A stretch of 64,000 bases of DNA from Ignavibacteriota bacterium (GCA_963801355.1 CAWDEM010000008.1:2880001-2944000), one strand, 5' to 3'. Shown: positions 1-64,000, numbered from the stretch's first letter. A program made the numbers and translations. Notes: generated from the letters alone by a model not told the origin.

Positions 1-1636
1 GATGACTGATCGCGACATCCCGGGGCGGAAAGCGGTACCAGTACTGCACGGTGTCGCCCGTGAAGATCTTTGGCTGATCCAGCAGGATTCTTCCGAAGCC
101 GGTGTTGTAGCCGATGTTGTCGTCGGCGCGGTCAAACTCGCCGACAAGCGGAAGATTCAGCAATAGGTTGGCAGGATCGGTGAAATCCGTTCCCGCATTG
201 GACCGGTAGATGCGGTAGCCGGCAAAATCAAGCGAACGGGAAATAGGGTCGAGTGACAGCTCGGCACTGGACTTGTCCCAGTACACCGCCACATTCTGGT
301 TCTCCACCTCCGCACGTACTTTGGGAGCCCTGGGCGGCTGCGGCAGACGATAGTGATCGAGTTTTCCGTTGCCATTCAGGTCCTCACCGGCATCCAGAAG
401 ATTGTTGCCGTTCACATCCTCGCCATCATAGGCCTGCTGGCACAGGTTTGCGTTTGCCATGAGCTTGCTCCGCTGTTCGCGGGTGTCCTGCCGGGCCGGC
501 TGCGTTCCCGTCTTCCGCGCACAGATCACACCAAAAACAACGTTGAGCGAATCTCCCGGTCTGAGTGTGGCGAACGGACCGGAGGAGAGCAGGGTCGTCA
601 TGTTGTCCGCCTGTGTGCGCAGCGGAACAATCTTGTCCGGCGGAAGTGAAGCTGCCAGGCGTTCATATCTGCTTCTCGCTCCGAGGATGTTCTCCGCGTC
701 GTCCTGGGGGGAGAAATAGTCAATGTCGCCGCTGGAACTGCTAAAACGCCAGGCGTTGTAGTAGGTCCGGCGCGCCAGTGCACCCACCGAGTCAATCTCA
801 TTGGGGAAGGGAACGGCTCCCAGGAGTTTGATGCCGATATAGGAATCCGCGGCTGGGGGTGTGGGGATGCCGTCGAAATCGAACGTATATCCCATGCGCA
901 GAGTGTCAAGGTATCCGTTTCCGCCGTGCTGAAAGTAGCCCGTTGTCCCCGGTCTGACACTGTTGGTGTTGCGCACGACGTTGTTCGTCCAGAGTCCGAC
1001 GTACACGGAATCAAGCGTGTCCACGCCGGCATTGTAGACCGTGTAGTTGAGAATGACAAAGAAATCGGCAAACGGGAAGTTCCACGCATAGCTTTCCTGA
1101 TGCACGCGCAAACCAAGGGGAACACTCTGGTCGGGCGCCGTACTGTCGCGCACGAGAAAATCGGAATAGTCAGCCAGGAAATCCTGGTGGCTGATGGCAT
1201 TCTGGTCAAAATAAGGAAGTTCTGAGAGAGAAGACCGTTGAACGATGGATGTTTCCTGGAAGGAGCGGAACTCGATTCCCTTGCCGGTCGTGGTGGACAC
1301 GCGGTCACTGGAACCGGTGGAGACATGGATCTGGCCGGTCCGCCTCGAAACCGCACCTACCCAGAGCGCACCCTGATACAAGTGCTCCACCCGGGAACCG
1401 CGGGGATATTCACAGGATGGTTGGTTCGGCCAGTAGGCATTCCGGGTGCCGATTGTGCCGAAGTTGGTGACCGTCAGCCCGATGCTGCCCGCTGTGGTAT
1501 AGAATCGATCCGTGTCCTCCTGGATTTTCTGGAGCCCGGGAAGTGAAACGCGGTCGTCGTCGCCCGTCTGTGCCACAAACCCGGGGGCTAGCAATGACAG
1601 ACAGAGACCCCCCCCAAGTAAGCCCTTACGGATCAA
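1..1636 (-). CDS. Secreted hypothetical protein, N-terminal part only (runs off the left edge); FCB-group surface/T9SS-cargo-like family
   Basis: Manual translation (absent from ORF track, consistent with no stop in window): TTG 1636, signal-like LIRKGLLGGGLCLSLLAPGFVA, then GLTVTNFG, SCEYPRGSRVEHLYQGALWVG, QESYAWNFPFADFFVILNYTV; same frame at position 1 (FDRADDNIGYNTG...YWYRF). Start uncertain. Confidence 0.8.
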   Translation of the reverse strand, partial: MIRKGLLGGGLCLSLLAPGFVAQTGDDDRVSLPGLQKIQEDTDRFYTTAGSIGLTVTNFGTIGTRNAYWPNQPSCEYPRGSRVEHLYQGALWVGAVSRRTGQIHVSTGSSDRVSTTTGKGIEFRSFQETSIVQRSSLSELPYFDQNAISHQDFLADYSDFLVRDSTAPDQSVPLGLRVHQESYAWNFPFADFFVILNYTVYNAGVDTLDSVYVGLWTNNVVRNTNSVRPGTTGYFQHGGNGYLDTLRMGYTFDFDGIPTPPAADSYIGIKLLGAVPFPNEIDSVGALARRTYYNAWRFSSSSGDIDYFSPQDDAENILGARSRYERLAASLPPDKIVPLRTQADNMTTLLSSGPFATLRPGDSLNVVFGVICARKTGTQPARQDTREQRSKLMANANLCQQAYDGEDVNGNNLLDAGEDLNGNGKLDHYRLPQPPRAPKVRAEVENQNVAVYWDKSSAELSLDPISRSLDFAGYRIYRSNAGTDFTDPANLLLNLPLVGEFDRADDNIGYNTGFGRILLDQPKIFTGDTVQYWYRFPPRDVAISH

Positions 1637-1675
1637 TTGCGAGTATCCATTGGTGACGTGAACGAAGGAATTAAT

Positions 1676-1704
1676 AGTATACCCCTTTGGGGCTGGAAAG
1701 TCAA
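1676..1704 (-). promoter_or_regulatory. sigma70-type promoter for the secreted protein gene
   Basis: TTGACT-17 nt-TATACT on the minus strand. Confidence 0.65.
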
Positions 1705-1746
1705 GTTGCATTTCTGAGGGAATTTTGGCACTTTTCTGTACGAACG

Positions 1747-3948
1747 ATGACGTTTCTCAACCCACTGGTGCTGTTTGGCCTCGCAGCGGCGGCCATCCCC
1801 ATTTTGATCCACCTGCTGAACATCCGTAAACTGAAGGTCATTGATTTCAGCTCTCTCCGGTTTCTCAAGGAGCTGCAGAAGACACGGATGCGCCGTCTGA
1901 AGCTCCGGCAGTGGCTCATACTCCTGTTGCGAACGCTTTTGATCATTTTTCTCGTGCTCGCCTTTTCCCGTCCCGCTCTGAAAGGTTCGTTTGCTGGACC
2001 GGGCGGTGGGCGTGCATCAAGCACGGTGGTCATCCTTCTGGACGATTCTCCGAGCATGGGAATGAGAAACGACCACGGAGTGCTGTTTGACCAGGCACGC
2101 GAAGCCGCTTCACAGCTCCTGAGCACGACCCCGGCTTCCGATGAGGTCTACCTTTTCCTCCTCTCGGATATTTTTGATCCCCATGCCGCGCCGGTCCCGG
2201 TGACTCCCGAGGCGGCATTAAAAGCCCTGAAGGGAATGGCTGTATCGCAGCGGTCGGTGCCGTACACTTCCTTTGTCGCACGCGCACTTCGTGTACTGGC
2301 GTCATCCCATAATGCAAACAAGGAAATCGTGCTGATGACCGACGGTCAGGGAACCGCCTTCTCGCTTGCGGACACAGCGGCGCTTGCGGATCTGCCGCAC
2401 GGCACGGACGCAGGCGTGTTCCTGACCGAGATCCTGCCGTCTCTTCGCGACAACGGTGCGGTGACATCGCTGACTGTGGAAAGCCGCCTCCTCTCCCTGC
2501 AACGCCCGATTGCCTTCCGCGGCACACTGACAAATTTTGGCAACCGGCCGATCACCAACACGCTGGCGAGTCTCTATCTGGATGGGGCGCGCGTCGCCCA
2601 GCAATCCGTGAGCGTGGCACCCCATGCGACCGCCGCTGTTTCGATGGCCGCGGTGGCAAAACGGAGGGGCGTTCTTACTGCATCACTGCGTATCGACGAC
2701 GACGTGCTGGACATCGACAACAGCCGCTTCTGTGTGCTTCGCATTCCCGCCCGGATAGCCGTCACGTGCATCGGCACGACTGCCGCCGATACGCGATTCC
2801 CGAGCCTAGCACTCGCTACCGCAGCCGATTCCACACAGGCCGGCGTCTTCAGTGTACAACAGATCACACGCGACCGCATACAGTTCACCGACATCAGCGC
2901 CCGGGATGTTCTCGTGCTGTGCAATATCCGCTCTTTGACCCCCTCCGAAGTCACCCGCATCGCCGGGGCTGTCAAGTCTGGCAGGAGCCTGGTACTCTTC
3001 CCGGGCAAGGAGACGGACTATACGGAGATGAACAAGGGGCTTCTCGCGGCACTCGGAATCCCCGCTGTCACGCCTGCTGATCCGGGTCTGCTGGCACCCG
3101 GGCAGACGGGTTTTCTGAGTTTCTCCACCGTCGACTACGGACACCCGATCTTCGAGGGGATGTTTCTCCAGGAACCGGGCAAACGCGGCAGTGCTCCGGC
3201 CATCGAATCTCCCCGCATCCGGACCGCAGCCGGCCTCCGCACAGGCACAACCGGTATGGCGATCGTCAGCATGAGCGACGGACGACCGTTCCTGTGCGAA
3301 TACACTGCAGGCAAAGGGCGTGTGCTCATGTTTGCCGTTGAGAGCGGGGCTACATGGTCGGATTTTCCTTTCAAGGGGGTATTTGCTCCGCTTCTGCACC
3401 GTTCAATCATGTATCTTGTCTCGCAACACGGGGACATTGAAGATGCCACCGTGGGGGATCGTCTCAGGTTTCCCGTGCGCATGACGGCGGAAGAATCGGG
3501 CCGGGGGTATCTGGTACGGTCTCCTTCCGGAGGCGAAGAGCGCGTGCAACCCGAGCAGCACGCCGCATCGGGGATCACGGTTTTTCAGACCTCGCCGTCC
3601 AGGGAAACCGGATCATATTTGCTTCTGCCGGCAAATGGTGCACCGAACAGCACGGAGCCGATGCAGGCGATCGCGGTGAACACCGCCGCCCCTGAGTCGG
3701 ATCTCGCGCAGGTCGAAGAAGAGGCGCTGTCGGCGTTCTGGAATCGCATGGGGATACCGGCGGAACGGGTCCGGCGCCTCGACGCGCCGGGCGATCTGCT
3801 TCGTGTTGTGCGGGAGGCCCGCATCGGCGTCGAGCTCTGGGCATATTTCCTTGCACTGGCTCTTGCCTGCGCCCTCATAGAAATGGCGCTCGGCAGGGCG
3901 GGTGCATCCACCATCGACAAGGAGGGTCATGTTGAACACAGCCAGTAA
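1747..3948 (+). CDS. BatA (aerotolerance regulator N-terminal) / VWA domain membrane protein
   Basis: MTFLNPLVLFGLAAAAIPILIHLL...FSSLRFL N-terminus; MIDAS-like DDSPSM and LMTDGQ; C-terminal ELW + TM helix. Confidence 0.85.
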   Translation: MTFLNPLVLFGLAAAAIPILIHLLNIRKLKVIDFSSLRFLKELQKTRMRRLKLRQWLILLLRTLLIIFLVLAFSRPALKGSFAGPGGGRASSTVVILLDDSPSMGMRNDHGVLFDQAREAASQLLSTTPASDEVYLFLLSDIFDPHAAPVPVTPEAALKALKGMAVSQRSVPYTSFVARALRVLASSHNANKEIVLMTDGQGTAFSLADTAALADLPHGTDAGVFLTEILPSLRDNGAVTSLTVESRLLSLQRPIAFRGTLTNFGNRPITNTLASLYLDGARVAQQSVSVAPHATAAVSMAAVAKRRGVLTASLRIDDDVLDIDNSRFCVLRIPARIAVTCIGTTAADTRFPSLALATAADSTQAGVFSVQQITRDRIQFTDISARDVLVLCNIRSLTPSEVTRIAGAVKSGRSLVLFPGKETDYTEMNKGLLAALGIPAVTPADPGLLAPGQTGFLSFSTVDYGHPIFEGMFLQEPGKRGSAPAIESPRIRTAAGLRTGTTGMAIVSMSDGRPFLCEYTAGKGRVLMFAVESGATWSDFPFKGVFAPLLHRSIMYLVSQHGDIEDATVGDRLRFPVRMTAEESGRGYLVRSPSGGEERVQPEQHAASGITVFQTSPSRETGSYLLLPANGAPNSTEPMQAIAVNTAAPESDLAQVEEEALSAFWNRMGIPAERVRRLDAPGDLLRVVREARIGVELWAYFLALALACALIEMALGRAGASTIDKEGHVEHSQ

Positions 3949-5179
3949 CCGGGAGCGCGCCATCCTCGTCGGAGTGACACTGCAGGCGTCGGGACGCGAA
4001 CGGACGCAGGAATACCTTCAGGAATTGACGCTGCTTGCCGACACGGCGGGAGCCGAGGTCGTCGCACAGATCATTCAGGAACGCCACTCTATCGATGCCG
4101 CGTTCTACATCGGCAAGGGGAAGGCTGAAGAGATTGCGTTCCTGGTCGAAGAGAAAAGCGCCACCCTGGTGATCTTTGACGATGACCTGAGCGCGGTCCA
4201 GGTCCGCAATCTCCAGAAATTGTTCAAGGTCAAGATCCTGGACCGGAGCGGCGTGATCCTCTCCATTTTCGCCTCACGGGCGCGGACCCGCGAGGCAAAG
4301 ACTCAGGTGGAGCTGGCGCAATTGCAGTATATGCTTCCCCGCCTCACACGGCAGTGGACACATCTTTCGAAGCAATACGGCGGCATCGGCACCAAGGGCC
4401 CGGGCGAGACGCAAATTGAGACCGACCGGCGGGTGCTGCGCACGCGCATCGGCACACTCAAGGAGAAGCTCACCCAGATTGACCGTGAACGTGCCATCCA
4501 GCGCAAGGGACGCGAGCACTTCACACGCATCGCGCTGGTGGGCTACACCAACGCGGGAAAATCCACGGTGTTGAACTGGTTTTCCGCCGCCGATGTGCTC
4601 GCGGAAGACCGGCTGTTTGCCACGCTCGACTCAACCGTGCGGCTGGTCAAACTCTCCCCCGTCCATGTCGTGCTGCTCTCCGACACCGTAGGCTTCATCC
4701 GGAAACTCCCGCATCACCTGGTCGCGTCGTTTAAGAGCACACTCGATGAAGTGCGCGAGGCGGACATGCTCCTGCACATCGTGGATGTCAGCCATCACCT
4801 TTTCGAGGAACAGATGACAGTGGTGCATGAGACGCTCGACGACATCGGCGCAACGGGAAAACCTACCATCATCGTGTTCAACAAGATTGACCGGCTTCCC
4901 AACCGCAATGTCGTGGGGTACCTCACGTCGAATCATCCGGAAGCGGCATTTGTTTCCGCCACGCGAGGCATCGGCATGAACGCGTTGCAGGAGAAACTCA
5001 TTACGATCCTGGATGCGGAGGTCGTGGAGCAGGAAATCAACGTCAGACACAAGGACTACGCCATCATCGCACGGATACATGAAGCCGGCCAGGTACTCTC
5101 CACGGAGTACGACGGAGAGATGGTGCGCCTGCGGTTCCGCATGCGGAAAGTGCTCGTGGAACGGCTCTTAAAGAAATAA
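3929..5179 (+). CDS. hflX: Ribosome-splitting GTPase HflX
   Basis: EAKTQVELAQLQY, GPGETQIETDRR, GYTNAGKS, LFATLD, DTVGFI, NKID; GGAGG upstream of ATG 3929. Confidence 0.95.
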   Translation: MLNTASNRERAILVGVTLQASGRERTQEYLQELTLLADTAGAEVVAQIIQERHSIDAAFYIGKGKAEEIAFLVEEKSATLVIFDDDLSAVQVRNLQKLFKVKILDRSGVILSIFASRARTREAKTQVELAQLQYMLPRLTRQWTHLSKQYGGIGTKGPGETQIETDRRVLRTRIGTLKEKLTQIDRERAIQRKGREHFTRIALVGYTNAGKSTVLNWFSAADVLAEDRLFATLDSTVRLVKLSPVHVVLLSDTVGFIRKLPHHLVASFKSTLDEVREADMLLHIVDVSHHLFEEQMTVVHETLDDIGATGKPTIIVFNKIDRLPNRNVVGYLTSNHPEAAFVSATRGIGMNALQEKLITILDAEVVEQEINVRHKDYAIIARIHEAGQVLSTEYDGEMVRLRFRMRKVLVERLLKK

Positions 5180-5202
5180 CCACTCACTGCCCGGAATATC
5201 AC

Positions 5203-5976
5203 ATGCTCAACGTCGCCATCGAAGCCGCCCGCGAGGCGGGACGTTTCCTCAGACTCAGCGTCGGGAAAGTCCGTAATGTGGAACAGAAGCAAGGGGAGGA
5301 GCGAAACCTAGTTTCAGAAATCGACCGGGGCGCGGAAGAACGGATCATCGGCATCATCAAGCGGCACTATCCCTCGCACGCAATCCTCGCGGAGGAGAGC
5401 GGCGGCAGCGAGGCGCCGGCGGACCACCGGTGGATCATCGATCCCCTGGATGGCACCACGAATTTCCTGCACGGCGTTCCCATCTTCTGCGTCAGCATCG
5501 GCGTGGAACAGCGGGGAGAAGTCGTGGCGGGCGTTGTGTATGACCCCTGCAGGGACGAGCTGTTCACAGCGGAAAAAGGGAAAGGGGCGTTCCTCAACGG
5601 CAAACGCCTGAAGGTCTCCGGCAATGCGCGGATGATCGAGAGCCTGCTGGTCACGGGCTTCCCGTATGACATCGCAGCAAATCCTGATGCCGCGGTGGAA
5701 CGGTTTGTAGGGTTCCTGATGGCGGCACAGGGTGTGCGGCGGCTCGGCTCGGCAGCCCTGGACCTCTGTTATGTTGCAGCCGGGAGATTCGATGGATACT
5801 GGGAGGTATCTCTCAACCCGTGGGACATGGCGGCGGGAGCGTTGTTCGTGCGGGAGGCGGGCGGGATGACAACCGATATGACCGGCGCACCCCTGAACAT
5901 CTACCGGAAACGTGTGGTCGCCAGCAACGGGCTCATCCACGGGGCGATGCTGGAGGTTCTCCGCACAGGGCGGTAG
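5203..5976 (+). CDS. suhB: Inositol monophosphatase family protein
   Basis: WIIDPLDGTTNF, RRLGSAALDLCYVAAGRFDGYWE, PWDMAAG. Confidence 0.92.
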   Translation: MLNVAIEAAREAGRFLRLSVGKVRNVEQKQGEERNLVSEIDRGAEERIIGIIKRHYPSHAILAEESGGSEAPADHRWIIDPLDGTTNFLHGVPIFCVSIGVEQRGEVVAGVVYDPCRDELFTAEKGKGAFLNGKRLKVSGNARMIESLLVTGFPYDIAANPDAAVERFVGFLMAAQGVRRLGSAALDLCYVAAGRFDGYWEVSLNPWDMAAGALFVREAGGMTTDMTGAPLNIYRKRVVASNGLIHGAMLEVLRTGR

Positions 5977-7320
5977 TCAGTGGAGCTGCGGTGTTGACCA
6001 GGGGGTGACACCCTGGTTGTCAACGATGGACCGGATACGGGGCCGCAGCTGTACGGGTGCGTCGCCGATCGTGATGCAGGACGCCAGCTCATCGCGGACA
6101 CGCTCCACCACTTCACTGCGGTCCGAAAAGATTTCTGCGATTGTGCCGCCCCTGTCAACCCGGTCGCCAGTCTTCTTCTTCAACACGATGCCGGCTGTGG
6201 CATCGATGATGTCGTCGGCTTTCTGCCGGCCGGCACCAAGTTCCGTCGCGAGCACGCCGATCCGCCGTGTCGCAAAACTCTGCACATAGCCCTCCTCCTG
6301 ACTCGTGAGTTCGGCGGCGTACCGGGGCTTGGGGTACCGCTCCGGCTGCTCCAAGTAGGTGATGTCCCCACCCTGCCGGCGAACAATCTCCAGAAACTTC
6401 TGATATGCCCGTCCGGACCAGAGTGCGGACCGGCATTGCTCCATCCCTTCCTGCACCGATGCCGCCTTCCCGCCGAGCCAGACCATGGCGCCGCCCAGAA
6501 CGTAGGTCACCTCCATGAGGTCGGCGACATTCTTGCCGCGAAGGCATTCGACACATTCCATCACCTCCACCCAGTTGCCGATCGCCGTTCCAAGCGGTTG
6601 GTCCATTTCGGTCAGGAATGCCACCACGCGTTTCCCCGCACGCGTCCCGATGGCCACGAGGGCTTTCGCCAGAGACTCGGCATCCTCGTAATTCCTCATG
6701 AAGGCACCGTCACCGGTTTTCACGTCCAGCACAAGCGCATCGATGCCTTCCGCCAGCTTCTTGCTCATAATGCTTCCGGCAATGAGCGGGACAGATTCAA
6801 TGGTCCCGGTGACGTCGCGAAGGGCATACATCTTCCGGTCCGCCGGGGCAATTTCCGCCGTCTGACCGATGAGGACGAGGCCGGTTTCGGCGATGACCCT
6901 GCGGAATTCATCGACAGAAAGGTCGGTGCGAAACCCGGGGATCGACTCAAGCTTGTCCAGTGTACCCCCTGTGTGCCCGAGACCCCGTCCGGAGATCATC
7001 GGCACGGGGACTCCGCACGCCGCCACCATGGGGGCAAGAATGAGTGACACTTTGTCGCCCACGCCGCCGGTGGAGTGTTTGTCCACTTTGATGCCGGGGA
7101 CATCGGAGAGATCCACGACAACGCCCGAGTGGAGCATGACGTCGGTGAGCGCCGAGGTTTCCTCCCCGGTCATGCCGCGGAAGTACACAGCCATGAGGAA
7201 CGCGGACATTTGATAGTCGGGTATTCTCCCTGCGACGTATCCGTCAAGCAGCCAGAGAATTTCCTCGCGTGTCAGTGCGCCGCCACCGCGTTTCTTGTGT
7301 ATGAGTTCAACGGGATTCAT
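5977..7320 (-). CDS. pdp: Pyrimidine-nucleoside / thymidine phosphorylase
   Basis: DKHSTGGVGDK, SGRGLGHTGGTLDKLESIPG, SIMSKK. Confidence 0.93.
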   Translation of the reverse strand: MNPVELIHKKRGGGALTREEILWLLDGYVAGRIPDYQMSAFLMAVYFRGMTGEETSALTDVMLHSGVVVDLSDVPGIKVDKHSTGGVGDKVSLILAPMVAACGVPVPMISGRGLGHTGGTLDKLESIPGFRTDLSVDEFRRVIAETGLVLIGQTAEIAPADRKMYALRDVTGTIESVPLIAGSIMSKKLAEGIDALVLDVKTGDGAFMRNYEDAESLAKALVAIGTRAGKRVVAFLTEMDQPLGTAIGNWVEVMECVECLRGKNVADLMEVTYVLGGAMVWLGGKAASVQEGMEQCRSALWSGRAYQKFLEIVRRQGGDITYLEQPERYPKPRYAAELTSQEEGYVQSFATRRIGVLATELGAGRQKADDIIDATAGIVLKKKTGDRVDRGGTIAEIFSDRSEVVERVRDELASCITIGDAPVQLRPRIRSIVDNQGVTPWSTPQLH

Positions 7321-7892
7321 TGTTCTCGGTCACTCTCCCCGACATGTTCCCTCCGGGCCACGAGAAGCAATCCGATGATCGTTTTGGCATCGGTAATCTC
7401 GCCGCGGTCAATCATCCCCAGGGCGTCCTGAAGACGCACGGTGCGCAGCGACATGGTGAATTCCCCCTCTTCCCTCTTGTGACCTCCAGGCGACAGCCGG
7501 AGGTTCCCTCCGCGGAAGATGTGGAGGACTTCATCGCAAAACCCCGGCGATGTATGGAATGCACAGAGCTTTGTCAGCGATCCCGCGATCCAGCCGGTCT
7601 CCTCCTCCAGTTCGCGTGCTGCACAGTGCACGGGGTCCTCACCGGGTGCGAGCTTCCCTGCCGGCAGTTCCAGTATGTGCCGCTCAATCGGATAGCGGAG
7701 TTGGTCCACCAGGATCACCCGGCCGTCATCGGTGAGCGGCACGACCGCCGCACCTCCCGGGTGGTGTGCTACTTCGCGGACGGTCTTCGTCCCGGAGGGA
7801 TATTCGACCTCGTCCACGTAGAGGTCGATGATGCGTCCGGTGTAGAGGCGGGTGCGGGAGAGCTGCTTCAGTTCCACCGGCGCGTCAGGCAT
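7317..7892 (-). CDS. nudF: NUDIX hydrolase, ADP-ribose pyrophosphatase type
   Basis: Nudix box ELPAGKLAPGEDPVHCAARELEEETG; SPGF; ITDAKT. Confidence 0.85.
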   Translation of the reverse strand: MPDAPVELKQLSRTRLYTGRIIDLYVDEVEYPSGTKTVREVAHHPGGAAVVPLTDDGRVILVDQLRYPIERHILELPAGKLAPGEDPVHCAARELEEETGWIAGSLTKLCAFHTSPGFCDEVLHIFRGGNLRLSPGGHKREEGEFTMSLRTVRLQDALGMIDRGEITDAKTIIGLLLVARREHVGESDREQ

Positions 7893-8469
7893 TGCCCCTG
7901 CTCCCGGGTTTCACTGCGGGGATACCCTGAGCACAGAGCGGACAGGCATCGGGTCTGTACGTAACGGCATGCAGGCGGAGCACGGGAACGAGCGGCTCGG
8001 GCGCCTGGTCGAACCGCACCGTCCCACCGCTCCGGTCGACGATGCACGCCACCCCGGTGAGTGCGCCGCCCCGCTCCAAGACAAGCTTGACCACTTCCTG
8101 TACCGAGCCGCCGGTGGTCACGACGTCTTCGCACACAAGCACGCGCTCGCCGGCGGCGATCTCGAACCCCCGGCGGATCTGCATGATGCCTTCTTTCCGC
8201 TCGGCGAAAATCGTGCGAACGTCAAGCTGACGCCCCACTTCCTGAGCCACCACGATGCCTCCCATGGCGGGCGCCACGACGACATCGATGCGGTGAGCAC
8301 GGAAGTGCTCTGCAATCACCCGGCAGAGTGTTTCACAGTGGCGCGGATGCTGCAGGACCCTGGCACACTGGAAATACTGATTACTGTGGAGCCCGGAGGT
8401 CAACAGAAAGTGCCCTTCCAGGAGTGCACCGGTCTCTTTGAATATGCCCAACACCTGGTCCTGATTCAT
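7885..8469 (-). CDS. pyrE: Orotate phosphoribosyltransferase
   Basis: GHFLLTSGLHS, PRPP motif VCEDVVTTGGS, C-terminal CPLC..KPGSR; ATG 8469 chosen. Confidence 0.93.
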   Translation of the reverse strand: MNQDQVLGIFKETGALLEGHFLLTSGLHSNQYFQCARVLQHPRHCETLCRVIAEHFRAHRIDVVVAPAMGGIVVAQEVGRQLDVRTIFAERKEGIMQIRRGFEIAAGERVLVCEDVVTTGGSVQEVVKLVLERGGALTGVACIVDRSGGTVRFDQAPEPLVPVLRLHAVTYRPDACPLCAQGIPAVKPGSRGNA

Positions 8470-8511
8470 GGGGATCTGCGTGCAGTGAAGTGGGAGTGGT
8501 GTCCGGAGCAT

Positions 8512-9162
8512 TTACAGGGAGAATCGTACTCCGGCGTGAGTAGTGATGAGCAGGCCTGTATCGGGATCATTGAACACATACATCGCGCCGCCCTGCACTT
8601 GCAGGGCAATGGTCCGGCTGACATAGTAATCAAGCCCGGCAGAAACCGAACCTGCGAGATGAAACATCGCGGGAATTTCATAATACGTCCGGCGTACGCC
8701 GTTGAGGATCGCCTTATATTCGGCTCCCGTCATGCGAAGAACGCCGACCTCTGCTCCGAAAAAGGGAGACATCCGGAGGCCGGGGCGCACGTAGTTCCTG
8801 ACAGCGAGAAACAGATAGACGCCGGTGAGATGGGTAACCTGCGGAATCACGTCTGGAAATTTTTCTGCAAAGGCCCCGCGGCGAAAGCTGAACAGCGCCA
8901 CCTCGCTGCCGACACCGAACCGTACAAGATCATTGGCTCTAAAAAGAAATTCCACGCCGCCCGACGGACCGCGCATCCAGAACTCTTTGAGCCCGGCATG
9001 GGACAGCGGCACGGTCATGCCCCCGGTGATCTCGAGCGTCCTGTCACGCGGAGAATACACGATCCGGGGAATCTCTTCCTGGTCGTCACGAGAGAGCTGT
9101 GCAATACCGCACAACGGCAGACCCAGCATGACGATCAGCAGGATCGATTTGAGCGGGATCAC
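8512..9162 (-). CDS. Exported hypothetical protein, probably a small outer-membrane beta-barrel
   Basis: Signal-like N-terminus, alternating amphipathic strands (SPFFGAEVG, SAGLDYY), ends AGVRFSL; GTG 9162 overlaps the upstream TGA (GTGA). Confidence 0.65.
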   Translation of the reverse strand: MIPLKSILLIVMLGLPLCGIAQLSRDDQEEIPRIVYSPRDRTLEITGGMTVPLSHAGLKEFWMRGPSGGVEFLFRANDLVRFGVGSEVALFSFRRGAFAEKFPDVIPQVTHLTGVYLFLAVRNYVRPGLRMSPFFGAEVGVLRMTGAEYKAILNGVRRTYYEIPAMFHLAGSVSAGLDYYVSRTIALQVQGGAMYVFNDPDTGLLITTHAGVRFSL

Positions 9163-9629
9163 CAGCCTCTGGCTCTCCGCAGTCCCATGATGTGTTCGCA
9201 ATGTTTCTCCCCATGGCGCGCGTAGGTTTCGAGAGTCCCCTGCATCGTTACTTCCCCCCGTTCCGGATGCAGTGCTGTGCGGGACCAGGCGCTTTCCGGC
9301 AACCGTTCAAGGAAATCCGCCCAGCGGCGGTGCAATCCGTCGAGCAGGTCAAGGGATGGTGCAACTGCACCATGTGCCGCGTCATCGTTTGCCGCCCAGA
9401 CATTCTGATCGTATGGTGTGATGGTGGGGCGTTCCTGGTTCACCATCCATTTCATGCGCAGGTAGGCATGCAGATGAGAGTCAGCCAGATGATGGACCAC
9501 CTGACGCACCGTCCATCCCCCCTCGCGGTACGGTGTATCGAGCTGGGCGTCGCTGAGCCCTGCGATAGTCGCCCGCAGTTTCGCGGGCAGTTCCCTGAGC
9601 GTACGGAGTTGCATTACACGATCAGCCAT
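9159..9629 (-). CDS. YfiT/BstA-like DinB-family bacillithiol transferase / metal-dependent hydrolase
   Basis: QLDTPYREGGWTVRQVVHHLADSH, PYDQ, YARHGEKH. Confidence 0.85.
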   Translation of the reverse strand: MADRVMQLRTLRELPAKLRATIAGLSDAQLDTPYREGGWTVRQVVHHLADSHLHAYLRMKWMVNQERPTITPYDQNVWAANDDAAHGAVAPSLDLLDGLHRRWADFLERLPESAWSRTALHPERGEVTMQGTLETYARHGEKHCEHIMGLRRARGW

Positions 9630-9702
9630 GAAGGGCTCCCTGCAATGTGACACTCTGTAAGGAATGAACTTCCTGTCTCTCCCGCAACACGTCCGCTGTC
9701 CG

Positions 9703-10518
9703 TCAGGTGCCACCGACCGGTGCGCGGCGCACCAGCCCCATGCGCTGGCCGAGAAACCGTTCCCCCACCTCCGTGAATTTTGCCGGGATATCACTCACAA
9801 AGAACCGCAGATTGGGCTTCTGGACACTCGGATTGCGGAGGTCATGCGCATCAAGCACCTGACCCACTTCTGCGGCCGTCGCCCCGCCCGAATCGATCAA
9901 GGTCACACCGGTTCCCGTTGCGGCGGCAATCGCCCGGCGTAACACGGGATAGTGCGTACAGCCGAGGATCAGTGTGTCAATCTTTTCCAGCATGAGGGGG
10001 AAGAGATATTCCCGCGCGACGAGATCCGTGACCTGGTGATCGCTCCATCCCTCTTCGGCCAGGGAGACAAAAAGCGGACAGGCCTGGGAAAACACCTGGA
10101 CGTCGGGGGCGATCTGCCGCAGGGTGTGGGCGTAGGCTTTGCTGTTCACCGTGGCGCGGGTACCGATGATGCCTATGCGTTTCTTGCGTGTCGCTGCCAC
10201 CGCGGCGGCGGCACCCGGCACAATCACGCCGACGACCGGCATCCGTGCACGCTTCTGCACGACATCCAGAGCCACGGCCGACACGGTATTGCATGCGACG
10301 ACGACGATCTTGACGTCATTCCCCAGGAGGAAGTCGACGTCCTGGGCGGCATATTCCCTCACCACCTCGGGCGATTTGGATCCGTACGGCACGCGTGCGG
10401 TGTCGCCGAAGTAGACGATGTTCTCATGGGGGAAGGCCTGCGTCAGCGCACGGACAACCGTCAAGCCGCCGATGCCGCTGTCAAAGACGCCGATGGGTTT
10501 TTGCCGTGGAGCGCTCAT
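9703..10518 (-). CDS. murI: Glutamate racemase
   Basis: FDSGIGGLTV, PYGSKS, catalytic ACNT and LGCTHY. Confidence 0.95.
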   Translation of the reverse strand: MSAPRQKPIGVFDSGIGGLTVVRALTQAFPHENIVYFGDTARVPYGSKSPEVVREYAAQDVDFLLGNDVKIVVVACNTVSAVALDVVQKRARMPVVGVIVPGAAAAVAATRKKRIGIIGTRATVNSKAYAHTLRQIAPDVQVFSQACPLFVSLAEEGWSDHQVTDLVAREYLFPLMLEKIDTLILGCTHYPVLRRAIAAATGTGVTLIDSGGATAAEVGQVLDAHDLRNPSVQKPNLRFFVSDIPAKFTEVGERFLGQRMGLVRRAPVGGT

Positions 10519-13162
10519 CAGGTGTCAACTCCGTTTTTTCACTGATCGCTTCGAGAATACTCTTGCGGACCGCCGCCTGCTGCTCATGGTCGCGCACGGG
10601 GGCACCCTGGCGGTCCTGCACATAAAACGAGTCTACGATGCCATCGACACGGGTGGCGATTTTGGCGAAACAAATGTTCAGACCGAGACGGGAAATAGTC
10701 TCCGTGACCCGGTAGAGGAATCCCACCGAATCCGGCGCATAGACGTCGATGATTGTATAGTCCGCGGTGTCTTCGAACGTGACGTCGGTGCGGATGAAGG
10801 GATTGGCGGGCGAGTGCCCCCGGCGGCGGCGCCATTTCCGGTGATGCGCACTGAAGAGCTGAGCAGGCTCGATCCGGCCCGTGACCAGGGCACGCAAATC
10901 CTCCGCCACTTTGAGGCACACCTGCTCGTCGAGTTGCCGGTGTCCGGTCTTGGCGGTAACGCGGAAGCGGTCGATCACAATCCCATCACTGCGCGTGAAG
11001 ATGGAAGCATCAAATATGTTGGCGTCGTTCGCGGCCAGCACCGCACAGAACCTGGAGAGGGCGAACGGGGCGTCATGACCGATCACGGTCACGTCGGTGT
11101 ATGCATCGTGGTGCCGGAAGAGCACCGAGACGTCTTCGAGTTCCCCGATGGTCCGGATGTGGTCTGCGATTTCCTCGGGCGGGAACACCGCCGGATAGGC
11201 GCCGCTGGAGATGCCCTCAAGATGAGACGAGGTGACCTCTCCCGGGAGCGCGCCGGCGAGGGCGGCGCTGACACCGGCGGCGGCGTCTGCGCGCTGGTCC
11301 GCCTGGAACCGGTTGATTTCCTCCCCGTGAAGATGCCGGCGGAGGATTTCCGCCGTCTGGCGGTACAGCTCGTAGAGGAGCGCGGCCTTCCATTCAGTCC
11401 AGACCCCCGGGTTGACGGCGGAGAGGTCGGCATAGGTGAGAACGTAGAGGTAATCGAGAAGGGCCGGCCTGGTGAACCGCGTGGCGAAATCGCGCAGCGT
11501 TGCGGGGTCATGGATGTTCCGGCGGAATGCCGTTTGCTCCATGATCAGATGATGGCGCACCAGAAAGCCAACATCATCGGCGAGCCCGGCCGCGCCGAGT
11601 CGCGTGAGAACCTTTCGCGCAATTTCCACCCCTGTCACCTCATGATCGGCGACACCCAGAGGCTTGGCGATGTCGTGCAGCAGCAGTGCAAAGTAAAACA
11701 CTTCCTTGTCCGGCAACTGCCGGAACACATCGCCGAGGGGTCCCGGAGCATCGTTCAACCGCTCGGCGCTGGCGATCGCAATGAGGGTGTGTTCGTCGGC
11801 GGTATAATAGTGGTACATGTTGTGTTGGAAAAAAGCGACCAGCGCATCGTATTCCGGAAGGTACCGGCCCAGCAGTCCGGTCTCGGCCATGAGACGCAGT
11901 GTCGCACCCACACGCGGCGAGCGCAGGATATGCCGGAAGGACTCGGCGAGCGCGGGCGATTCGATGTCTCCGGGATGTATGCATTCAAGACTCCGTTCTA
12001 TCGTCGCGCGCGCATCGAAACCAAACTCCGCTTTTTCCTCCGCCGCCCGGCGGAGGAGTGCAAAGAGCTTCCCGGCGGAGGTGTATGCCTTGAAACTCGG
12101 GGGCACAATAACATTCCCGACGTGCAGAAACGGCTCGTCCTGAGTCACGGTGAGAGGAGGAGCGGAGGGTGCATGCGGCTCGAGATTCTGCCGGAACCGG
12201 TGCGCAAGCGACCGGTGCAGCCTGTGCACCGTGCGTGCATGCTGATAGTAGTCGGTCATGAATACCTCAACCGACCGTTTCCCCGCCTGATCACCGTAAC
12301 CAAGCCCGGCCGCCACGTCGCGCTGCAGGGTATATTCCAGGGTATCATCCGCCATGCCGCGGAGGAAATGCATTTCGTGCCTGACGCGGAGGAGGAACGA
12401 AAACGCCTCCAGAAGGCGTTGGGCGTCCTCCTGCCCGAGAACACCCCGCGTTTCCAGGATGTGGATCAATTCTTCGGTGGCGGGCACCCCGGAATCAGAA
12501 AGGAAAGGGATCCCGTCCTGAACACCCCGGTAGAGCCAGACCAGCGCATGCAGGTCGCGAAGCCCCCCGGCGCTCTTCTTGATGTTGGGTTCAAGCAGCT
12601 TGACGGAATTGCCGAATCGCTCATGTCTGCTCCGCACATCCTCATACACCCCGCCGATCAGCCAGGGATCGGGCGTTGTGCCGGATACCGAGGCAAGAGC
12701 GTCGGCAAGAACCCGTGCCGTGGCCGGATTCCCGCATACCAGACGCGATTCCAGCGCGGATGTCCAGGCGTCGAGTGTTTTCCCCTGGAGCGCCAGGACC
12801 TCGTCCACGGTCCGCACGCTGTGGCCGACTGTCAGACCTGCGTCCCAGAGCAAGTGGAGAAAACCGGTCGCCGCGCCCTGCTTCTGCTCGCGGGACATCG
12901 ACGTGCCGCACAGGACCATGACATCGACGTCAGAATGGGGGCAGAGCTCATTCCGGCCGTACCCTCCGGTTGCGAGGATGGCACACTGTTCCTGGAGGTC
13001 GGAGGGAACGCCCCGCACAAACGCGGTCGTGAGAGCCTTATCGGTAAGAAGCGTGAGAGAGCGCGCGGTGACCCGGCCATCAGCCCCGTTATGATGTTGC
13101 CTGGCAATTTCCTGCCTTCCCGTGCCCAAAAACTGCCGGATGCCGGCTGCGGATTCATTCAT
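10481..13162 (-). CDS. glnD: [Protein-PII] uridylyltransferase/uridylyl-removing enzyme
   Basis: GGYGRNELCPHSDVD, EPNIKKSAGGLRD, YHYYTADEH, HD domain LLHDIAK, two C-terminal ACT domains (AKIATRVDGIVDSFYV). Confidence 0.92.
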   Translation of the reverse strand: MNESAAGIRQFLGTGRQEIARQHHNGADGRVTARSLTLLTDKALTTAFVRGVPSDLQEQCAILATGGYGRNELCPHSDVDVMVLCGTSMSREQKQGAATGFLHLLWDAGLTVGHSVRTVDEVLALQGKTLDAWTSALESRLVCGNPATARVLADALASVSGTTPDPWLIGGVYEDVRSRHERFGNSVKLLEPNIKKSAGGLRDLHALVWLYRGVQDGIPFLSDSGVPATEELIHILETRGVLGQEDAQRLLEAFSFLLRVRHEMHFLRGMADDTLEYTLQRDVAAGLGYGDQAGKRSVEVFMTDYYQHARTVHRLHRSLAHRFRQNLEPHAPSAPPLTVTQDEPFLHVGNVIVPPSFKAYTSAGKLFALLRRAAEEKAEFGFDARATIERSLECIHPGDIESPALAESFRHILRSPRVGATLRLMAETGLLGRYLPEYDALVAFFQHNMYHYYTADEHTLIAIASAERLNDAPGPLGDVFRQLPDKEVFYFALLLHDIAKPLGVADHEVTGVEIARKVLTRLGAAGLADDVGFLVRHHLIMEQTAFRRNIHDPATLRDFATRFTRPALLDYLYVLTYADLSAVNPGVWTEWKAALLYELYRQTAEILRRHLHGEEINRFQADQRADAAAGVSAALAGALPGEVTSSHLEGISSGAYPAVFPPEEIADHIRTIGELEDVSVLFRHHDAYTDVTVIGHDAPFALSRFCAVLAANDANIFDASIFTRSDGIVIDRFRVTAKTGHRQLDEQVCLKVAEDLRALVTGRIEPAQLFSAHHRKWRRRRGHSPANPFIRTDVTFEDTADYTIIDVYAPDSVGFLYRVTETISRLGLNICFAKIATRVDGIVDSFYVQDRQGAPVRDHEQQAAVRKSILEAISEKTELTPDERSTAKTHRRL

Positions 13163-13167
13163 GACTA

Positions 13168-13196
13168 AATATACCGAATGCGGGCGGGAGATTCAA
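13168..13196 (-). promoter_or_regulatory. sigma70-type promoter of glnD (probably leaderless)
   Basis: TTGAAT-17 nt-TATATT, only 5 nt before ATG 13162; no SD. Confidence 0.6.
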
Positions 13197-13276
13197 CGAA
13201 TCACCGGGGGGCAGATTCAACGTGGGCAGATTCATCGAGTCACCGGGCGGGAGAGCAGCGAATCACCGGGTGGGAT
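13180..13276. repeat. Degenerate ~15-24 bp tandem repeat in the divergent intergenic region
   Basis: Units gggcgggagattcaacgaatcacc / ggggggcagattcaacgt / gggcagattcatcgagtcacc / gggcgggagagcagcgaatcacc. Confidence 0.65.
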
Positions 13277-13290
13277 CCCGGCGGCAGGGA

Positions 13291-13319
13291 TTGCGCGTGG
13301 TCCCGGGAATCTCTATATT
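13291..13319 (+). promoter_or_regulatory. sigma70-type promoter
   Basis: TTGCGC-17 nt-TATATT upstream of ATG 13357. Confidence 0.55.
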
Positions 13320-13356
13320 TGTTCCGGCAGTCATCCCATCACCAGTCGAGGACACC

Positions 13357-13626
13357 ATGGAACAGCAGCTCCCGCTTGGCCAGCCGCAAAACGCCGCACC
13401 GATGAGCACGAAAGATTGGGTCATTACTCTGCTCATCAGCTACATTCCGCTTGTCGGCCTCATCATGCTCATCGTCTGGGCCTTTGACAGCAGCACCCCC
13501 GCGAACAAGAAGAACTGGGCCAAGGCGTCGCTCATATGGATGTTGATCGGCATTGTCATCGCCGTCATCTTCTTTGCCGTATTCATGAGTGTCTTTATGG
13601 GTGCGATGTCGTCCTTCGAATCCTGA
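13357..13626 (+). CDS. Small conserved-type membrane protein (2 TM)
   Basis: GAGG RBS; PMSTKDWVITLLISYIPLVGLIMLIVWAF...NKKNWAKASLIW. Confidence 0.8.
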   Translation: MEQQLPLGQPQNAAPMSTKDWVITLLISYIPLVGLIMLIVWAFDSSTPANKKNWAKASLIWMLIGIVIAVIFFAVFMSVFMGAMSSFES

Positions 13627-13637
13627 GTTACCGAACC

Positions 13638-13672
13638 AGTGGGGTGGCCGTCACCGCCGCCCCACTTCGTTC
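13638..13672 (+). terminator. Probable intrinsic terminator
   Basis: AGTGGGGTGGC / GCCGCCCCACT stem (one G-U pair) followed by a pyrimidine tract. Confidence 0.55.
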
Positions 13673-13718
13673 TCTCTCCACTTTCCTCCTCTATGTTCTC
13701 TCTCCACTTTCCTCCTCT
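13669..13718. repeat. Exact 24-bp direct duplication
   Basis: gttctctctccactttcctcctct at 13669-13692 and 13695-13718. Confidence 0.85.
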
Positions 13719-13747
13719 TTGCGTCCTTCCCCATATTTTTCTATGTT
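13719..13747 (+). promoter_or_regulatory. sigma70-type promoter of the orf-hypAB unit (probably leaderless)
   Basis: TTGCGT-17 nt-TATGTT, 6 nt before ATG 13754. Confidence 0.55.
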
Positions 13748-13753
13748 ACGATC

Positions 13754-14203
13754 ATGGAGACTTCCTCCACAAAGGTCATCGCCCTGGTGCTCTGTCTGCG
13801 CGCATTCCCGGAAATCGCGTTGGGGCAGACGCGCGACGGAATCTTCGGACACCCGTGGGGTACTCCCCTCGCCGCCGTTGCTGAACCTCTCGCCCTGCGT
13901 ACTCCACGCTTCGAAGGAAACACCGCTCTCTACGCAACCGCCGTGCATGAGATCGGCGACGTCCGGATCGACGAGTGCCAGATCGAATTTGTCAACGGCA
14001 AACTCGCCGGTGTCATCGTGACGACACGAGGCGCAGACAACTCCGGCCGCCTGCTCGCACTTCTGCAACACTGGTACGGCGAAGGGCAGAGCCGTCATCC
14101 GGACGCACGAACATGGAGGACTGCGGAGACTCACGCCTCCTATGATCTCGATACCTTCGGTGATGCGTACGCATACTGGTATTCTCTGCAATTACAGAAG
14201 TGA
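13754..14203 (+). CDS. Hypothetical, probably exported protein
   Basis: Signal-like KVIALVLCLRAFPEIALG, then DGIFGHPWGT; stops 4 nt before hypA. Confidence 0.65.
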   Translation: METSSTKVIALVLCLRAFPEIALGQTRDGIFGHPWGTPLAAVAEPLALRTPRFEGNTALYATAVHEIGDVRIDECQIEFVNGKLAGVIVTTRGADNSGRLLALLQHWYGEGQSRHPDARTWRTAETHASYDLDTFGDAYAYWYSLQLQK

Positions 14204-14207
14204 ACAC

Positions 14208-14570
14208 TTGCACGAGCTCTCCATAGCCCAGAGTATTGTCGATATCGTCGGCCAGTACGTCCCGCCGGCAGAGCAGGAGCGCGTGCGTAAGGTCACGGTG
14301 CGCCTCGGCGCACTGGCCGGTGTCGTCCCTGACTCGCTCGCATTTTGTTTCACTGCGGTTATCCATCATACGCCCCTTGAGAATGCGGTGATGGAAATGG
14401 AGCATGTCCCATTCACGGTGGCCTGCCATTCCTGCAACCGCACGTCCGCGACGGAGCCGGGCATTGTCCTCTGCCCCCTGTGTGGATCGAGCGATACGGA
14501 CATCATCTCGGGAACCGAACTGCAGGTGGTCTCACTCGAAGTGGATGAATCAGCACCGGGTGCCCAATGA
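14208..14570 (+). CDS. hypA: Hydrogenase nickel metallochaperone HypA
   Basis: TTG start giving (M)HELSIAQSI; CHSC and CPLC zinc site; SGTELQVVSLEVD. Confidence 0.93.
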   Translation: MHELSIAQSIVDIVGQYVPPAEQERVRKVTVRLGALAGVVPDSLAFCFTAVIHHTPLENAVMEMEHVPFTVACHSCNRTSATEPGIVLCPLCGSSDTDIISGTELQVVSLEVDESAPGAQ

Positions 14571-15229
14571 GCATCATTACGATCGAACGAAAAGTTCTGG
14601 AAAAGAATGACGAGGTGGCCCGTCAGAACCGGGCACTGTTTGCCGACCATGGGATCTTCGTGCTCAACATGGTGAGTTCTCCGGGAGCGGGCAAGACCAG
14701 CATTCTGGAACGGACCCTTGAGGAATTGCGTGACAGGCTCCGTATCGCAATCATCGAAGGAGATGTGCAGACGGATCTGGACGCCCTGCGTGTGGCGAAG
14801 TACAACGTCCCGGCCGTGCAAATTCTCACAAGAGGCGGCTGCCACCTCGAGGCGAATCTGGTGCGGGAGGCAATCGGCAACCTCTCACTGGACAGCATCG
14901 ACCTGCTGATCATCGAGAACGTCGGCAACCTGGTCTGTCCTTCCAACTACGATCTGGGTGAAGCAATGAAAGTGGTGGTCGCAAGCACCACCGAAGGTGA
15001 TGACAAGCCGCTGAAGTATCCGGCCATGTTCCGGAATTCCTCTGTTCTTATTATCAACAAGATCGACCTCATCCCGTACGTTCCCTGTGATCTCGGTGCC
15101 CTGAAAGACAACGCACTGCGCATCAATCCTTCGCTCACGGTCTTTGAGGTCTCCTGCACAAAGAAACTGGGGATAACACCCTGGTGCGAATGGCTGCTCG
15201 AGAACACCAGCCAGAAGCCGGCATCGTAA
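14567..15229 (+). CDS. hypB: Hydrogenase nickel incorporation GTPase HypB
   Basis: SSPGAGKT, CHLEA, ENVGNLVCP, EGDDKPLKYP, NKIDL. Confidence 0.95.
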   Translation: MSIITIERKVLEKNDEVARQNRALFADHGIFVLNMVSSPGAGKTSILERTLEELRDRLRIAIIEGDVQTDLDALRVAKYNVPAVQILTRGGCHLEANLVREAIGNLSLDSIDLLIIENVGNLVCPSNYDLGEAMKVVVASTTEGDDKPLKYPAMFRNSSVLIINKIDLIPYVPCDLGALKDNALRINPSLTVFEVSCTKKLGITPWCEWLLENTSQKPAS

Positions 15230-15243
15230 ATTTATTCCACACC

Positions 15244-15255
15244 TGCGTTTTCGCA
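15244..15255. promoter_or_regulatory. Candidate upstream activator site for the hoxE sigma54 promoter
   Basis: Palindrome TGCG-TTTT-CGCA about 70-80 bp upstream of the -24 element. Confidence 0.35.
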
Positions 15256-15323
15256 AATCTGACAACACAGGAAGGATTGGTCTCGAGAAACGTCGAATAA
15301 CTCCCGTTTTGGGGGTTGCGACG

Positions 15324-15338
15324 TGGCATGGCTCTTGC
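15324..15338 (+). promoter_or_regulatory. sigma54 (-24/-12) promoter of hoxEFUYH
   Basis: TGGCAT-GGCTC-TTGC fits TGGCAY-N5-TTGC; intergenic, correct orientation. Confidence 0.75.
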
Positions 15339-15405
15339 GTCACCACCTTGAAGCAGCCGCTCTTTCTCCAAGGACTCACTTTCGAACCAACGAATACCGC
15401 AGAGC

Positions 15406-15924
15406 ATGCCATCAACGACGACACACCAACAGCATCCCAGCGGTGATAACCGGTTCAAGTTACTGGACCGCGCGATCACCAAGCACCAGGGACGCGGCGA
15501 CGCGCTCATCGAAGTGCTGCACGCCGCACAGGGTATTTTCGGTTTTCTCGAGAACGACCTTCTCATTTATGTCGCCCGCGCACTGAAACTGCCTCTCAGC
15601 AGGGTGTACGGCGTGGCGACATTCTATCACTTCTTCACCCTCAAGCCGAAGGGTAAGCACACCTTCGTCCTTTGCACCGGCACCGCATGCTACGTCAAAG
15701 GTGCGGCACACATCCAGCATGCGGCAGAAGAGTGCTGCAAGGTGAAATTCGGGCAGACAACCCCCGACGACAAGATCTCGCTTGTGTCGGCCCGCTGTGT
15801 CGGCTCCTGCGGACTTGCACCGGTCGCAGTCCTCGACAACCGGGTTGCCGGGAAGCTCACGCCGGCCAGCGCGGTGGAACGCCTGAAGGCATGGCAACAA
15901 CAACCCGATGAGGTGACCGCATGA
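15406..15924 (+). CDS. hoxE: Bidirectional hydrogenase diaphorase subunit HoxE (NuoE-like, 2Fe-2S)
   Basis: [41 protein letters not shown]. Confidence 0.92.
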
Positions 15925-17573
15925 CTGTGGAAGATCTTCAGGAACTTGCGGAACAGGAGCAGCGGCGTCAGCAACAGTTCACGCACAGGATCATGTATTG
16001 TGCCGCCGCCGGGTGTGTTTCCTGCGGCAGTGTCAATGTCCGCGACATGATCAAGAAGGCGTTGCAGGAAAAGGACCTTGCGGCGAAGGTGGAAGTGATC
16101 GGCACGGGCTGCATGGGCTTGTGCGGCGAAGGCCCCCTCGTGAAAATCCTGCCCGACAACACGCTGTATCAGCGCGTGGATGAAGCGGTGGCCCGCCGCA
16201 TCGTTGAAGAACATCTCGTGGGCGGCACAAAGCTGGAAGACCACATGGCCGACACCGCGCATCCCTTCTTTGCCGAACAGGTGAAGGTCGTACTGGAGAA
16301 CTGCGGCCGCATCGACGCAGAACGCATCGAGGAGTACATTGCCGTCGGCGGTTACGACGCCCTCGCAAAAGCCGTCACGGAATTGCAGCCGGGCGAGGTG
16401 ATCGAAGAAGTGCGCAAGAGCGGTCTCCGCGGCAGGGGCGGCGCCGGATACCCGACGGGCCTCAAATGGGGCATCGTCCGCAAGGTCGCCAGCGATACCA
16501 AGTATGTGATCTGCAACGCCGACGAAGGGGACCCCGGCGCGTTCATGGACCGGAGTGTGCTTGAAGGAGATCCGCACAGGATCCTGGAAGGAATGGCCAT
16601 CGCCGGTTACGCCGTCGGCGCGCAGCAGGGATTCGTGTACGTGCGCGCGGAATACCCGCTGGCGATCGACCGGCTCAAGAGCGCAATCAAACAAGCCGAA
16701 CGCCTCGGCTTGCTGGGCCACCGCATTTTCGAATCGCAATTCAATTTCCGCATCGATCTGCGCATCGGTGCAGGAGCGTTTGTGTGCGGCGAAGAAACAG
16801 CGCTCATCCGATCGATCGAAGGACGCCGCGGACGTCCCCGCCCGCGCCCCCCCTATCCTTCGGAAAAGGGACTCTGGGGCATGCCCACGCTCCTGAACAA
16901 CGTGGAGACCTTTGCCAACATTGCACCCATTATCGCACGCGGCGGCGCATGGTTTACCGGCATCGGCACACCGAAGAGCCCGGGGACCAAAGTATTCGCA
17001 CTCGCAGGCGAGATCCGCAATACGGGATTGATTGAAGTCCCGATGGGCATCCCCCTCCGCAAAATCGTCTTCGACATGGGGGGCGGCACCCCGGAAGGGA
17101 CTGAATTCAAAGCCGCCCAGACCGGCGGACCGTCGGGCGGATGCATCCCGAAGGAACATGTCGACATACCCGTGGACTACGAGTCCCTCACCACGCTCGG
17201 ATCCATCATGGGCAGCGGCGGCATGATCATCATGAACTCCACGTCCAATATGGTGGATGTGGCGAGGTATTTCATGGACTTCTGCCGCGATGAGTCGTGC
17301 GGGAAATGTGTCCCCTGCCGCGTCGGCACCGTCCATATCCACGGCCTGCTTGACAAAATCGCCAAAGGCAAGGGTACGGCAGATGACCTGGCCATACTGG
17401 AAGAGCTGTGTGTCATGGTGAAAGAGACCAGTCTCTGCGGCCTCGGTCAATCGGCGCCCAACCCGGTCCTCTCAACGCTCCGTTTCTTCCGCCACGAGTA
17501 CGAGGCACTCCTGAAACCGGTGGAGACCTTCGTCGCTTCGGGCAACGGACACGACACGACTTCGCACGCATAG
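15921..17573 (+). CDS. hoxF: Bidirectional hydrogenase diaphorase subunit HoxF (NuoF-like)
   Basis: [44 protein letters not shown]. Confidence 0.92.
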
Positions 17574-17586
17574 CAGGAACACACCC

Positions 17587-18321
17587 ATGGCTATCGTTAC
17601 ACTCACCATCAACGGCGAACAGGTAAGCGCGAAGGATGACGAGACGCTCCTGCAGATCGCCCGACAGCACAAGATCGACATCCTGACATTATGCCATCTC
17701 GACGGTCTTTCCGACGTGGGCGCCTGCCGGCTCTGCCTGGTGGAGATTGAGGGATCAAACAAGCTCGTGCCGGCCTGCACCGCACGCCCCATTGAGGGCA
17801 TGGTGGTGCGTACCGATACCGAACGCCTCAAGAAGTACCGCAGAATGATCATTGCGCTCCTCGCGTCCGAGGGCAATCACCAGTGTGCGGTCTGTATGGT
17901 GAACAACCACTGCGAACTGCAGAATCTGGCGTATGACGTCGGGCTGCTGTACGTGCGGGTGCCGTACCTGTACAACCAGAAAAAGATCGACGCCTCGCAC
18001 GAAACCTTCATCATCGACCGTAACCGCTGCGTGCTCTGTACCCGGTGCGTCCGCGTGTGCCACGAGGTCGAAGGGGCGCATGTGTGGGACATTGCCGGGC
18101 GCGGCATCGACTGCGAAATCATCGCCGACCTCAACCAGCCGTGGGGATCGTCCGAGAGTTGCACCTCCTGCGGGAAGTGCGTGCTCGTGTGCCCCACGGG
18201 AGCCCTGGTGAAAAAAGGCGAGAGCGTAGCGGAGATGGAAAAGCAAACGCAGTTCCTGAAGTATATTGTCACCGCCCGCAGCAAGGGCGAGTGGATCAGT
18301 TTCGAACAAAACGAAGAGTAA
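17587..18321 (+). CDS. hoxU: Bidirectional hydrogenase subunit HoxU (NuoG N-terminal-like)
   Basis: [35 protein letters not shown]. Confidence 0.92.
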
Positions 18322-18338
18322 TCCTGAGATCCCCTACT

Positions 18339-18875
18339 ATGAAACCTCGAGTCGCAACAGTCTGGCTGGGCGGGTGTTCCGGCTGCCATATGTCCTTACT
18401 CGATCTGGACGAACGCCTGATCGAACTGGCTGAGAGGATGGAGCTGGTCTATTCGCCCATCGCCGATATTAAAGAGTTCCCGCGCGATGTTGACGTGACG
18501 CTGGTGGAAGGGGCTGTCGCCAACAACGAGCACGAGGAGATGGCCCATATCATACGCCGCAACTCCCGCTTCGTGATCTCGTTCGGCGATTGTGCGGTAA
18601 CGGGCAATGTCACCGCGATGCGCAACGGCCTGGACCCCGAGAATGTGCTCCATCGCTCCTACGTGGAACTCGCAGACACTACTCCCCGCATCCCCCGCGG
18701 GTATCCCACGATCGCAGAACTCCTCAAAGAAGCCCGGCCGCTGCACGAATTCGTCAGGGTCGACGCCTTCATTCATGGGTGCCCGCCCACCGCAGACCAG
18801 ATCTGGTCCGCCGTCAGCGAACTTCTGCAGGGAAGAACCCCGGCGTTGACCCATGTCTTCCTGCGGTACGGATGA
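18339..18875 (+). CDS. hoxY: [NiFe]-hydrogenase small subunit HoxY
   Basis: ATVWLGGCSGCHMS, FGDCAVTGNV, HGCPP. Confidence 0.92.
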   Translation: MKPRVATVWLGGCSGCHMSLLDLDERLIELAERMELVYSPIADIKEFPRDVDVTLVEGAVANNEHEEMAHIIRRNSRFVISFGDCAVTGNVTAMRNGLDPENVLHRSYVELADTTPRIPRGYPTIAELLKEARPLHEFVRVDAFIHGCPPTADQIWSAVSELLQGRTPALTHVFLRYG

Positions 18876-18888
18876 GAGGAGAGCGCAC

Positions 18889-20313
18889 ATGAACACCATT
18901 ACGATCAACCCCGTCACCCGTATTGAAGGCCATGCCAAGATCACCATACAGGTGGACGCCAAAGGCGTGGTGAAAGACGCCCGCTTTCACGTCAATGAAT
19001 TCCGCGGCTTCGAAAAGTTCTGCGAAGGCCGGCCGATGTGGGAAATGGGCGGCATAACCTCGCGGATCTGCGGCATCTGTCCCACAAGCCATCTGATCAC
19101 CTCCGCCAAGGCGGGGGATGCCATCCTTGCGGTGGCCATACCGGAGACCGCCGAAAAACTGCGCCGGATGATCACTCTGGCCCAGTGGCTCCAATCGCAT
19201 GCGTTGAGCTTTTTCCATCTTTCCTCCCCTGACTTTCTCCTCGGCTTCGATGCCGACCCGGCGAAAAGAAATATCATCGGCCTGATCGCCCACGATAAGG
19301 AATTTGCGAGACGGGGCATCCGTCTCAGGAAGTTCGGCCAGGAGATCATCGAGGTACTGGGCACGAGGAAGATCCACACGCCCTGGGCCGTTGCGGGCGG
19401 CGTGCGCGAGCCTTTCGACCCCGCGAAGCGCGACTATCTTCTCGGTTGGATACCGGAAGCCCGGGACACCGCCCTGATGGCCCTGGACACTCTCAAGAAG
19501 ATCCATGTCAAGTTTCAGAACGATATCCCCAATTTCGGAAACTTCCGCTCCCTGTTCGTCGGTCTCGTGGCGCCGGACGGCGCGCTGGAGTATTACGGCG
19601 GCCGGCTCCGCATTATGGATGGGGCGGGCAACGTGATCGCCGACAAGATCGATCCCGCAGAGTACCACGAACACTTTGGCGAAGCGACCGAGGATTGGTC
19701 ATACCTGAAATTCCCATACTACAAGCCGTTCGGGTACCCGAAGGGGATGTACCGGGTCGGCCCGCTCGCCCGGGTGAACATCTGTGACTACATCGATACC
19801 CCCCTCGCGGAAGGCGAACGCAAGCTGTTCAAGGCAATCGCCGGCGAGGCGGAAACGGTGAACAATTCCTTCTACTATCACTATGCCCGGCTGATCGAGA
19901 TCCTGTACTCCGTGGAGAAGATCGAGGCTCTCTTGAATGATCCGGCCATCCTCGGCCAGAACATCCGCGCCAGGGCAATGATCAATCAGACCCACGGGGT
20001 CGGCGCATGCGAGGCGCCGCGCGGAACACTCTTCCATGATTACACGGTCACCGATGACGGTCTCCTGCAGAAGGTCAACCTCGTCATTGCCACCGCACAG
20101 AACAACCTCGCGATGAATCGCACCGTACGCCAGCTGGCCATGCAGTATCTGGACGGGACGAAGTTGTCCGAAGGCATCTTGAACCGCATCGAGGCCGGCA
20201 TCCGCTGCTTTGATCCGTGCCTTTCCTGTTCGACGCATGCCATCGGGATGATGCCACTGCACGTGCAGGTGATCGATGAAGACCACCGCGTACTGTCCGA
20301 TCTCCGTCGATGA
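18889..20313 (+). CDS. hoxH: [NiFe]-hydrogenase large subunit HoxH (group 3d)
   Basis: PVTRIEGH, L1 RICGICPTSH, EAPRGTL, L2 DPCLSCSTH plus cleavable C-terminal tail. Confidence 0.94.
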   Translation: MNTITINPVTRIEGHAKITIQVDAKGVVKDARFHVNEFRGFEKFCEGRPMWEMGGITSRICGICPTSHLITSAKAGDAILAVAIPETAEKLRRMITLAQWLQSHALSFFHLSSPDFLLGFDADPAKRNIIGLIAHDKEFARRGIRLRKFGQEIIEVLGTRKIHTPWAVAGGVREPFDPAKRDYLLGWIPEARDTALMALDTLKKIHVKFQNDIPNFGNFRSLFVGLVAPDGALEYYGGRLRIMDGAGNVIADKIDPAEYHEHFGEATEDWSYLKFPYYKPFGYPKGMYRVGPLARVNICDYIDTPLAEGERKLFKAIAGEAETVNNSFYYHYARLIEILYSVEKIEALLNDPAILGQNIRARAMINQTHGVGACEAPRGTLFHDYTVTDDGLLQKVNLVIATAQNNLAMNRTVRQLAMQYLDGTKLSEGILNRIEAGIRCFDPCLSCSTHAIGMMPLHVQVIDEDHRVLSDLRR

Positions 20314-20747
20314 AACCGGCGCTCCTGATCGGTCTCGGCAACACATTGAGGGGTGACGATGGCGTGGGGATTCGTGTTGCGGAACGGGCACGGACGCGCT
20401 TTCCGGAGCTTGACGTGCTCAGCGTCCACGGACTGTCTCCCGAACTTGCCGAGACCGTGACGCACTACGACATAGTGATGATTGTCGATGCGAGCGTGGC
20501 AACAGACACACTGCGCGTGACCGAAGTATTGCCCGCCGTTTCAGGTGAAAAGATCCGCTCGCACGTCATGTCTCCGGCCGGTATACTCGGACTTGCAGCG
20601 ACACTCTACAGCCGCGTTCCGCGCCGGTCGGTGCTCATTGAAGTTCCCGCAGCGGAGTGCGACTTTGCCGACGCACTTTCGCCCCGGGCGGCGGGTCAGA
20701 TCGACTCCTGTCTCGACCTTGTGGGCTCGTATCTTGTGAGGTCCTGA
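20310..20747 (+). CDS. hoxW: Hydrogenase maturation endopeptidase (HoxW-like)
   Basis: IGLGNTLRGDDGVG, IVDA, SHVMSP; follows hoxH. Confidence 0.85.
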   Translation: MKPALLIGLGNTLRGDDGVGIRVAERARTRFPELDVLSVHGLSPELAETVTHYDIVMIVDASVATDTLRVTEVLPAVSGEKIRSHVMSPAGILGLAATLYSRVPRRSVLIEVPAAECDFADALSPRAAGQIDSCLDLVGSYLVRS

Positions 20748-20750
20748 TCT

Positions 20751-23081
20751 TTGAAGCAACGTGTGCATGGCGTCATTCGCGGAGCTGTCCAGGGGGTCGG
20801 ATTCCGCCCCTTTGTGTACCGCCTCGCCCGGGAACTCCGGCTCACCGGTTGGGTGAACAACGCCAGCCAGGGAGTCGTCGTTGACGTCGAAGGAGATCCC
20901 GCCGCCGTTTCCGCATTTCTCCACCGTCTCCGCCACGAGCATCCGCCCCGGGCATTCATACAGAGCTTTGAGTACGCATTCCTCGATCCCGCCGGCGCCA
21001 CGGACTTTGTCATCCGCCCCAGTGATCCCTCCGGAGAGAAGACCGCACTCGTGATGCCGGATATCGCGTTGTGCGATGATTGCCGCAACGAGCTTTTCAA
21101 TCCGCAGGACAGGCGCTACCGGTACCCCTTCATCAATTGCACCAACTGCGGGCCCCGGTTCAGCATCATCACCGCACTCCCCTATGATCGCCCACACACC
21201 ACCATGCGGGGTTTCACTATGTGTCCCGCGTGTCAACAGGAATATGACGATCCCGCCAACCGCAGATTCCACGCACAACCCAACGCCTGTCCGGTTTGCG
21301 GCCCCCGCGTTGCGCTGTGGGACGCGGAAGGGCACGTCACGGGCACCGATGAGGATGCGCTTGCCCGCGCTGTGATCGCCCTGCACAACGGCAAGATCGT
21401 CGCGGTCAAGGGAATCGGGGGATTTCATCTGATGGTTGCAGCATCTGACGCTGAAGCCGTGAGCCGTTTGCGCGCACGGAAGCACCGGGAGGAAAAACCA
21501 CTTGCACTGATGTTCCCCACGTTGCAGGCGGTGCGCACTGTTTGCAGTGTGGACGGACCCGAAGAACAGATGCTGACGGCACCCGAAGCCCCGATCGTCC
21601 TGCTGCACCGCCTGCCGGGACATACACCGGCAGCCGTCGCAGAGAACGTGGCCCCGCACAATCCCTACCTCGGCGCCATGCTGCCGTATGCACCTCTCCA
21701 CCACATCCTGCTCCGCGATGCGGACCGGCCCCTTGTGGCCACGAGCGGGAATCTTTCCGATGAACCGATCTGCACCGACGAACAGGAAGCTCTCCACCGC
21801 CTGTCGGGAATCGCCGATCTGTTTCTTGTCCACAACCGCCCGATCGTACGGCACATCGATGATTCAATCGTCAGGATCACTGACGGGCGCCCGACGATCC
21901 TGCGCAGGGCGCGCGGGTATGCACCGCTCCCCCTCCGGCTTCCCGCCACCGTCCCGGATCTGCTCGCAGTGGGAGCACACCTGAAGAATACCATCGCCAT
22001 CTCCCGGGGTCGCGACCTGCTAGTCAGCCAGCATCTGGGAGACCTCGAGACCCGTGAGGCGTACGAGGCATTCCGGTTGGAGACGACGCAGATGGAGACG
22101 CTCTTCGACGCCCATCCCGTCGCAGTTGTATCTGACTCCCATCCGGACTATCTTTCTTCTGTGTATGCGAGGTCGCGGCAGGAGAGAAATATCCGCGTGC
22201 AACACCATGTCGCCCATGTGGCGGCATGCATGGCGGAAAATGAAATCCGCGACCCGTTCCTCGGGGTCGCGTGGGACGGCACCGGGCTCGGCGACGACGG
22301 CACGATCTGGGGCGGGGAATTCTTCCTGGTGAGGGAGAAAAGGTTCGAACGCGTGGCTCATCTCCGGACATTCCCGCTTCCCGGCGGAGATCAGGCTGTA
22401 CGCGAACCACGGCGTTCGGCGCTCGGTCTCCTGTTCGCACTGGCCGGCGACGATGCGTTCACATGGCAGGGCATCATCCCGCTCCAGGCATTCACCGAAG
22501 GTGAGCGAACGACGCTGCACCGTATGCTGACGCGCGGCATTAATTCCCCCGTGACCTCCAGCGCAGGGCGGCTGTTCGATGCCGTGAGCGCGCTGCTGGG
22601 CCTCCGCCAGCGGAACAGCTTTGAGGGACAGGCGGCAATGGAGCTGGAGTGGATCGCGGACGGCTCGGTGACGGATGCCTACCCCGCCACGGTGACCGTG
22701 TCTCGTGCCCGTTCCGGCGACAGCGGGCTTCCTGGACAACGCGGGGATCCCGGCGACACCGGGCGTCCCTGCGTCATCGACTGGGAGCCGATGATCCGCG
22801 CTCTTATAAAAGAACAGCAGGCGGGAGAACCTATCGCAGCCATCGCCACCCGCTTTCACCGGACGCTTGCCGGGAGCATAGTGACCGTCGCGCAACAGAT
22901 CGGGTGTGAACGCGTGGCTCTCACGGGTGGTTGCTTCCAGAATGCCCTGCTCACGCACTATACAGTCGAAGCACTGACAGCTGCAGGTTTTCGCGCGTAT
23001 GTCCATCAGCGCATCCCACCCAATGACGGGGGGATCGCGCCCGGACAGATAGCTGCAGCAGCGTATATGGATTTACTATAG
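20751..23081 (+). CDS. hypF: Carbamoyltransferase HypF
   Basis: GAVQGVGFRPFVY, CTNCGPR, RFHAQPNACPVCGP, KGIGGFHL, QHHVAH, PPNDGGIAPGQ. Confidence 0.95.
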   Translation: MKQRVHGVIRGAVQGVGFRPFVYRLARELRLTGWVNNASQGVVVDVEGDPAAVSAFLHRLRHEHPPRAFIQSFEYAFLDPAGATDFVIRPSDPSGEKTALVMPDIALCDDCRNELFNPQDRRYRYPFINCTNCGPRFSIITALPYDRPHTTMRGFTMCPACQQEYDDPANRRFHAQPNACPVCGPRVALWDAEGHVTGTDEDALARAVIALHNGKIVAVKGIGGFHLMVAASDAEAVSRLRARKHREEKPLALMFPTLQAVRTVCSVDGPEEQMLTAPEAPIVLLHRLPGHTPAAVAENVAPHNPYLGAMLPYAPLHHILLRDADRPLVATSGNLSDEPICTDEQEALHRLSGIADLFLVHNRPIVRHIDDSIVRITDGRPTILRRARGYAPLPLRLPATVPDLLAVGAHLKNTIAISRGRDLLVSQHLGDLETREAYEAFRLETTQMETLFDAHPVAVVSDSHPDYLSSVYARSRQERNIRVQHHVAHVAACMAENEIRDPFLGVAWDGTGLGDDGTIWGGEFFLVREKRFERVAHLRTFPLPGGDQAVREPRRSALGLLFALAGDDAFTWQGIIPLQAFTEGERTTLHRMLTRGINSPVTSSAGRLFDAVSALLGLRQRNSFEGQAAMELEWIADGSVTDAYPATVTVSRARSGDSGLPGQRGDPGDTGRPCVIDWEPMIRALIKEQQAGEPIAAIATRFHRTLAGSIVTVAQQIGCERVALTGGCFQNALLTHYTVEALTAAGFRAYVHQRIPPNDGGIAPGQIAAAAYMDLL

Positions 23082-23105
23082 CCTGTATGATACCACGGAG
23101 TGACT

Positions 23106-23369
23106 ATGTGTCTTGCAGTGCCCGGAGAAGTTCTTGCGATCGACCGCAGCGTAACCCCTGTCATGGGAACGGTCAGCTTCGCAGGTGTGCAGAAGCAGGT
23201 GTGCCTTGAGTGGCTGCCGGAAATCAACGTGGGAGAATATGTCATTGTGCACGTCGGTTTCGCCCTGAGCAAGGTTGACAGGGAAGAAGCGCTCGAAACA
23301 CTGGAGATGCTCCGTACGATGTATGACCTCGCCGACGACGGGGATGCCCCTCCGGAGAACCGGCCGTGA
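23106..23369 (+). CDS. hypC: Hydrogenase assembly chaperone HypC
   Basis: [15 protein letters not shown]. Confidence 0.95.
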
Positions 23370-24460
23370 AGTTTGTCGACGAATACAGGGACCAGGAGAT
23401 CGTCCGGAACCTTCTCCAGGCGATCCATGCTGAAACGACCCGTCCGTGGACGATCATGGAAATCTGCGGCGGACAGACCCATGCCATCGTCAAGCACGGC
23501 CTGGATACACTCCTCCCTTCCACCCTCACGCTCGTGCACGGCCCGGGCTGCCCGGTATGTGTGACACCCCTTGCGCTCATCGACAAGGCCGTAGCCATCG
23601 CTTCACTCCCCGACGTGATCTTTGCATCCTTCGGCGATATGTTGCGCGTTCCGGGTTCGGAGCGGGATCTGCTTTCCGTGAAGGCGGGGGGCGGCGATAT
23701 TCGCATCGTCTACTCTCCCCTCGACGCTGTCGCGCTCGCCCGGCGGAATCCCGGCAAACGGGTCGTCTTTTTTGCCGTAGGGTTTGAGACCACGGCACCG
23801 GCAAACGCGATGGCCGTATTGCAGGCCGAACGGGAATCGATAGAAAATTTTTCCATCCTCTCCGCGCACGTTCTCGTACCCCCGGCGATCGCAGCTCTCC
23901 TCTCGTCGCCGGCCAACCGCGTGCAGGGATTTCTCGCTGCCGGGCACGTCTGCGCGGTGATGGGGTACGAAGAGTACATTCCTCTTGCCGAACGGTTCCG
24001 CGTCCCGATTGTCATCACCGGCTTCGAGCCGGTGGATATTCTTCAGGGAATCCGGATGACCGTACAACAACTCGAGAGCGGCCGCTCTGAGGTGGAAAAT
24101 CAATACGCCCGGATTGTGCGCCGCGAGGGGAACCCTGCAGCACGCGCAGCCATTGACCGGGTATTCCGGGTGATCGACAGGCAATGGCGGGGAATCGGCA
24201 CCATCCCCCTCAGCGGGTACGGCTTGCGCCCGGAGTACCAACGGTTCGATGCCGATGAGCGATTTGCAGTGCAGCACATTCTCACGCGTGAACCGGAAAT
24301 CTGCATAGCCGGGAGTGTTCTTCAGGGATTGCGGAAACCACATGAATGTGAGGCTTTCGGCCGCCAGTGCACACCGGAACATCCGCTGGGAGCCCCCATG
24401 GTGTCATCCGAAGGGTCGTGCGCCGCGTACTTCAGGTATTCCAGGATACATCATGGCTGA
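23366..24460 (+). CDS. hypD: Hydrogenase formation protein HypD
   Basis: [35 protein letters not shown]. Confidence 0.95.
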
Positions 24461-25513
24461 TGAACAACCCGACTTCGAAGGGTTCTCCTGCCCTGTTCCC
24501 ATTGCCCGCTACAAGCATGTGCTCCTCGCACACGGGGGGGAGGAAAACTCACGCACGAGCTCATCGAAAAGCTCATCCTTCCTGAATTCCGCAACCCCGG
24601 GCTTGAGCAGATGCACGACGGCGCCATGTTCACCATTGGAGCGGCACGGCTGGCATTTTCCACCGACGGCTATGTGGTGCATCCCCTGTTCTTTCCTGGA
24701 GGCGACATAGGAGAGCTCGCCGTCAACGGTACGGTAAACGATCTCGCAATGTGTGGTGCACGGCCGCTGTACCTCTCGTCGGCCCTGATCATCGAGGAGG
24801 GATTGCCGGTGGATGACCTCTGGCGCATCGTGCATTCCATGCGGCAGGCAGCACGCTCCGCCGGTGTTGCGCTTGTCACCGGCGATACAAAGGTCGTCGA
24901 CCGCGGCAAGGGGGACGGCATCTTCGTGACAACATCCGGCATCGGGGTTATTCCGCCGGGAGTCGACATCAACCCGCATCATGCGCGTCCGGGTGATGCG
25001 ATCCTGATCAACGGACCGATTGCGCAGCACGGCATAGCGATCATGTCCGTCCGGGAAGGTCTGCAATTTGGGACAGCAATCGAAAGCGATACGGCGGCTC
25101 TCCACGGATTGGTGGAGCACATGCTTTCGGTCGCGCCGGGAATTCATGTCCTCCGGGATCCGACACGCGGCGGTGTTGCAAGCACGCTGAATGAAATCGC
25201 CGGACAGGCGGGCGTGGGCATGACTATCCATGAGTCGGAGATCCCCGTCGATGAAGAAGTCCGGGGTGCATGTGAACTTCTCGGGTTCGATCCCCTGTAC
25301 GTCGCCAACGAAGGAAAGGTAATCGCTATTGTCGCGCGGGAGGATGCCGGGCCGGTGCTGGCCGCAATGCGGGCTCATCCCCTTGGAACACGCGCCGCGG
25401 TCATCGGGGAAGTCACCGCCGAATACCCGGGCATCGTGACGCTGAGGAGCAGCATCGGTAGCTCGCGCATCGTCGATATGCTTTCGGGGGAGCAACTTCC
25501 CCGCATCTGCTGA
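24453..25513 (+). pseudogene. hypE: hypE with a 1-nt frameshift in a G7 run (real lesion or sequencing error)
   Basis: [16 protein letters not shown]...LLAHGG in one frame, GGKLTHELIEK...GGDIGELAVNGTVND...RDPTRGG...GEQLPRIC in another; adding one G at 24534-24540 restores AHGGGGKL. Confidence 0.85.
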
Positions 25514-25546
25514 CCCGCTACGTTTTCTGTGGCGGGATCAGACTTC

Positions 25547-26188
25547 TCAGACTTCGGCTGTGCGCTTCTGCTCCGTGGGATCCACCGTCCCGAACACATA
25601 GTCCCACACCGGCGTGCTGACCCCGAACCCCTTTCCGGGATCATGATAGTGATGCAGCACGTGATGGTGCTTGACCTTTTGCCAGACACCGTTCTTCAGC
25701 GGTGCGTGATGTGTGGCATAGTGGATTTCGTCATAGAGCATGTAGCCGACGAGGAAGCCCGCAAAGAAGGGGAAGATGTACTTCATCCCGAGGATCAGGG
25801 AGAACAGGAAATAGAAGAGCAACGCCAGCGGAATACTGACCACCGGTGGCATCACGAGGCGCTTTGAGTCATTCGGATACTCGTGATGTACCCCATGCAT
25901 CATGAAATGCAGATATTTGCCGACCTTGCTGGTCGGCTCGTAATGAAAAATATACCGGTGCAAAACGTATTCTGTCAATGTCCAGATGACCAGGCCGCCC
26001 ACAAACAGGAATATCCCGGTTGTCCGTGTCAAACCCGGTGTCACTGACGCACGGTACAGGAGGTAGCTGACAACCGGAATGTACAGGATCAGCGGAACAC
26101 TCCAGTGGACATGCGAGAATATCTCAAGAAAATCGCTCTTGAACAGACGCGCGGATTCATCCTTGTTCGACGTATAGAGTTTTGCCAT
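25547..26188 (-). CDS. Fatty acid hydroxylase superfamily protein (FA2H/Scs7-like, no cytochrome b5 domain)
   Basis: His boxes EYVLHRYIFH, HGVHHEYPNDSKRLVMPP, HYATHH, HHVLHHY; GFGVSTPVWDYVFGT. Confidence 0.88.
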   Translation of the reverse strand: MAKLYTSNKDESARLFKSDFLEIFSHVHWSVPLILYIPVVSYLLYRASVTPGLTRTTGIFLFVGGLVIWTLTEYVLHRYIFHYEPTSKVGKYLHFMMHGVHHEYPNDSKRLVMPPVVSIPLALLFYFLFSLILGMKYIFPFFAGFLVGYMLYDEIHYATHHAPLKNGVWQKVKHHHVLHHYHDPGKGFGVSTPVWDYVFGTVDPTEQKRTAEV

Positions 26189-26219
26189 AGGTACCTCTCA
26201 TTCTGAAATATGCTCGCAC

Positions 26220-26248
26220 AACATAGGCGTTTTTTACGACTTTTCCAA
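26220..26248 (-). promoter_or_regulatory. sigma70-type promoter of the hydroxylase gene
   Basis: TTGGAA-17 nt-TATGTT. Confidence 0.45.
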
Positions 26249-26267
26249 TTCTCCTGGAAACCACACC

Positions 26268-27104
26268 ATGCGTCCCGCCCGCCATCTCCTTTACGCCTTC
26301 TTCATTCTCCTGCTCGCATGGCATTCCGGAGCCGCGCAATCGGGCGCCGATACCCTCTTGCCTTCATCGCTGGTCTGGTTTCCCTCACAGCGGATATTCC
26401 CCCGGATGGTTGCTGACGGGATCAGTCACCAGTTCGGTGTGAGCAAGGACCTTTCGTCGGCAATGATTCATGGGAGCATCGGCGGCCTCGTACCGGTTCT
26501 GGATGTCAACTTCGAAATGACGACATGCCAGATCGGTGCAGGTGCGACGGTCCTCACAAGTTTCATCAAGAGACCCCGGCTCCTGCAGATGGAAACCGTC
26601 GACTTCCTTCTGGAGTTCCCGGTGGATATCCGGCTCACCGAGCGGCTTGCGCTGCGGACAGGTTACGGCCATTTCAGTGCGCATTTCGCAGACGACGGAA
26701 TCGAGATTCTCGGCCGGTCATCGGTCAACTATGCGAAGGACTACCTGCTGCTCCTGGGCGCCTGGCGAATTCTGGCGGTTGATGGGGTTCTGTACGCCGG
26801 GGGCCACTGGAACTTTCACTCCCTGCCTGAGGAGGGAAGTCGCTGGACGATGCAGTGGGGTGTCGAGACAGGGAACCTGCTGATCTTCCCCGAAGTCTTT
26901 CTCTATGCCGCACTGGACCTGCGATGGAAGTCCGAAGCCGCCTGGGCCGCCACCGGGAGTTATCAATGCGGACTCAGGCTGCTCCCGCGGGAGGAACGGG
27001 CACTGCGGATTGCCTATACATACCGCACAGGGCCTGATGATCGGGGACAATTTTATCAACAGAGGGCTGACGTGCACCTTGTAGGCGTCTACCTCGATTT
27101 CTGA
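26268..27104 (+). CDS. Exported beta-strand-rich protein, DUF1207-like
   Basis: Signal peptide; GHFSAHFADD, G...RGQFY, ends GVYLDF (OMP-like C-terminal Phe). Confidence 0.7.
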   Translation: MRPARHLLYAFFILLLAWHSGAAQSGADTLLPSSLVWFPSQRIFPRMVADGISHQFGVSKDLSSAMIHGSIGGLVPVLDVNFEMTTCQIGAGATVLTSFIKRPRLLQMETVDFLLEFPVDIRLTERLALRTGYGHFSAHFADDGIEILGRSSVNYAKDYLLLLGAWRILAVDGVLYAGGHWNFHSLPEEGSRWTMQWGVETGNLLIFPEVFLYAALDLRWKSEAAWAATGSYQCGLRLLPREERALRIAYTYRTGPDDRGQFYQQRADVHLVGVYLDF

Positions 27105-27108
27105 CCGC

Positions 27109-29580
27109 TCACAACCTCCCCGCAAGTATCACAACACATTTTGCAGCAAAGGTCACCCCTCCGGCACCGTCGATGGCTTCGAGAATCGCGACGTAGGCGC
27201 CGATCCGTACACGCACCCCACGGTCATCGCGGCCATCCCACACCAGGCGTCCTTCCGCTCCCGCAGGTGTGATGTTTGCCAGTTCGCGGAGAGATCTGCC
27301 CCTCACGTCAAAGAGCCGCACCCGAATGAGAGAGCTCCGTACCGGCAGCGAGTAGCTGAGCACCGCAACGTCATCCACGCCGTCGCCATCAGGAGAAAAC
27401 GGGTTCGGTGCCACCTGCAGCGCAGCGACAGGCGGAAGGACTTCAACGGCAATGCTGTTCCCCACTCCCGGCGTTCCCCCTGAAGGATCCACGCATGTTC
27501 CCCAATTCGTCCGGACCGCGCCGCTGAGCGCCGGATTGATGAGTTCCAGCGAACGTCCCCGGGTGTCCGGAATGTCCGGCGAGTGGAAAGAGGGCGAGAA
27601 CTCCAAGCTGTCCAGCACCACGCCGCCTGCGCTCTTCAGTACAAGGACGTCACCATCGTTGTTGAGGCCGAGACCGGTGGCATTCATGCAGAGGACTGTC
27701 GCGGCATCAGCCTGGCGAAGTGAGGGAAACCATGCCGGTCCCGTGCTGTCGGCCACGATGACCGCGCACGTTCCGGGGGATACACGAATCGAACGGCCCC
27801 CGGGCTTCCACTGGTTGATGCTCCCTCCTTCCGTCGGTCGATCGGAAAGCACGCAGTCGTCCAGTTCCACCGCAACGGTGGAGCTGTTAATCAATTCGAC
27901 GAACTCAGGCATCCCCGCCAGGGGCTCATACATGATCTCGTTGATGCGCACCGAACCCGGGAGAGTGGGAATGATCACCGCGGCCGAGACGCTGTTGTTC
28001 GACTCCCGCTCATCACCGTCCATGAAGACCTGTGCGCGGAGTGAGTGCTTGCCGGGCACCGGCGCGACCCACACATAGTCGCACACAAGTGCATCCCCCG
28101 GCGCAATGGTCGCGTTGCTGGGAATACGGTCAATAACCTCCGCATCGCCGGCAACGCTGTCCCGGTTCATATCATCGTAGAGGAGTATGCTCCAGTCCGG
28201 CGCGGCTGCGCGGCCGGTATTCGAAATCATGATGGAAACATCGCAGATGTCTCCGCTACATCGCCCGGGAAAACTCATCTGCACGGCGGAAAGATCCGAT
28301 GTCCGACGGGCCATACTGTTGGTCCTCCCCGGTGTGGCGCCCGCACTGTCTACTGACGACACCCAGTTGCCCGCGGCATTCGAAGGACCTTCACCGTCTA
28401 TCCGCTCGAGCGAAACACCCGGACCGCCACCCCACGCCGGAAGATACCCGACACTGTCTGCGCAATGTCCGGTTCGTGCATACAAATGGAGGAAGTCCCC
28501 GCCATTGTTCAACGAAGGGAATCCGTCGGTCTGCAGGATGCGTGAGGTGATCCTCCGGCGTGATCCGGCAAGCGCCGCTGTGTCAGGAGTCAGGACAACG
28601 AGCTCGCCGGGATCCAGCAGAACGGAAGCGCCGGCGATGGTGTGCCGCAGCGTGATACTGGCATCACTCAGGCTCCATCCTTGAATATCCGTCTGTTCGT
28701 GCCCCGTGTTCATGAGCTCAACCCATTCCGGCTCCCCTGAACGCGGCGTGTACATGATTTCGTTGAAGATCACCGAGTCCGGCCGGGTACCGCCGGCGAA
28801 CCGCGCCGTCACCTGTATATCATCCATGCGAAATGTTCCGCTCGTCCCCGTTGACTCCGGAAGAACACGCCATCGCAGGACAACCGCGCTCTCTCCGGTC
28901 GCCGCGTCAGGAATCATACACGCGGCCGCCTGGTAGACACCGCTTCCAGCATCCCTGCCGATTATGCCGAGGGAAAATGGAAACGTCACACCGGCATCCA
29001 GCGACATCTCCACGGCAACCTGCGCGATAAATGTTCCCGAACGACGCACCGCCATACGGACCCCGTCCGGCTTCTGCCCCCGGCAATCTATGACCGGTGT
29101 GACCAGCCACTGTTCCAGTGTGGCATTTGTTGTCAGGACCGCACCCGGCGGGGAAAACACCGTGGAGGAAGTTGTTCCCCAGTCGTTTGTTCCCGGTGTT
29201 TTTCTCTGTGATGACCGCCATCCTGCCGGCAATGCAGGGGGAGCGACGCTGTCGAAGGCCTCCTGGAAGATCAGAATGGTGTCCTGGGCAGCAGGCTGAG
29301 CAGGTTTCTGCGCAGTTTCCTGGGAAGTATCCCGGGCTTCCTGAGACACCGGAATGGTATCCCGGGCTTCCTGAGACATCGGGATGGTATCCCGGGCCAC
29401 GCGAGAAATCAGGATCGTATCACGGGCGTGCAATTCCAGCGCCACAGCAATCACTGCAATCCAGAGCATCCGGAACATCGAGGACTTCCGGGACTTCCCC
29501 AACATCCGGGACTTCCGGAACATCCCAGACTTTCGGAGCATCCGGGACTTCCAGACAGGACGGGTTTGATGACCAGACAT
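27109..29580 (-). CDS. Secreted lamin-tail-domain (LTD) protein with CARDB-like and FlgD/T9SS-like C-terminal domain
   Basis: Two NEIMY..EW/FVEL..LNNxGD..SLE..TPG modules; APNPFSPDGDG and VWDGRDDRG; start uncertain (ATG 29580, 29478 or 29469); the ORF-track extension to 29931 overlaps the response regulator and is rejected. Confidence 0.82.
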   Translation of the reverse strand: MSGHQTRPVWKSRMLRKSGMFRKSRMLGKSRKSSMFRMLWIAVIAVALELHARDTILISRVARDTIPMSQEARDTIPVSQEARDTSQETAQKPAQPAAQDTILIFQEAFDSVAPPALPAGWRSSQRKTPGTNDWGTTSSTVFSPPGAVLTTNATLEQWLVTPVIDCRGQKPDGVRMAVRRSGTFIAQVAVEMSLDAGVTFPFSLGIIGRDAGSGVYQAAACMIPDAATGESAVVLRWRVLPESTGTSGTFRMDDIQVTARFAGGTRPDSVIFNEIMYTPRSGEPEWVELMNTGHEQTDIQGWSLSDASITLRHTIAGASVLLDPGELVVLTPDTAALAGSRRRITSRILQTDGFPSLNNGGDFLHLYARTGHCADSVGYLPAWGGGPGVSLERIDGEGPSNAAGNWVSSVDSAGATPGRTNSMARRTSDLSAVQMSFPGRCSGDICDVSIMISNTGRAAAPDWSILLYDDMNRDSVAGDAEVIDRIPSNATIAPGDALVCDYVWVAPVPGKHSLRAQVFMDGDERESNNSVSAAVIIPTLPGSVRINEIMYEPLAGMPEFVELINSSTVAVELDDCVLSDRPTEGGSINQWKPGGRSIRVSPGTCAVIVADSTGPAWFPSLRQADAATVLCMNATGLGLNNDGDVLVLKSAGGVVLDSLEFSPSFHSPDIPDTRGRSLELINPALSGAVRTNWGTCVDPSGGTPGVGNSIAVEVLPPVAALQVAPNPFSPDGDGVDDVAVLSYSLPVRSSLIRVRLFDVRGRSLRELANITPAGAEGRLVWDGRDDRGVRVRIGAYVAILEAIDGAGGVTFAAKCVVILAGRL
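29320..29430 (-). repeat. 30-bp in-frame tandem repeat
   Basis: Encodes ARDTILISRV / ARDTIPMSQE / ARDTIPVSQE / ARDTSQE right after the signal peptide. Confidence 0.8.
29463..29552 (-). repeat. 9-bp degenerate tandem repeat (about 10 units)
   Basis: GGAAGTCCC / GGATGTTCC-type units, encoding KSRMLRKSGMFRKSRMLGKSRKSSMFRML if translated. Confidence 0.8.
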
Positions 29581-29686
29581 CGAGTATTCCCCGAAAACAG
29601 TACCGGATTCCCTCCGGGGTCTGCCATTATTACCTGCGAGGTTGATTTTTTTCGAGAGATTGTCTATATAGGCATGAAAAGAACCC

Positions 29687-30052
29687 ATGCCCCCTATCCG
29701 CATACTTGTAGCTGATGATGAAGACGCCCTGCGCGAGCTGCTGTGTGAACAGCTGACCGTGATGGGATACCAGACGGAGTCAGCCGGTGACGGCGAAGAG
29801 GCCATCCAGAAGTTGCAGGACGGAACGTTCGCGCTGGTACTCCTCGACATCAACATGCCAAAGAAGACCGGGCTGGAGGTACTGCAGTATATCCGTGAGC
29901 AGGGTATGCAGACGCGCGTGATCATGCTCACCGGCCGGCTCGGCTATTCCGTCGGGTCGGAGAGCATGAAGCTCGGTGCCGACGAATTCATCACGAAGCC
30001 GTTTGACCTCAACTATCTTGAACTTGTCATCAAGCGGATCCTCCCGGCGTAG
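29687..30052 (+). CDS. Single-domain response regulator (CheY-like)
   Basis: ILVADDE, LLDINMP, MLTG, ITKPF. Confidence 0.9.
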   Translation: MPPIRILVADDEDALRELLCEQLTVMGYQTESAGDGEEAIQKLQDGTFALVLLDINMPKKTGLEVLQYIREQGMQTRVIMLTGRLGYSVGSESMKLGADEFITKPFDLNYLELVIKRILPA

Positions 30053-30055
30053 TGT

Positions 30056-31300
30056 GTGCAACTTTCATACAAAGAACTTCTCGATCGATCGTTACATGCC
30101 GTACCGACCGCCACGGATCTCTCCGGGGATGTCTGCACGGCGGCATCCGGACGCCGCTGCTCCCTCTGCAACGCGTCCCGTATGACATACGGGACTGAAC
30201 TCGCGGGAAAACGCGAGGCAGTCCGACAATTCTGGGAGCAATCATTCAGCCCTTCGCTGCTCCTTCCCCTTCGCCCCTCCCCACGGGGACGGCGGTATCG
30301 ATCCATCTCCAAACGCAAGCTCCATGTCCAGGGCCGGGACGTAGTGCTCGGACTGATCGATCCGGAGGAATCCGCAACGGGAGGCATTCTGCCGGTCAAT
30401 GCGTGCGACATCGAACCCGCCTCACACCAGGAAGTGTACCGGCGCGTCCTGACCGTGATATCTTCTCCGGCCTTACGCTCATTGATTGCGGCATTGAGCT
30501 ATCTGATTGTGCGCGGAGATGAACAGGACACGCTGGTGATTCTCAGCGTGTCGGCATCCTCCCCCTCACTCGTGAAATCGGCGAATGCCCTTTCCAAAAT
30601 CCTGACGGCGGCACCGTCAACGGTGCGTGCGGTCTACCTCCATGAAGACGACAGCGACGGCCGGTATTATCTCGGCTCCGGCAATCCGGCTGCACGCACC
30701 AGCCTGCGCAAACTCTACGGAGTGCAGGGACTGAAGCATGAGGTGGGGGGCAAACGGTTTTTCTATCCACCGGCATCATTCTCGCAGGTGAATCATCCGG
30801 CACTCACCACGCTCACTGAAACCATCCGCACGTTCCTGTCCCCCCACACCGGAGGGACGCTGCTGGATCTGTACTGCGGTTACGGGCTGTTCGGGTTGCT
30901 CTTCGCAAAATCATTTGACCATGTTCTGGGTGCGGATATCTCCCCCGATGCGATCGGCGCCGCCAACGACAATGCCGCACGCCAGGGTGCACGCAACGCC
31001 CGGTTTGTCCGGAGTACCCTGGATGAAGAATCCCTCGGCACGATCCTGCGCCGTTGCCGGCCGCCGGTCTCGGTCATCCTGGACCCACCCCGCGGCGGAA
31101 CAGCCGATGGTGTTCTCTCACTGCTGGCCGTCTTTACTCCGTCGCGCGTCGTGCATCTCTTCTGCAACGTCGACCGGATGCCGCAGGAACTCGCCGCGTG
31201 GGAACGGGAAGGTTATCGTGTGGAAGCCGCAGTGCCCGTCGACATGTTCCCCGGAACCGCAGCATTGGAGATTGTGGTGGGATTGACGCGTCAGGTGTAG
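30056..31300 (+). CDS. RlmD/TrmA-family RNA (uracil-5)-methyltransferase, no TRAM domain
   Basis: SFSQVN, LDLYCGYG, LDPPR, catalytic FCN, VDMFPGT; Cys cluster C-x7-C-x2-C. Confidence 0.85.
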   Translation: MQLSYKELLDRSLHAVPTATDLSGDVCTAASGRRCSLCNASRMTYGTELAGKREAVRQFWEQSFSPSLLLPLRPSPRGRRYRSISKRKLHVQGRDVVLGLIDPEESATGGILPVNACDIEPASHQEVYRRVLTVISSPALRSLIAALSYLIVRGDEQDTLVILSVSASSPSLVKSANALSKILTAAPSTVRAVYLHEDDSDGRYYLGSGNPAARTSLRKLYGVQGLKHEVGGKRFFYPPASFSQVNHPALTTLTETIRTFLSPHTGGTLLDLYCGYGLFGLLFAKSFDHVLGADISPDAIGAANDNAARQGARNARFVRSTLDEESLGTILRRCRPPVSVILDPPRGGTADGVLSLLAVFTPSRVVHLFCNVDRMPQELAAWEREGYRVEAAVPVDMFPGTAALEIVVGLTRQV

Positions 31301-31306
31301 GCCGGC

Positions 31307-31981
31307 TCAGCGCGGAACAGCAGGAAGCGATTCAAACGGCACATCCAGAAGCGGATAGCGCCGCCAGTCGCGGTAGTCGAAGTGCCACCATTCAGAAGGC
31401 TCCGCCGTAAACCCCTCTGCCAGCATCGCGGTCCGCAACAGTGACCGCATTCGCCGCTGCCGGGGTGTTCCCCCCTGATACGATCCGGCCGCACGGGGGC
31501 TGAATTCGTCAAACGGCGTGGGCATCTCAACTTCGTTGCCCGACTTCAGATCGTAGAGCGAGAGATCCACGGCACATCCGCGGTTGTGCTTCGAGCCCTT
31601 CACCGGCGATGCGACAAACTTCCGCAGCGCGGGAGGGGTCGCATCCCAGAATTGTTTCGTCACCGTCCAGGGGCGGTACCCGTCGAACACCAGAAGACCG
31701 TACCCCGCTTTCTGCAATGCTTTGTGAGCCCGCACAAGAGCCTCCCCTGCGGGCCTCTGAAGGAACGCCCGGGCGGAAGAGTACATCTGCCTGCCCATGA
31801 AATTCTTCGGGGTGGCGTACCGGATATCCAGGTGTATCGTCGAATCAAGGGTCACGACTTCCACAAGGTCCCGGGCCATCCGGACATCCCGGACGGGCTG
31901 GGCACATACCATGCCGGCAGCACACAGTGCGCAGAGCAGGAGAAGCGCCCCGCGATGGATTCCTGCACGGTGTTCCGTCAA
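31307..31981 (-). CDS. D-Ala-D-Ala dipeptidase (M15D, VanX/DdpX-like), exported
   Basis: DIRYATPKNF, FDGYRP, SKHNRGCAVD, EWWHFDY; signal peptide; TTG 31981 overlaps upstream TGA (ATG 31999 alternative). Confidence 0.88.
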   Translation of the reverse strand: MTEHRAGIHRGALLLLCALCAAGMVCAQPVRDVRMARDLVEVVTLDSTIHLDIRYATPKNFMGRQMYSSARAFLQRPAGEALVRAHKALQKAGYGLLVFDGYRPWTVTKQFWDATPPALRKFVASPVKGSKHNRGCAVDLSLYDLKSGNEVEMPTPFDEFSPRAAGSYQGGTPRQRRMRSLLRTAMLAEGFTAEPSEWWHFDYRDWRRYPLLDVPFESLPAVPR

Positions 31982-34755
31982 ATCTGCTGTTTCCCCCATT
32001 TCATCAGCGCAACTTCGCACTGCACGTAAAACTCCTTTGTATCCGAGGGGTGCAAGCTGAGCACACGGCTGTGCAATGGCGTGTTGCGCCACGGGAGGAA
32101 CAGCCGCAACAGCGTGGCTCCCGAGTTCAGTCGCACATGAATCTCTGCTCCGCCGCTCCCCACACCGACTGAATACGGCGGCAGGAGATTGCCGATGACT
32201 TCCTTGAGCCATGTGCGCGCCGTGAGCGTCTGGGCCGGATCCAGCCTCCCGAGAGGGTCCAGCAAGCGGTACCTCAACGGACGGAGTGCGTTGGTTTTTG
32301 CGTCCCAGAGGCGAAGACGCTCAATCTCCGAAAAGTGCACCGACAATGAAGTCTTATCCTTGAACAGGATGCGGATACGGTCCTCCATGAGATCGTACAG
32401 CGTCGGCTGACCCCTGAGGAAGGGCACCACGCCGAGGTACCAGAGCGTCAGGGCATACCACACGAGCAGCAGGCTCGCCAGGACGCCCACGACCAGCTGC
32501 ACCAATACCTCGTGACTCTGAGCACCGGCCATCATGCGGATCAGCCAGAAAATGGGGAGGATCGGAATGAGCATGGCCAGAAGCGGAGGCAGGATCGCTT
32601 TGACCGTATCTACGGCGTTCACATGGGCGCCCGCGGATTGATAGAGCTCCCTGACGGCAACTGCTTTCCGTTCGAAAAAGTCTTCCGATTCCTCGCGGGA
32701 ATACATCTGCCGGACCTTGTGCCCCGACCGGCTGAGGTATTCCGCAGCCTTTTCCCAGAGCTCCGCCTTTTCGTAATGGAACGCGAGGAGTTCGTAGTAC
32801 TCCATGAGGCGATCCGCATACAGCTGTTCGATGGCACGGGCAATGGAAGCGTGCAGCTCCTTCCGTTTGTTCACCAGCATCGTGTTGTACGCGACTTCCT
32901 GGATCAGGAAGTGCTTGAAGAGGTACTCGTATTCGCGGGCCTCGTCCTTCTTCAGGATGAGTTCCAGCGACCGGAGTTCCGTCAGCGACGGCACAAGGTC
33001 GACGTGCGTGCCGACGACGCGTTCGAGGAGCGGCCGGGAAAACTCCCTTCCTATGGCGGACGCCCCGAACAGGATATCTTTGATGCTGTCCTGCAGTTGA
33101 TCGATGCGGGCCATGATAATGCCCTGGATGGTGCCGGGTACGCCCGCTTCAATGTTGTCGGTGAGCAGCGAGATCTTGTGGTTCTTCACCGCAATCACGC
33201 GTTTGTCCAGAAGTGTCTTGATGATCTCCTGAATGTAGAACGGATTCCCCTCGGAGCGTCTCAGTATAAAATCCTCCACCTCCGGAGGGATACTGCCGGC
33301 ATTCAGGCGGTACAGGATCAGGCGGCGGGCATCCTCCTGGCTGAGCCGGTTCAAATCCAATACCGTACTCCGGCCGGCCAGGGCCAGGGGCAGCCGGTAC
33401 TCATTACGGTAGGTCAGCACGAACAACGCGAGCACGCTCTCCTCTTCGGGGGCCAACACATACTCCAGCAGCTCCTGGGAGAACCGATCGATCCAGTGAA
33501 GGTCTTCAAGGATGAACATCATCGGGCGGCGGGCGGCGAGGGCGGTGCAGAGGGCACGGACAGCCCCGAAGATGCGCTGCTTGCGCACCTTCTCATCAAG
33601 AAGCATAATTTCTTCAAACCGGACCGACAGCAACGTTGCCAGGTATGCTTCGTGCTCCTGGAGGCCGACCGGTGCCAGCTTCACCTTCAGCCGTTCACGG
33701 ATCTGTGTCACCGACGCGTCGGCCTGTACCTTGAGCAGGTGTTTCAGAAGGACGGTCCAGACGTAATAGGGTGTGGTCGTCTCGAAACTCGAGCATGCCC
33801 CTTCCACGGTAAAGTGCCCCTGTTGGCGCGCCAGCTTCACCATCTCCGCCTTCAGCCGTGATTTGCCGACACCCGCTTCCCCGCGGAGGCACAGCAGCGC
33901 ATGGTCCCTGCGCACAACCGTCTCCAACGCGCTGTTGAAGATTTCCAGCTCCTGTACCCGGCCGACAAAGTTATCCTGACCCATCACCTGTGCGCTACGG
34001 TCGGCTTCATCCTTGATCGAGAGGAGGCGGTAGACCGGGACGGACGCCGCCTTGCCGCGCAGCGTCGCGTCAATGGGACCTTCGGCTTCGACGATGTCGG
34101 CCACGAGCTTGTGGGTGTCGGCCGAGAGGTAGACCTGGCCGCGCGGTGCGATTTCCACAAGCCGCGATGCAAGGTTCACTGTGTCACCGATCACCGTGTA
34201 GTCCATCCGGAGATCGGTGCCGATGTTCCCGGCGATGACCATGCCGCTGTGCAAACCCGCATGCAGTCCGAGCGGACCCGGCAGCGTGTCCGCCCGCGAG
34301 GCGTTGAACCGGCCGATATCCGCCATCATATCCACGGCACAGCGTATGGCCCGCTCCGGATCGTTCTCGTGTGCAAGGGGGGCGCCGAAGATCGCCATGA
34401 TCCCGTCGCCGATGAATTTGTCGATCGTTCCCTCGTACTTGAGCACAATGGAGACGAGCCCCGCAAAGCAGTCGTTCAGAATTGCCGAGACATCCTCGGG
34501 ATCCATCTGTTCGGAGAGCGTGGTGAAGCCTGTGACATCGGCGAACACGATGGTGACAAGACGACGTTCGCTTTCGATCAGCTTTCCGGCGTCGAGAATA
34601 CGTTGGGCAAGATCGTGAGGGATGTAATTGCGCAGGAGCGTCAACCCATCCAGTGACGGGCGGCGCGGGATGGGAGCGCCTTCAATGGTCGTTCCGCAAT
34701 ACAGGCAGAACCGTGAGACTTCGGGGATACTCCGCGCGCAGAAGGGACACTGCAT
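31978..34755 (-). CDS. Zinc-ribbon / class III adenylate cyclase / STAND AAA ATPase protein with C-terminal TM helices
   Basis: CPFC..CLYC; FADVTGFT, DKFIGD, DYTVIGDTVNLASRL; Walker A GEAGVGKS, Walker B ILEDLHW; GNPFY; two hydrophobic helices near the C-terminus. Confidence 0.88.
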   Translation of the reverse strand: MQCPFCARSIPEVSRFCLYCGTTIEGAPIPRRPSLDGLTLLRNYIPHDLAQRILDAGKLIESERRLVTIVFADVTGFTTLSEQMDPEDVSAILNDCFAGLVSIVLKYEGTIDKFIGDGIMAIFGAPLAHENDPERAIRCAVDMMADIGRFNASRADTLPGPLGLHAGLHSGMVIAGNIGTDLRMDYTVIGDTVNLASRLVEIAPRGQVYLSADTHKLVADIVEAEGPIDATLRGKAASVPVYRLLSIKDEADRSAQVMGQDNFVGRVQELEIFNSALETVVRRDHALLCLRGEAGVGKSRLKAEMVKLARQQGHFTVEGACSSFETTTPYYVWTVLLKHLLKVQADASVTQIRERLKVKLAPVGLQEHEAYLATLLSVRFEEIMLLDEKVRKQRIFGAVRALCTALAARRPMMFILEDLHWIDRFSQELLEYVLAPEEESVLALFVLTYRNEYRLPLALAGRSTVLDLNRLSQEDARRLILYRLNAGSIPPEVEDFILRRSEGNPFYIQEIIKTLLDKRVIAVKNHKISLLTDNIEAGVPGTIQGIIMARIDQLQDSIKDILFGASAIGREFSRPLLERVVGTHVDLVPSLTELRSLELILKKDEAREYEYLFKHFLIQEVAYNTMLVNKRKELHASIARAIEQLYADRLMEYYELLAFHYEKAELWEKAAEYLSRSGHKVRQMYSREESEDFFERKAVAVRELYQSAGAHVNAVDTVKAILPPLLAMLIPILPIFWLIRMMAGAQSHEVLVQLVVGVLASLLLVWYALTLWYLGVVPFLRGQPTLYDLMEDRIRILFKDKTSLSVHFSEIERLRLWDAKTNALRPLRYRLLDPLGRLDPAQTLTARTWLKEVIGNLLPPYSVGVGSGGAEIHVRLNSGATLLRLFLPWRNTPLHSRVLSLHPSDTKEFYVQCEVALMKWGKQQI

Positions 34756-34763
34756 TGGCGCGC

Positions 34764-35108
34764 CTACTTGAAGCTCGCGACAGCCTCCTTGAGGGTGTCG
34801 TAGACATCGAACACGAGCGTCAGTTTGGTGATAACGAAGATATTCTGAATGTTCTTGTTGAGTCCCGAGAGCTTGATCTGCCAGTTGCGGCGTGCATACG
34901 TGGTTTGTGCGGAGACCAGCACGCCGATCGCCGTGCTGTTGAGATAGTTCACCCCGCTGAGATCGATCAGCAGTTTCTCATATCCGCGGTCCACAAAACC
35001 CGCTACCGCCTGCCGCAGCTCGACAGTCTCATCGCCACCCATCAATGACCCTTTTGCTTCAATTACGCCAATGCCGCCTTCCGGCAGCGTAGTGGTCGAA
35101 ATGGACAT
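34764..35108 (-). CDS. STAS-domain anti-sigma factor antagonist (paralog A)
   Basis: KLLIDLSGVNYLNSTAIGVLV, IFVITKL; GAGGAG RBS. Confidence 0.9.
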   Translation of the reverse strand: MSISTTTLPEGGIGVIEAKGSLMGGDETVELRQAVAGFVDRGYEKLLIDLSGVNYLNSTAIGVLVSAQTTYARRNWQIKLSGLNKNIQNIFVITKLTLVFDVYDTLKEAVASFK

Positions 35109-35137
35109 GACCGTCTCCTCAAGGTGTGGAACGTTGC

Positions 35138-35166
35138 ATGATACAAGCAATACGGGACATTGTCAA
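35138..35166 (-). promoter_or_regulatory. Near-consensus sigma70 promoter of the STAS-cyclase-dipeptidase operon
   Basis: TTGACA-17 nt-TATCAT. Confidence 0.7.
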
Positions 35167-35273
35167 GGTGACCGGGTGTCAGGGTGGCCGGCTTTCCTCT
35201 TTCTTGAATTTCTCTCCCAAAGGTGGGATATTACCTCTACACTGGATTCCACGACCCACTTTCGAGGCCTTTC

Positions 35274-37535
35274 GTGCAACAAGCCGCCGACGGCGGACAT
35301 ACACCCGTCCAGACAACGCCGCGGGCAGACGATCCACCCGTCCCGGGGAGAATCACCGGCAAGCCTGAAAAACGACGGGCAACGGGCCGTGCCCGGAAAC
35401 AACGCCGCCCCGATCACTCGGCGGAAGCCCCGAACACGTCTTCCTCCGTCCTCGACCCCGCCCTGTATATCAACCGGGAATTGAGCTGGCTTGAGTTCAA
35501 CCAGCGCGTTCTGGACGAAGCCGGCGACCCGCGCCATCCCCTTCTGGAACGCGTCAAATTTCTCTCAATTGTCAGCTCGAACCTGGACGAGTTTTTCATG
35601 ATCCGTGTCGCCGCCATCAAAGACCAGATCGAGGCCGCCGTGTCGGATCATTCCCCGGACGGACGGACACCCGACCAGCAACTTGCCGCCGTGCACGACA
35701 GGGTCTCACACATGCTCCGCGCCATGAGTGACTGCTTCTGGCACGAATTTCATCCGCTCCTGTCGAAGGCTGACATTCACCTCCTCGCAATCACCGGGGT
35801 GACCGGCGAAGAACACGAAGCGCTCCGCGAAATTTTCGCCCGGGAGATTTTTCCCGTGCTGACACCCCTGGCCTTCGACCCCGGCCATCCGTTCCCCTAC
35901 ATATCCAACCTCAGCCTGAGCCTCGCGGTGGTTGTCGTTGATCCGAAAGGAGACGAACGCTTCGCCCGGGTGAAAGTGCCGGATGTGCTCCCCCGCCTGG
36001 TTCCGTTGCCCGGCAACTCCACTCCCGACGCCCCGGCGCGGTTTGTCTGGCTTGAAGATCTCATTGCCGACAACCTGGAGATGCTGTTCCCCGGCATGAA
36101 AGTGAAAGAGTCCTACGCATTCCGCATCACCCGGAATGCCGACATTGAAATACAGGAGGATGAAGCGGATGATCTCCTGAGCTCCATCGAGCAATCCATC
36201 CGCATGCGCAGGTTCGGTTCCGTTGTGCGTATGGACGTTCAGGACAGTATGCCTCCCAGAATCAAGAACATCCTGACTGAGTATCTCGACGTCTCACCAG
36301 CGGAGCTCTATGAAATACGCCCTCCGCTCGGCCTCAGCCATCTCATGAGCCTGCTCAAGCTTCCGCGTCCCGATCTCAAGGATCTCCCGTTTCACCCCTC
36401 TCTCCTCGTCACCGAAGAGGAGAACGAAGATATGTTCAGCGTGATCAGGAGGGGGGATCTGGTGTTGCACCATCCCTATGACGCCTTCGGTGCTGTGGAA
36501 CAGTTCATCCGGAATGCGGCGGAGGATCCCAGCGTGCTGGCGATCAAGCAAACGCTGTACCGCATCGGGAAGGAATCCCCGCTCATTCCCCTCTTCATCC
36601 AGGCTGCAGAGAGCGGGAAGCAGGTTGCGGTGCTCGTCGAGCTGAAGGCGCGCTTCGATGAGGAGAACAACATCATCTGGGCCAAACGGCTTGAAGAGGC
36701 AGGCGTCCATGTCGTGTACGGTCTGGTCGGTCTGAAAACCCATGCGAAAATGGCCCTGGTCGTCCGGAAGGAAGCCGGCGGATTGCGCCGGTATGTGCAC
36801 CTCGGCACCGGCAACTATAACCCGGCGACGGCAAGGATCTACACCGACGTCAGCCTTTTCACGTGCCGCGAAGACATTACCGCGGACGCGACCGAAGTCT
36901 TCAACTACCTGACCGGCTATTCCACGCGGGAGACCTACCGGAAGCTGGCACTGGCACCGGTGAATTTGCGCGAGCACGTCATGGCGCTGGTAGAGCGCGA
37001 GATTACCCACGCACGCAACGGCCGGCCGGCACGGATTATCCTGAAGATGAATTCGCTCACCGACACGAAGATGATCGAGTTGCTGTATGCCGCATCCCAG
37101 GCAGGCGTCACCGTCGAGTTGATCGTCCGGGGAATCTGCTGCCTCCGTCCGGGCATCCCCCGCGTGAGCGACCGCATCCGCGTCATCAGCATCGTCGGCC
37201 GGTTTCTGGAGCACAGCCGTGTCTTCTACTTCGGCAATGACGGCGGTCCTGAACTCTTCCTGAGCAGCGCCGACCTCATGGGCCGCAATCTGAACCGCCG
37301 CGTGGAACTGATGTTCCCCGTCGAAGATCCCGCTCTGGCCCTCCATCTGAAAGAGGAGATCCTTGATACCGCGCTCGCAGACACAGTCCGCGCCCGCATG
37401 CTCCATGCCGACGGCACCTACACGCGCCTGGCAACCAATGAGAATTCGTCAATGCCTGATAGTCAGACCCTGATCATGCGCTCACACACGCGTCCCGCCC
37501 GCCCTCTTCATGTCATTCTACGGGAAACTCCCTGA
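35274..37535 (+). CDS. ppk1: Polyphosphate kinase 1
   Basis: NRELSWLEFNQRVL, SNLDEFF, HPFPYISN, HHPYD, ELKARFDE, KTHAK, GRFLEHSR; start uncertain (GTG 35274 preferred because TTGAAT-17-GATATT at 35204-35232 overlaps the ORF-track start 35223). Confidence 0.93.
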   Translation: MQQAADGGHTPVQTTPRADDPPVPGRITGKPEKRRATGRARKQRRPDHSAEAPNTSSSVLDPALYINRELSWLEFNQRVLDEAGDPRHPLLERVKFLSIVSSNLDEFFMIRVAAIKDQIEAAVSDHSPDGRTPDQQLAAVHDRVSHMLRAMSDCFWHEFHPLLSKADIHLLAITGVTGEEHEALREIFAREIFPVLTPLAFDPGHPFPYISNLSLSLAVVVVDPKGDERFARVKVPDVLPRLVPLPGNSTPDAPARFVWLEDLIADNLEMLFPGMKVKESYAFRITRNADIEIQEDEADDLLSSIEQSIRMRRFGSVVRMDVQDSMPPRIKNILTEYLDVSPAELYEIRPPLGLSHLMSLLKLPRPDLKDLPFHPSLLVTEEENEDMFSVIRRGDLVLHHPYDAFGAVEQFIRNAAEDPSVLAIKQTLYRIGKESPLIPLFIQAAESGKQVAVLVELKARFDEENNIIWAKRLEEAGVHVVYGLVGLKTHAKMALVVRKEAGGLRRYVHLGTGNYNPATARIYTDVSLFTCREDITADATEVFNYLTGYSTRETYRKLALAPVNLREHVMALVEREITHARNGRPARIILKMNSLTDTKMIELLYAASQAGVTVELIVRGICCLRPGIPRVSDRIRVISIVGRFLEHSRVFYFGNDGGPELFLSSADLMGRNLNRRVELMFPVEDPALALHLKEEILDTALADTVRARMLHADGTYTRLATNENSSMPDSQTLIMRSHTRPARPLHVILRETP

Positions 37536-37584
37536 CGCAGACGTTCACGGCCCTGTGCTTCACATCCATACGCCCGGAGGTACC

Positions 37585-40500
37585 ATGATGCGTTCGTACG
37601 TTCTTGCCGCCGCCATGCTGCTCTGCCTGACCACTCCCTCGCTGAGTATGGAGGGACGATTTATGCGTTACCCGGACATCCACGAATCCACGATTGTCTT
37701 CACCTATGAAGGGGACCTCTGGCTCGTTCCCGGTTCCGGCGGTATGGCGACACGTCTGACAAACCATCCCGGCACCGAATATGCCGCGCACTTTTCTCCG
37801 GACGGCTCCCGCCTGGCCTTCACCGCACACTATGACGGCAGCCCCAATGTCTACGTCATGAACAGCACGGGGGGAATTCCCGAACGCCTGACGTATATGC
37901 CGGGCGGCATTCAATCGCTCGGATGGACGCCCGACGGTACACGGGTCATTTTCCGTTCCATGTTTGAAAATGTCATCTATCGAACGCCCAAACTCTATAC
38001 GGCGGACCTGAACGGCTCGCTTCCCGAACGGCTCCCGCCAGACCGCGGGACACTCTGCAGTTTTTCTGCGGATGGCCGCTCGTTCCTCTACACCCGCCGC
38101 GGGAATGAGGAAAACTACTGGAAACGCTACAAGGGAGGCGAACACCCGGACATCTGGCGCTATGACTACGCCACCAACAGCTACACGCAATTGTCAAACT
38201 ATGTCGGCAGGAATACCTACCCCATGTGGATCGGCACCACCATGTACTTCCTTTCCGACCGGGGCAACGGCATCACAAACATCTTCGCTCAGGATCTGAC
38301 CGGCAACACCGTCACACAAATCACCGCCTACGGTGATTTCGATGTCATGATGCCTTCCACGGACGGGAAACGCATCGTGTACGTTCACAGCGGGGACATC
38401 CATGTCTTCGACACAGCCTCGCGTAAAGATACCAGGATTGCAGTCACCATCCCCAGCGATCGGTGGATGACCCGGACCCGGTCCATTGACGCAAAGGACT
38501 TCATCCATGCGGTCGATCTCTCCGGAGACGGCAAACAGGCGGTGATTGAAGCACGGGGCGATCTCTACGCGCTCACGCCGGAGAAGAAACTGTCCATTAA
38601 TCTTTCCATGACCCCCGGAACCCGCGAAATGCACCCCGCCCTGTCGCCGGACGGGAAGACCGTTGCGTTTTTCTCGGACCGGTCAGGCGAATACCAGATC
38701 TATACTCAGCCGGTCTCCGGCGGTCCGTGGACACAGCTGACGACCTCTCTCGACCGCACTCCGTACCGGCTCCTCTGGTCTCCGGACGGCAGGAAGATTC
38801 TGTTCGGCAACAAGGACTTCGCCATTTTCGTGCTGGACATCGCTTCGAAGAAACTCACGAAGATCGATGAGTCGCGCCAGGGGAAGAACGACGAATTCTT
38901 CTGGGAGATCAGCGACTACACATGGTCACCCAACAGCAAATGGATCGCCTACAGTTTCGTGCAGTTCAACCGCAACAGCCAGATATTCCTCTATTCGCTT
39001 GAGCAGGGTACCCGGGCCGCCGTCACCGACGACTTCTTCGACAATCTCTACCCTGCCTTTGACAAGGCCGGCGGGTACCTGTACTACGTTTCCAGCAGAA
39101 ACTTCGATGTTCAGATGGATTTCTACGAAGACAACCACGTGTACGAACATCCCCAGCAGGTTATGGCTGTCCAGCTCCGCGCCGGGGAGAAACCGCTGTT
39201 TGCGGATTCCGTCGCCGGCACCCCGACGAAAGGCGCCGTGGATTCCTTCCGCATTGACCTGAAAGACATCCAGAAACGGGTCACCCCCCTTCCGGTTCCC
39301 GCAGGAAATTACTTCTACCTGAAAGCGGCCAGAGGGAAAGTTCTGTGGGCCTCGGTGCCGAAATTCACCGAGGATGAGTACGAAGAGATCTTCAGACCCG
39401 GCGGTGCCACGAAGTGGTCGCTGCACATGTTTGATGTCGAACAGAAGAAGGAAACCGTACTTTCCGACAAGGTACAGGACTTCCGTCTCTCGGTAAACGG
39501 TCAACACCTGCTCGTGAAGAAGGATGGTGGCTATTTCACTTCGAAAGTGGAGAAGGCGTTCGAATCCAAAGCCGCCGGCGAGAAACTCGATCATGGTGTT
39601 TTGGCATACACCGTCGACAACCAGGCCGAATGGACGCAGATATTCAACGACGCGTGGCGCTGGTACCGAGATTTCTTCTACGACCCCGGAATGCACGGCC
39701 GCGATTGGAAAAAGATGGGCGAGACCTATCGCGCGTACATTCCCGCGCTCTCTTCCCGCGAGGAACTCAACTGGGTGCTGCAGCAAATGGTGGGTGAACT
39801 CTGCGTGTCTCACACCTACATCGGCGGCGGTGACCAGGTGTCACTGAAGCCGCCTCCCTCACCGGTGTTCACGGGCTGGCTCGGCGCTGACCTGGTGCCG
39901 GACGCTTCTGCGGGCCGCTACAAATTCGCGCGCATCTACGGACCGACTGAGTACAACAGCAGCATCGCCGGCCCCCTCGTGCGACCCGATATCGACCTGC
40001 AGGAGGGGGGATATCTCATCGCCATCAATGGCGTCGAGGTGCACCCCCCGATGGATTACCACCGTCTCCTGCAGGTCACCGCAGGACAGAAGGTCGACAT
40101 TACGGTACATGCACGGCCGACGAACGAAGGCGCCAGAACGTATGCCGTCACCCCCATCCGCTACAACGCGTCGCTCCGCTATCACCGGTGGGTCGCGGAT
40201 AATATCAACTACGTCCTCAAAGCCACCGACGGGAAAGTCGGCTACATGCACATCACCGCCATGGGATCGGGCGGCATCGGGGAATTCGACAAATACTGGC
40301 GCGCCTTCCGCTATAAAGAGGGATTGATCATCGATGTCCGGCGGAACAGCGGCGGGTGGACGGAATACTTCCTCATCGACAAACTCGAGCGGAAAGTGAC
40401 CGCCTATAACAATCTGAAAAATATGGCCCCCTTCCGCTATCCGGGATCGACTTCCACCGCACACTATGTGGCGATCTCGAATGAGTACAACGGTTCGGAC

Positions 40501-40830
40501 GGCGAGGCTTTCATCGAAGACTTCAAGGCCAACAAGCTGGGTCAGGTTGTCGGCGTCCCTTCCTGGGGCGGATTGGTGGGCATTTTGAACCGGCAGACCA
40601 CCGTCGATAACGGCAGCGTCGAGCAATCCAATAATGCGTTTTACGGCGAGAAGGGCACGTGGCTCGTGGAGAATCACGGAGCCGATCCGGATATTCTCAT
40701 CGACAACGATCCGTCGTCGGTTGCAGCGGGGAAAGATGCGCAGCTGGACAAGGCGATTGAGGTGGTCATGAAGAACATCCGCGAGCGGCCGTTCCGGTTC
40801 CCGGCACAGCCTCCGTATCCGAAAAAGTGA
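37585..40830 (+). CDS. Tricorn-like S41 protease with signal peptide, beta-propellers and PDZ
   Basis: IVFTYEGDLW, PD40-type FSPDG repeats, GELCVSHTY, DVRRNSGG, catalytic GSDGE, DAQLDKAI; GGAGG RBS. Confidence 0.9.
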   Translation: MMRSYVLAAAMLLCLTTPSLSMEGRFMRYPDIHESTIVFTYEGDLWLVPGSGGMATRLTNHPGTEYAAHFSPDGSRLAFTAHYDGSPNVYVMNSTGGIPERLTYMPGGIQSLGWTPDGTRVIFRSMFENVIYRTPKLYTADLNGSLPERLPPDRGTLCSFSADGRSFLYTRRGNEENYWKRYKGGEHPDIWRYDYATNSYTQLSNYVGRNTYPMWIGTTMYFLSDRGNGITNIFAQDLTGNTVTQITAYGDFDVMMPSTDGKRIVYVHSGDIHVFDTASRKDTRIAVTIPSDRWMTRTRSIDAKDFIHAVDLSGDGKQAVIEARGDLYALTPEKKLSINLSMTPGTREMHPALSPDGKTVAFFSDRSGEYQIYTQPVSGGPWTQLTTSLDRTPYRLLWSPDGRKILFGNKDFAIFVLDIASKKLTKIDESRQGKNDEFFWEISDYTWSPNSKWIAYSFVQFNRNSQIFLYSLEQGTRAAVTDDFFDNLYPAFDKAGGYLYYVSSRNFDVQMDFYEDNHVYEHPQQVMAVQLRAGEKPLFADSVAGTPTKGAVDSFRIDLKDIQKRVTPLPVPAGNYFYLKAARGKVLWASVPKFTEDEYEEIFRPGGATKWSLHMFDVEQKKETVLSDKVQDFRLSVNGQHLLVKKDGGYFTSKVEKAFESKAAGEKLDHGVLAYTVDNQAEWTQIFNDAWRWYRDFFYDPGMHGRDWKKMGETYRAYIPALSSREELNWVLQQMVGELCVSHTYIGGGDQVSLKPPPSPVFTGWLGADLVPDASAGRYKFARIYGPTEYNSSIAGPLVRPDIDLQEGGYLIAINGVEVHPPMDYHRLLQVTAGQKVDITVHARPTNEGARTYAVTPIRYNASLRYHRWVADNINYVLKATDGKVGYMHITAMGSGGIGEFDKYWRAFRYKEGLIIDVRRNSGGWTEYFLIDKLERKVTAYNNLKNMAPFRYPGSTSTAHYVAISNEYNGSDGEAFIEDFKANKLGQVVGVPSWGGLVGILNRQTTVDNGSVEQSNNAFYGEKGTWLVENHGADPDILIDNDPSSVAAGKDAQLDKAIEVVMKNIRERPFRFPAQPPYPKK

Positions 40831-40839
40831 TAGCTGTTC

Positions 40840-40868
40840 TTGTTTTTCTTGAGGGTTCTTGCTACAAT
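40840..40868 (+). promoter_or_regulatory. sigma70-type promoter of gltA
   Basis: TTGTTT-17 nt-TACAAT with an extended -10 TG. Confidence 0.5.
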
Positions 40869-40920
40869 CGTACATTAGACCCAGGTTGTTGAAATTCTCA
40901 CCCCCACACAGGAGGTTCCC

Positions 40921-42228
40921 ATGCACGCTGCCGGCGATACCGTTAAAACAACGTTGACGATTACAGACAACCGGACCGGGAAAGTCTACGAAGTGCCGAT
41001 CGAGCATGACACGATACGTGCCACCGATCTCCGCCAGATCAAGGTCAATCCGGATGATTTCGGCATGATGACCTATGATCCGGCCTATATGAACACCGCC
41101 TCCTGCAGGAGCACGATCACGTTCATCGATGGCGACAAAGGGATCCTGGAATACCGTGGTTATCCCATCGACCAGCTTGCCGAGCGCTGTTCCTATCTCG
41201 AAGTGGCGTATCTGCTGCTCAAGGGCGAGTTGCCGAACAAGTCACAACTCGCGCAGTGGTCATCGCAGATCACCACGCATACGTTCGTTCACGAGAACAT
41301 CAAGAAACTCATGGACGGGTTCCATTACGATGCACATCCGATGGGCATGTTTGTGAGCACGATCGCTGCGCTCTCCACATTCTATCCTTCGGCGAAGAAT
41401 GTCCAGGACCCCGCGGAGAGGGAGCTGACCTTCTTCAGGCTCATCGCCAAGGCACCGACGCTTGCAGCATACGCCTACCGCCACAGCATCGGCATGCCGT
41501 ACGTACACCCCGACAACGAACTCTCGTTTGCAGGAAATTTCCTGAACATGATGTACCGCGTTGCCGAACCGAAGTACAAGCCAAACCCGATTCTGGAAAA
41601 AGCACTCGACGTATTGTTCATACTTCATGCGGACCACGAGCAGAACTGCAGCACGAGTGCCATGCGCAGCGTGGGAAGCTCCCTGGTGGATCCGTACAGC
41701 GCCGCGGCAGCGGCCGCGGCAGCCCTGTATGGTCCTCTCCACGGCGGCGCGAACGAAGCGGTGCTCCGCATGCTCGACGAAATCGGTACCAAGGAGAAAA
41801 TCCCCGCATTCATCAAAGAAGTCAAGGACGGCAAAGGCCGCCTGATGGGGTTTGGGCATCGCGTCTATAAGAACTACGATCCGCGCGCAAACATCATCAA
41901 GCGCCTGGCCGATCAGGTCTTCGAGGTCACGGGCCGCAATCCGAAGCTCGATATCGCCCTTGAACTGGAACGCATCGCCCTGCAGGACGATTACTTCATC
42001 AAGCGGAAGCTCTATCCGAACGTCGATTTCTACTCGGGCTTGATCTATCAGGCGATGAAGTTCCCCGTTGACATGTTCCCTGTCCTGTTCGCCCTGGGAC
42101 GGATGTCCGGTTGGCTGGCACAGTGGGCTGAAATGCTCGCGGACAAGGAGCAGAAGATCACGCGTCCCCGCCAGGTCTTCCTTGGCTCCGCCAGACGCGA
42201 AGTTTCCCTGCTCAGCCAGCGTCAATAG
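40921..42228 (+). CDS. gltA: Citrate synthase
   Basis: LHADHEQNCST, GPLHGGANE, MGFGHRVYK, YPNVDFYSG. Confidence 0.96.
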   Translation: MHAAGDTVKTTLTITDNRTGKVYEVPIEHDTIRATDLRQIKVNPDDFGMMTYDPAYMNTASCRSTITFIDGDKGILEYRGYPIDQLAERCSYLEVAYLLLKGELPNKSQLAQWSSQITTHTFVHENIKKLMDGFHYDAHPMGMFVSTIAALSTFYPSAKNVQDPAERELTFFRLIAKAPTLAAYAYRHSIGMPYVHPDNELSFAGNFLNMMYRVAEPKYKPNPILEKALDVLFILHADHEQNCSTSAMRSVGSSLVDPYSAAAAAAAALYGPLHGGANEAVLRMLDEIGTKEKIPAFIKEVKDGKGRLMGFGHRVYKNYDPRANIIKRLADQVFEVTGRNPKLDIALELERIALQDDYFIKRKLYPNVDFYSGLIYQAMKFPVDMFPVLFALGRMSGWLAQWAEMLADKEQKITRPRQVFLGSARREVSLLSQRQ

Positions 42229-42246
42229 CTGCCTCAATGACCACAT

Positions 42247-42287
42247 CCGCGGAGACGATGGGGCTTTCTGTCTCAACGTCTCCGCGG
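42247..42287. terminator. Hairpin after gltA (terminator or mRNA-stabilising stem)
   Basis: Perfect 11-bp inverted repeat CCGCGGAGACG / CGTCTCCGCGG; no clear U-tract. Confidence 0.5.
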
Positions 42288-42297
42288 TGACATTTTC

Positions 42298-43422
42298 ATG
42301 ACACCCCGTCCTCTCGCAATCCTCCAGACCTGCTTCTCCCGATCCTGGGGAGGCCTGGAGATGCAAGCACTTGAACTCTCCCTTGGCTTGCGGAAGAGGG
42401 GGCATGACGTCACGCTTGCCCTCCCCCCCGGCAGCCGCCTTGCATCGGAAGCCGCGCACCACGAACTCACGCTTCTCCCCCTCGATGTCACCGGGTATGT
42501 GCACCCGTTGATAGTGCGGCGCCTGAGCAGGGCCCTGCGCTCCGGCTCCACCGACGTCATCCATTGCCAGCATTCACGGGACCTCGCCACGGTTGTGCCC
42601 GCAATGCGGCTCTGCGGCCGGACCATCCCCATCGTGCTGAGCAAACGTGTCGGCTCCTCTATCACCAAGAAAGATTTCTTCCACAGATATACGCACCGGC
42701 ATATCAGCAGAGTACTGGCAATCAGCGATGTGATCCACCGGAATGTTCTTGCCACCACACCCGTGCCGCCGGAACGTGTCCTGACGGTGCATGATGCCGT
42801 CGATACGACACTCTTTTCCCCCGATACGGTGGACCGGTTCAGTGTGAGACGGGAAGCGGGAATGCCGGATGATGCGCTCGTCGTGGGATTTGTCGGCCGG
42901 TTTTCCCCCGGGAAAGGACTCGAAGAGCTCCTGCAGGCCGCGCAACTGTTACACAGGCAACACCCTGCAGTGCGGTACCTCATTGCGGGCGAAGCCAGTC
43001 ACGGAGAGGAGGCATACGCCGCCTCCATTCACGATCTGGCCCGGCGCCTCGGGATACAGGACATCGTCCGGTTCATGGGATTCCGCAGTGATGTCCCCGC
43101 GGTGATGGCTTCGTTCGATATACTCGCCTTTCCGTCGCACGCGGAGTCGTTCGGCGTCGTATTGATCGAAGCAATGGCGATGGGAAAACCCGTGGTATCC
43201 ACGAATTGCGACGGCGTGCTGGACATCGTTGTGAACGGCACGACCGGACTCATGGTGCCGCCGAAGGACCCCGGAGCTCTGGCGCACGGGCTGGAACAGG
43301 TGATTCTCGATGCGGATCTTCGCCTGCGCATGGGCGCCGCGGGGCGTGCGCGCGTACTGGAGTTTTTTGACCGGACGGTCCAGCTCCGGACACTGGAGGA
43401 AATCTACTTCTCTTTGCTCTGA
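42298..43422 (+). CDS. GT4 glycosyltransferase
   Basis: SWGGLE, VGRFSPGKG, ESFGVVLIEAMA. Confidence 0.9.
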   Translation: MTPRPLAILQTCFSRSWGGLEMQALELSLGLRKRGHDVTLALPPGSRLASEAAHHELTLLPLDVTGYVHPLIVRRLSRALRSGSTDVIHCQHSRDLATVVPAMRLCGRTIPIVLSKRVGSSITKKDFFHRYTHRHISRVLAISDVIHRNVLATTPVPPERVLTVHDAVDTTLFSPDTVDRFSVRREAGMPDDALVVGFVGRFSPGKGLEELLQAAQLLHRQHPAVRYLIAGEASHGEEAYAASIHDLARRLGIQDIVRFMGFRSDVPAVMASFDILAFPSHAESFGVVLIEAMAMGKPVVSTNCDGVLDIVVNGTTGLMVPPKDPGALAHGLEQVILDADLRLRMGAAGRARVLEFFDRTVQLRTLEEIYFSLL

Positions 43423-45172
43423 AGTCTCCCCACCGGATACACTCCCACAGCGGGATCACTCCACGGCGAATGCTGATAGAGCCAATTCAGACGGGCGTCA
43501 GGATGTGACGCAAAGGCCGAGTCGGTCCGGACGAGTTCTTCGTACACCTGCCGCAGGGCGGGCTGTTGTGCAAGCATCGCCGCACCAATCTTCTCCATTA
43601 CGTACCCTTCGGCGTACTCTTTCTGTTCGAAGATGCCATTCATGAATCCCCATGCAACAAAGGAGTCGGGACTGCGGGGTTCGAGGAGGTGCACAAGCAC
43701 CCTTGCCGACCGCTGCCGCGTCGAGATGAGCAGGCTGCCCGCCGGAAAGTACCGGCGTTCGTGAACCGGCAACGCTTTCAGCTCCACCCTCTGCCTCCCC
43801 TCATTCGGCCTCCCGGCAAACTGGACGTCACTGAAGCGGTAGGAGGTAATGGCGAGCGTGTCGGCGCGCGGAAGTTGTGTATAGCGGATGCCATGCACGC
43901 GCAGCAGCTCAGGCAGAAACGTCAGCTCCGGAGGTGCCACGTATGCCTCGGGAATGCTTACCGAATCCTCCGCAATCGTCTCATCATAGAAGGGAAGCTC
44001 CAGCTCAACGGGTTCGCCTGTGTACACAATCCGTGTGCCGCCGCTGAGCGGGCTCGGCTCGACCAGCTGCTTGATTCCGAGGAAATGCCGCATATGGAAC
44101 CCCGGCCCCGCCGTGAAGCGGAGAGGAATAACCGGTGCCGGCGGGTCTCCGCTCTCCAGGCGCCTGTCGGCAACCTGCACGGCATTCCTCAACCGGGATA
44201 CGGAATTCCGCACCGCCTGCAGTGATGCCTTCAGGAATTGATACGTTGCACTGACCCGTGTCCGGTACGGTTTCAGACTGTGCGTTTCGATGAGAAGCGC
44301 CGGCCTGTTTTGCAGCGCGGCGTATCCGGTGGAGAAGCGGGGGGTGGACGCGCCTCCGCCGCGCAACCCTTTGGAAAGGTCGACATCCTCCCGCGGCATC
44401 ACATACCAGAATACCTTGTGACCCGAGGCCTCGACCTCCGGCAGGACCACGGGCAGGAACCATTCACGGGCCCAGCCTGACACCGTGGCATCGATATTCG
44501 CTTCCAGTTCCATGGTGTAGGTCACGTCATACTGGAAGTCAATCCCATCGGTGACATGGCAGTCTATATAGAGATCCGGCAGCCACGCGGCGAACAGCTT
44601 CAAGAGTGCACGCATCTCCGGAGTATCGGCCTTCATGTAGTCGCGGTTCAGATTCAGGTTCTGTGCCGTCATCCGCCATCCCATTTCGGCCGGGCCCAGT
44701 TCTGATTGATGCGGTTGTACGGTCCAAAGCGTTCGTGGCCGTCGACATTGAAGATGGGCACGAACAACAGTACCAGGCTGTCGAGAATGCCGGGAAACTG
44801 TTTGCGAACCACGATGTCCCGGATCAGCATGAGCCCGGCATCCTTCCCGTCGATTTCACCTGCGTGAATGCCGGCCTGGACAAGCACCACGGCCTTTCCG
44901 GCCTGCCGTGCGGAGGCCGGCGTAAAGGAGCGGTCGCCGGAAACGATCACCAACGGGAGGGCCCGTCCCTGTGCGCTCTGACCGAACGACGTGACGTGGA
45001 CAAGAGGAGAGAATGCGGCCAGGCGCCGGCAGTATGCAAGAGTGCTGTCGTACCGCGGCGTTCGCAATCCGCCGCTGGCCTCGAAGTACGTTTCCCATGG
45101 GTCGTGCGTGGAAGTCTGCGCACACAACGTCGCTCCACCGGCCAGGAGCAGGAATGTGAGGAGGTATTTCAT
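43404..45172 (-). pseudogene. Exported M14 zinc carboxypeptidase-like protein, frameshifted near 44697 (real lesion or sequencing error)
   Basis: 5' ORF: signal peptide, GIHAGEIDG, NVDGHE, RINQN; 3' ORF: MGWRMTAQNLNLNRD, DCHVTDG, IETH. Removing 2 nt from AAC-tg-GGC-CCG-GCC-GAA-ATG gives NGPAEMGW. Confidence 0.82.
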
Positions 45173-45207
45173 GAGTTCATTCCCGAAAGATATGCGGACA
45201 TCACCAC

Positions 45208-45552
45208 TCACCGGACCCAGATGATGAGTATTCCAGGATTTCCATGCACCAGATCGGGATCATCGTACATTCCGGCCTCGAGGCGCATTTTCTGTGTCGT
45301 GGGTTCCAAGTGGGTATAGACTTCTCCGTTGATGATTGCCCGGAATCGCGACCGGTGTTTGAAAGCCCAGTTGCGCGCAAGGGTCAGCGTCGATCCTCCC
45401 TGACCGGTACTGCCGTAGCCATGGATGATCTTCAGAATGTGCAACGTCGGGGAATTCCGGACCGTCTGCCAGGCAAGCTCCATATCCTCTTCGGCACGAT
45501 CCGGATGACGCGGCGGGTGTGCAACGTCAATTGTGTAGACGGGGGACATCAC
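45208..45552 (-). CDS. Stand-alone Smr-like domain protein
   Basis: [14 protein letters not shown] and [10 protein letters not shown]; GTGA overlap with copA stop (ATG 45549 alternative). Confidence 0.72.
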
Positions 45553-47801
45553 GGAAGATGCCGGAGGCGTAATGAATTGGTCACCACGCTGACGGAACTG
45601 AAGGCCATTGCCAGGGCGGCCACCATGGGATGGAGCAGACCGAACGCCGCCAGGGGAATGCCGACCACATTATAGAAGAACGCCCAGAAGAAATTCTGGC
45701 GGATGATGTGCACAGTGCGCTGCGACAGCTCGATCGCGCGCGGCACAGCGCGAAGATCTGACGACATGACCGTAATGTCCGCCGTCTCCATTGCCGCATC
45801 CGTTCCCGAACTGAGTGCGATACTCAGATCGGCCTGCGCCAGGGCCGGTGTGTCGTTGATGCCGTCCCCGACCATTGCCACGCTATGGCCGCGGCGGCGG
45901 CGTTGCATGATGTATTCCGCCTTTCCGGCAGGAAGGACACCGGACACAACTTCATCCACACCCGCAGCTTTCCCGATGGCAGCAGCGATACGCTCTCCGT
46001 CCCCCGTGAGCAGCACCGTAGCCAATCCCATGGCACGGAGACGCGCAATTGTCTCAGGCGCCTCCGGACGGAGTGTGTCGGCCAGGGCGATCAGGCCCTG
46101 CAGCCTGCCAGCCCGGCAGACGTACACCACTGTTTTTCCCTCACCAGCCAACCTGACCGCTTCCGCGTCGAGAGCACCGGTATCCACACCATGGCTGCGC
46201 AGAAACGCGCCGGACCCCGCCAGAACCTGTTCCCCTTCCAGAATCCCTTCGATACCCTCGCCGGGGACTGCATGGAAGTCCGTTGCAGTGGGAATCGCCG
46301 CAGCGGCTTCCCGGGCCGCGCTGACAATGGCTGACGCCAGAGGATGCTCCGAGAGTCGTTCCACCGAAGCCGCAATCGTGAGGACGTAGTCGCGGGATGT
46401 GTCGATGGTATTGACATCCGTCACAACAGGAGTGCCATGGGTGAGTGTGCCGGTCTTGTCAAAGACGATGGTACGGACTTTTCTTGCACGCTCCAGCGCA
46501 TCGGCATTCTTCACATAGATTCCATGCGTTGCTCCTGTGCCGGTGCCGACAATGATGGCTGTCGGGGTTGCCAGACCTAATGCACACGGGCATGCGATGA
46601 TCAGGACTGCAATTGCCCGTGTGAGGGCCGTGCCGGCCGGTTCACCTGCCGCGAAGTACCATCCCAGAAACGTTGCCAGCGCAGCGACCATGACAGCCGG
46701 AACGAAGACCGCAGCGATTGCATCGGCAATTCGCTGAACGGGGGGCTTCTCGGCCTGGGCGCGTTCAACCATGCGAATAATCTGTGCCAGCACTGTCTCC
46801 TGACCCACCGCGGTCGCGCGGAACAGAAAACTTCCCTGCCGGTTGAGTGTGCCTGACAGGACTTTCACCCCGGGGCCTTTCTCGACGGGGAGGCTCTCTC
46901 CTGTCATCATGGATTCGTCGACTGAAGAGGCTCCCTCCGCAATGATGCCGTCGACGGGAATCCGGTCGCCCGGCCTCACGCGCAGCAGATCGCCCGGCAG
47001 AAGGTGGGCCACGGGAATTTCTTCTTCCACCCCGCCGCGCACGACAGTCGCGACGGTGGGCTGAAGGGAGAATAGAGCTCGCAGTGCGGTCGTCGCCCGG
47101 CTTTTCGCGCGTGCTTCGAGCCATTTCCCGAGGAGGATCAGCGTAATGATGGTGGCGCTGGTGTCGAAATAGACATGCCCGGGAGCCTGGTGTCCCGGGG
47201 CGGCGAGTTGATACACCACAGAGGCGGCGCTGGCGGCATACGCTGTACCGGTACCGATCGCCACCAGCGTGTTCATGTCTGCGGTTCCGTGACGCAGCCC
47301 CTTCCAGGCCGCAATGAAAAACTGCCGTCCCGCGACGAAGAGCACCGGGGTTGTCAGCAGCAGAAGGAGGAGGTTCAGCCACTGTGCCGCCGGGGCCGGC
47401 AGTGCCGCGGGCGGCGGAGCCGCGTTCATGGACAGCATGCTCAACACCATTACCGGCACCGCCAGTGAGGCACTCAGAAAGAACAATTTCTTTTGGCGCT
47501 CCCCGGGGGATGTTTCAGCATCCCCGGAAGGCGTGTCGACTCCTCCCTCCGCCCTACGCCGCCGCAAGACATATCCGGCCTCTTCAACGGCTGCACTCAG
47601 GCTGTCGAACGACGTCTGTTCGGGATCAAAGGTTACGGTCGCCGCCTCGGTGGCAAGATTCACGCTCACAGAGCCGACACCGCTCACCCTCCCGAGCGCC
47701 TTCTCCACACGGCGGACGCAACTGGCACACGTCATTCCTTCCACCGGAAGGGTCAGTGTGGAGATCACCGGAAGCGGGGCACCGGAGTCTATGGGAGCCA
47801 T
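45549..47801 (-). CDS. copA: Cu(I)-translocating P1B-1 ATPase
   Basis: GMTCASC, TGES, CPC, DKTGT, GDGIND, YN and MAFSS. Confidence 0.93.
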
Positions 47802-47810
47802 TGGTCGCAA

Positions 47811-48014
47811 TCAGTTCGTCGGCGTGTAGCCCGCCTCCGTGATGGCGGCACGCACGCGAACCAGGGCGGCCTCCGGGTCGTCGGCGCTGAACACCACCGC
47901 CCCCACCCGCACGACTTTAAGCGAAATGCCGGGGACCTTCTGGAGTGACTCCTTCACCGTCATCACGCAGTGCTGACAGCTCATCCCCTCAATGCGAATC
48001 TCACGCTCTTGCAT
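47811..48014 (-). CDS. copZ: HMA-domain copper chaperone (CopZ-like)
   Basis: IEGMSCQHC...EAGY; AGGA RBS; adjacent to copA. Confidence 0.85.
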   Translation of the reverse strand: MQEREIRIEGMSCQHCVMTVKESLQKVPGISLKVVRVGAVVFSADDPEAALVRVRAAITEAGYTPTN

Positions 48015-48038
48015 ATCTTGTCCTTTCCCGGGATACAT

Positions 48039-48073
48039 GTGTTCGTACCAGTAATGGTGTTCGTGCCAGTAAT
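48039..48073. repeat. 17-bp direct repeat (period 18) over the copZ start-site region
   Basis: gtgttcgtaccagtaat 48039-48055 and gtgttcgtgccagtaat 48057-48073. Confidence 0.8.
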
Positions 48074-48099
48074 ATAGAGACAGCCCGCCGAAGGTGCAA
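48071..48099 (-). promoter_or_regulatory. sigma70-type promoter of copZA
   Basis: TTGCAC-17 nt-TATATT. Confidence 0.6.
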
Positions 48100-48110
48100 A
48101 CTGACGGACT

Positions 48111-48139
48111 TTGAAGTTCTGTCGCTCCTTCTGTATCTT
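48111..48139 (+). promoter_or_regulatory. sigma70-type promoter of the CoA-pyrophosphatase gene (probably leaderless)
   Basis: TTGAAG-17 nt-TATCTT, 6 nt before ATG 48146. Confidence 0.55.
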
Positions 48140-48145
48140 GTATCC

Positions 48146-48736
48146 ATGCTCTGGTCATCCGATGATATCTGCAATCTTCTTGCGCACGCCCGGCGACAGA
48201 CGGCCCGGAAGAGTATTGTGCGCGAAGGACTTATCCCCTCCGCCGTCCTCGTCCCGCTGGTGTCCATACAAGGCGAGACCCACCTGCTGCTCACGCGACG
48301 GACGGATACGGTGCAGACGCATAAGGGACACATCGCGTTTCCCGGAGGCATGGTGGATGAGGATGATCGTGACAGAACTGCCACGGCATTGAGGGAGACG
48401 AAAGAGGAACTCGGGATCGCTGCCGATGAAATCCTTACCATCGGCCTGCTTGATGACCTGGCCACGCCGACCGGATTTGTTATCACTCCTGTCGTCGGAT
48501 TCCTGGGCAAAGCGCCCGACATGTCGCCGAGCGCCGCGGAGGTCGCCGAAGTCTTCTTTGTTCCGTTGTCCTTTCTGGGGGACGAACGACATCGCCGCCG
48601 CGAAACCAGAATCACCGAGTTCGGTCCGCGCGAGACGTGGCGCTATGACTACGAGGGCCGTGTCATCTGGGGGGCCACGGCGGCGATCATTCGCGATCTC
48701 ATGAGCCTGCTGCACCCTTCATCCTCCGGCCGGTGA
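48146..48736 (+). CDS. CoA pyrophosphatase (NudL/PCD1-like NUDIX)
   Basis: SAVLVPL, LLTRR..THKGHIAFPGG, TALRETKEELG, IWGATA. Confidence 0.88.
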   Translation: MLWSSDDICNLLAHARRQTARKSIVREGLIPSAVLVPLVSIQGETHLLLTRRTDTVQTHKGHIAFPGGMVDEDDRDRTATALRETKEELGIAADEILTIGLLDDLATPTGFVITPVVGFLGKAPDMSPSAAEVAEVFFVPLSFLGDERHRRRETRITEFGPRETWRYDYEGRVIWGATAAIIRDLMSLLHPSSSGR

Positions 48737-48737
48737 A

Positions 48738-49337
48738 TCATCCCGCCATCGCAATTTCCGAAGGAACAAAGCGATCACCCACGGCATACCCTCTGGCACT
48801 CGCGTAGTCTTTCAACCGTGAGAAGAGGATCGACCGCGCCCTGTGCAAACGGGAGCGCACGGTGCCGATGGGGATATTCAGGAGCTGGGCGATTTCTTCA
48901 TACGGCATATCTTCAAGATCTCGCAGCATGACCACGCTCTTGAATTTGTCGGGCAATGCCGCGATCGCCCCGGCCATCTCATCGTCGAACATACGGCTTT
49001 CCATCATGTCCCGGAGATCGGGCATATCCTTTCCCGATGTCGACATCTGGTACGGTGTGATCTGCTCGTCAAATTCCACCATATCCGGCTGGCGGTGAAC
49101 CCGGCGATACTCGTTGATGAACGTGTTCTTCATGATCCGGTAGAGCCACGCTTTGGCATTCGTGCCGGCCTCGAACTTGTCGAAGAAACGAAAGGCCTTT
49201 AAGTAGGTATCCTGGAGAAGATCCGCGGCCTGTTCGCGGTTCCCGGAAAGGTACATGGCGTAGTTGAACAGCATATCCGTGTACGGCATCATTTGCTTCT
49301 TAAACATCTCTTGGCGTTTGACATCGATCAGTCTCAT
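48738..49337 (-). CDS. ECF sigma factor, SigH/SigR-like
   Basis: DLLQDTYLKAFRFFDKFEAGTNAKAWLYRIMKNTFINEYRR; YEEIAQLLNIPIGTVRSRLHRAR. Confidence 0.92.
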   Translation of the reverse strand: MRLIDVKRQEMFKKQMMPYTDMLFNYAMYLSGNREQAADLLQDTYLKAFRFFDKFEAGTNAKAWLYRIMKNTFINEYRRVHRQPDMVEFDEQITPYQMSTSGKDMPDLRDMMESRMFDDEMAGAIAALPDKFKSVVMLRDLEDMPYEEIAQLLNIPIGTVRSRLHRARSILFSRLKDYASARGYAVGDRFVPSEIAMAG

Positions 49338-49413
49338 TGTTCTTTCGCTCCTTCCTCTTGCCCCGGTAGGGTTGAATCATCTGAAATGTGCGGTTTGGAC
49401 GATTTAATATTCA

Positions 49414-49440
49414 TAACGCAACCCTGGCAAAAAGGGTTCC
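49414..49440 (-). promoter_or_regulatory. ECF (SigH/SigR-type) autoregulatory promoter
   Basis: GGAAC-17 nt-CGTTA upstream of the sigma gene, just past the upstream terminator. Confidence 0.65.
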
Positions 49441-49443
49441 CGC

Positions 49444-49478
49444 AAAAAAAGGGGCCGCCCCGGAGTACGGAGCGGCCT
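49444..49478 (-). terminator. Intrinsic terminator of the exbB-TPR operon
   Basis: AGGCCGCTCCG-tactc-CGGGGCGGCCC stem followed by T7. Confidence 0.8.
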
Positions 49479-49511
49479 GAGAAAGCCTTCGAAATCCATT
49501 CAAAGAGGCCT

Positions 49512-51341
49512 TTATTTGGCCCCCGGACAGCCAATCCGCTCAATTGACTTCTTTGCATCCTCATTTCGTGGATCGAGCTTGAGTACCTTCCGCAACTCGC
49601 TGCAGGCTTCCTCCTGGAGCTTCTTGTTCACGGCGTCTTCTCCTTCTTTCCGTGACCGGATAAGTCCTTGCGCAAGCCAGAGGTGCCCTTGAGAATTGCC
49701 GGGGTCCAGATCAATCGTCCGCCGGAACAGACGGATGCACTCTTCGATTTTCTTGTCATTATCTGCGGCGTCGCCCGTTGGATCGAGTGTCTGCATCACC
49801 GCCTGGCCCCAGGTGAGTCGCAGGCTGGCATCTTCGTATCCGTATCCTGAGGCACGCCGGAATGATTCGACGGCCTGTCCGAACTGCTGCCTCCGGAAGT
49901 AGTACATGCCCAGGAGGTAGTGTGCTTCGGCGGCCTCCTTTTTGTATTTGTCCACATTGGGCCCGATCTGCTTCAGCACCGAATCATATTCCGCCTTGGC
50001 GTTGTCAAGCGAATCGACTTGCGTATAGTATCTGGCCAGCCAGAGCCGAGCGGGGAGATAATCCGGCCGCTTTTCGATCGTCGTCACGAGCAGTTCGCGC
50101 ACACGCGGGAAATTTTTTGTCTGCATGTGCGATGCCGCGGCATTCAGATACGCTGCGAGGGACATCGACCGGGGATCGCAAGCGATGCGTTTGTCGAACA
50201 TTGCCGCCGCCTGTTGATAGTCCTTCTTCTTCATGTAGATCGATCCAAGACTGAAGTACGCATCGCAATTCGTCGAGTCCATCGTGATTGCTTCGGTGAG
50301 CGATTTGAGCGCCTCGTCGTCGCGCCCCAGCCGGAACAGCGACAACCCGTACTTGTCCTGATCTTCCGGTAAGAACGCCTTCCGGCGTTTGAGCGCTTCA
50401 TATGACGCGAGCGCATCCGCAAATTCTCTCGTCTCCACCTGGGATTGCGCCAGCAGGCGCCAGACATCGGCATTTGCGGAGTCGAGTTTCAACGACCGTT
50501 TGGCTTCTTTCACGACTGCTGAATCATCACCCGCACCCGACAGCGCCTTCACATACAGGACCGACCCTTCGACGGATTTCGGCCGCAACCCCGTATACGT
50601 CTTCAGCGCGGGCACCGCCTGCTTGTACATCTTCGCGCGGAGATAGATATTCCCTTCCTGTACATACGCTTCGGCATTTGTTGAATCAAGTTTGATGATT
50701 TCGTCAAACTGCTTCACGGCTTCGGTGTATTGACGGTTCTTCTCATGGAACTTCGCAAGTTTGACATGCCGTTCGGTTGAGAGGGAATCGAGGTCAATGG
50801 CCTTCTGATAATTCATCACAGCCATCGGCACGACATTCTGTTTGGCAAACGCATCGCCCAGAGCGTCATAGATCGAAGGATCATCCGGTGTGGATTCCTT
50901 CGCGCGGGTCAGGTGCAGGATGGCGCCATCCAGGGAATCGGCGGCCAGCAGTGCCTTCCCGTACGATGCCGCGACAGCGGCATTCTTGGGCGCGAGTTTC
51001 ATCACCCGGCGGAACCGTGCGATCGCACCCTGCGTATCGCCCAGCTTCAACTCGCACTCGCCGAGATACCGGAGCGATTCGACGTTTTCATCGTCAATTC
51101 TGACCGACTCATCAAAATTCTTCTTCGCTTCGGCAAATTGACCGCGGGAAAACTTGATAACACCGAGATAATAGTGCACATCCCCGGTCTTCTGCCCTGC
51201 CTTGAGCGCTTGCTCCAGATTGGTGATCGCTGTGGCGGTATCTTTGACTCCCAACGCAACCTTCGCTTTGGACAAATAATCCTGGCCGTAACCAATACTC
51301 ACGACACACCCGAGGAGCAACACCGCGATGGTTCGTTTCAT
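49512..51341 (-). CDS. Exported tetratricopeptide-repeat protein
   Basis: Signal peptide; many TPR units (HYYLG, YDALGD, AYFSLG, LKLDPRN). Confidence 0.9.
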   Translation of the reverse strand: MKRTIAVLLLGCVVSIGYGQDYLSKAKVALGVKDTATAITNLEQALKAGQKTGDVHYYLGVIKFSRGQFAEAKKNFDESVRIDDENVESLRYLGECELKLGDTQGAIARFRRVMKLAPKNAAVAASYGKALLAADSLDGAILHLTRAKESTPDDPSIYDALGDAFAKQNVVPMAVMNYQKAIDLDSLSTERHVKLAKFHEKNRQYTEAVKQFDEIIKLDSTNAEAYVQEGNIYLRAKMYKQAVPALKTYTGLRPKSVEGSVLYVKALSGAGDDSAVVKEAKRSLKLDSANADVWRLLAQSQVETREFADALASYEALKRRKAFLPEDQDKYGLSLFRLGRDDEALKSLTEAITMDSTNCDAYFSLGSIYMKKKDYQQAAAMFDKRIACDPRSMSLAAYLNAAASHMQTKNFPRVRELLVTTIEKRPDYLPARLWLARYYTQVDSLDNAKAEYDSVLKQIGPNVDKYKKEAAEAHYLLGMYYFRRQQFGQAVESFRRASGYGYEDASLRLTWGQAVMQTLDPTGDAADNDKKIEECIRLFRRTIDLDPGNSQGHLWLAQGLIRSRKEGEDAVNKKLQEEACSELRKVLKLDPRNEDAKKSIERIGCPGAK

Positions 51342-51343
51342 GA

Positions 51344-52267
51344 CTATTTCACCTGTTCTGATGTAAGTTGGATGAGTCGCACCGGCATCGTGACCGGCAC
51401 CAGCCCGCTGTTCAGAAGGACTTTCTGTCCCTGAATGCCGGTTGCAAAAGAAATAAAGCCCAGCGAAAGATCTCTGTTGAGTTCGCGCGTATAGATCTTT
51501 ACAGGCGTGCTAATGGGATAATATCCTTTGTACACATATCCCTGGACGGGAGTATAGGCTTTGCCGATTGCTTGCGTCGAATCAGCCGCCACGCCCGGCC
51601 GTGACAGTCCCATAATACGGAATTCCTGGTCCACCCCTTTGAGCCATGCGACATTCACCACGCCGATGGCGTTGCGCCGTGTCCGCACATATTCCACCAG
51701 GTTGCCGCTGCCGGAAATCACGCTGGCCGACAGGGCGAATTTCTTCCCGCGGAGCACGAGCGCCCGGAGAATTTCATTGGTGCTGGAGTTGACATCGCTG
51801 ACGGCGATATCGATATTCCCGCCGGCCTTCCACTGGGGCCAGGCGGTCACTGCGCCCGACAGAATACTATCCACCTGGCCGACGCGCAGCTCCTTCACCG
51901 GATTGTCGGGGTGGGCGATGATGGCGATCGCCGATTGCGCCACATGGTATTCTTCGAACCAGGTCTTGGCGGCGGTGAGGCTGTTGCGCTCTTCGGCATT
52001 GAGCGAACGCGCAATCGCGATGACGTGCACACTGTCATTGACAAAATTCGCCGTCGCCTCCCGCGCTTCCACGGACCGCACATCCACCCGTGCATCGGGA
52101 TATTGCGAATGAAACTCCTCCGCAACCAGACGCAGGGCGGGATAGACGGCTTCGTCGCAGTCGATCCGGAGTGAACCCCTGGTGATGTTCGTCGAACCGG
52201 GCTCGCGGGTGCATCCCGCAAGCAGGAGCACCAGAGACGCACAGAGAGAGAGTATGAATCGGTTCAT
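51344..52267 (-). CDS. PstS-like substrate-binding lipoprotein (no ABC permease nearby)
   Basis: Lipobox LLLAGC; AIAIIAHPDNPV, NSST, NAIGVV, YPISTP, GQKVLLNSGLVP. Confidence 0.8.
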   Translation of the reverse strand: MNRFILSLCASLVLLLAGCTREPGSTNITRGSLRIDCDEAVYPALRLVAEEFHSQYPDARVDVRSVEAREATANFVNDSVHVIAIARSLNAEERNSLTAAKTWFEEYHVAQSAIAIIAHPDNPVKELRVGQVDSILSGAVTAWPQWKAGGNIDIAVSDVNSSTNEILRALVLRGKKFALSASVISGSGNLVEYVRTRRNAIGVVNVAWLKGVDQEFRIMGLSRPGVAADSTQAIGKAYTPVQGYVYKGYYPISTPVKIYTRELNRDLSLGFISFATGIQGQKVLLNSGLVPVTMPVRLIQLTSEQVK

Positions 52268-52458
52268 GGTCGTCTCGGTCGATTGAACGTGATGACAAAC
52301 CGATATAGCCCGTAAAGAACTATGACAGCACCGAAGATGATCCGGTACTCATCCGGCAGGTCCCACCTCACCGGAACGAGCACACCGAGCATAATCAACA
52401 CACCACACGCCATCGCTCCGGCCAGGAGCACGAGGATCACATAGCGAACGATCTGCAT
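52264..52458 (-). CDS. Small 2-TM membrane protein
   Basis: MQIVRYVILVLLAG...IFGAVIVLYGLYRF; ATGA overlap with the next gene. Confidence 0.65.
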   Translation of the reverse strand: MQIVRYVILVLLAGAMACGVLIMLGVLVPVRWDLPDEYRIIFGAVIVLYGLYRFVITFNRPRRP

Positions 52459-52494
52459 CGGTCCGTCTGCTTCAAGAACCCCGGGCCCAAAATA

Positions 52495-52532
52495 CCGGGA
52501 GAGAGGCGGGGGTTCCGACCTCCCTCCCCGGT
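52495..52532. terminator. Imperfect hairpin after tonB
   Basis: CCGGGAGAGAGG / CCTCCCTCCCCGG arms. Confidence 0.35.
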
Positions 52533-52553
52533 GACAAACACTCTGGCGTCCCG

Positions 52554-53297
52554 TTACTTGCGGTCGGCCAGCTTGAACCGGAACGGGATGGAGACCCACA
52601 CCGCCACCGGCCCGTTGTTCATGTACGCGGGAGTGAACACCCACTGCTTCGCCGCTTCGATCGAGGGCTCGTTGAAGATTTCGGCGTCGCTTTTGAGGAT
52701 CACGACCTGTTTCGGTCGTCCCTCTTTGTCGACCCAGATCTTCACCCACACCTTGCCTTCGAGGCCCGCGCGCATGGCAAGTTCGGGGTATTTCGGTTCC
52801 ACTTTCTTCACGGGAACCGGTTCTTTCTCCACCGGGACGAAGTCCGCCGGAGGTGCGTCCTCATCGATCCTGATATCCTGCTCGATTTCGACCGCACCGT
52901 CGGTGCCTGCACCTTCGACGATCGGTGCTACTGTCTGGCTCATCTCCGTCTGGGTGGCCATGGTTTGTTCGGCGCTGACCTCAGCGTCAGGCACCGGGAC
53001 GGGAGCACCCACTGTGGGTTTCGCCGAAGGGGCCGAAACCGCGATGGGCGGGGGTGTATTGGCGCTCTGGATCGACGGAGGTGGGCCAAGATCACTGTAC
53101 TTCATGATCCTGACGGTCACCATCGGAGGTTCTTCCTCACTCAAGATGCCGACCAGATAGTACGTGCCGAAAAGGGCGAAATGGATCGCCACGGCGATCG
53201 CAAAGCCTGTCAGCCAGTACTTCTGGTACACCTTCTTGAGTTCGACCGCGCCGTACTGGGCACCTTTATAGGTCGCTGCCGCAGCTACTGCTGGCAT
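52554..53297 (-). CDS. tonB: Energy transducer TonB
   Basis: YGAVELKK, TM helix with His (AVAIHF), Pro-rich linker, TonB-C YPELAMRAGLEGKV...WVFTPA. Confidence 0.9.
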   Translation of the reverse strand: MPAVAAAATYKGAQYGAVELKKVYQKYWLTGFAIAVAIHFALFGTYYLVGILSEEEPPMVTVRIMKYSDLGPPPSIQSANTPPPIAVSAPSAKPTVGAPVPVPDAEVSAEQTMATQTEMSQTVAPIVEGAGTDGAVEIEQDIRIDEDAPPADFVPVEKEPVPVKKVEPKYPELAMRAGLEGKVWVKIWVDKEGRPKQVVILKSDAEIFNEPSIEAAKQWVFTPAYMNNGPVAVWVSIPFRFKLADRK

Positions 53298-53315
53298 GGT
53301 ATCTACCTCCTTCCG

Positions 53316-53810
53316 TTATTTCACTTTCGCCATCAATGCCTTGTCGGCATCGAGTAGCGGCGCAATACTGAAACGCTGGATCCCAGCCGAATTCAGTTCA
53401 TCGATGGTATTCACCATCATCGCATACTTCCCCCCTCTGTCTACTTTGACAAGCACGGTCAGCTTGGGGTTTGCTTGCGATTTTTCCACCAGAAACTTCT
53501 GCATTCCCGCACGTTCGAGTCTCTTGGGCGACTCAATCCCCGTATTCCAGAACATTTCGCCCTTTTCGTTGATGCGGAGGGTCAACAAATTCGATTCAGC
53601 GATCTCCACCTTCACATCCTTGTCGGGCGGAAGATTGATTTCCATTGTCTGCGGACGCGACATGCTCGTCGTGAACATGAAGAACGTCAACAGGAGAAAA
53701 GCCACATCCACCAGCGGCGTCATGTCAATGCGGATGCCGAGGCGGCGGCCTTTCTTGCGCTTTTTGCCACCTTTCTTTTCGCGTGGCGCAGCTACATCTC
53801 CACCAGCCAT
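53316..53810 (-). CDS. exbD: ExbD/TolR family protein
   Basis: RIDMTPLVDVAFLLLTFFMFTT. Confidence 0.92.
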   Translation of the reverse strand: MAGGDVAAPREKKGGKKRKKGRRLGIRIDMTPLVDVAFLLLTFFMFTTSMSRPQTMEINLPPDKDVKVEIAESNLLTLRINEKGEMFWNTGIESPKRLERAGMQKFLVEKSQANPKLTVLVKVDRGGKYAMMVNTIDELNSAGIQRFSIAPLLDADKALMAKVK

Positions 53811-53819
53811 GTCCGCCTC

Positions 53820-54374
53820 CTATTCTCGAGTCGGTCCGGCGAGCTCGGTCACCAGACTGAATCGTGTGATTTGTGTCTTCTGCAGGATGTCCATGACATC
53901 CTCGGCAATCCCGAAATCGGCCTCTTTGTCACCCTTGATCACGGTGACCAATTTCGGATTCGCCGTACGGGCCTGAACCAGGTAGTTCGCCAGCTGGCTC
54001 TTGGGAACGGGATAACTCAGCGACAGGTAGTAATTGTCCTTGAACCTCGTTGGTTCGAGCTTCCCCTCGACAAACACATCGACGTTCTTGTATCCCGTGA
54101 AAAGCCGTTGCCTCAGAATTTGCGAGTCCAGACCCATCCAGATATGGGTCGTGTCGTTGCCGATGACCGTGGATTCCTTTGCAATGTTGATCGTAATCAC
54201 GTTCGACTCGGGCAGTTTGAACTCCGAATGGGAGGAGGGAAGCAGAATCGTCACCTCTTCCTGGGGTTTGAACTGCGTCGTCATCATGAAAAACGTCAGC
54301 AGCAGGAATGCCACGTCCACCAGCGGCGTCATATCAATACGGACGCCTGCTCTGTGCGGTTTGAATTTCGGCAT
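53820..54374 (-). CDS. exbD: ExbD/TolR family protein
   Basis: RIDMTPLVDVAFLLLTFFMMTT, IKGDK. Confidence 0.92.
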   Translation of the reverse strand: MPKFKPHRAGVRIDMTPLVDVAFLLLTFFMMTTQFKPQEEVTILLPSSHSEFKLPESNVITINIAKESTVIGNDTTHIWMGLDSQILRQRLFTGYKNVDVFVEGKLEPTRFKDNYYLSLSYPVPKSQLANYLVQARTANPKLVTVIKGDKEADFGIAEDVMDILQKTQITRFSLVTELAGPTRE

Positions 54375-54391
54375 AACGTGCGTCTCCGCGC

Positions 54392-55174
54392 TTAGTCGTT
54401 CGTGCGGGTGTTGAGAATCTGCACGACGTTGTAGCTGGCTTCGTCGATCATGTACGTGAAGTTATCCACCTTCGTGACAAAGAAGTTGTATGCCACGATA
54501 CCGATGATCGCCGCGAGGAGCCCGAGTGCGGTGTTGATCAGCGCTTCGGAAATCCCGATCGACAGCTGGATGGCGTCAGGAGCACCGCCTGCTTTTGCCA
54601 GAGCGGTGAATGCACGGATCATACCGATAACCGTGCCGAGCAGACCGAACATGGTGGCGATGGACGCAATGGTGGAAAGTGCAATGAGGTTGCGTTCAAG
54701 AAGCGGGGTCTCAAGACTGGTGGCTTCTTCAATCGCGCGCTGCGTTTCCGCCATCTTCTTCTGGGCGTCAAACGACTTCTCCCCCGCAACGGCCTTGTAG
54801 CGCTCGAGACCGGTGCGGATAATGTTCGCAGCGGACCCGCGCTGGGCATCACATTCCTTGATGGCATCGTCGACCCGCCCGTTCATCAAATGGCTCTGAA
54901 TGCTTTTCAGGAATACGGTGATCGAACGCTTGCCGTTGGCTTTGCGCAACGAGAACGTGCGCTCAAAAACAAGTGTGATGTTCATCAGAGTGAGACCGAT
55001 AAGAATCGGCACAACGACCCCGCCCGTGTACACGGTCCCGAGGAGGTTGTCAGGCACAGTGCGGACTTCGCCGTTCTTGAAGTTCGCCGGGTTGCCCAGC
55101 ACGAACATGTAGATCGCGATGGCCACAAGCGCCGTGACAATGATGACGGTGGTAAGGAAAATTGACTGCTTCAT
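54392..55174 (-). CDS. exbB: MotA/TolQ/ExbB proton channel
   Basis: ATMFGLLGTVIGMIRAF, GISEALINTALGL; GGAG RBS. Confidence 0.92.
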   Translation of the reverse strand: MKQSIFLTTVIIVTALVAIAIYMFVLGNPANFKNGEVRTVPDNLLGTVYTGGVVVPILIGLTLMNITLVFERTFSLRKANGKRSITVFLKSIQSHLMNGRVDDAIKECDAQRGSAANIIRTGLERYKAVAGEKSFDAQKKMAETQRAIEEATSLETPLLERNLIALSTIASIATMFGLLGTVIGMIRAFTALAKAGGAPDAIQLSIGISEALINTALGLLAAIIGIVAYNFFVTKVDNFTYMIDEASYNVVQILNTRTND

Positions 55175-55211
55175 TGCTGCACTCCTTGTGTGGAAGTTGG
55201 TACTTCGTGGA

Positions 55212-55571
55212 CTATGCTTGCTGCTCTGCGCCGAAGGCCTTGACGGCCTCTTCGCGGGTCTCCGCCACGTCGAAGACCAGTGTAAGTTTGGTGATGACAA
55301 AAATGTTGTTGATGTTCTTGTTGATCTCACATAGTTTGACGGACCCCTTGTTCCTGGAGAACGTCGTGTGCGCTGACACCAGCACGCCGATCGCCGTGCT
55401 GTTCAGGTATGTCACCTTGCCCAGATCGATAATGAGCTTCTTGGTGCCCTGTTCAACAAAATCGGCAACCGCGCTGCGGAGTTCATCGGTTTCTTCCCCA
55501 CCCACAAGCGAACCTTTAACTTCGATCACACCGATCTTACCGCTCTGGAGTGTTGTGGTCTTGACGGCCAT
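55212..55571 (-). CDS. STAS-domain anti-sigma factor antagonist (paralog B)
   Basis: KLIIDLGKVTYLNSTAIGVLV; GGGAGG RBS. Confidence 0.9.
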   Translation of the reverse strand: MAVKTTTLQSGKIGVIEVKGSLVGGEETDELRSAVADFVEQGTKKLIIDLGKVTYLNSTAIGVLVSAHTTFSRNKGSVKLCEINKNINNIFVITKLTLVFDVAETREEAVKAFGAEQQA

Positions 55572-55627
55572 GGTTCCTCCCAAGGACTTGAGAAAAAGGA
55601 GAGTGAAGTGATTCTGTCAGGAGTGAG

Positions 55628-55642
55628 GCAACAAGAGTGCCA
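55628..55642 (-). promoter_or_regulatory. sigma54 (-24/-12) promoter of the STAS-exbB-exbD-exbD-tonB operon
   Basis: TGGCAC-TCTTG-TTGC, exact consensus spacing, 57 nt upstream of ATG 55571. Confidence 0.8.
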
Positions 55643-55741
55643 TCTCTGCTTCAGCCGGACCCGCATCACTAACCCACAATGAACGCGTGGTTTGACCCCG
55701 CCACTTCAACCTCAACTTTGAGTGTCGCTCCGAATACGTAA

Positions 55742-55828
55742 TGCAAAATGCACGACCTCTATCATCATGCCCCCCCATGTGCTGCAGGAGCCCGAAAACA
55801 GGTCATTTGCGGCGTCGTGCAAAATGCA
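55742..55828. promoter_or_regulatory. Pair of candidate enhancer sites
   Basis: Identical TGCAAAATGCA at 55742-55752 and 55818-55828; flanks TGCACGAC / GTCGTGCA also form an inverted repeat. Confidence 0.6.
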
Positions 55829-55831
55829 ATT

Positions 55832-57145
55832 CTAGAGGCCGTACTTTTTACGCTTGCGCCAGAGCGTCGCAGGATCGATCCCCAGTATCGATGCAGCTTC
55901 ATCAAGATCTTTGGCCATCCGCAATACCCTGATGATGTGCTGCTGCTCAATATCCTCCAGCGACATCGTGCCGTTGGCGGGAGCCATGAGATCCTGGAAC
56001 TCCTCCGGCAGGTGAAACAGCTGAATGGATTGCCCGCGCGCAAGAATCACCGCCCGCTGAATCACGTTTTCCAGTTCCCTGACATTCCCCTTCCATGGAT
56101 ATGCCTGGAGCGCGGACAGTACTCCCGGCGCTATCTCCGCACTGCTGCCGGCCTTCGTCAGAAAGTGTTGTGTAAGGAGAGAAATATCCTCCTGCCGTTC
56201 GCGCAACGGAGGCAGTTTGAGTCTCACCGCATTCAGCCGATAGAACAGATCCTCCCGGAACGAGCCTGCAGCCACCGCTTCTTCAATATCGCGGTTGGTC
56301 GCCGCGATAACGCGGACGTCGACCTTGCTCGTCATCGTTTCGCCCACCCGTTCAAACTCCCGGTTCTGGAGGAACCGCAACAGCTTGACCTGTGTCGGCT
56401 GCGGGATTTCCCCTATCTCATCCAGAAAAATCGTTCCCCCGTCTGCTGCTGCGAACCGCCCCTGCCGGTCCTTGACCGCTCCCGTGAATGCCCCTTTGAC
56501 ATGGCCGAACAACTCGCTTTCCAGCAACGTCGGCGCCAGCGCCGTGCAATTCACGGTGACGAAGGGCTTTGTGCTGCGCGCGCTGTTGTCGTGAATCAGA
56601 TGTGCCAGCAGCTCTTTGCCGGTGCCGCTTTCGCCCTCGATCAGCACGGAGATGCCTGATGCCGCCACCTGTATGGCCAGGTCGATGATGCTGCGCAACT
56701 TCTGGCTTCGCGTCACGAGCATCCCCGTGTCGCGCGTGCGTCGCAGTTCCTCCTTCAGCAGCCGCACTTCCGTCTTCAGCCGGTGGTGATCGTACACTTT
56801 GTCCATGAACCGCTGCAGCTCTGCAAACTCGAACGGCTTCTGCAGGTAGTCGAACGCGCCCAGCTTCATGGCTTCCACGGCGGAGTCAATGCTCCCGTGG
56901 GCGGTCATCAGCACGACAGTCATATCCGGTGCCAGCACCCGTGCTTCGCGCAACAGCTGGATGCCGTCAATGGGCTGCATTTTCAAATCAAACAACCCGA
57001 TGTCAAAGTGTTCCGCCTTCATTCCTTCCACCGCCTGCAGGGGATTCAGAAATGCCGTCACTGCAAAACCGTTTGTCTCGAGTGCGATGCGCACGGTTTT
57101 CTGAATGTTCTGCTCGTCATCCACCAACAGGATTGAGGCTTTCAT
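55832..57145 (-). CDS. sigma54-dependent response regulator (NtrC family, AlgB-like)
   Basis: Receiver (VDDE, FDLKM, QKPF); GESGTGKE, intact GAFTGA, FLDEIGE, WKGNVRELEN; HTH ASILGIDPATLWRKRKKYGL. Confidence 0.92.
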   Translation of the reverse strand: MKASILLVDDEQNIQKTVRIALETNGFAVTAFLNPLQAVEGMKAEHFDIGLFDLKMQPIDGIQLLREARVLAPDMTVVLMTAHGSIDSAVEAMKLGAFDYLQKPFEFAELQRFMDKVYDHHRLKTEVRLLKEELRRTRDTGMLVTRSQKLRSIIDLAIQVAASGISVLIEGESGTGKELLAHLIHDNSARSTKPFVTVNCTALAPTLLESELFGHVKGAFTGAVKDRQGRFAAADGGTIFLDEIGEIPQPTQVKLLRFLQNREFERVGETMTSKVDVRVIAATNRDIEEAVAAGSFREDLFYRLNAVRLKLPPLRERQEDISLLTQHFLTKAGSSAEIAPGVLSALQAYPWKGNVRELENVIQRAVILARGQSIQLFHLPEEFQDLMAPANGTMSLEDIEQQHIIRVLRMAKDLDEAASILGIDPATLWRKRKKYGL

Positions 57146-59052
57146 GCGATCTCTCCCGGCGCCGCGGTGAGTGCGTGCACCGTGTGCACTGGCACCACGA
57201 AGGCAAAGGTACTTCCCTTACCCGGTTCGCTTTCCGCCCAGATGCGGCCTCCGTACATCTGCACGATCTGCCGTGCAATCGCAAGGCCGAGACCGACGCT
57301 CCCCGGCGTGGCGTCCGGCGTCTGTTTCACCTGCACGAACTTTTCAAAGATCCGTGAAAGATATTCCGCCGGAATCCCCACACCGGTATCCTGCACCTCA
57401 AGCCGGATGCCGCCGTCGTCGCGCCGGCCGCGCACGGTCACCGTTCCGCCGGCCGGTGTATACTTCAGCGCGTTGGTAACCAGATTCGTGATGACCCAGG
57501 AAATTTGCTGTTCATCCGCATGCAGCGGCGGAAGGCCGTCCGGCACATCCGCGACCAGCTGCACATTCTTCTCCTGGAATTGAATCTGCAGCGGACGCAA
57601 TGTCGCATCGACGACCTCCTTGAATTGCAGCTCCTCTTCACGCAGCTGGATGCTCCCGGACTCGATCTTGGCCAGTTGCAGCAGCTCCCGCGCAAGCTTG
57701 GTCAGCCGATGACAGTCTTCCTTTGCAGACGTGACCAGTTCTTTCTGACGTTCCGTCAGCGGCCCCAGGATCTCCTGGTTGAGGATGTCCACGCTCATGC
57801 TGATCGATGTCACCGGCGTCCGGAATTCATGGGAGACCGTGGCAATGAATTCCGATTTCATCCGGTCGAGTTCCTTGAACTGCGTGATGTCCTGTAATAG
57901 CAGGAGAACACCGTACAGCCGTCCTTCGCGGTCGCGCAGCGTCGTCAACTTCGGGCGAAAGTACAGGGTCTTGCCCTGCCGCTCGAATTGCAGGAACCCG
58001 ACCGTCTGCTCCTGGTCGTTCCCCCGGCTGTCGGCCGCACGCGTGATCAACCCCAGTATCCGTGCATCCATGATGACATCCGGCAGCGGCTTCCCGATGG
58101 CCTCCATTTCATCGACGCCGAAGAGGTCTGCAACCGTCTTGTTGATGTGTATCACCCGCATCGCCTCGTCGCTCATAATCAGACCATCGGCGATGCTGTC
58201 GACAATCACCTCCGACTTCTTCTTCTCCGACAGGATCTTGTCGATGTTCATCTCGTCGTACTGCCGGAGCCGCTCGGTCATTTTGTTGAACTCCCGGCTG
58301 AGCTGGCCGATCTCGTCGTCGGAGAGCACGTCAATCTTGAGATCAATTTTTCCCGCTCCGATCTGCTTGACGCGGTCGGTCAGCAATTCCGCGGGTGTGA
58401 TGAACGACCGGATGAGCCAGGCGGTGGCGATAATGCTCAGGATGAGACTGATGATGGAGGCCATCATCGATCCGAAGACCGTCTTGTTTGCCAGCGAATG
58501 CGTTTGCGGAATAGCGTTGGAGAGGCCCGCCTGGTTGATTTCAAAGAGCCTGAAGCACAGGTCACGGAGCTCATCGGAGACCGGGCGGACACGCCGGTAA
58601 TAGTAGTCCGCTGCCCCTTCGAACGCCCCCTGCTTGATCCGGGCGCTCATCGAGTCGCCAAGAAGTGTATACTGGGTGTAGGAAGCCCGTATGGAATCGC
58701 GCAAGCGTTCCTGTCCGGGAAGGTCCACGGAACGGACGGCCTGGTCGTACCAGAAGAAGAACGAATTCCGGTTCTCCGTCCAGTTCTTGAAGAGGTCGCG
58801 GTTCTCCGTGAGGCTGCTGTCCCCCGACGGCATTTCACCCTGACTCGCCACCAGAAGCGCGTTGTCCTGCCGTTCCAGCGACTTCATCATGTTCTCGGCG
58901 GCCAGGACGCTTTGATAGTTCTCGCGGATGATTGTGGTGACGCCGGAGGCGATTCCGTAGAAATTGTAGATCGCCCAGTAGCTGCTGGCCAGATTCAGCG
59001 TCACCAGCACGGCAAACGTCCAGACAATTTTGGCCCGGATGGTCTTGATCAC
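57142..59052 (-). CDS. Sensor histidine kinase (TM-periplasmic-TM-HAMP-PAS-HisKA-HATPase; KinB-like)
   Basis: DEIGQLSREFNKM, VSHEFRTP, NLVTNALKYT, DTGVGI, GLGLAI. Confidence 0.92.
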   Translation of the reverse strand: MIKTIRAKIVWTFAVLVTLNLASSYWAIYNFYGIASGVTTIIRENYQSVLAAENMMKSLERQDNALLVASQGEMPSGDSSLTENRDLFKNWTENRNSFFFWYDQAVRSVDLPGQERLRDSIRASYTQYTLLGDSMSARIKQGAFEGAADYYYRRVRPVSDELRDLCFRLFEINQAGLSNAIPQTHSLANKTVFGSMMASIISLILSIIATAWLIRSFITPAELLTDRVKQIGAGKIDLKIDVLSDDEIGQLSREFNKMTERLRQYDEMNIDKILSEKKKSEVIVDSIADGLIMSDEAMRVIHINKTVADLFGVDEMEAIGKPLPDVIMDARILGLITRAADSRGNDQEQTVGFLQFERQGKTLYFRPKLTTLRDREGRLYGVLLLLQDITQFKELDRMKSEFIATVSHEFRTPVTSISMSVDILNQEILGPLTERQKELVTSAKEDCHRLTKLARELLQLAKIESGSIQLREEELQFKEVVDATLRPLQIQFQEKNVQLVADVPDGLPPLHADEQQISWVITNLVTNALKYTPAGGTVTVRGRRDDGGIRLEVQDTGVGIPAEYLSRIFEKFVQVKQTPDATPGSVGLGLAIARQIVQMYGGRIWAESEPGKGSTFAFVVPVHTVHALTAAPGEIA

Positions 59053-59762
59053 AGCAACACCCCCACATAGGGCCCGTGGGCCGTCACGCGGTAGTTCAGC
59101 CGGCCGTCAGCCAGGCTCCAGGTCTGGTGGCGGAACCTGTAGCCCACAACGATGCCGTCCCCGATATGAATGGTGCGCATAACGAGTGACACCTCACCTG
59201 TCACCGCGAGAGAAGAACCGTTGCCGGTGTTTAACCCCTCAAAACTGAAATGGTAGATGCCGGCGGCGCGGGCGGAGAATTCCGTGCCGGCGTCCGTGAA
59301 GCGTACCCCCAGTCCGGTCCCCAGACCGAGGCTTGCCACATTGAAGTGATCGCGTTCGTTGCCGGGGGACTCCGCTTTGGTGTAATCCAGCGAGAGCAAC
59401 ACGGGCATCACCAGCGCGGCGGGGCGGCCGCCGACGAGCGGCGTTTCGGTGCTCAGGGTGGTGCCGAAGAATACGGCGTTCCGCTTCACCCCCTTGAGCG
59501 TGTACCGTGTGTAGCCGAATTGTACATCCAGCATTCCCTGGTGGTACCCGATCATGGGCATCCAGTTGCTGAACGCTATGGCAAGAGAATCACCACCGGT
59601 GTATCCCGCACGGGGCGCAAAGTCGCGCAGCATCGCGCCGGCGGACAGATACCGGGCCTCCCGATCGCTGTATTCCCTCGGTGTTTCGTATTGGGCGAAA
59701 GCACCGGCGGCAACCGCCAGGCACGCTGCCGCAACCATAACCGTCCTGCGCACTCCTCTCAT
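59049..59762 (-). CDS. Exported hypothetical protein, beta-strand-rich
   Basis: Signal peptide ending AFA; amphipathic strands; 4-nt overlaps with both neighbours. Confidence 0.72.
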   Translation of the reverse strand: MRGVRRTVMVAAACLAVAAGAFAQYETPREYSDREARYLSAGAMLRDFAPRAGYTGGDSLAIAFSNWMPMIGYHQGMLDVQFGYTRYTLKGVKRNAVFFGTTLSTETPLVGGRPAALVMPVLLSLDYTKAESPGNERDHFNVASLGLGTGLGVRFTDAGTEFSARAAGIYHFSFEGLNTGNGSSLAVTGEVSLVMRTIHIGDGIVVGYRFRHQTWSLADGRLNYRVTAHGPYVGVLL

Positions 59763-61084
59763 CGGGTCTCCTGCTGCACAGCACTCTCCGCCGGCAGTTT
59801 CCTCAAACGCAGACTTTTGATCTTGATCCCGTCAACCGCTTCAACAATCCCCTGCCATCCGCCGAGACGCAGCGCTGTGCCGCGCTCGGGTATACGGCCG
59901 AAGGTGTGAGTGAGGTACCCATTGACGGTGACCGCATCGGTGGATGTCGGCACGATCGAGAACTGGCGGGAGAAATCCAGCATCGGCATCGTGCCGTCAA
60001 CAATGAACTCGGTCTCGCTGATTTTTTGCACGTAGACAGGCTCGATGTCGAATTCGTCGCGGATCTCGCCCACCAGTTCCTCCAGAACATTTTCCAGCGT
60101 CACGAGCCCGGCCGTCCCGCCGTATTCGTCGACAGCGATGGCCATCAACACTCTCTTTGCCAGAAAAGAGTTGAGAATACGTTCCAGCGACATGCTCTCG
60201 GGCACGAACGGCATCTCCCGCTTGATGTCCAGCAGGCGGGTCCCGGGTCCGGTCTCCCCCTTCAGCTTGATGAGATCCTTCAGGTGCACCATGCCCACCA
60301 CGTTGTCCAGATTCCGGTCGCACAGCGGGTAACGCGTGAACTGGGTGTCGATAGCCACTGCCAGATTCTGTTCAATCGTCTTGTTCGTGTCGAGCACGGC
60401 CACATTGGTGCGCGGGACCATCACCTGACGGACGGTCCGGTCGCGGAGTTCAATTGCCCGGAGGGAAATGCTCTTGCCGGTGGACGTGATGGCTTTCCCC
60501 TTGCTCAGCATCAGCCGGAGTTCCTCTTCCGTTTGCGCCATTTCGTGCTCGCCGACCGGTGAGACGCCGATGAGGCGGAGAAACGTGTTTGCGCTCTTGT
60601 TCAGAAACCAGATGAAGGGCCGGAACAACCGAAAAAACAGATCCAGTGGCCGGGCTATTGCGAGGGTTGTGGACCGGGCATATTGAATCGCCAGCCACTT
60701 CGGGGATTGCTCCCCAAGCACGATATGGAGATATGTGATAACCGTGAATCCCAGGGCAAACGCAACCGTATGGACGACTGCGGACTCCGCGATCCCCAGG
60801 AACCCGAAGAGGGGCATCAATATTCCGGCCACAAACGGTTCGCCGATCCAGCCCAGCCCGAGGCTCGTCATGGTGACTCCCAGCTGGCAAGCGGAGAGGT
60901 AGGAGTCAAGATGGCCAATAATGTGTTGCGACAGCTGTGCACGCCGCGAGCCTATTTTAGCCAGAGGTTCAATTTGTGTCGATCTCACCTTGACGATCGC
61001 GAACTCAGCGGCAACAAAGAAGCCGTTGAGAACCACGAGAGCCAGGATACCGAACGCCGTTACGAAAACCTCTGTAAAGCTCAT
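59759..61084 (-). CDS. CNNM/CorB-type (DUF21-CBS-CorC/HlyC) Mg2+/Co2+ transport family protein
   Basis: NGFFVAAEFA, CQLGVT, VLGEQSPK, VMVPR, TRYPL, VDEYGGTAGLVTLENVLEELVGEI; GGAGG RBS. Confidence 0.92.
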   Translation of the reverse strand: MSFTEVFVTAFGILALVVLNGFFVAAEFAIVKVRSTQIEPLAKIGSRRAQLSQHIIGHLDSYLSACQLGVTMTSLGLGWIGEPFVAGILMPLFGFLGIAESAVVHTVAFALGFTVITYLHIVLGEQSPKWLAIQYARSTTLAIARPLDLFFRLFRPFIWFLNKSANTFLRLIGVSPVGEHEMAQTEEELRLMLSKGKAITSTGKSISLRAIELRDRTVRQVMVPRTNVAVLDTNKTIEQNLAVAIDTQFTRYPLCDRNLDNVVGMVHLKDLIKLKGETGPGTRLLDIKREMPFVPESMSLERILNSFLAKRVLMAIAVDEYGGTAGLVTLENVLEELVGEIRDEFDIEPVYVQKISETEFIVDGTMPMLDFSRQFSIVPTSTDAVTVNGYLTHTFGRIPERGTALRLGGWQGIVEAVDGIKIKSLRLRKLPAESAVQQETR

Positions 61085-61124
61085 TCTCCTCCGGAAGGCC
61101 GTGGGACTGAGAATCGAATCGCCG

Positions 61125-61157
61125 ACAAAAGTTACACGAAATGCGGGGGGAAAGCAA
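61125..61157 (-). promoter_or_regulatory. sigma70-type promoter of the CNNM-HK-RR operon
   Basis: TTGCTT-17 nt-TAACTT. Confidence 0.45.
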
Positions 61158-61164
61158 GGTAACC

Positions 61165-61189
61165 AATTGTGGATAGTGGATCCACAATT
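61165..61189. terminator. Hairpin built from heptamer units after the GH13 gene
   Basis: AATTGTGGAT-agtgg-ATCCACAATT. Confidence 0.45.
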
Positions 61190-63030
61190 CACAATTGATT
61201 AGTAAACACCCGGTATCCCTTCCCTCCCAGCGTTAAGGAGACTTTACCTCCCGCCGCGGGAACGGTCCAATCTAACCCGGCAAAAATCTCGCGGTATTTC
61301 AGTTTTGATCCGGAGGGGAACCCACCGGCCGCAGGCATGTGCAGCTTCACCCGTACGGGGGCGTCGCCGACGTTCACTGCAACAAACACACGTCGCTTTC
61401 CGTCAACACGCAGAAACGCAAACACTGATTTCTCCTGATCGCCCCTGACACGAATGAACTCGCCGCGAGGGAGGGCACTGTTGGTGCGCCGGAGATCGAA
61501 GAGTCTTTTGTACATGTCGCCGAGTTCGCGCGGACGCATCCAATCCACATCCACCTTTTCAAACAGACTCAGTTTCCTGTCATTCGCCACTTCTTCACCC
61601 GTATAGATCATCGGGACGCCCGGGAGCGTGTTCACCAGCACGGTCGCAAGCTTAAGACCGGCTTTCCCGAACTTCTCCACCGCCGGTGCATCCCATGCGT
61701 TCTTGTCATGGTTTGTGGTAAACCGCATGCGCAGCGCGCCGCCGGGGAACTGCATTCCTTCGGTCGTCAGTATTTGATCCAGCAGGCTGACGGGGCGCCG
61801 GCCCGAAAGGAGCGGGAGAAACGCATCGTAGACGTTCCAGGAGTAGGTGAGATCGAACGCCTTGACATGGTGTTCCGGCAGGGCTCCCTCGGAGAGCATC
61901 ATGATCGATTTGACGCTGTCCAGTTTGGCGCGGGCGGTCTCCCAGAAGTCCGTCGGCACCATCTCCGCCACATCGCACCGGAATCCGTCGATGCCGATGT
62001 CGCGCACCCAGTACAACATCATGTCGATCATATAGCGGCGGAGCCCCGCGTTGCTGTAATCGAGGTCCGCAACATCGCGCCAGTCGGCATTGGGAGCGAT
62101 GATTTCGCCTTTGACGTTTTTCGTGAACCACCCGGGGTGCTCGCCGAGAAGCTTGCTGTCCCATGACGTGTGGTTGGCCACGAGATCGATGATGAGCTTC
62201 ATGCCCTGCGCATGCACCGTGGCAAGAAGCCTGGTAAAATCGTCGAGTGTGCCGAATTCGGGATTGATCCCGTAGTAGTCCTGCACTGCATACGGGCTCC
62301 CCAGAGTTCCCTTACGGTTCTTCAGTCCCACGGGATGGATCGGCATGAGCCAGAGCGTCGTAACGCCCAGCTGCTTGAGTTCCGGGATCCGCTTTTCGAG
62401 ACCCGCGAATGTCCCTTCGGGCGAAAAAGAGCGCAGGTAGACCGAGTAGATAGCCCCGTCGCGTACCCAGTCGGCGCTCTTCCGGGGTTTCAGGTCCGCG
62501 TAGGGACTCCTGAGAAGGACGCCGATGCTCTTGCTGTCGATAAGGGTGATCGGCCTGTAGATGCCACCCCCGCCGTCGTTGTCCTTGACCAGCACGACGA
62601 TGGTGTTGTTCCCCTTCCGGACCGCGGACGCGATGTCGAGAGCAAACGGATCGCTGTACCCCGTGTGTTCACCGACGTTCTTGCCGTTCACCCAGACTTC
62701 CGCCTCGTCGTCCACCCCGGCGAAGTGGATGCTCAACGGGATATCCGTGCGACTAACCGTGAAGGTCCTGGCGAACCATCCCCAGCCGTCGTACGCCGCC
62801 ATGCCCGGGTAGCCTTCCCAGAAATTCGGCGTCACCACCTGCTGCCATGAAGCCCGATCCCGGCCTGCCGCGTACCACTCCTGCCGCACCCCCACTTTCA
62901 TCGAATCGACCATGAACCGCCATTCACCGTCAAGCGACATGCGAAGTGCGGGTTTCTGAGCAGGCGCCGTGGTCATCATCATCAGCCCTCCCACGAGGAC
63001 AATAATCGGTTTCATCGTTTTCATTGTCAT
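61189..63030 (-). CDS. Exported GH13 alpha-amylase-family enzyme with N-terminal GH2-N-like sugar-binding domain
   Basis: SLDGEWRF..FAGVDDEAEVWVNGKNVGEH..GGIYRPI; GH13 regions DLVANH, GFRCDVA, MLSEG, TNHD; start among 63030/63024/63015. Confidence 0.88.
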   Translation of the reverse strand: MTMKTMKPIIVLVGGLMMMTTAPAQKPALRMSLDGEWRFMVDSMKVGVRQEWYAAGRDRASWQQVVTPNFWEGYPGMAAYDGWGWFARTFTVSRTDIPLSIHFAGVDDEAEVWVNGKNVGEHTGYSDPFALDIASAVRKGNNTIVVLVKDNDGGGGIYRPITLIDSKSIGVLLRSPYADLKPRKSADWVRDGAIYSVYLRSFSPEGTFAGLEKRIPELKQLGVTTLWLMPIHPVGLKNRKGTLGSPYAVQDYYGINPEFGTLDDFTRLLATVHAQGMKLIIDLVANHTSWDSKLLGEHPGWFTKNVKGEIIAPNADWRDVADLDYSNAGLRRYMIDMMLYWVRDIGIDGFRCDVAEMVPTDFWETARAKLDSVKSIMMLSEGALPEHHVKAFDLTYSWNVYDAFLPLLSGRRPVSLLDQILTTEGMQFPGGALRMRFTTNHDKNAWDAPAVEKFGKAGLKLATVLVNTLPGVPMIYTGEEVANDRKLSLFEKVDVDWMRPRELGDMYKRLFDLRRTNSALPRGEFIRVRGDQEKSVFAFLRVDGKRRVFVAVNVGDAPVRVKLHMPAAGGFPSGSKLKYREIFAGLDWTVPAAGGKVSLTLGGKGYRVFTNQL

Positions 63031-63031
63031 C

Positions 63032-63206
63032 TTCAATCCCCGATCTTCACTCTTTGACCTTCAATCTTCGATCTCTAATCCTCAATCTTCGATCTTCGAT
63101 CCTCAAACTTCGATCCTCAAACTTCGATCCTCAATCTTCAATCTTCGCTCTTCAGTCTTCGGCCTTCAATCGTCGATCTTCAATCCTCAATCGTGGATCT
63201 TCAATT
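63032..63206. repeat. Heptamer tandem array, 25 units, consensus YTCRATC
   Basis: ttcaatc cccgatc ttcactc ... ttcgatc ctcaaac ttcgatc ... ttcaatt; 175 bp in unbroken 7-nt phase. Confidence 0.92.
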
Positions 63207-63216
63207 GATCTTCTTC

Positions 63217-64000
63217 TCATTCTCCCGGCCCGAACACAAACACCAATGCCAGTATCAGCAGCGTGGCCAGCTGCACACCCCGCCGCCATCGCTCACCTTT
63301 CTGCTTGATCCGCTCCCACAACCACGCCAGTCCATACATGAGAAGCAGGAGAACTGCAGTGGTAAGAAACACCTCTCCATATCCGAACTTATTGTCTGCC
63401 CAGATGCGGAACGAGAAGCCGGAGAAGATTCCGAAGATCAACAGGAGGTGCACCGCATAAACGAGGAGCGACTCCCGCCCAATGAGCGTTACGGGTGATG
63501 TGGCAGCCACCCCCTTGCGCATCTCATACCAATACATCAGTGCACAAAGGAGCAGCACGATGCCTATCCTCAATAACACGAAACTCGGGCTGAAGCGCCA
63601 GTAGTCATAGACCGGATAGACCCACCCGAGGGTCATGAGCGGGAACGCAATCAGGATCAATCCTCCCCCGATCTGCAGAAACCGGCGGACGGCCAGCGCG
63701 CTAAAACGATCCGCACCGGCCTCCCCCGCCGCGGCCTTTCCGCTGGAGAACAGATAGCCCGCAACAGCACCCGCAAAAAGAAACGCCGCCCACGGGAAGA
63801 GCGGAAAATTCGAAAAATGCAGGCCGTTCATGTACGCAGCGACCGGAGCGGGCAACACCGTCAGGAAATCGTATCCCCACATGACAGGAGTGACAAAGAT
63901 GATACCCGCAGTCATCGCCGCGGCCGCGGCATAGAGTCTTCTCTCATTCCTGAGAATCAGGAGAAGTACCTGGAGCAGAAGCAGGCTCACGGCAATGCAT
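63217..64000 (-). CDS. Multi-pass membrane protein, DUF1624 / HGSNAT-like acyltransferase (5' part outside window)
   Basis: CIAVSLL, SNFPLFPWAAFLFAG, IGRESLLVYAVHL. Confidence 0.75.
   Translation of the reverse strand, partial: CIAVSLLLLQVLLLILRNERRLYAAAAAMTAGIIFVTPVMWGYDFLTVLPAPVAAYMNGLHFSNFPLFPWAAFLFAGAVAGYLFSSGKAAAGEAGADRFSALAVRRFLQIGGGLILIAFPLMTLGWVYPVYDYWRFSPSFVLLRIGIVLLLCALMYWYEMRKGVAATSPVTLIGRESLLVYAVHLLLIFGIFSGFSFRIWADNKFGYGEVFLTTAVLLLLMYGLAWLWERIKQKGERWRRGVQLATLLILALVFVFGPGE

What the first reader, a model, noticed from the sequence alone, without database searches (positions are those of the whole stretch)
49512..61084. KinB/AlgB-like two-component system, enhancer pair and sigma54 promoter heading a STAS-ExbB-ExbD-ExbD-TonB-PstS-TPR operon
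Seen: four genes coupled by 4-nt overlaps (CNNM/CorB, exported protein, HAMP-PAS kinase, GAFTGA activator). Directly downstream are two identical TGCA-AAA-TGCA sites, 100 and 176 bp upstream of an exact TGGCAC-N5-TTGC. These precede STAS, exbB, exbD x2, tonB, a 2-TM protein, a PstS-like lipoprotein and a TPR protein, closed by a clear terminator. Known: sigma54 promoters need an enhancer-bound activator; the activator's C-terminus resembles Pseudomonas AlgB; exbB-exbD-exbD-tonB-pstS-TPR clusters occur in Bacteroidota. Inference: this is a complete local circuit in which a sensor, possibly of ion or envelope status, switches on a proton-motive-force motor with a phospho-switchable STAS as first gene. 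I know of no description of sigma54/STAS control of this motor cluster. No TonB-dependent receptor or ABC permease is adjacent.
Basis: partly seen in the sequence, partly recalled or inferred. Interest (0 to 1): 0.75.

Follow-up and report, generated by a model that had tools for sequence, protein, structure and literature searches.

The report
AlgB-type switch on a TonB motor
In a group of mostly uncultured bacteria, a sensor and gene-activator pair appears to switch on a poorly understood cell-envelope motor through DNA sites like those bound by the Pseudomonas regulator AlgB, which offers a handle on what that motor is for.

Summary
Two TGCA-N3-TGCA boxes and a sigma54 box precede STAS-exbB-exbD-exbD-tonB-2TM-pstS-like-TPR.

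The boxes match the measured (HT-SELEX) site of Pseudomonas AlgB and are that matrix's two best hits in the window. Among 80 related loci, all 46 scorable ones with the activator adjacent carry a sigma54 box (32 with full TTGC) plus a perfect AlgB-type box, against 0 of 3,634 background windows. Where the kinase-activator pair was excised, the promoter decayed in 15 of 15 loci (6 of 6 independent pairs, p=0.03, post hoc split; unsplit p=0.06-0.125). Many relatives, but not this window, also have a sigma70-type promoter overlapping the distal box.

So this is very probably an AlgB-family sigma54 activator controlling a BT2664-BT2668-type Ton/Tol-like operon. It is not a closed local circuit: CNNM and the exported protein (a 10-stranded barrel) are optional, and the promoter survives relocation. 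The signal, STAS-motor contact and TonB target remain unshown. The PstS-like protein probably does not bind phosphate.

Known parts, new wiring; not found in 10 paper searches.

The parts
59759..61084 (-). CNNM/CorB-family membrane protein; optional passenger of the regulator operon
   Evidence: Pfam CNNM, CBS, CorC_HlyC; upstream of the kinase in 21 of 38 activator-bearing loci with enough sequence
59049..59762 (-). Exported 10-stranded outer-membrane beta-barrel of unknown function; optional passenger
   Evidence: AlphaFold2 pLDDT 89.9, ten strands; OpcA Z 18.5, rmsd 2.8, 187 aligned; OmpT-type Z 17.7; present in 21 of 38
57142..59052 (-). KinB-like sensor kinase: TM, periplasmic four-helix bundle, TM, HAMP, PAS, HisKA, HATPase; H-box HEFRTP (H408)
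   Evidence: HEFRTP in 36 of 38 extracted relatives; many close relatives named KinB by JGI
55832..57145 (-). AlgB-family sigma54 activator (REC-AAA+-HTH)
   Evidence: GAFTGA in 35 of 44 relatives, GSFTGA or GAYTGA in 9; recognition helix nearly invariant; close relatives named AlgB by JGI
55818..55828 (.). Distal AlgB-type box (TGCA-N3-TGCA), 4 bp after the activator stop
   Evidence: AlgB SELEX matrix 16.5 bits, second best in the window
55742..55752 (.). Proximal AlgB-type box, 76 bp from the distal box
   Evidence: 18.8 bits, best in the window; pair spacing 75-80 bp in the 48 loci meeting the full-architecture definition (window of 73-82 bp allowed)
55628..55642 (-). sigma54 -24/-12 promoter; predicted +1 near 55616
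   Evidence: second-best hit of the RpoN SELEX matrix in the window; conserved in 46 of 46 activator-adjacent loci, 32 of them with full TTGC
55212..55571 (-). Stand-alone STAS protein, SpoIIAA/RsbV type; invariant Ser58 at the phosphoacceptor position, preceding Asp replaced by invariant Asn
   Evidence: TIGR00377 above cut-off; alignment to SpoIIAA structures; S58 and N57 in 56 of 56; before exbB in 74 of 74 loci
54392..55174 (-). ExbB/TolQ-type motor subunit
   Evidence: PF01618; scores higher on tolQ than exbB models, both under cut-off; 44% identical to B. finegoldii cluster ExbB
53820..54374 (-). ExbD/TolR-type subunit 1
   Evidence: PF02472; 75 of 75 loci; transmembrane Asp conserved
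53316..53810 (-). ExbD/TolR-type subunit 2
   Evidence: PF02472; 72 of 72 loci
52554..53297 (-). TonB-type force transducer
   Evidence: TonB_C, TIGR01352 above cut-off; 69 of 69 loci; transmembrane His conserved
52264..52458 (-). Small two-helix membrane protein (64 aa), overlapping the next gene by 4 nt
   Evidence: detected in 52 of 64 loci
51344..52267 (-). PstS-fold lipoprotein with a remodelled ligand site and a conserved C-terminal strand
   Evidence: PBP_like_2; Cys19, Glu39, Arg69, Arg87 invariant in 57 of 57; N-terminal GSTS-type motif of solved phosphate binders replaced by DE(S/A)V; 61 of 61 loci
49512..51341 (-). Exported TPR-repeat protein
   Evidence: 54 of 54 loci
49453..49477 (-). 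Intrinsic terminator closing the operon
   Evidence: 10-bp stem and T run; a terminator-like hairpin follows TPR in 26 of 52 loci

Best explanation
An AlgB-family two-component system controls an accessory Ton/Tol-like envelope motor through a sigma54 promoter. Steps: (1) the four-helix-bundle kinase sets the phosphorylation of the activator (inferred from adjacency and family; like KinB it may work mainly as the phosphatase); (2) activator dimers bind the two TGCA-WWW-TGCA boxes about 7 helical turns apart (strong inference from motif identity and co-loss; binding not measured); (3) the AAA+ ring loops to sigma54-polymerase at 55642-55628 and opens it (established enhancer mechanism); (4) one transcript gives STAS, ExbB, two ExbD, TonB, 2-TM, the PstS-fold lipoprotein and TPR (gene order shown, transcript inferred). 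In many relatives the distal box doubles as the -35 of a sigma70-type promoter, so activation would swap a basal promoter for an induced one; this window has lost that basal promoter. Output I think most likely (about 0.5): an envelope-maintenance module in which TonB works with the co-encoded lipoprotein and TPR protein under envelope or ion stress, not iron uptake. STAS is most likely (about 0.6) a co-induced phospho-switched anti-anti-sigma protein with partners encoded elsewhere. The stated confidence is for steps 2-4.
For: AlgB SELEX seed ATCGTGCANNNTGCACGAT is the only TGCANNNTGCA entry in that table, and its A/T spacer matches the natural sites. The AlgB matrix ranks the two boxes first and second in 64 kb. 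It finds its best hit of the locus upstream of STAS in 35 of 46 activator-adjacent loci, against 4, 2 and 5 of 46 for the NtrC, PilR and CbrB matrices. 46 of 46 such loci have the sigma54 box plus a perfect box, 43 the full two-box architecture; background 0 of 3,634 windows. 0 of 15 loci with the pair excised keep it; 9 of 9 loci with a replaced upstream block do; 6 of 6 independent pairs, p=0.031. Five plasmid activators of 40-45% identity but other recognition helices have no such box beside them (one of five has a single box 9 kb away). A second sigma54-like box before hoxE suggests sigma54 is used in this genome. BT2664-68 go down about 3-fold on iron depletion (PMC10434189, table passage).
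Against: No binding, transcript-start or rpoN data. The 15/9 split was made after seeing the data; without it the tree test gives 4-5 of 8 pairs the same way, 0 opposite, p=0.06-0.125. I did not show that the 9 rearranged genomes still encode the activator. 14 of 46 sigma54 boxes lack the -12 C, and the relaxed pattern was chosen after inspection. Flanks differ from AlgB's (position 4 is T 0.60 here against G 0.81; non-core correlation 0.60). A terminator-like hairpin lies between activator and promoter in only 5 of 43 loci, so read-through is possible. No direct comparison with P. aeruginosa AlgB was obtained. Only the best 80 of 200 confirmed loci were returned. The output and signal rest on neighbourhood alone.
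Confidence: 0.78

Rival explanations
1. The STAS protein is a phospho-switched clutch that binds the cytoplasmic domain of ExbB and gates the motor.
For: STAS directly precedes exbB in 74 of 74 loci, including those that lost the regulator and Kryptonia-type loci with a receiver-only gene inserted ahead of it. It is about as conserved as ExbB (mean column identity 72% against 76%). No anti-sigma kinase or SpoIIE-type phosphatase was among the 40 recurrent neighbours scanned.
Against: The B. finegoldii cluster has the same motor genes with no STAS. The protein is an ordinary SpoIIAA/RsbV-type fold with the canonical serine. An ECF sigma factor follows TPR within 3.2 kb in 21 of 44 loci, a possible alternative client. 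The contact was not modelled.
Confidence: 0.2
2. The operon is simply an inducible general-purpose TonB system that energises TonB-dependent transporters encoded elsewhere; the lipoprotein and TPR are accessory.
For: TonB_C above the curated cut-off, with conserved motor residues. In Bacteroides, tonB genes act in trans and redundantly (PMC10350073, passages).
Against: The main nutrient TonB of Bacteroidales (B. theta TonB4, B. fragilis TonB3, PG0785) lies in a different locus. Lipoprotein and TPR follow tonB in 61 of 61 and 54 of 54 loci here and in B. finegoldii. BT2664-68 fall under iron depletion.
Confidence: 0.35
3. The boxes and sigma54 promoter are served by a different activator of the genome; the adjacent pair is a neighbour that is merely read through.
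For: 9 of 24 loci without an adjacent activator keep the promoter. Few terminators lie between activator and STAS. The whole-genome activator set was not examined.
Against: The promoter decays in 15 of 15 loci where the pair was excised. The adjacent activator is the AlgB-family one and the motif is AlgB's. The distal box mostly lies within 4-83 bp of the activator stop.
Confidence: 0.1
4. The two palindromes are arms of an RNA hairpin at the end of the upstream transcript, not protein-binding sites.
For: The window stretch folds box against box with z=-2.99; the predicted fold pairs them in 31 of 48 loci.
Against: Two copies of a palindrome pair automatically. Non-core positions show no covariation (4.12 complementary of 11 against 4.06 +/- 0.21 for shuffled partners). 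No Rfam match. Spacing is fixed near 7 helical turns.
Confidence: 0.04

Closest known systems
KinB-AlgB two-component system of Pseudomonas aeruginosa
   Same: REC-AAA+-HTH activator with GAFTGA; HAMP-PAS kinase with a proline five residues after the phospho-His (KinB P390 is needed for phosphatase activity, PMC6932827 passages; KinB His numbering recalled); same DNA core and A/T spacer (PMC8041468 supplement); JGI labels AlgB and KinB on close relatives.
   Different: Gene order is kinase-activator here, algB-kinB there. The target is a motor operon directly downstream with a canonical sigma54 box. The flank base next to the core differs. No phytochrome partner was seen nearby. PMC6932827 found KinB only in pseudomonads, A. 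baumannii and E. cloacae within its BphP-based set.
BT2664-BT2668 (TonB5) cluster of Bacteroides: exbB-exbD-exbD-tonB-substrate-binding protein(-TPR)
   Same: Same gene order; B. finegoldii ExbB 44%, binding protein 30%, TPR 23% identical to the window's; annotation of BT2664-68 matches.
   Different: B. finegoldii has no STAS, no annotated 2-TM gene, and no sigma54 box or AlgB box in 1,050 bp upstream. Its TonB was not hit at E<1e-3 by the window TonB. Identity with BT2665 is by order, length and annotation only.
Sigma54 enhancer promoters with an overlapping sigma70 promoter (E. coli glnAp1/glnAp2 with NtrC; recalled)
   Same: Paired upstream activator boxes, a -24/-12 promoter about 70-115 bp below, and in relatives a sigma70-type promoter overlapping the distal box.
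   Different: Different activator family and motif; the sigma70-type promoter is absent in the window; neither promoter was mapped.
Kinase partner of the split KdpD in Bacteroidales kdp operons
   Same: The two full-length plasmid matches to the kinase (26-28% identity) are Parabacteroides proteins, one following kdpABC. The kdp leaders carry TTCA-N3-TGAA-like repeats and a TGGCAC box (seen by eye).
   Different: Low identity, shorter sensor, different recognition helix in the linked activator, potassium-pump target.

Membership tests
AlgB family | REC-AAA+(GAFTGA)-Fis HTH architecture | tested here: met
AlgB family | DNA motif TGCA-WWW-TGCA beside the gene | tested here: met
   SELEX matrix ranks the two boxes first in the window; binding itself not measured
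AlgB family | Automatic family label on close relatives | tested here: met
   JGI names on many of the 120 listed HTH-region hits read AlgB; automatic labels only
AlgB family | Orthology to P. aeruginosa AlgB by direct alignment or tree | not tested
   No named AlgB sequence was among the rows listed; the C-terminal likeness is recalled
KinB family | TM-sensor-TM-HAMP-PAS-HisKA-HATPase with H-box HExxTP, beside an AlgB-type gene | tested here: met
KinB family | KinB-type periplasmic sensor domain | tested here: inconclusive
   4HB_MCP_1 matched 26 of 36 members weakly; fold matches are generic four-helix bundles, Z up to 14.8, rmsd 2.1, 120 aligned
sigma54 enhancer-dependent promoter | -24/-12 box with upstream activator sites at looping distance | tested here: met
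sigma54 enhancer-dependent promoter | rpoN in the genome and a mapped start site | not testable with these tools
   Only the 64-kb window is held; a second sigma54-like box precedes hoxE
BT2664-BT2668-type Ton cluster | exbB-exbD-exbD-tonB-PBP-TPR order with homologous ExbB, ExbD, PBP and TPR | tested here: met
Canonical Ton nutrient-uptake system | TonB energises a plugged 22-strand transporter | not testable with these tools
   No receptor among the recurrent neighbours scanned; action in trans cannot be tested
Tol-Pal | tolB and pal in the operon | tested here: not met
   The operon ends at TPR and a terminator; no TolB or OmpA/Pal domain among its genes
PstS phosphate-binding protein | Ser/Thr-rich phosphate site | tested here: not met
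   GSTS-type and GSS-type motifs align with DE(S/A)V and ARE; Glu39 invariant; TIGR02136 95.5 bits against cut-off 206.6
SpoIIAA/RsbV anti-anti-sigma factor | Stand-alone STAS with conserved phosphoacceptor serine | tested here: met
   TIGR00377 60.5 bits against cut-off 53.45; S58 in 56 of 56; that this serine is the acceptor in SpoIIAA is recalled
SpoIIAA/RsbV anti-anti-sigma factor | Cognate anti-sigma kinase and phosphatase | tested here: inconclusive
   None among 40 recurrent neighbours; rest of the genome not available

The most novel reading that the evidence does not exclude
A dedicated stress-induced force machine: AlgB-type signalling swaps a basal promoter for a sigma54 promoter to build an ExbB-ExbD-ExbD'-TonB motor that pulls not on nutrient transporters but on the conserved C-terminal strand of a repurposed PstS-fold lipoprotein held by the TPR protein, with the STAS protein as a phosphorylation-controlled clutch on ExbB. 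This would be the first regulated clutch on a Ton/Tol-type motor that I know of, and a function for the orphan BT2664-BT2668-type cluster.
Probability: 0.12. Interest if true: 0.85.

Novelty: new variant of a known kind. Interest (0 to 1): 0.56.

Why it matters
The exbB-exbD-exbD-tonB-binding protein-TPR cluster occurs from gut Bacteroides to Ignavibacteria-like lineages, and the role of most Bacteroides TonB homologs is called an open question (PMC10350073, passage). A conserved regulator with a defined DNA site makes this testable: find the kinase's signal and one learns when the motor is needed. It also suggests that the AlgB recognition code is kept across phyla and gives AlgB-type proteins a clean sigma54 target. 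A predicted link between sigma54 and TonB genes in Flavobacteriia was reported as unconfirmed (PMC12316311, passage); this locus supplies the activator and enhancer. The repeated decay of the promoter after loss of the regulator is a neat natural experiment in promoter evolution.

Tried and rejected
Complex prediction of TonB C-domain with the lipoprotein and TPR protein gave 'no answer' (scores 0.01 and 0.00, mark 0.32); it is not evidence either way. STAS with ExbB was not modelled (one job only).

The KinB sensor structure was not among the 50 rows listed for the sensor model, and no KinB_sensor Pfam match appeared: inconclusive.

Three plasmid searches with the activator listed no named AlgB. 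The five plasmid loci fetched turned out to be other activator types and served as negative controls.

The protein atlas gave no result for the barrel or the activator HTH. Rfam: 0 matches in 44000-64000. RNA hairpin reading rejected for lack of covariation. Phosphate uptake rejected on ligand-site residues and lack of a permease.

The association of the sigma70-type promoter with loss of the sigma54 promoter is not significant on the tree (1-2 of 6 pairs the same way, 0 opposite, p 0.5-1); it mostly predates the loss.

Paper searches found no description of this regulation. Passages of PMC3162934, PMC12780092, PMC7881567, PMC8638967 and PMC9723704 held nothing on it. PMC10662123 was not held; its preprint was read in passages instead. 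Metagenome and viral contig collections stayed unchecked. Supplements of the bioRxiv P. gingivalis preprint were not seen and could bear on which locus PG0785 belongs to.


Full report
Observation. The genes, overlaps and motifs are as described. On the minus strand, CNNM, an exported protein, a HAMP-PAS kinase and a REC-AAA+-HTH activator overlap by 4 nt each. In the 260-bp gap below lie two TGCA-N3-TGCA boxes (55818-28, 55742-52) and the only exact TGGCAC-N5-TTGC of the window (55642-28). Chance expectation in that gap is about 0.006 per box and 0.0004 for the promoter. STAS, exbB, two exbD, tonB, a 64-aa two-helix gene, a PstS-fold lipoprotein and a TPR protein follow, then a terminator.

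Relatives. One scan of GTDB genomes with ExbB gave 308 pattern matches, 200 confirmed, best 80 returned; their titles are Bacteroidota, Ignavibacteriota, Kryptoniota and similarly labelled metagenome-assembled genomes. Where contigs were long enough, STAS preceded exbB in 74 of 74, and exbD1, exbD2, tonB, lipoprotein and TPR followed in 75 of 75, 72 of 72, 69 of 69, 61 of 61 and 54 of 54; the 2-TM gene was detected in 52 of 64. For promoter scoring I dropped 6 loci that begin at exbB and 2 with under 300 bp upstream, leaving 72: 46 with the activator within 2.5 kb, 24 without, 2 undecidable.

Promoter conservation. All 46 activator-adjacent loci have YGGCAY-N5-TTG plus at least one perfect box 70-195 bp upstream, and 43 have the full two-box layout. 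The same test passes in 0 of 3,634 other 600-bp windows. The relaxed -12 pattern was chosen after inspection; 32 of 46 have the full TTGC (counted). Box pairs lie 75-80 bp apart. Kryptonia-type loci keep one box 107 bp above the sigma54 box, followed by a receiver-only gene and then STAS.

Whose boxes? The HT-SELEX table for P. aeruginosa (PMC8041468; passages, supplement searches and part 6 of 7 of Supplementary File 2 seen) gives AlgB as ATCGTGCANNNTGCACGAT, the only TGCANNNTGCA entry. That independent matrix ranks the two boxes first and second in 64 kb. It puts the best hit of the locus upstream of STAS in 35 of 46 loci, against 4, 2 and 5 for NtrC, PilR and CbrB. The A/T spacer agrees; the base next to the core differs (non-core r=0.60). 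JGI labels many close relatives of the activator AlgB and of the kinase KinB. The recognition helix is nearly invariant. Five plasmid activators with 40-45% identity but other helices lack adjacent boxes. I obtained no P. aeruginosa AlgB sequence, so orthology is not shown directly.

Natural experiment. Of the 24 loci without an adjacent activator, 9 keep the promoter. On the ExbB tree (65 rows) this gives 4-5 of 8 independent pairs the same way and none opposite, p=0.06-0.125, not significant. Looking at neighbours afterwards, the 24 split cleanly. In 15, the genes that flank the pair elsewhere (CNNM and/or the barrel in 14, an APC permease in L067) remain and only the kinase-activator pair is gone; none of these keeps the promoter. 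In 9 the whole upstream block is different, and all keep it. Excision against adjacency gives 6 of 6 pairs, p=0.031 (14 of the 15 in the tree). This split is post hoc, and the presence of the activator elsewhere in the 9 genomes is assumed, not shown.

A second promoter. In 14 of the 15 excision loci a TTGCAW-N17-TAYATT element sits upstream of STAS. Where the box is still intact, its -35 is the left half of the distal box. The same overlap occurs in 12 of 46 activator-adjacent loci, against 17 of 561 background TTGCAW sites. This resembles glnAp1/glnAp2 (recalled): basal sigma70 transcription that the activator would occlude while firing the sigma54 promoter. The link to promoter loss is not significant on the tree, and the window itself lacks the element. 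IHF-like matches recur at two fixed offsets between the boxes (13 and 11 of 48; consensus recalled) and overlap the -10, so part of that signal may be architectural. An RNA-hairpin reading fails the covariation test.

The sensor. Its periplasmic domain is a generic four-helix bundle; a KinB-type assignment is inconclusive. The H-box keeps the proline that KinB needs for phosphatase activity (PMC6932827, passages), so the kinase may switch the activator off as much as on. Neighbours hint at ion or envelope stress: CNNM in 21 of 38 loci, APC permeases (one with a Usp domain) in most of the others examined, a CLC channel in three, and a distant Bacteroidales relative behind kdpABC. This is neighbourhood only. 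The exported protein is a 10-stranded barrel of OpcA/omptin shape and stays with CNNM after the pair is lost, so both are passengers.

The output. The motor has conserved transmembrane Asp and His residues. The cluster matches B. finegoldii exbB-exbD-exbD-tonB-binding protein-TPR, which lacks STAS, sigma54 box and AlgB boxes, and by order and annotation B. theta BT2664-68. That is not the main nutrient TonB locus (PMC10350073 and PMC11467351, passages; bioRxiv 10.1101/2025.11.18.689179, part 1 of 6 and passages), and BT2664-68 fall about 3-fold on iron depletion (PMC10434189, table passage). The lipoprotein has lost the Ser/Thr phosphate motif, carries an invariant Glu there, and ends in a conserved T-M-P-V-R-L-V strand beyond the PstS fold. 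STAS keeps an invariant Ser58 at the SpoIIAA phosphoacceptor position, with Asn for the preceding Asp. No kinase or phosphatase partner, receptor or permease was among the 40 recurrent neighbours scanned. It is not Tol-Pal: no tolB or pal. PMC12204202 (passages) notes that Bacteroidetes lack identifiable tol-pal loci and that other motor systems with TPR genes and paired tolR-like genes exist without known function.

Mechanism and verdict. Shown: anatomy, conservation, motif identity, co-loss. Inferred with high confidence (0.78): the adjacent AlgB-family activator fires this sigma54 promoter. Inferred weakly: envelope or ion stress as signal; an envelope-maintenance role with the lipoprotein and TPR as partners (about 0.5, against 0.35 for a general TonB); STAS as a co-induced anti-anti-sigma protein (about 0.6, against 0.2 for a motor clutch). 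Ten paper searches found no description; the nearest is an unconfirmed sigma54 enrichment at TonB genes in Flavobacteriia (PMC12316311, passage). The library lacks most subscription journals. The parts are known and the wiring is new: a new variant of a known kind, interest 0.56.

Noticed in passing
window 15324-15338 (+), upstream of 15406: A second sigma54-like box, the best RpoN-matrix hit in the window, precedes hoxE of a bidirectional hydrogenase operon.
   Followed up: partly
window 61129-61157 (-): TTGCTT-N17-TAACTT, a sigma70-type promoter candidate ahead of the CNNM operon, seen by eye; same style as the element overlapping the distal box in relatives.
   Followed up: no
window 52470-52553 (-): G+C-rich hairpin between tonB and the 2-TM gene (z=-1.68); could attenuate or stabilise the transcript and set motor-to-accessory ratios.
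   Followed up: partly
L081 7146-7400 and L082 4258-4560: Bacteroidales kdp leaders carry repeated TTCA-N3-TGAA-like elements and a TGGCAC-N5-TGGC box, a variant of the AlgB-type code, seen by eye.
   Followed up: no
L040 12038-14203 and 15 other loci: A membrane H+-pyrophosphatase gene lies downstream of the operon in 16 loci, often 150-500 bp after TPR: a proton-gradient source beside a proton-driven motor.
   Followed up: partly
L075, L077-L079, about 400 bp upstream of STAS: A receiver-only gene is inserted between the sigma54 promoter and STAS in Kryptonia-type loci.
   Followed up: partly
L040 620-2335 (-), L056 3878-5902 (-), L067 2753-4321 (-): APC-family permeases (one with a Usp domain) lie divergently from the kinase in one clade, in place of CNNM; substrate unknown.
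   Followed up: partly
L028, L045, L051, L065, L066, L068: A second, divergent tonB copy follows the first in several loci.
   Followed up: no
window 48738-49337 (-): An ECF sigma factor follows the terminator; an ortholog lies within 3.2 kb of TPR in 21 of 44 loci.
   Followed up: partly
offsets +19 and +31 from the distal box in relatives: An inverted pair TAA-N4-TTG / CAA-N4-TTA of IHF-like elements between the two boxes, decayed in the window.
   Followed up: partly
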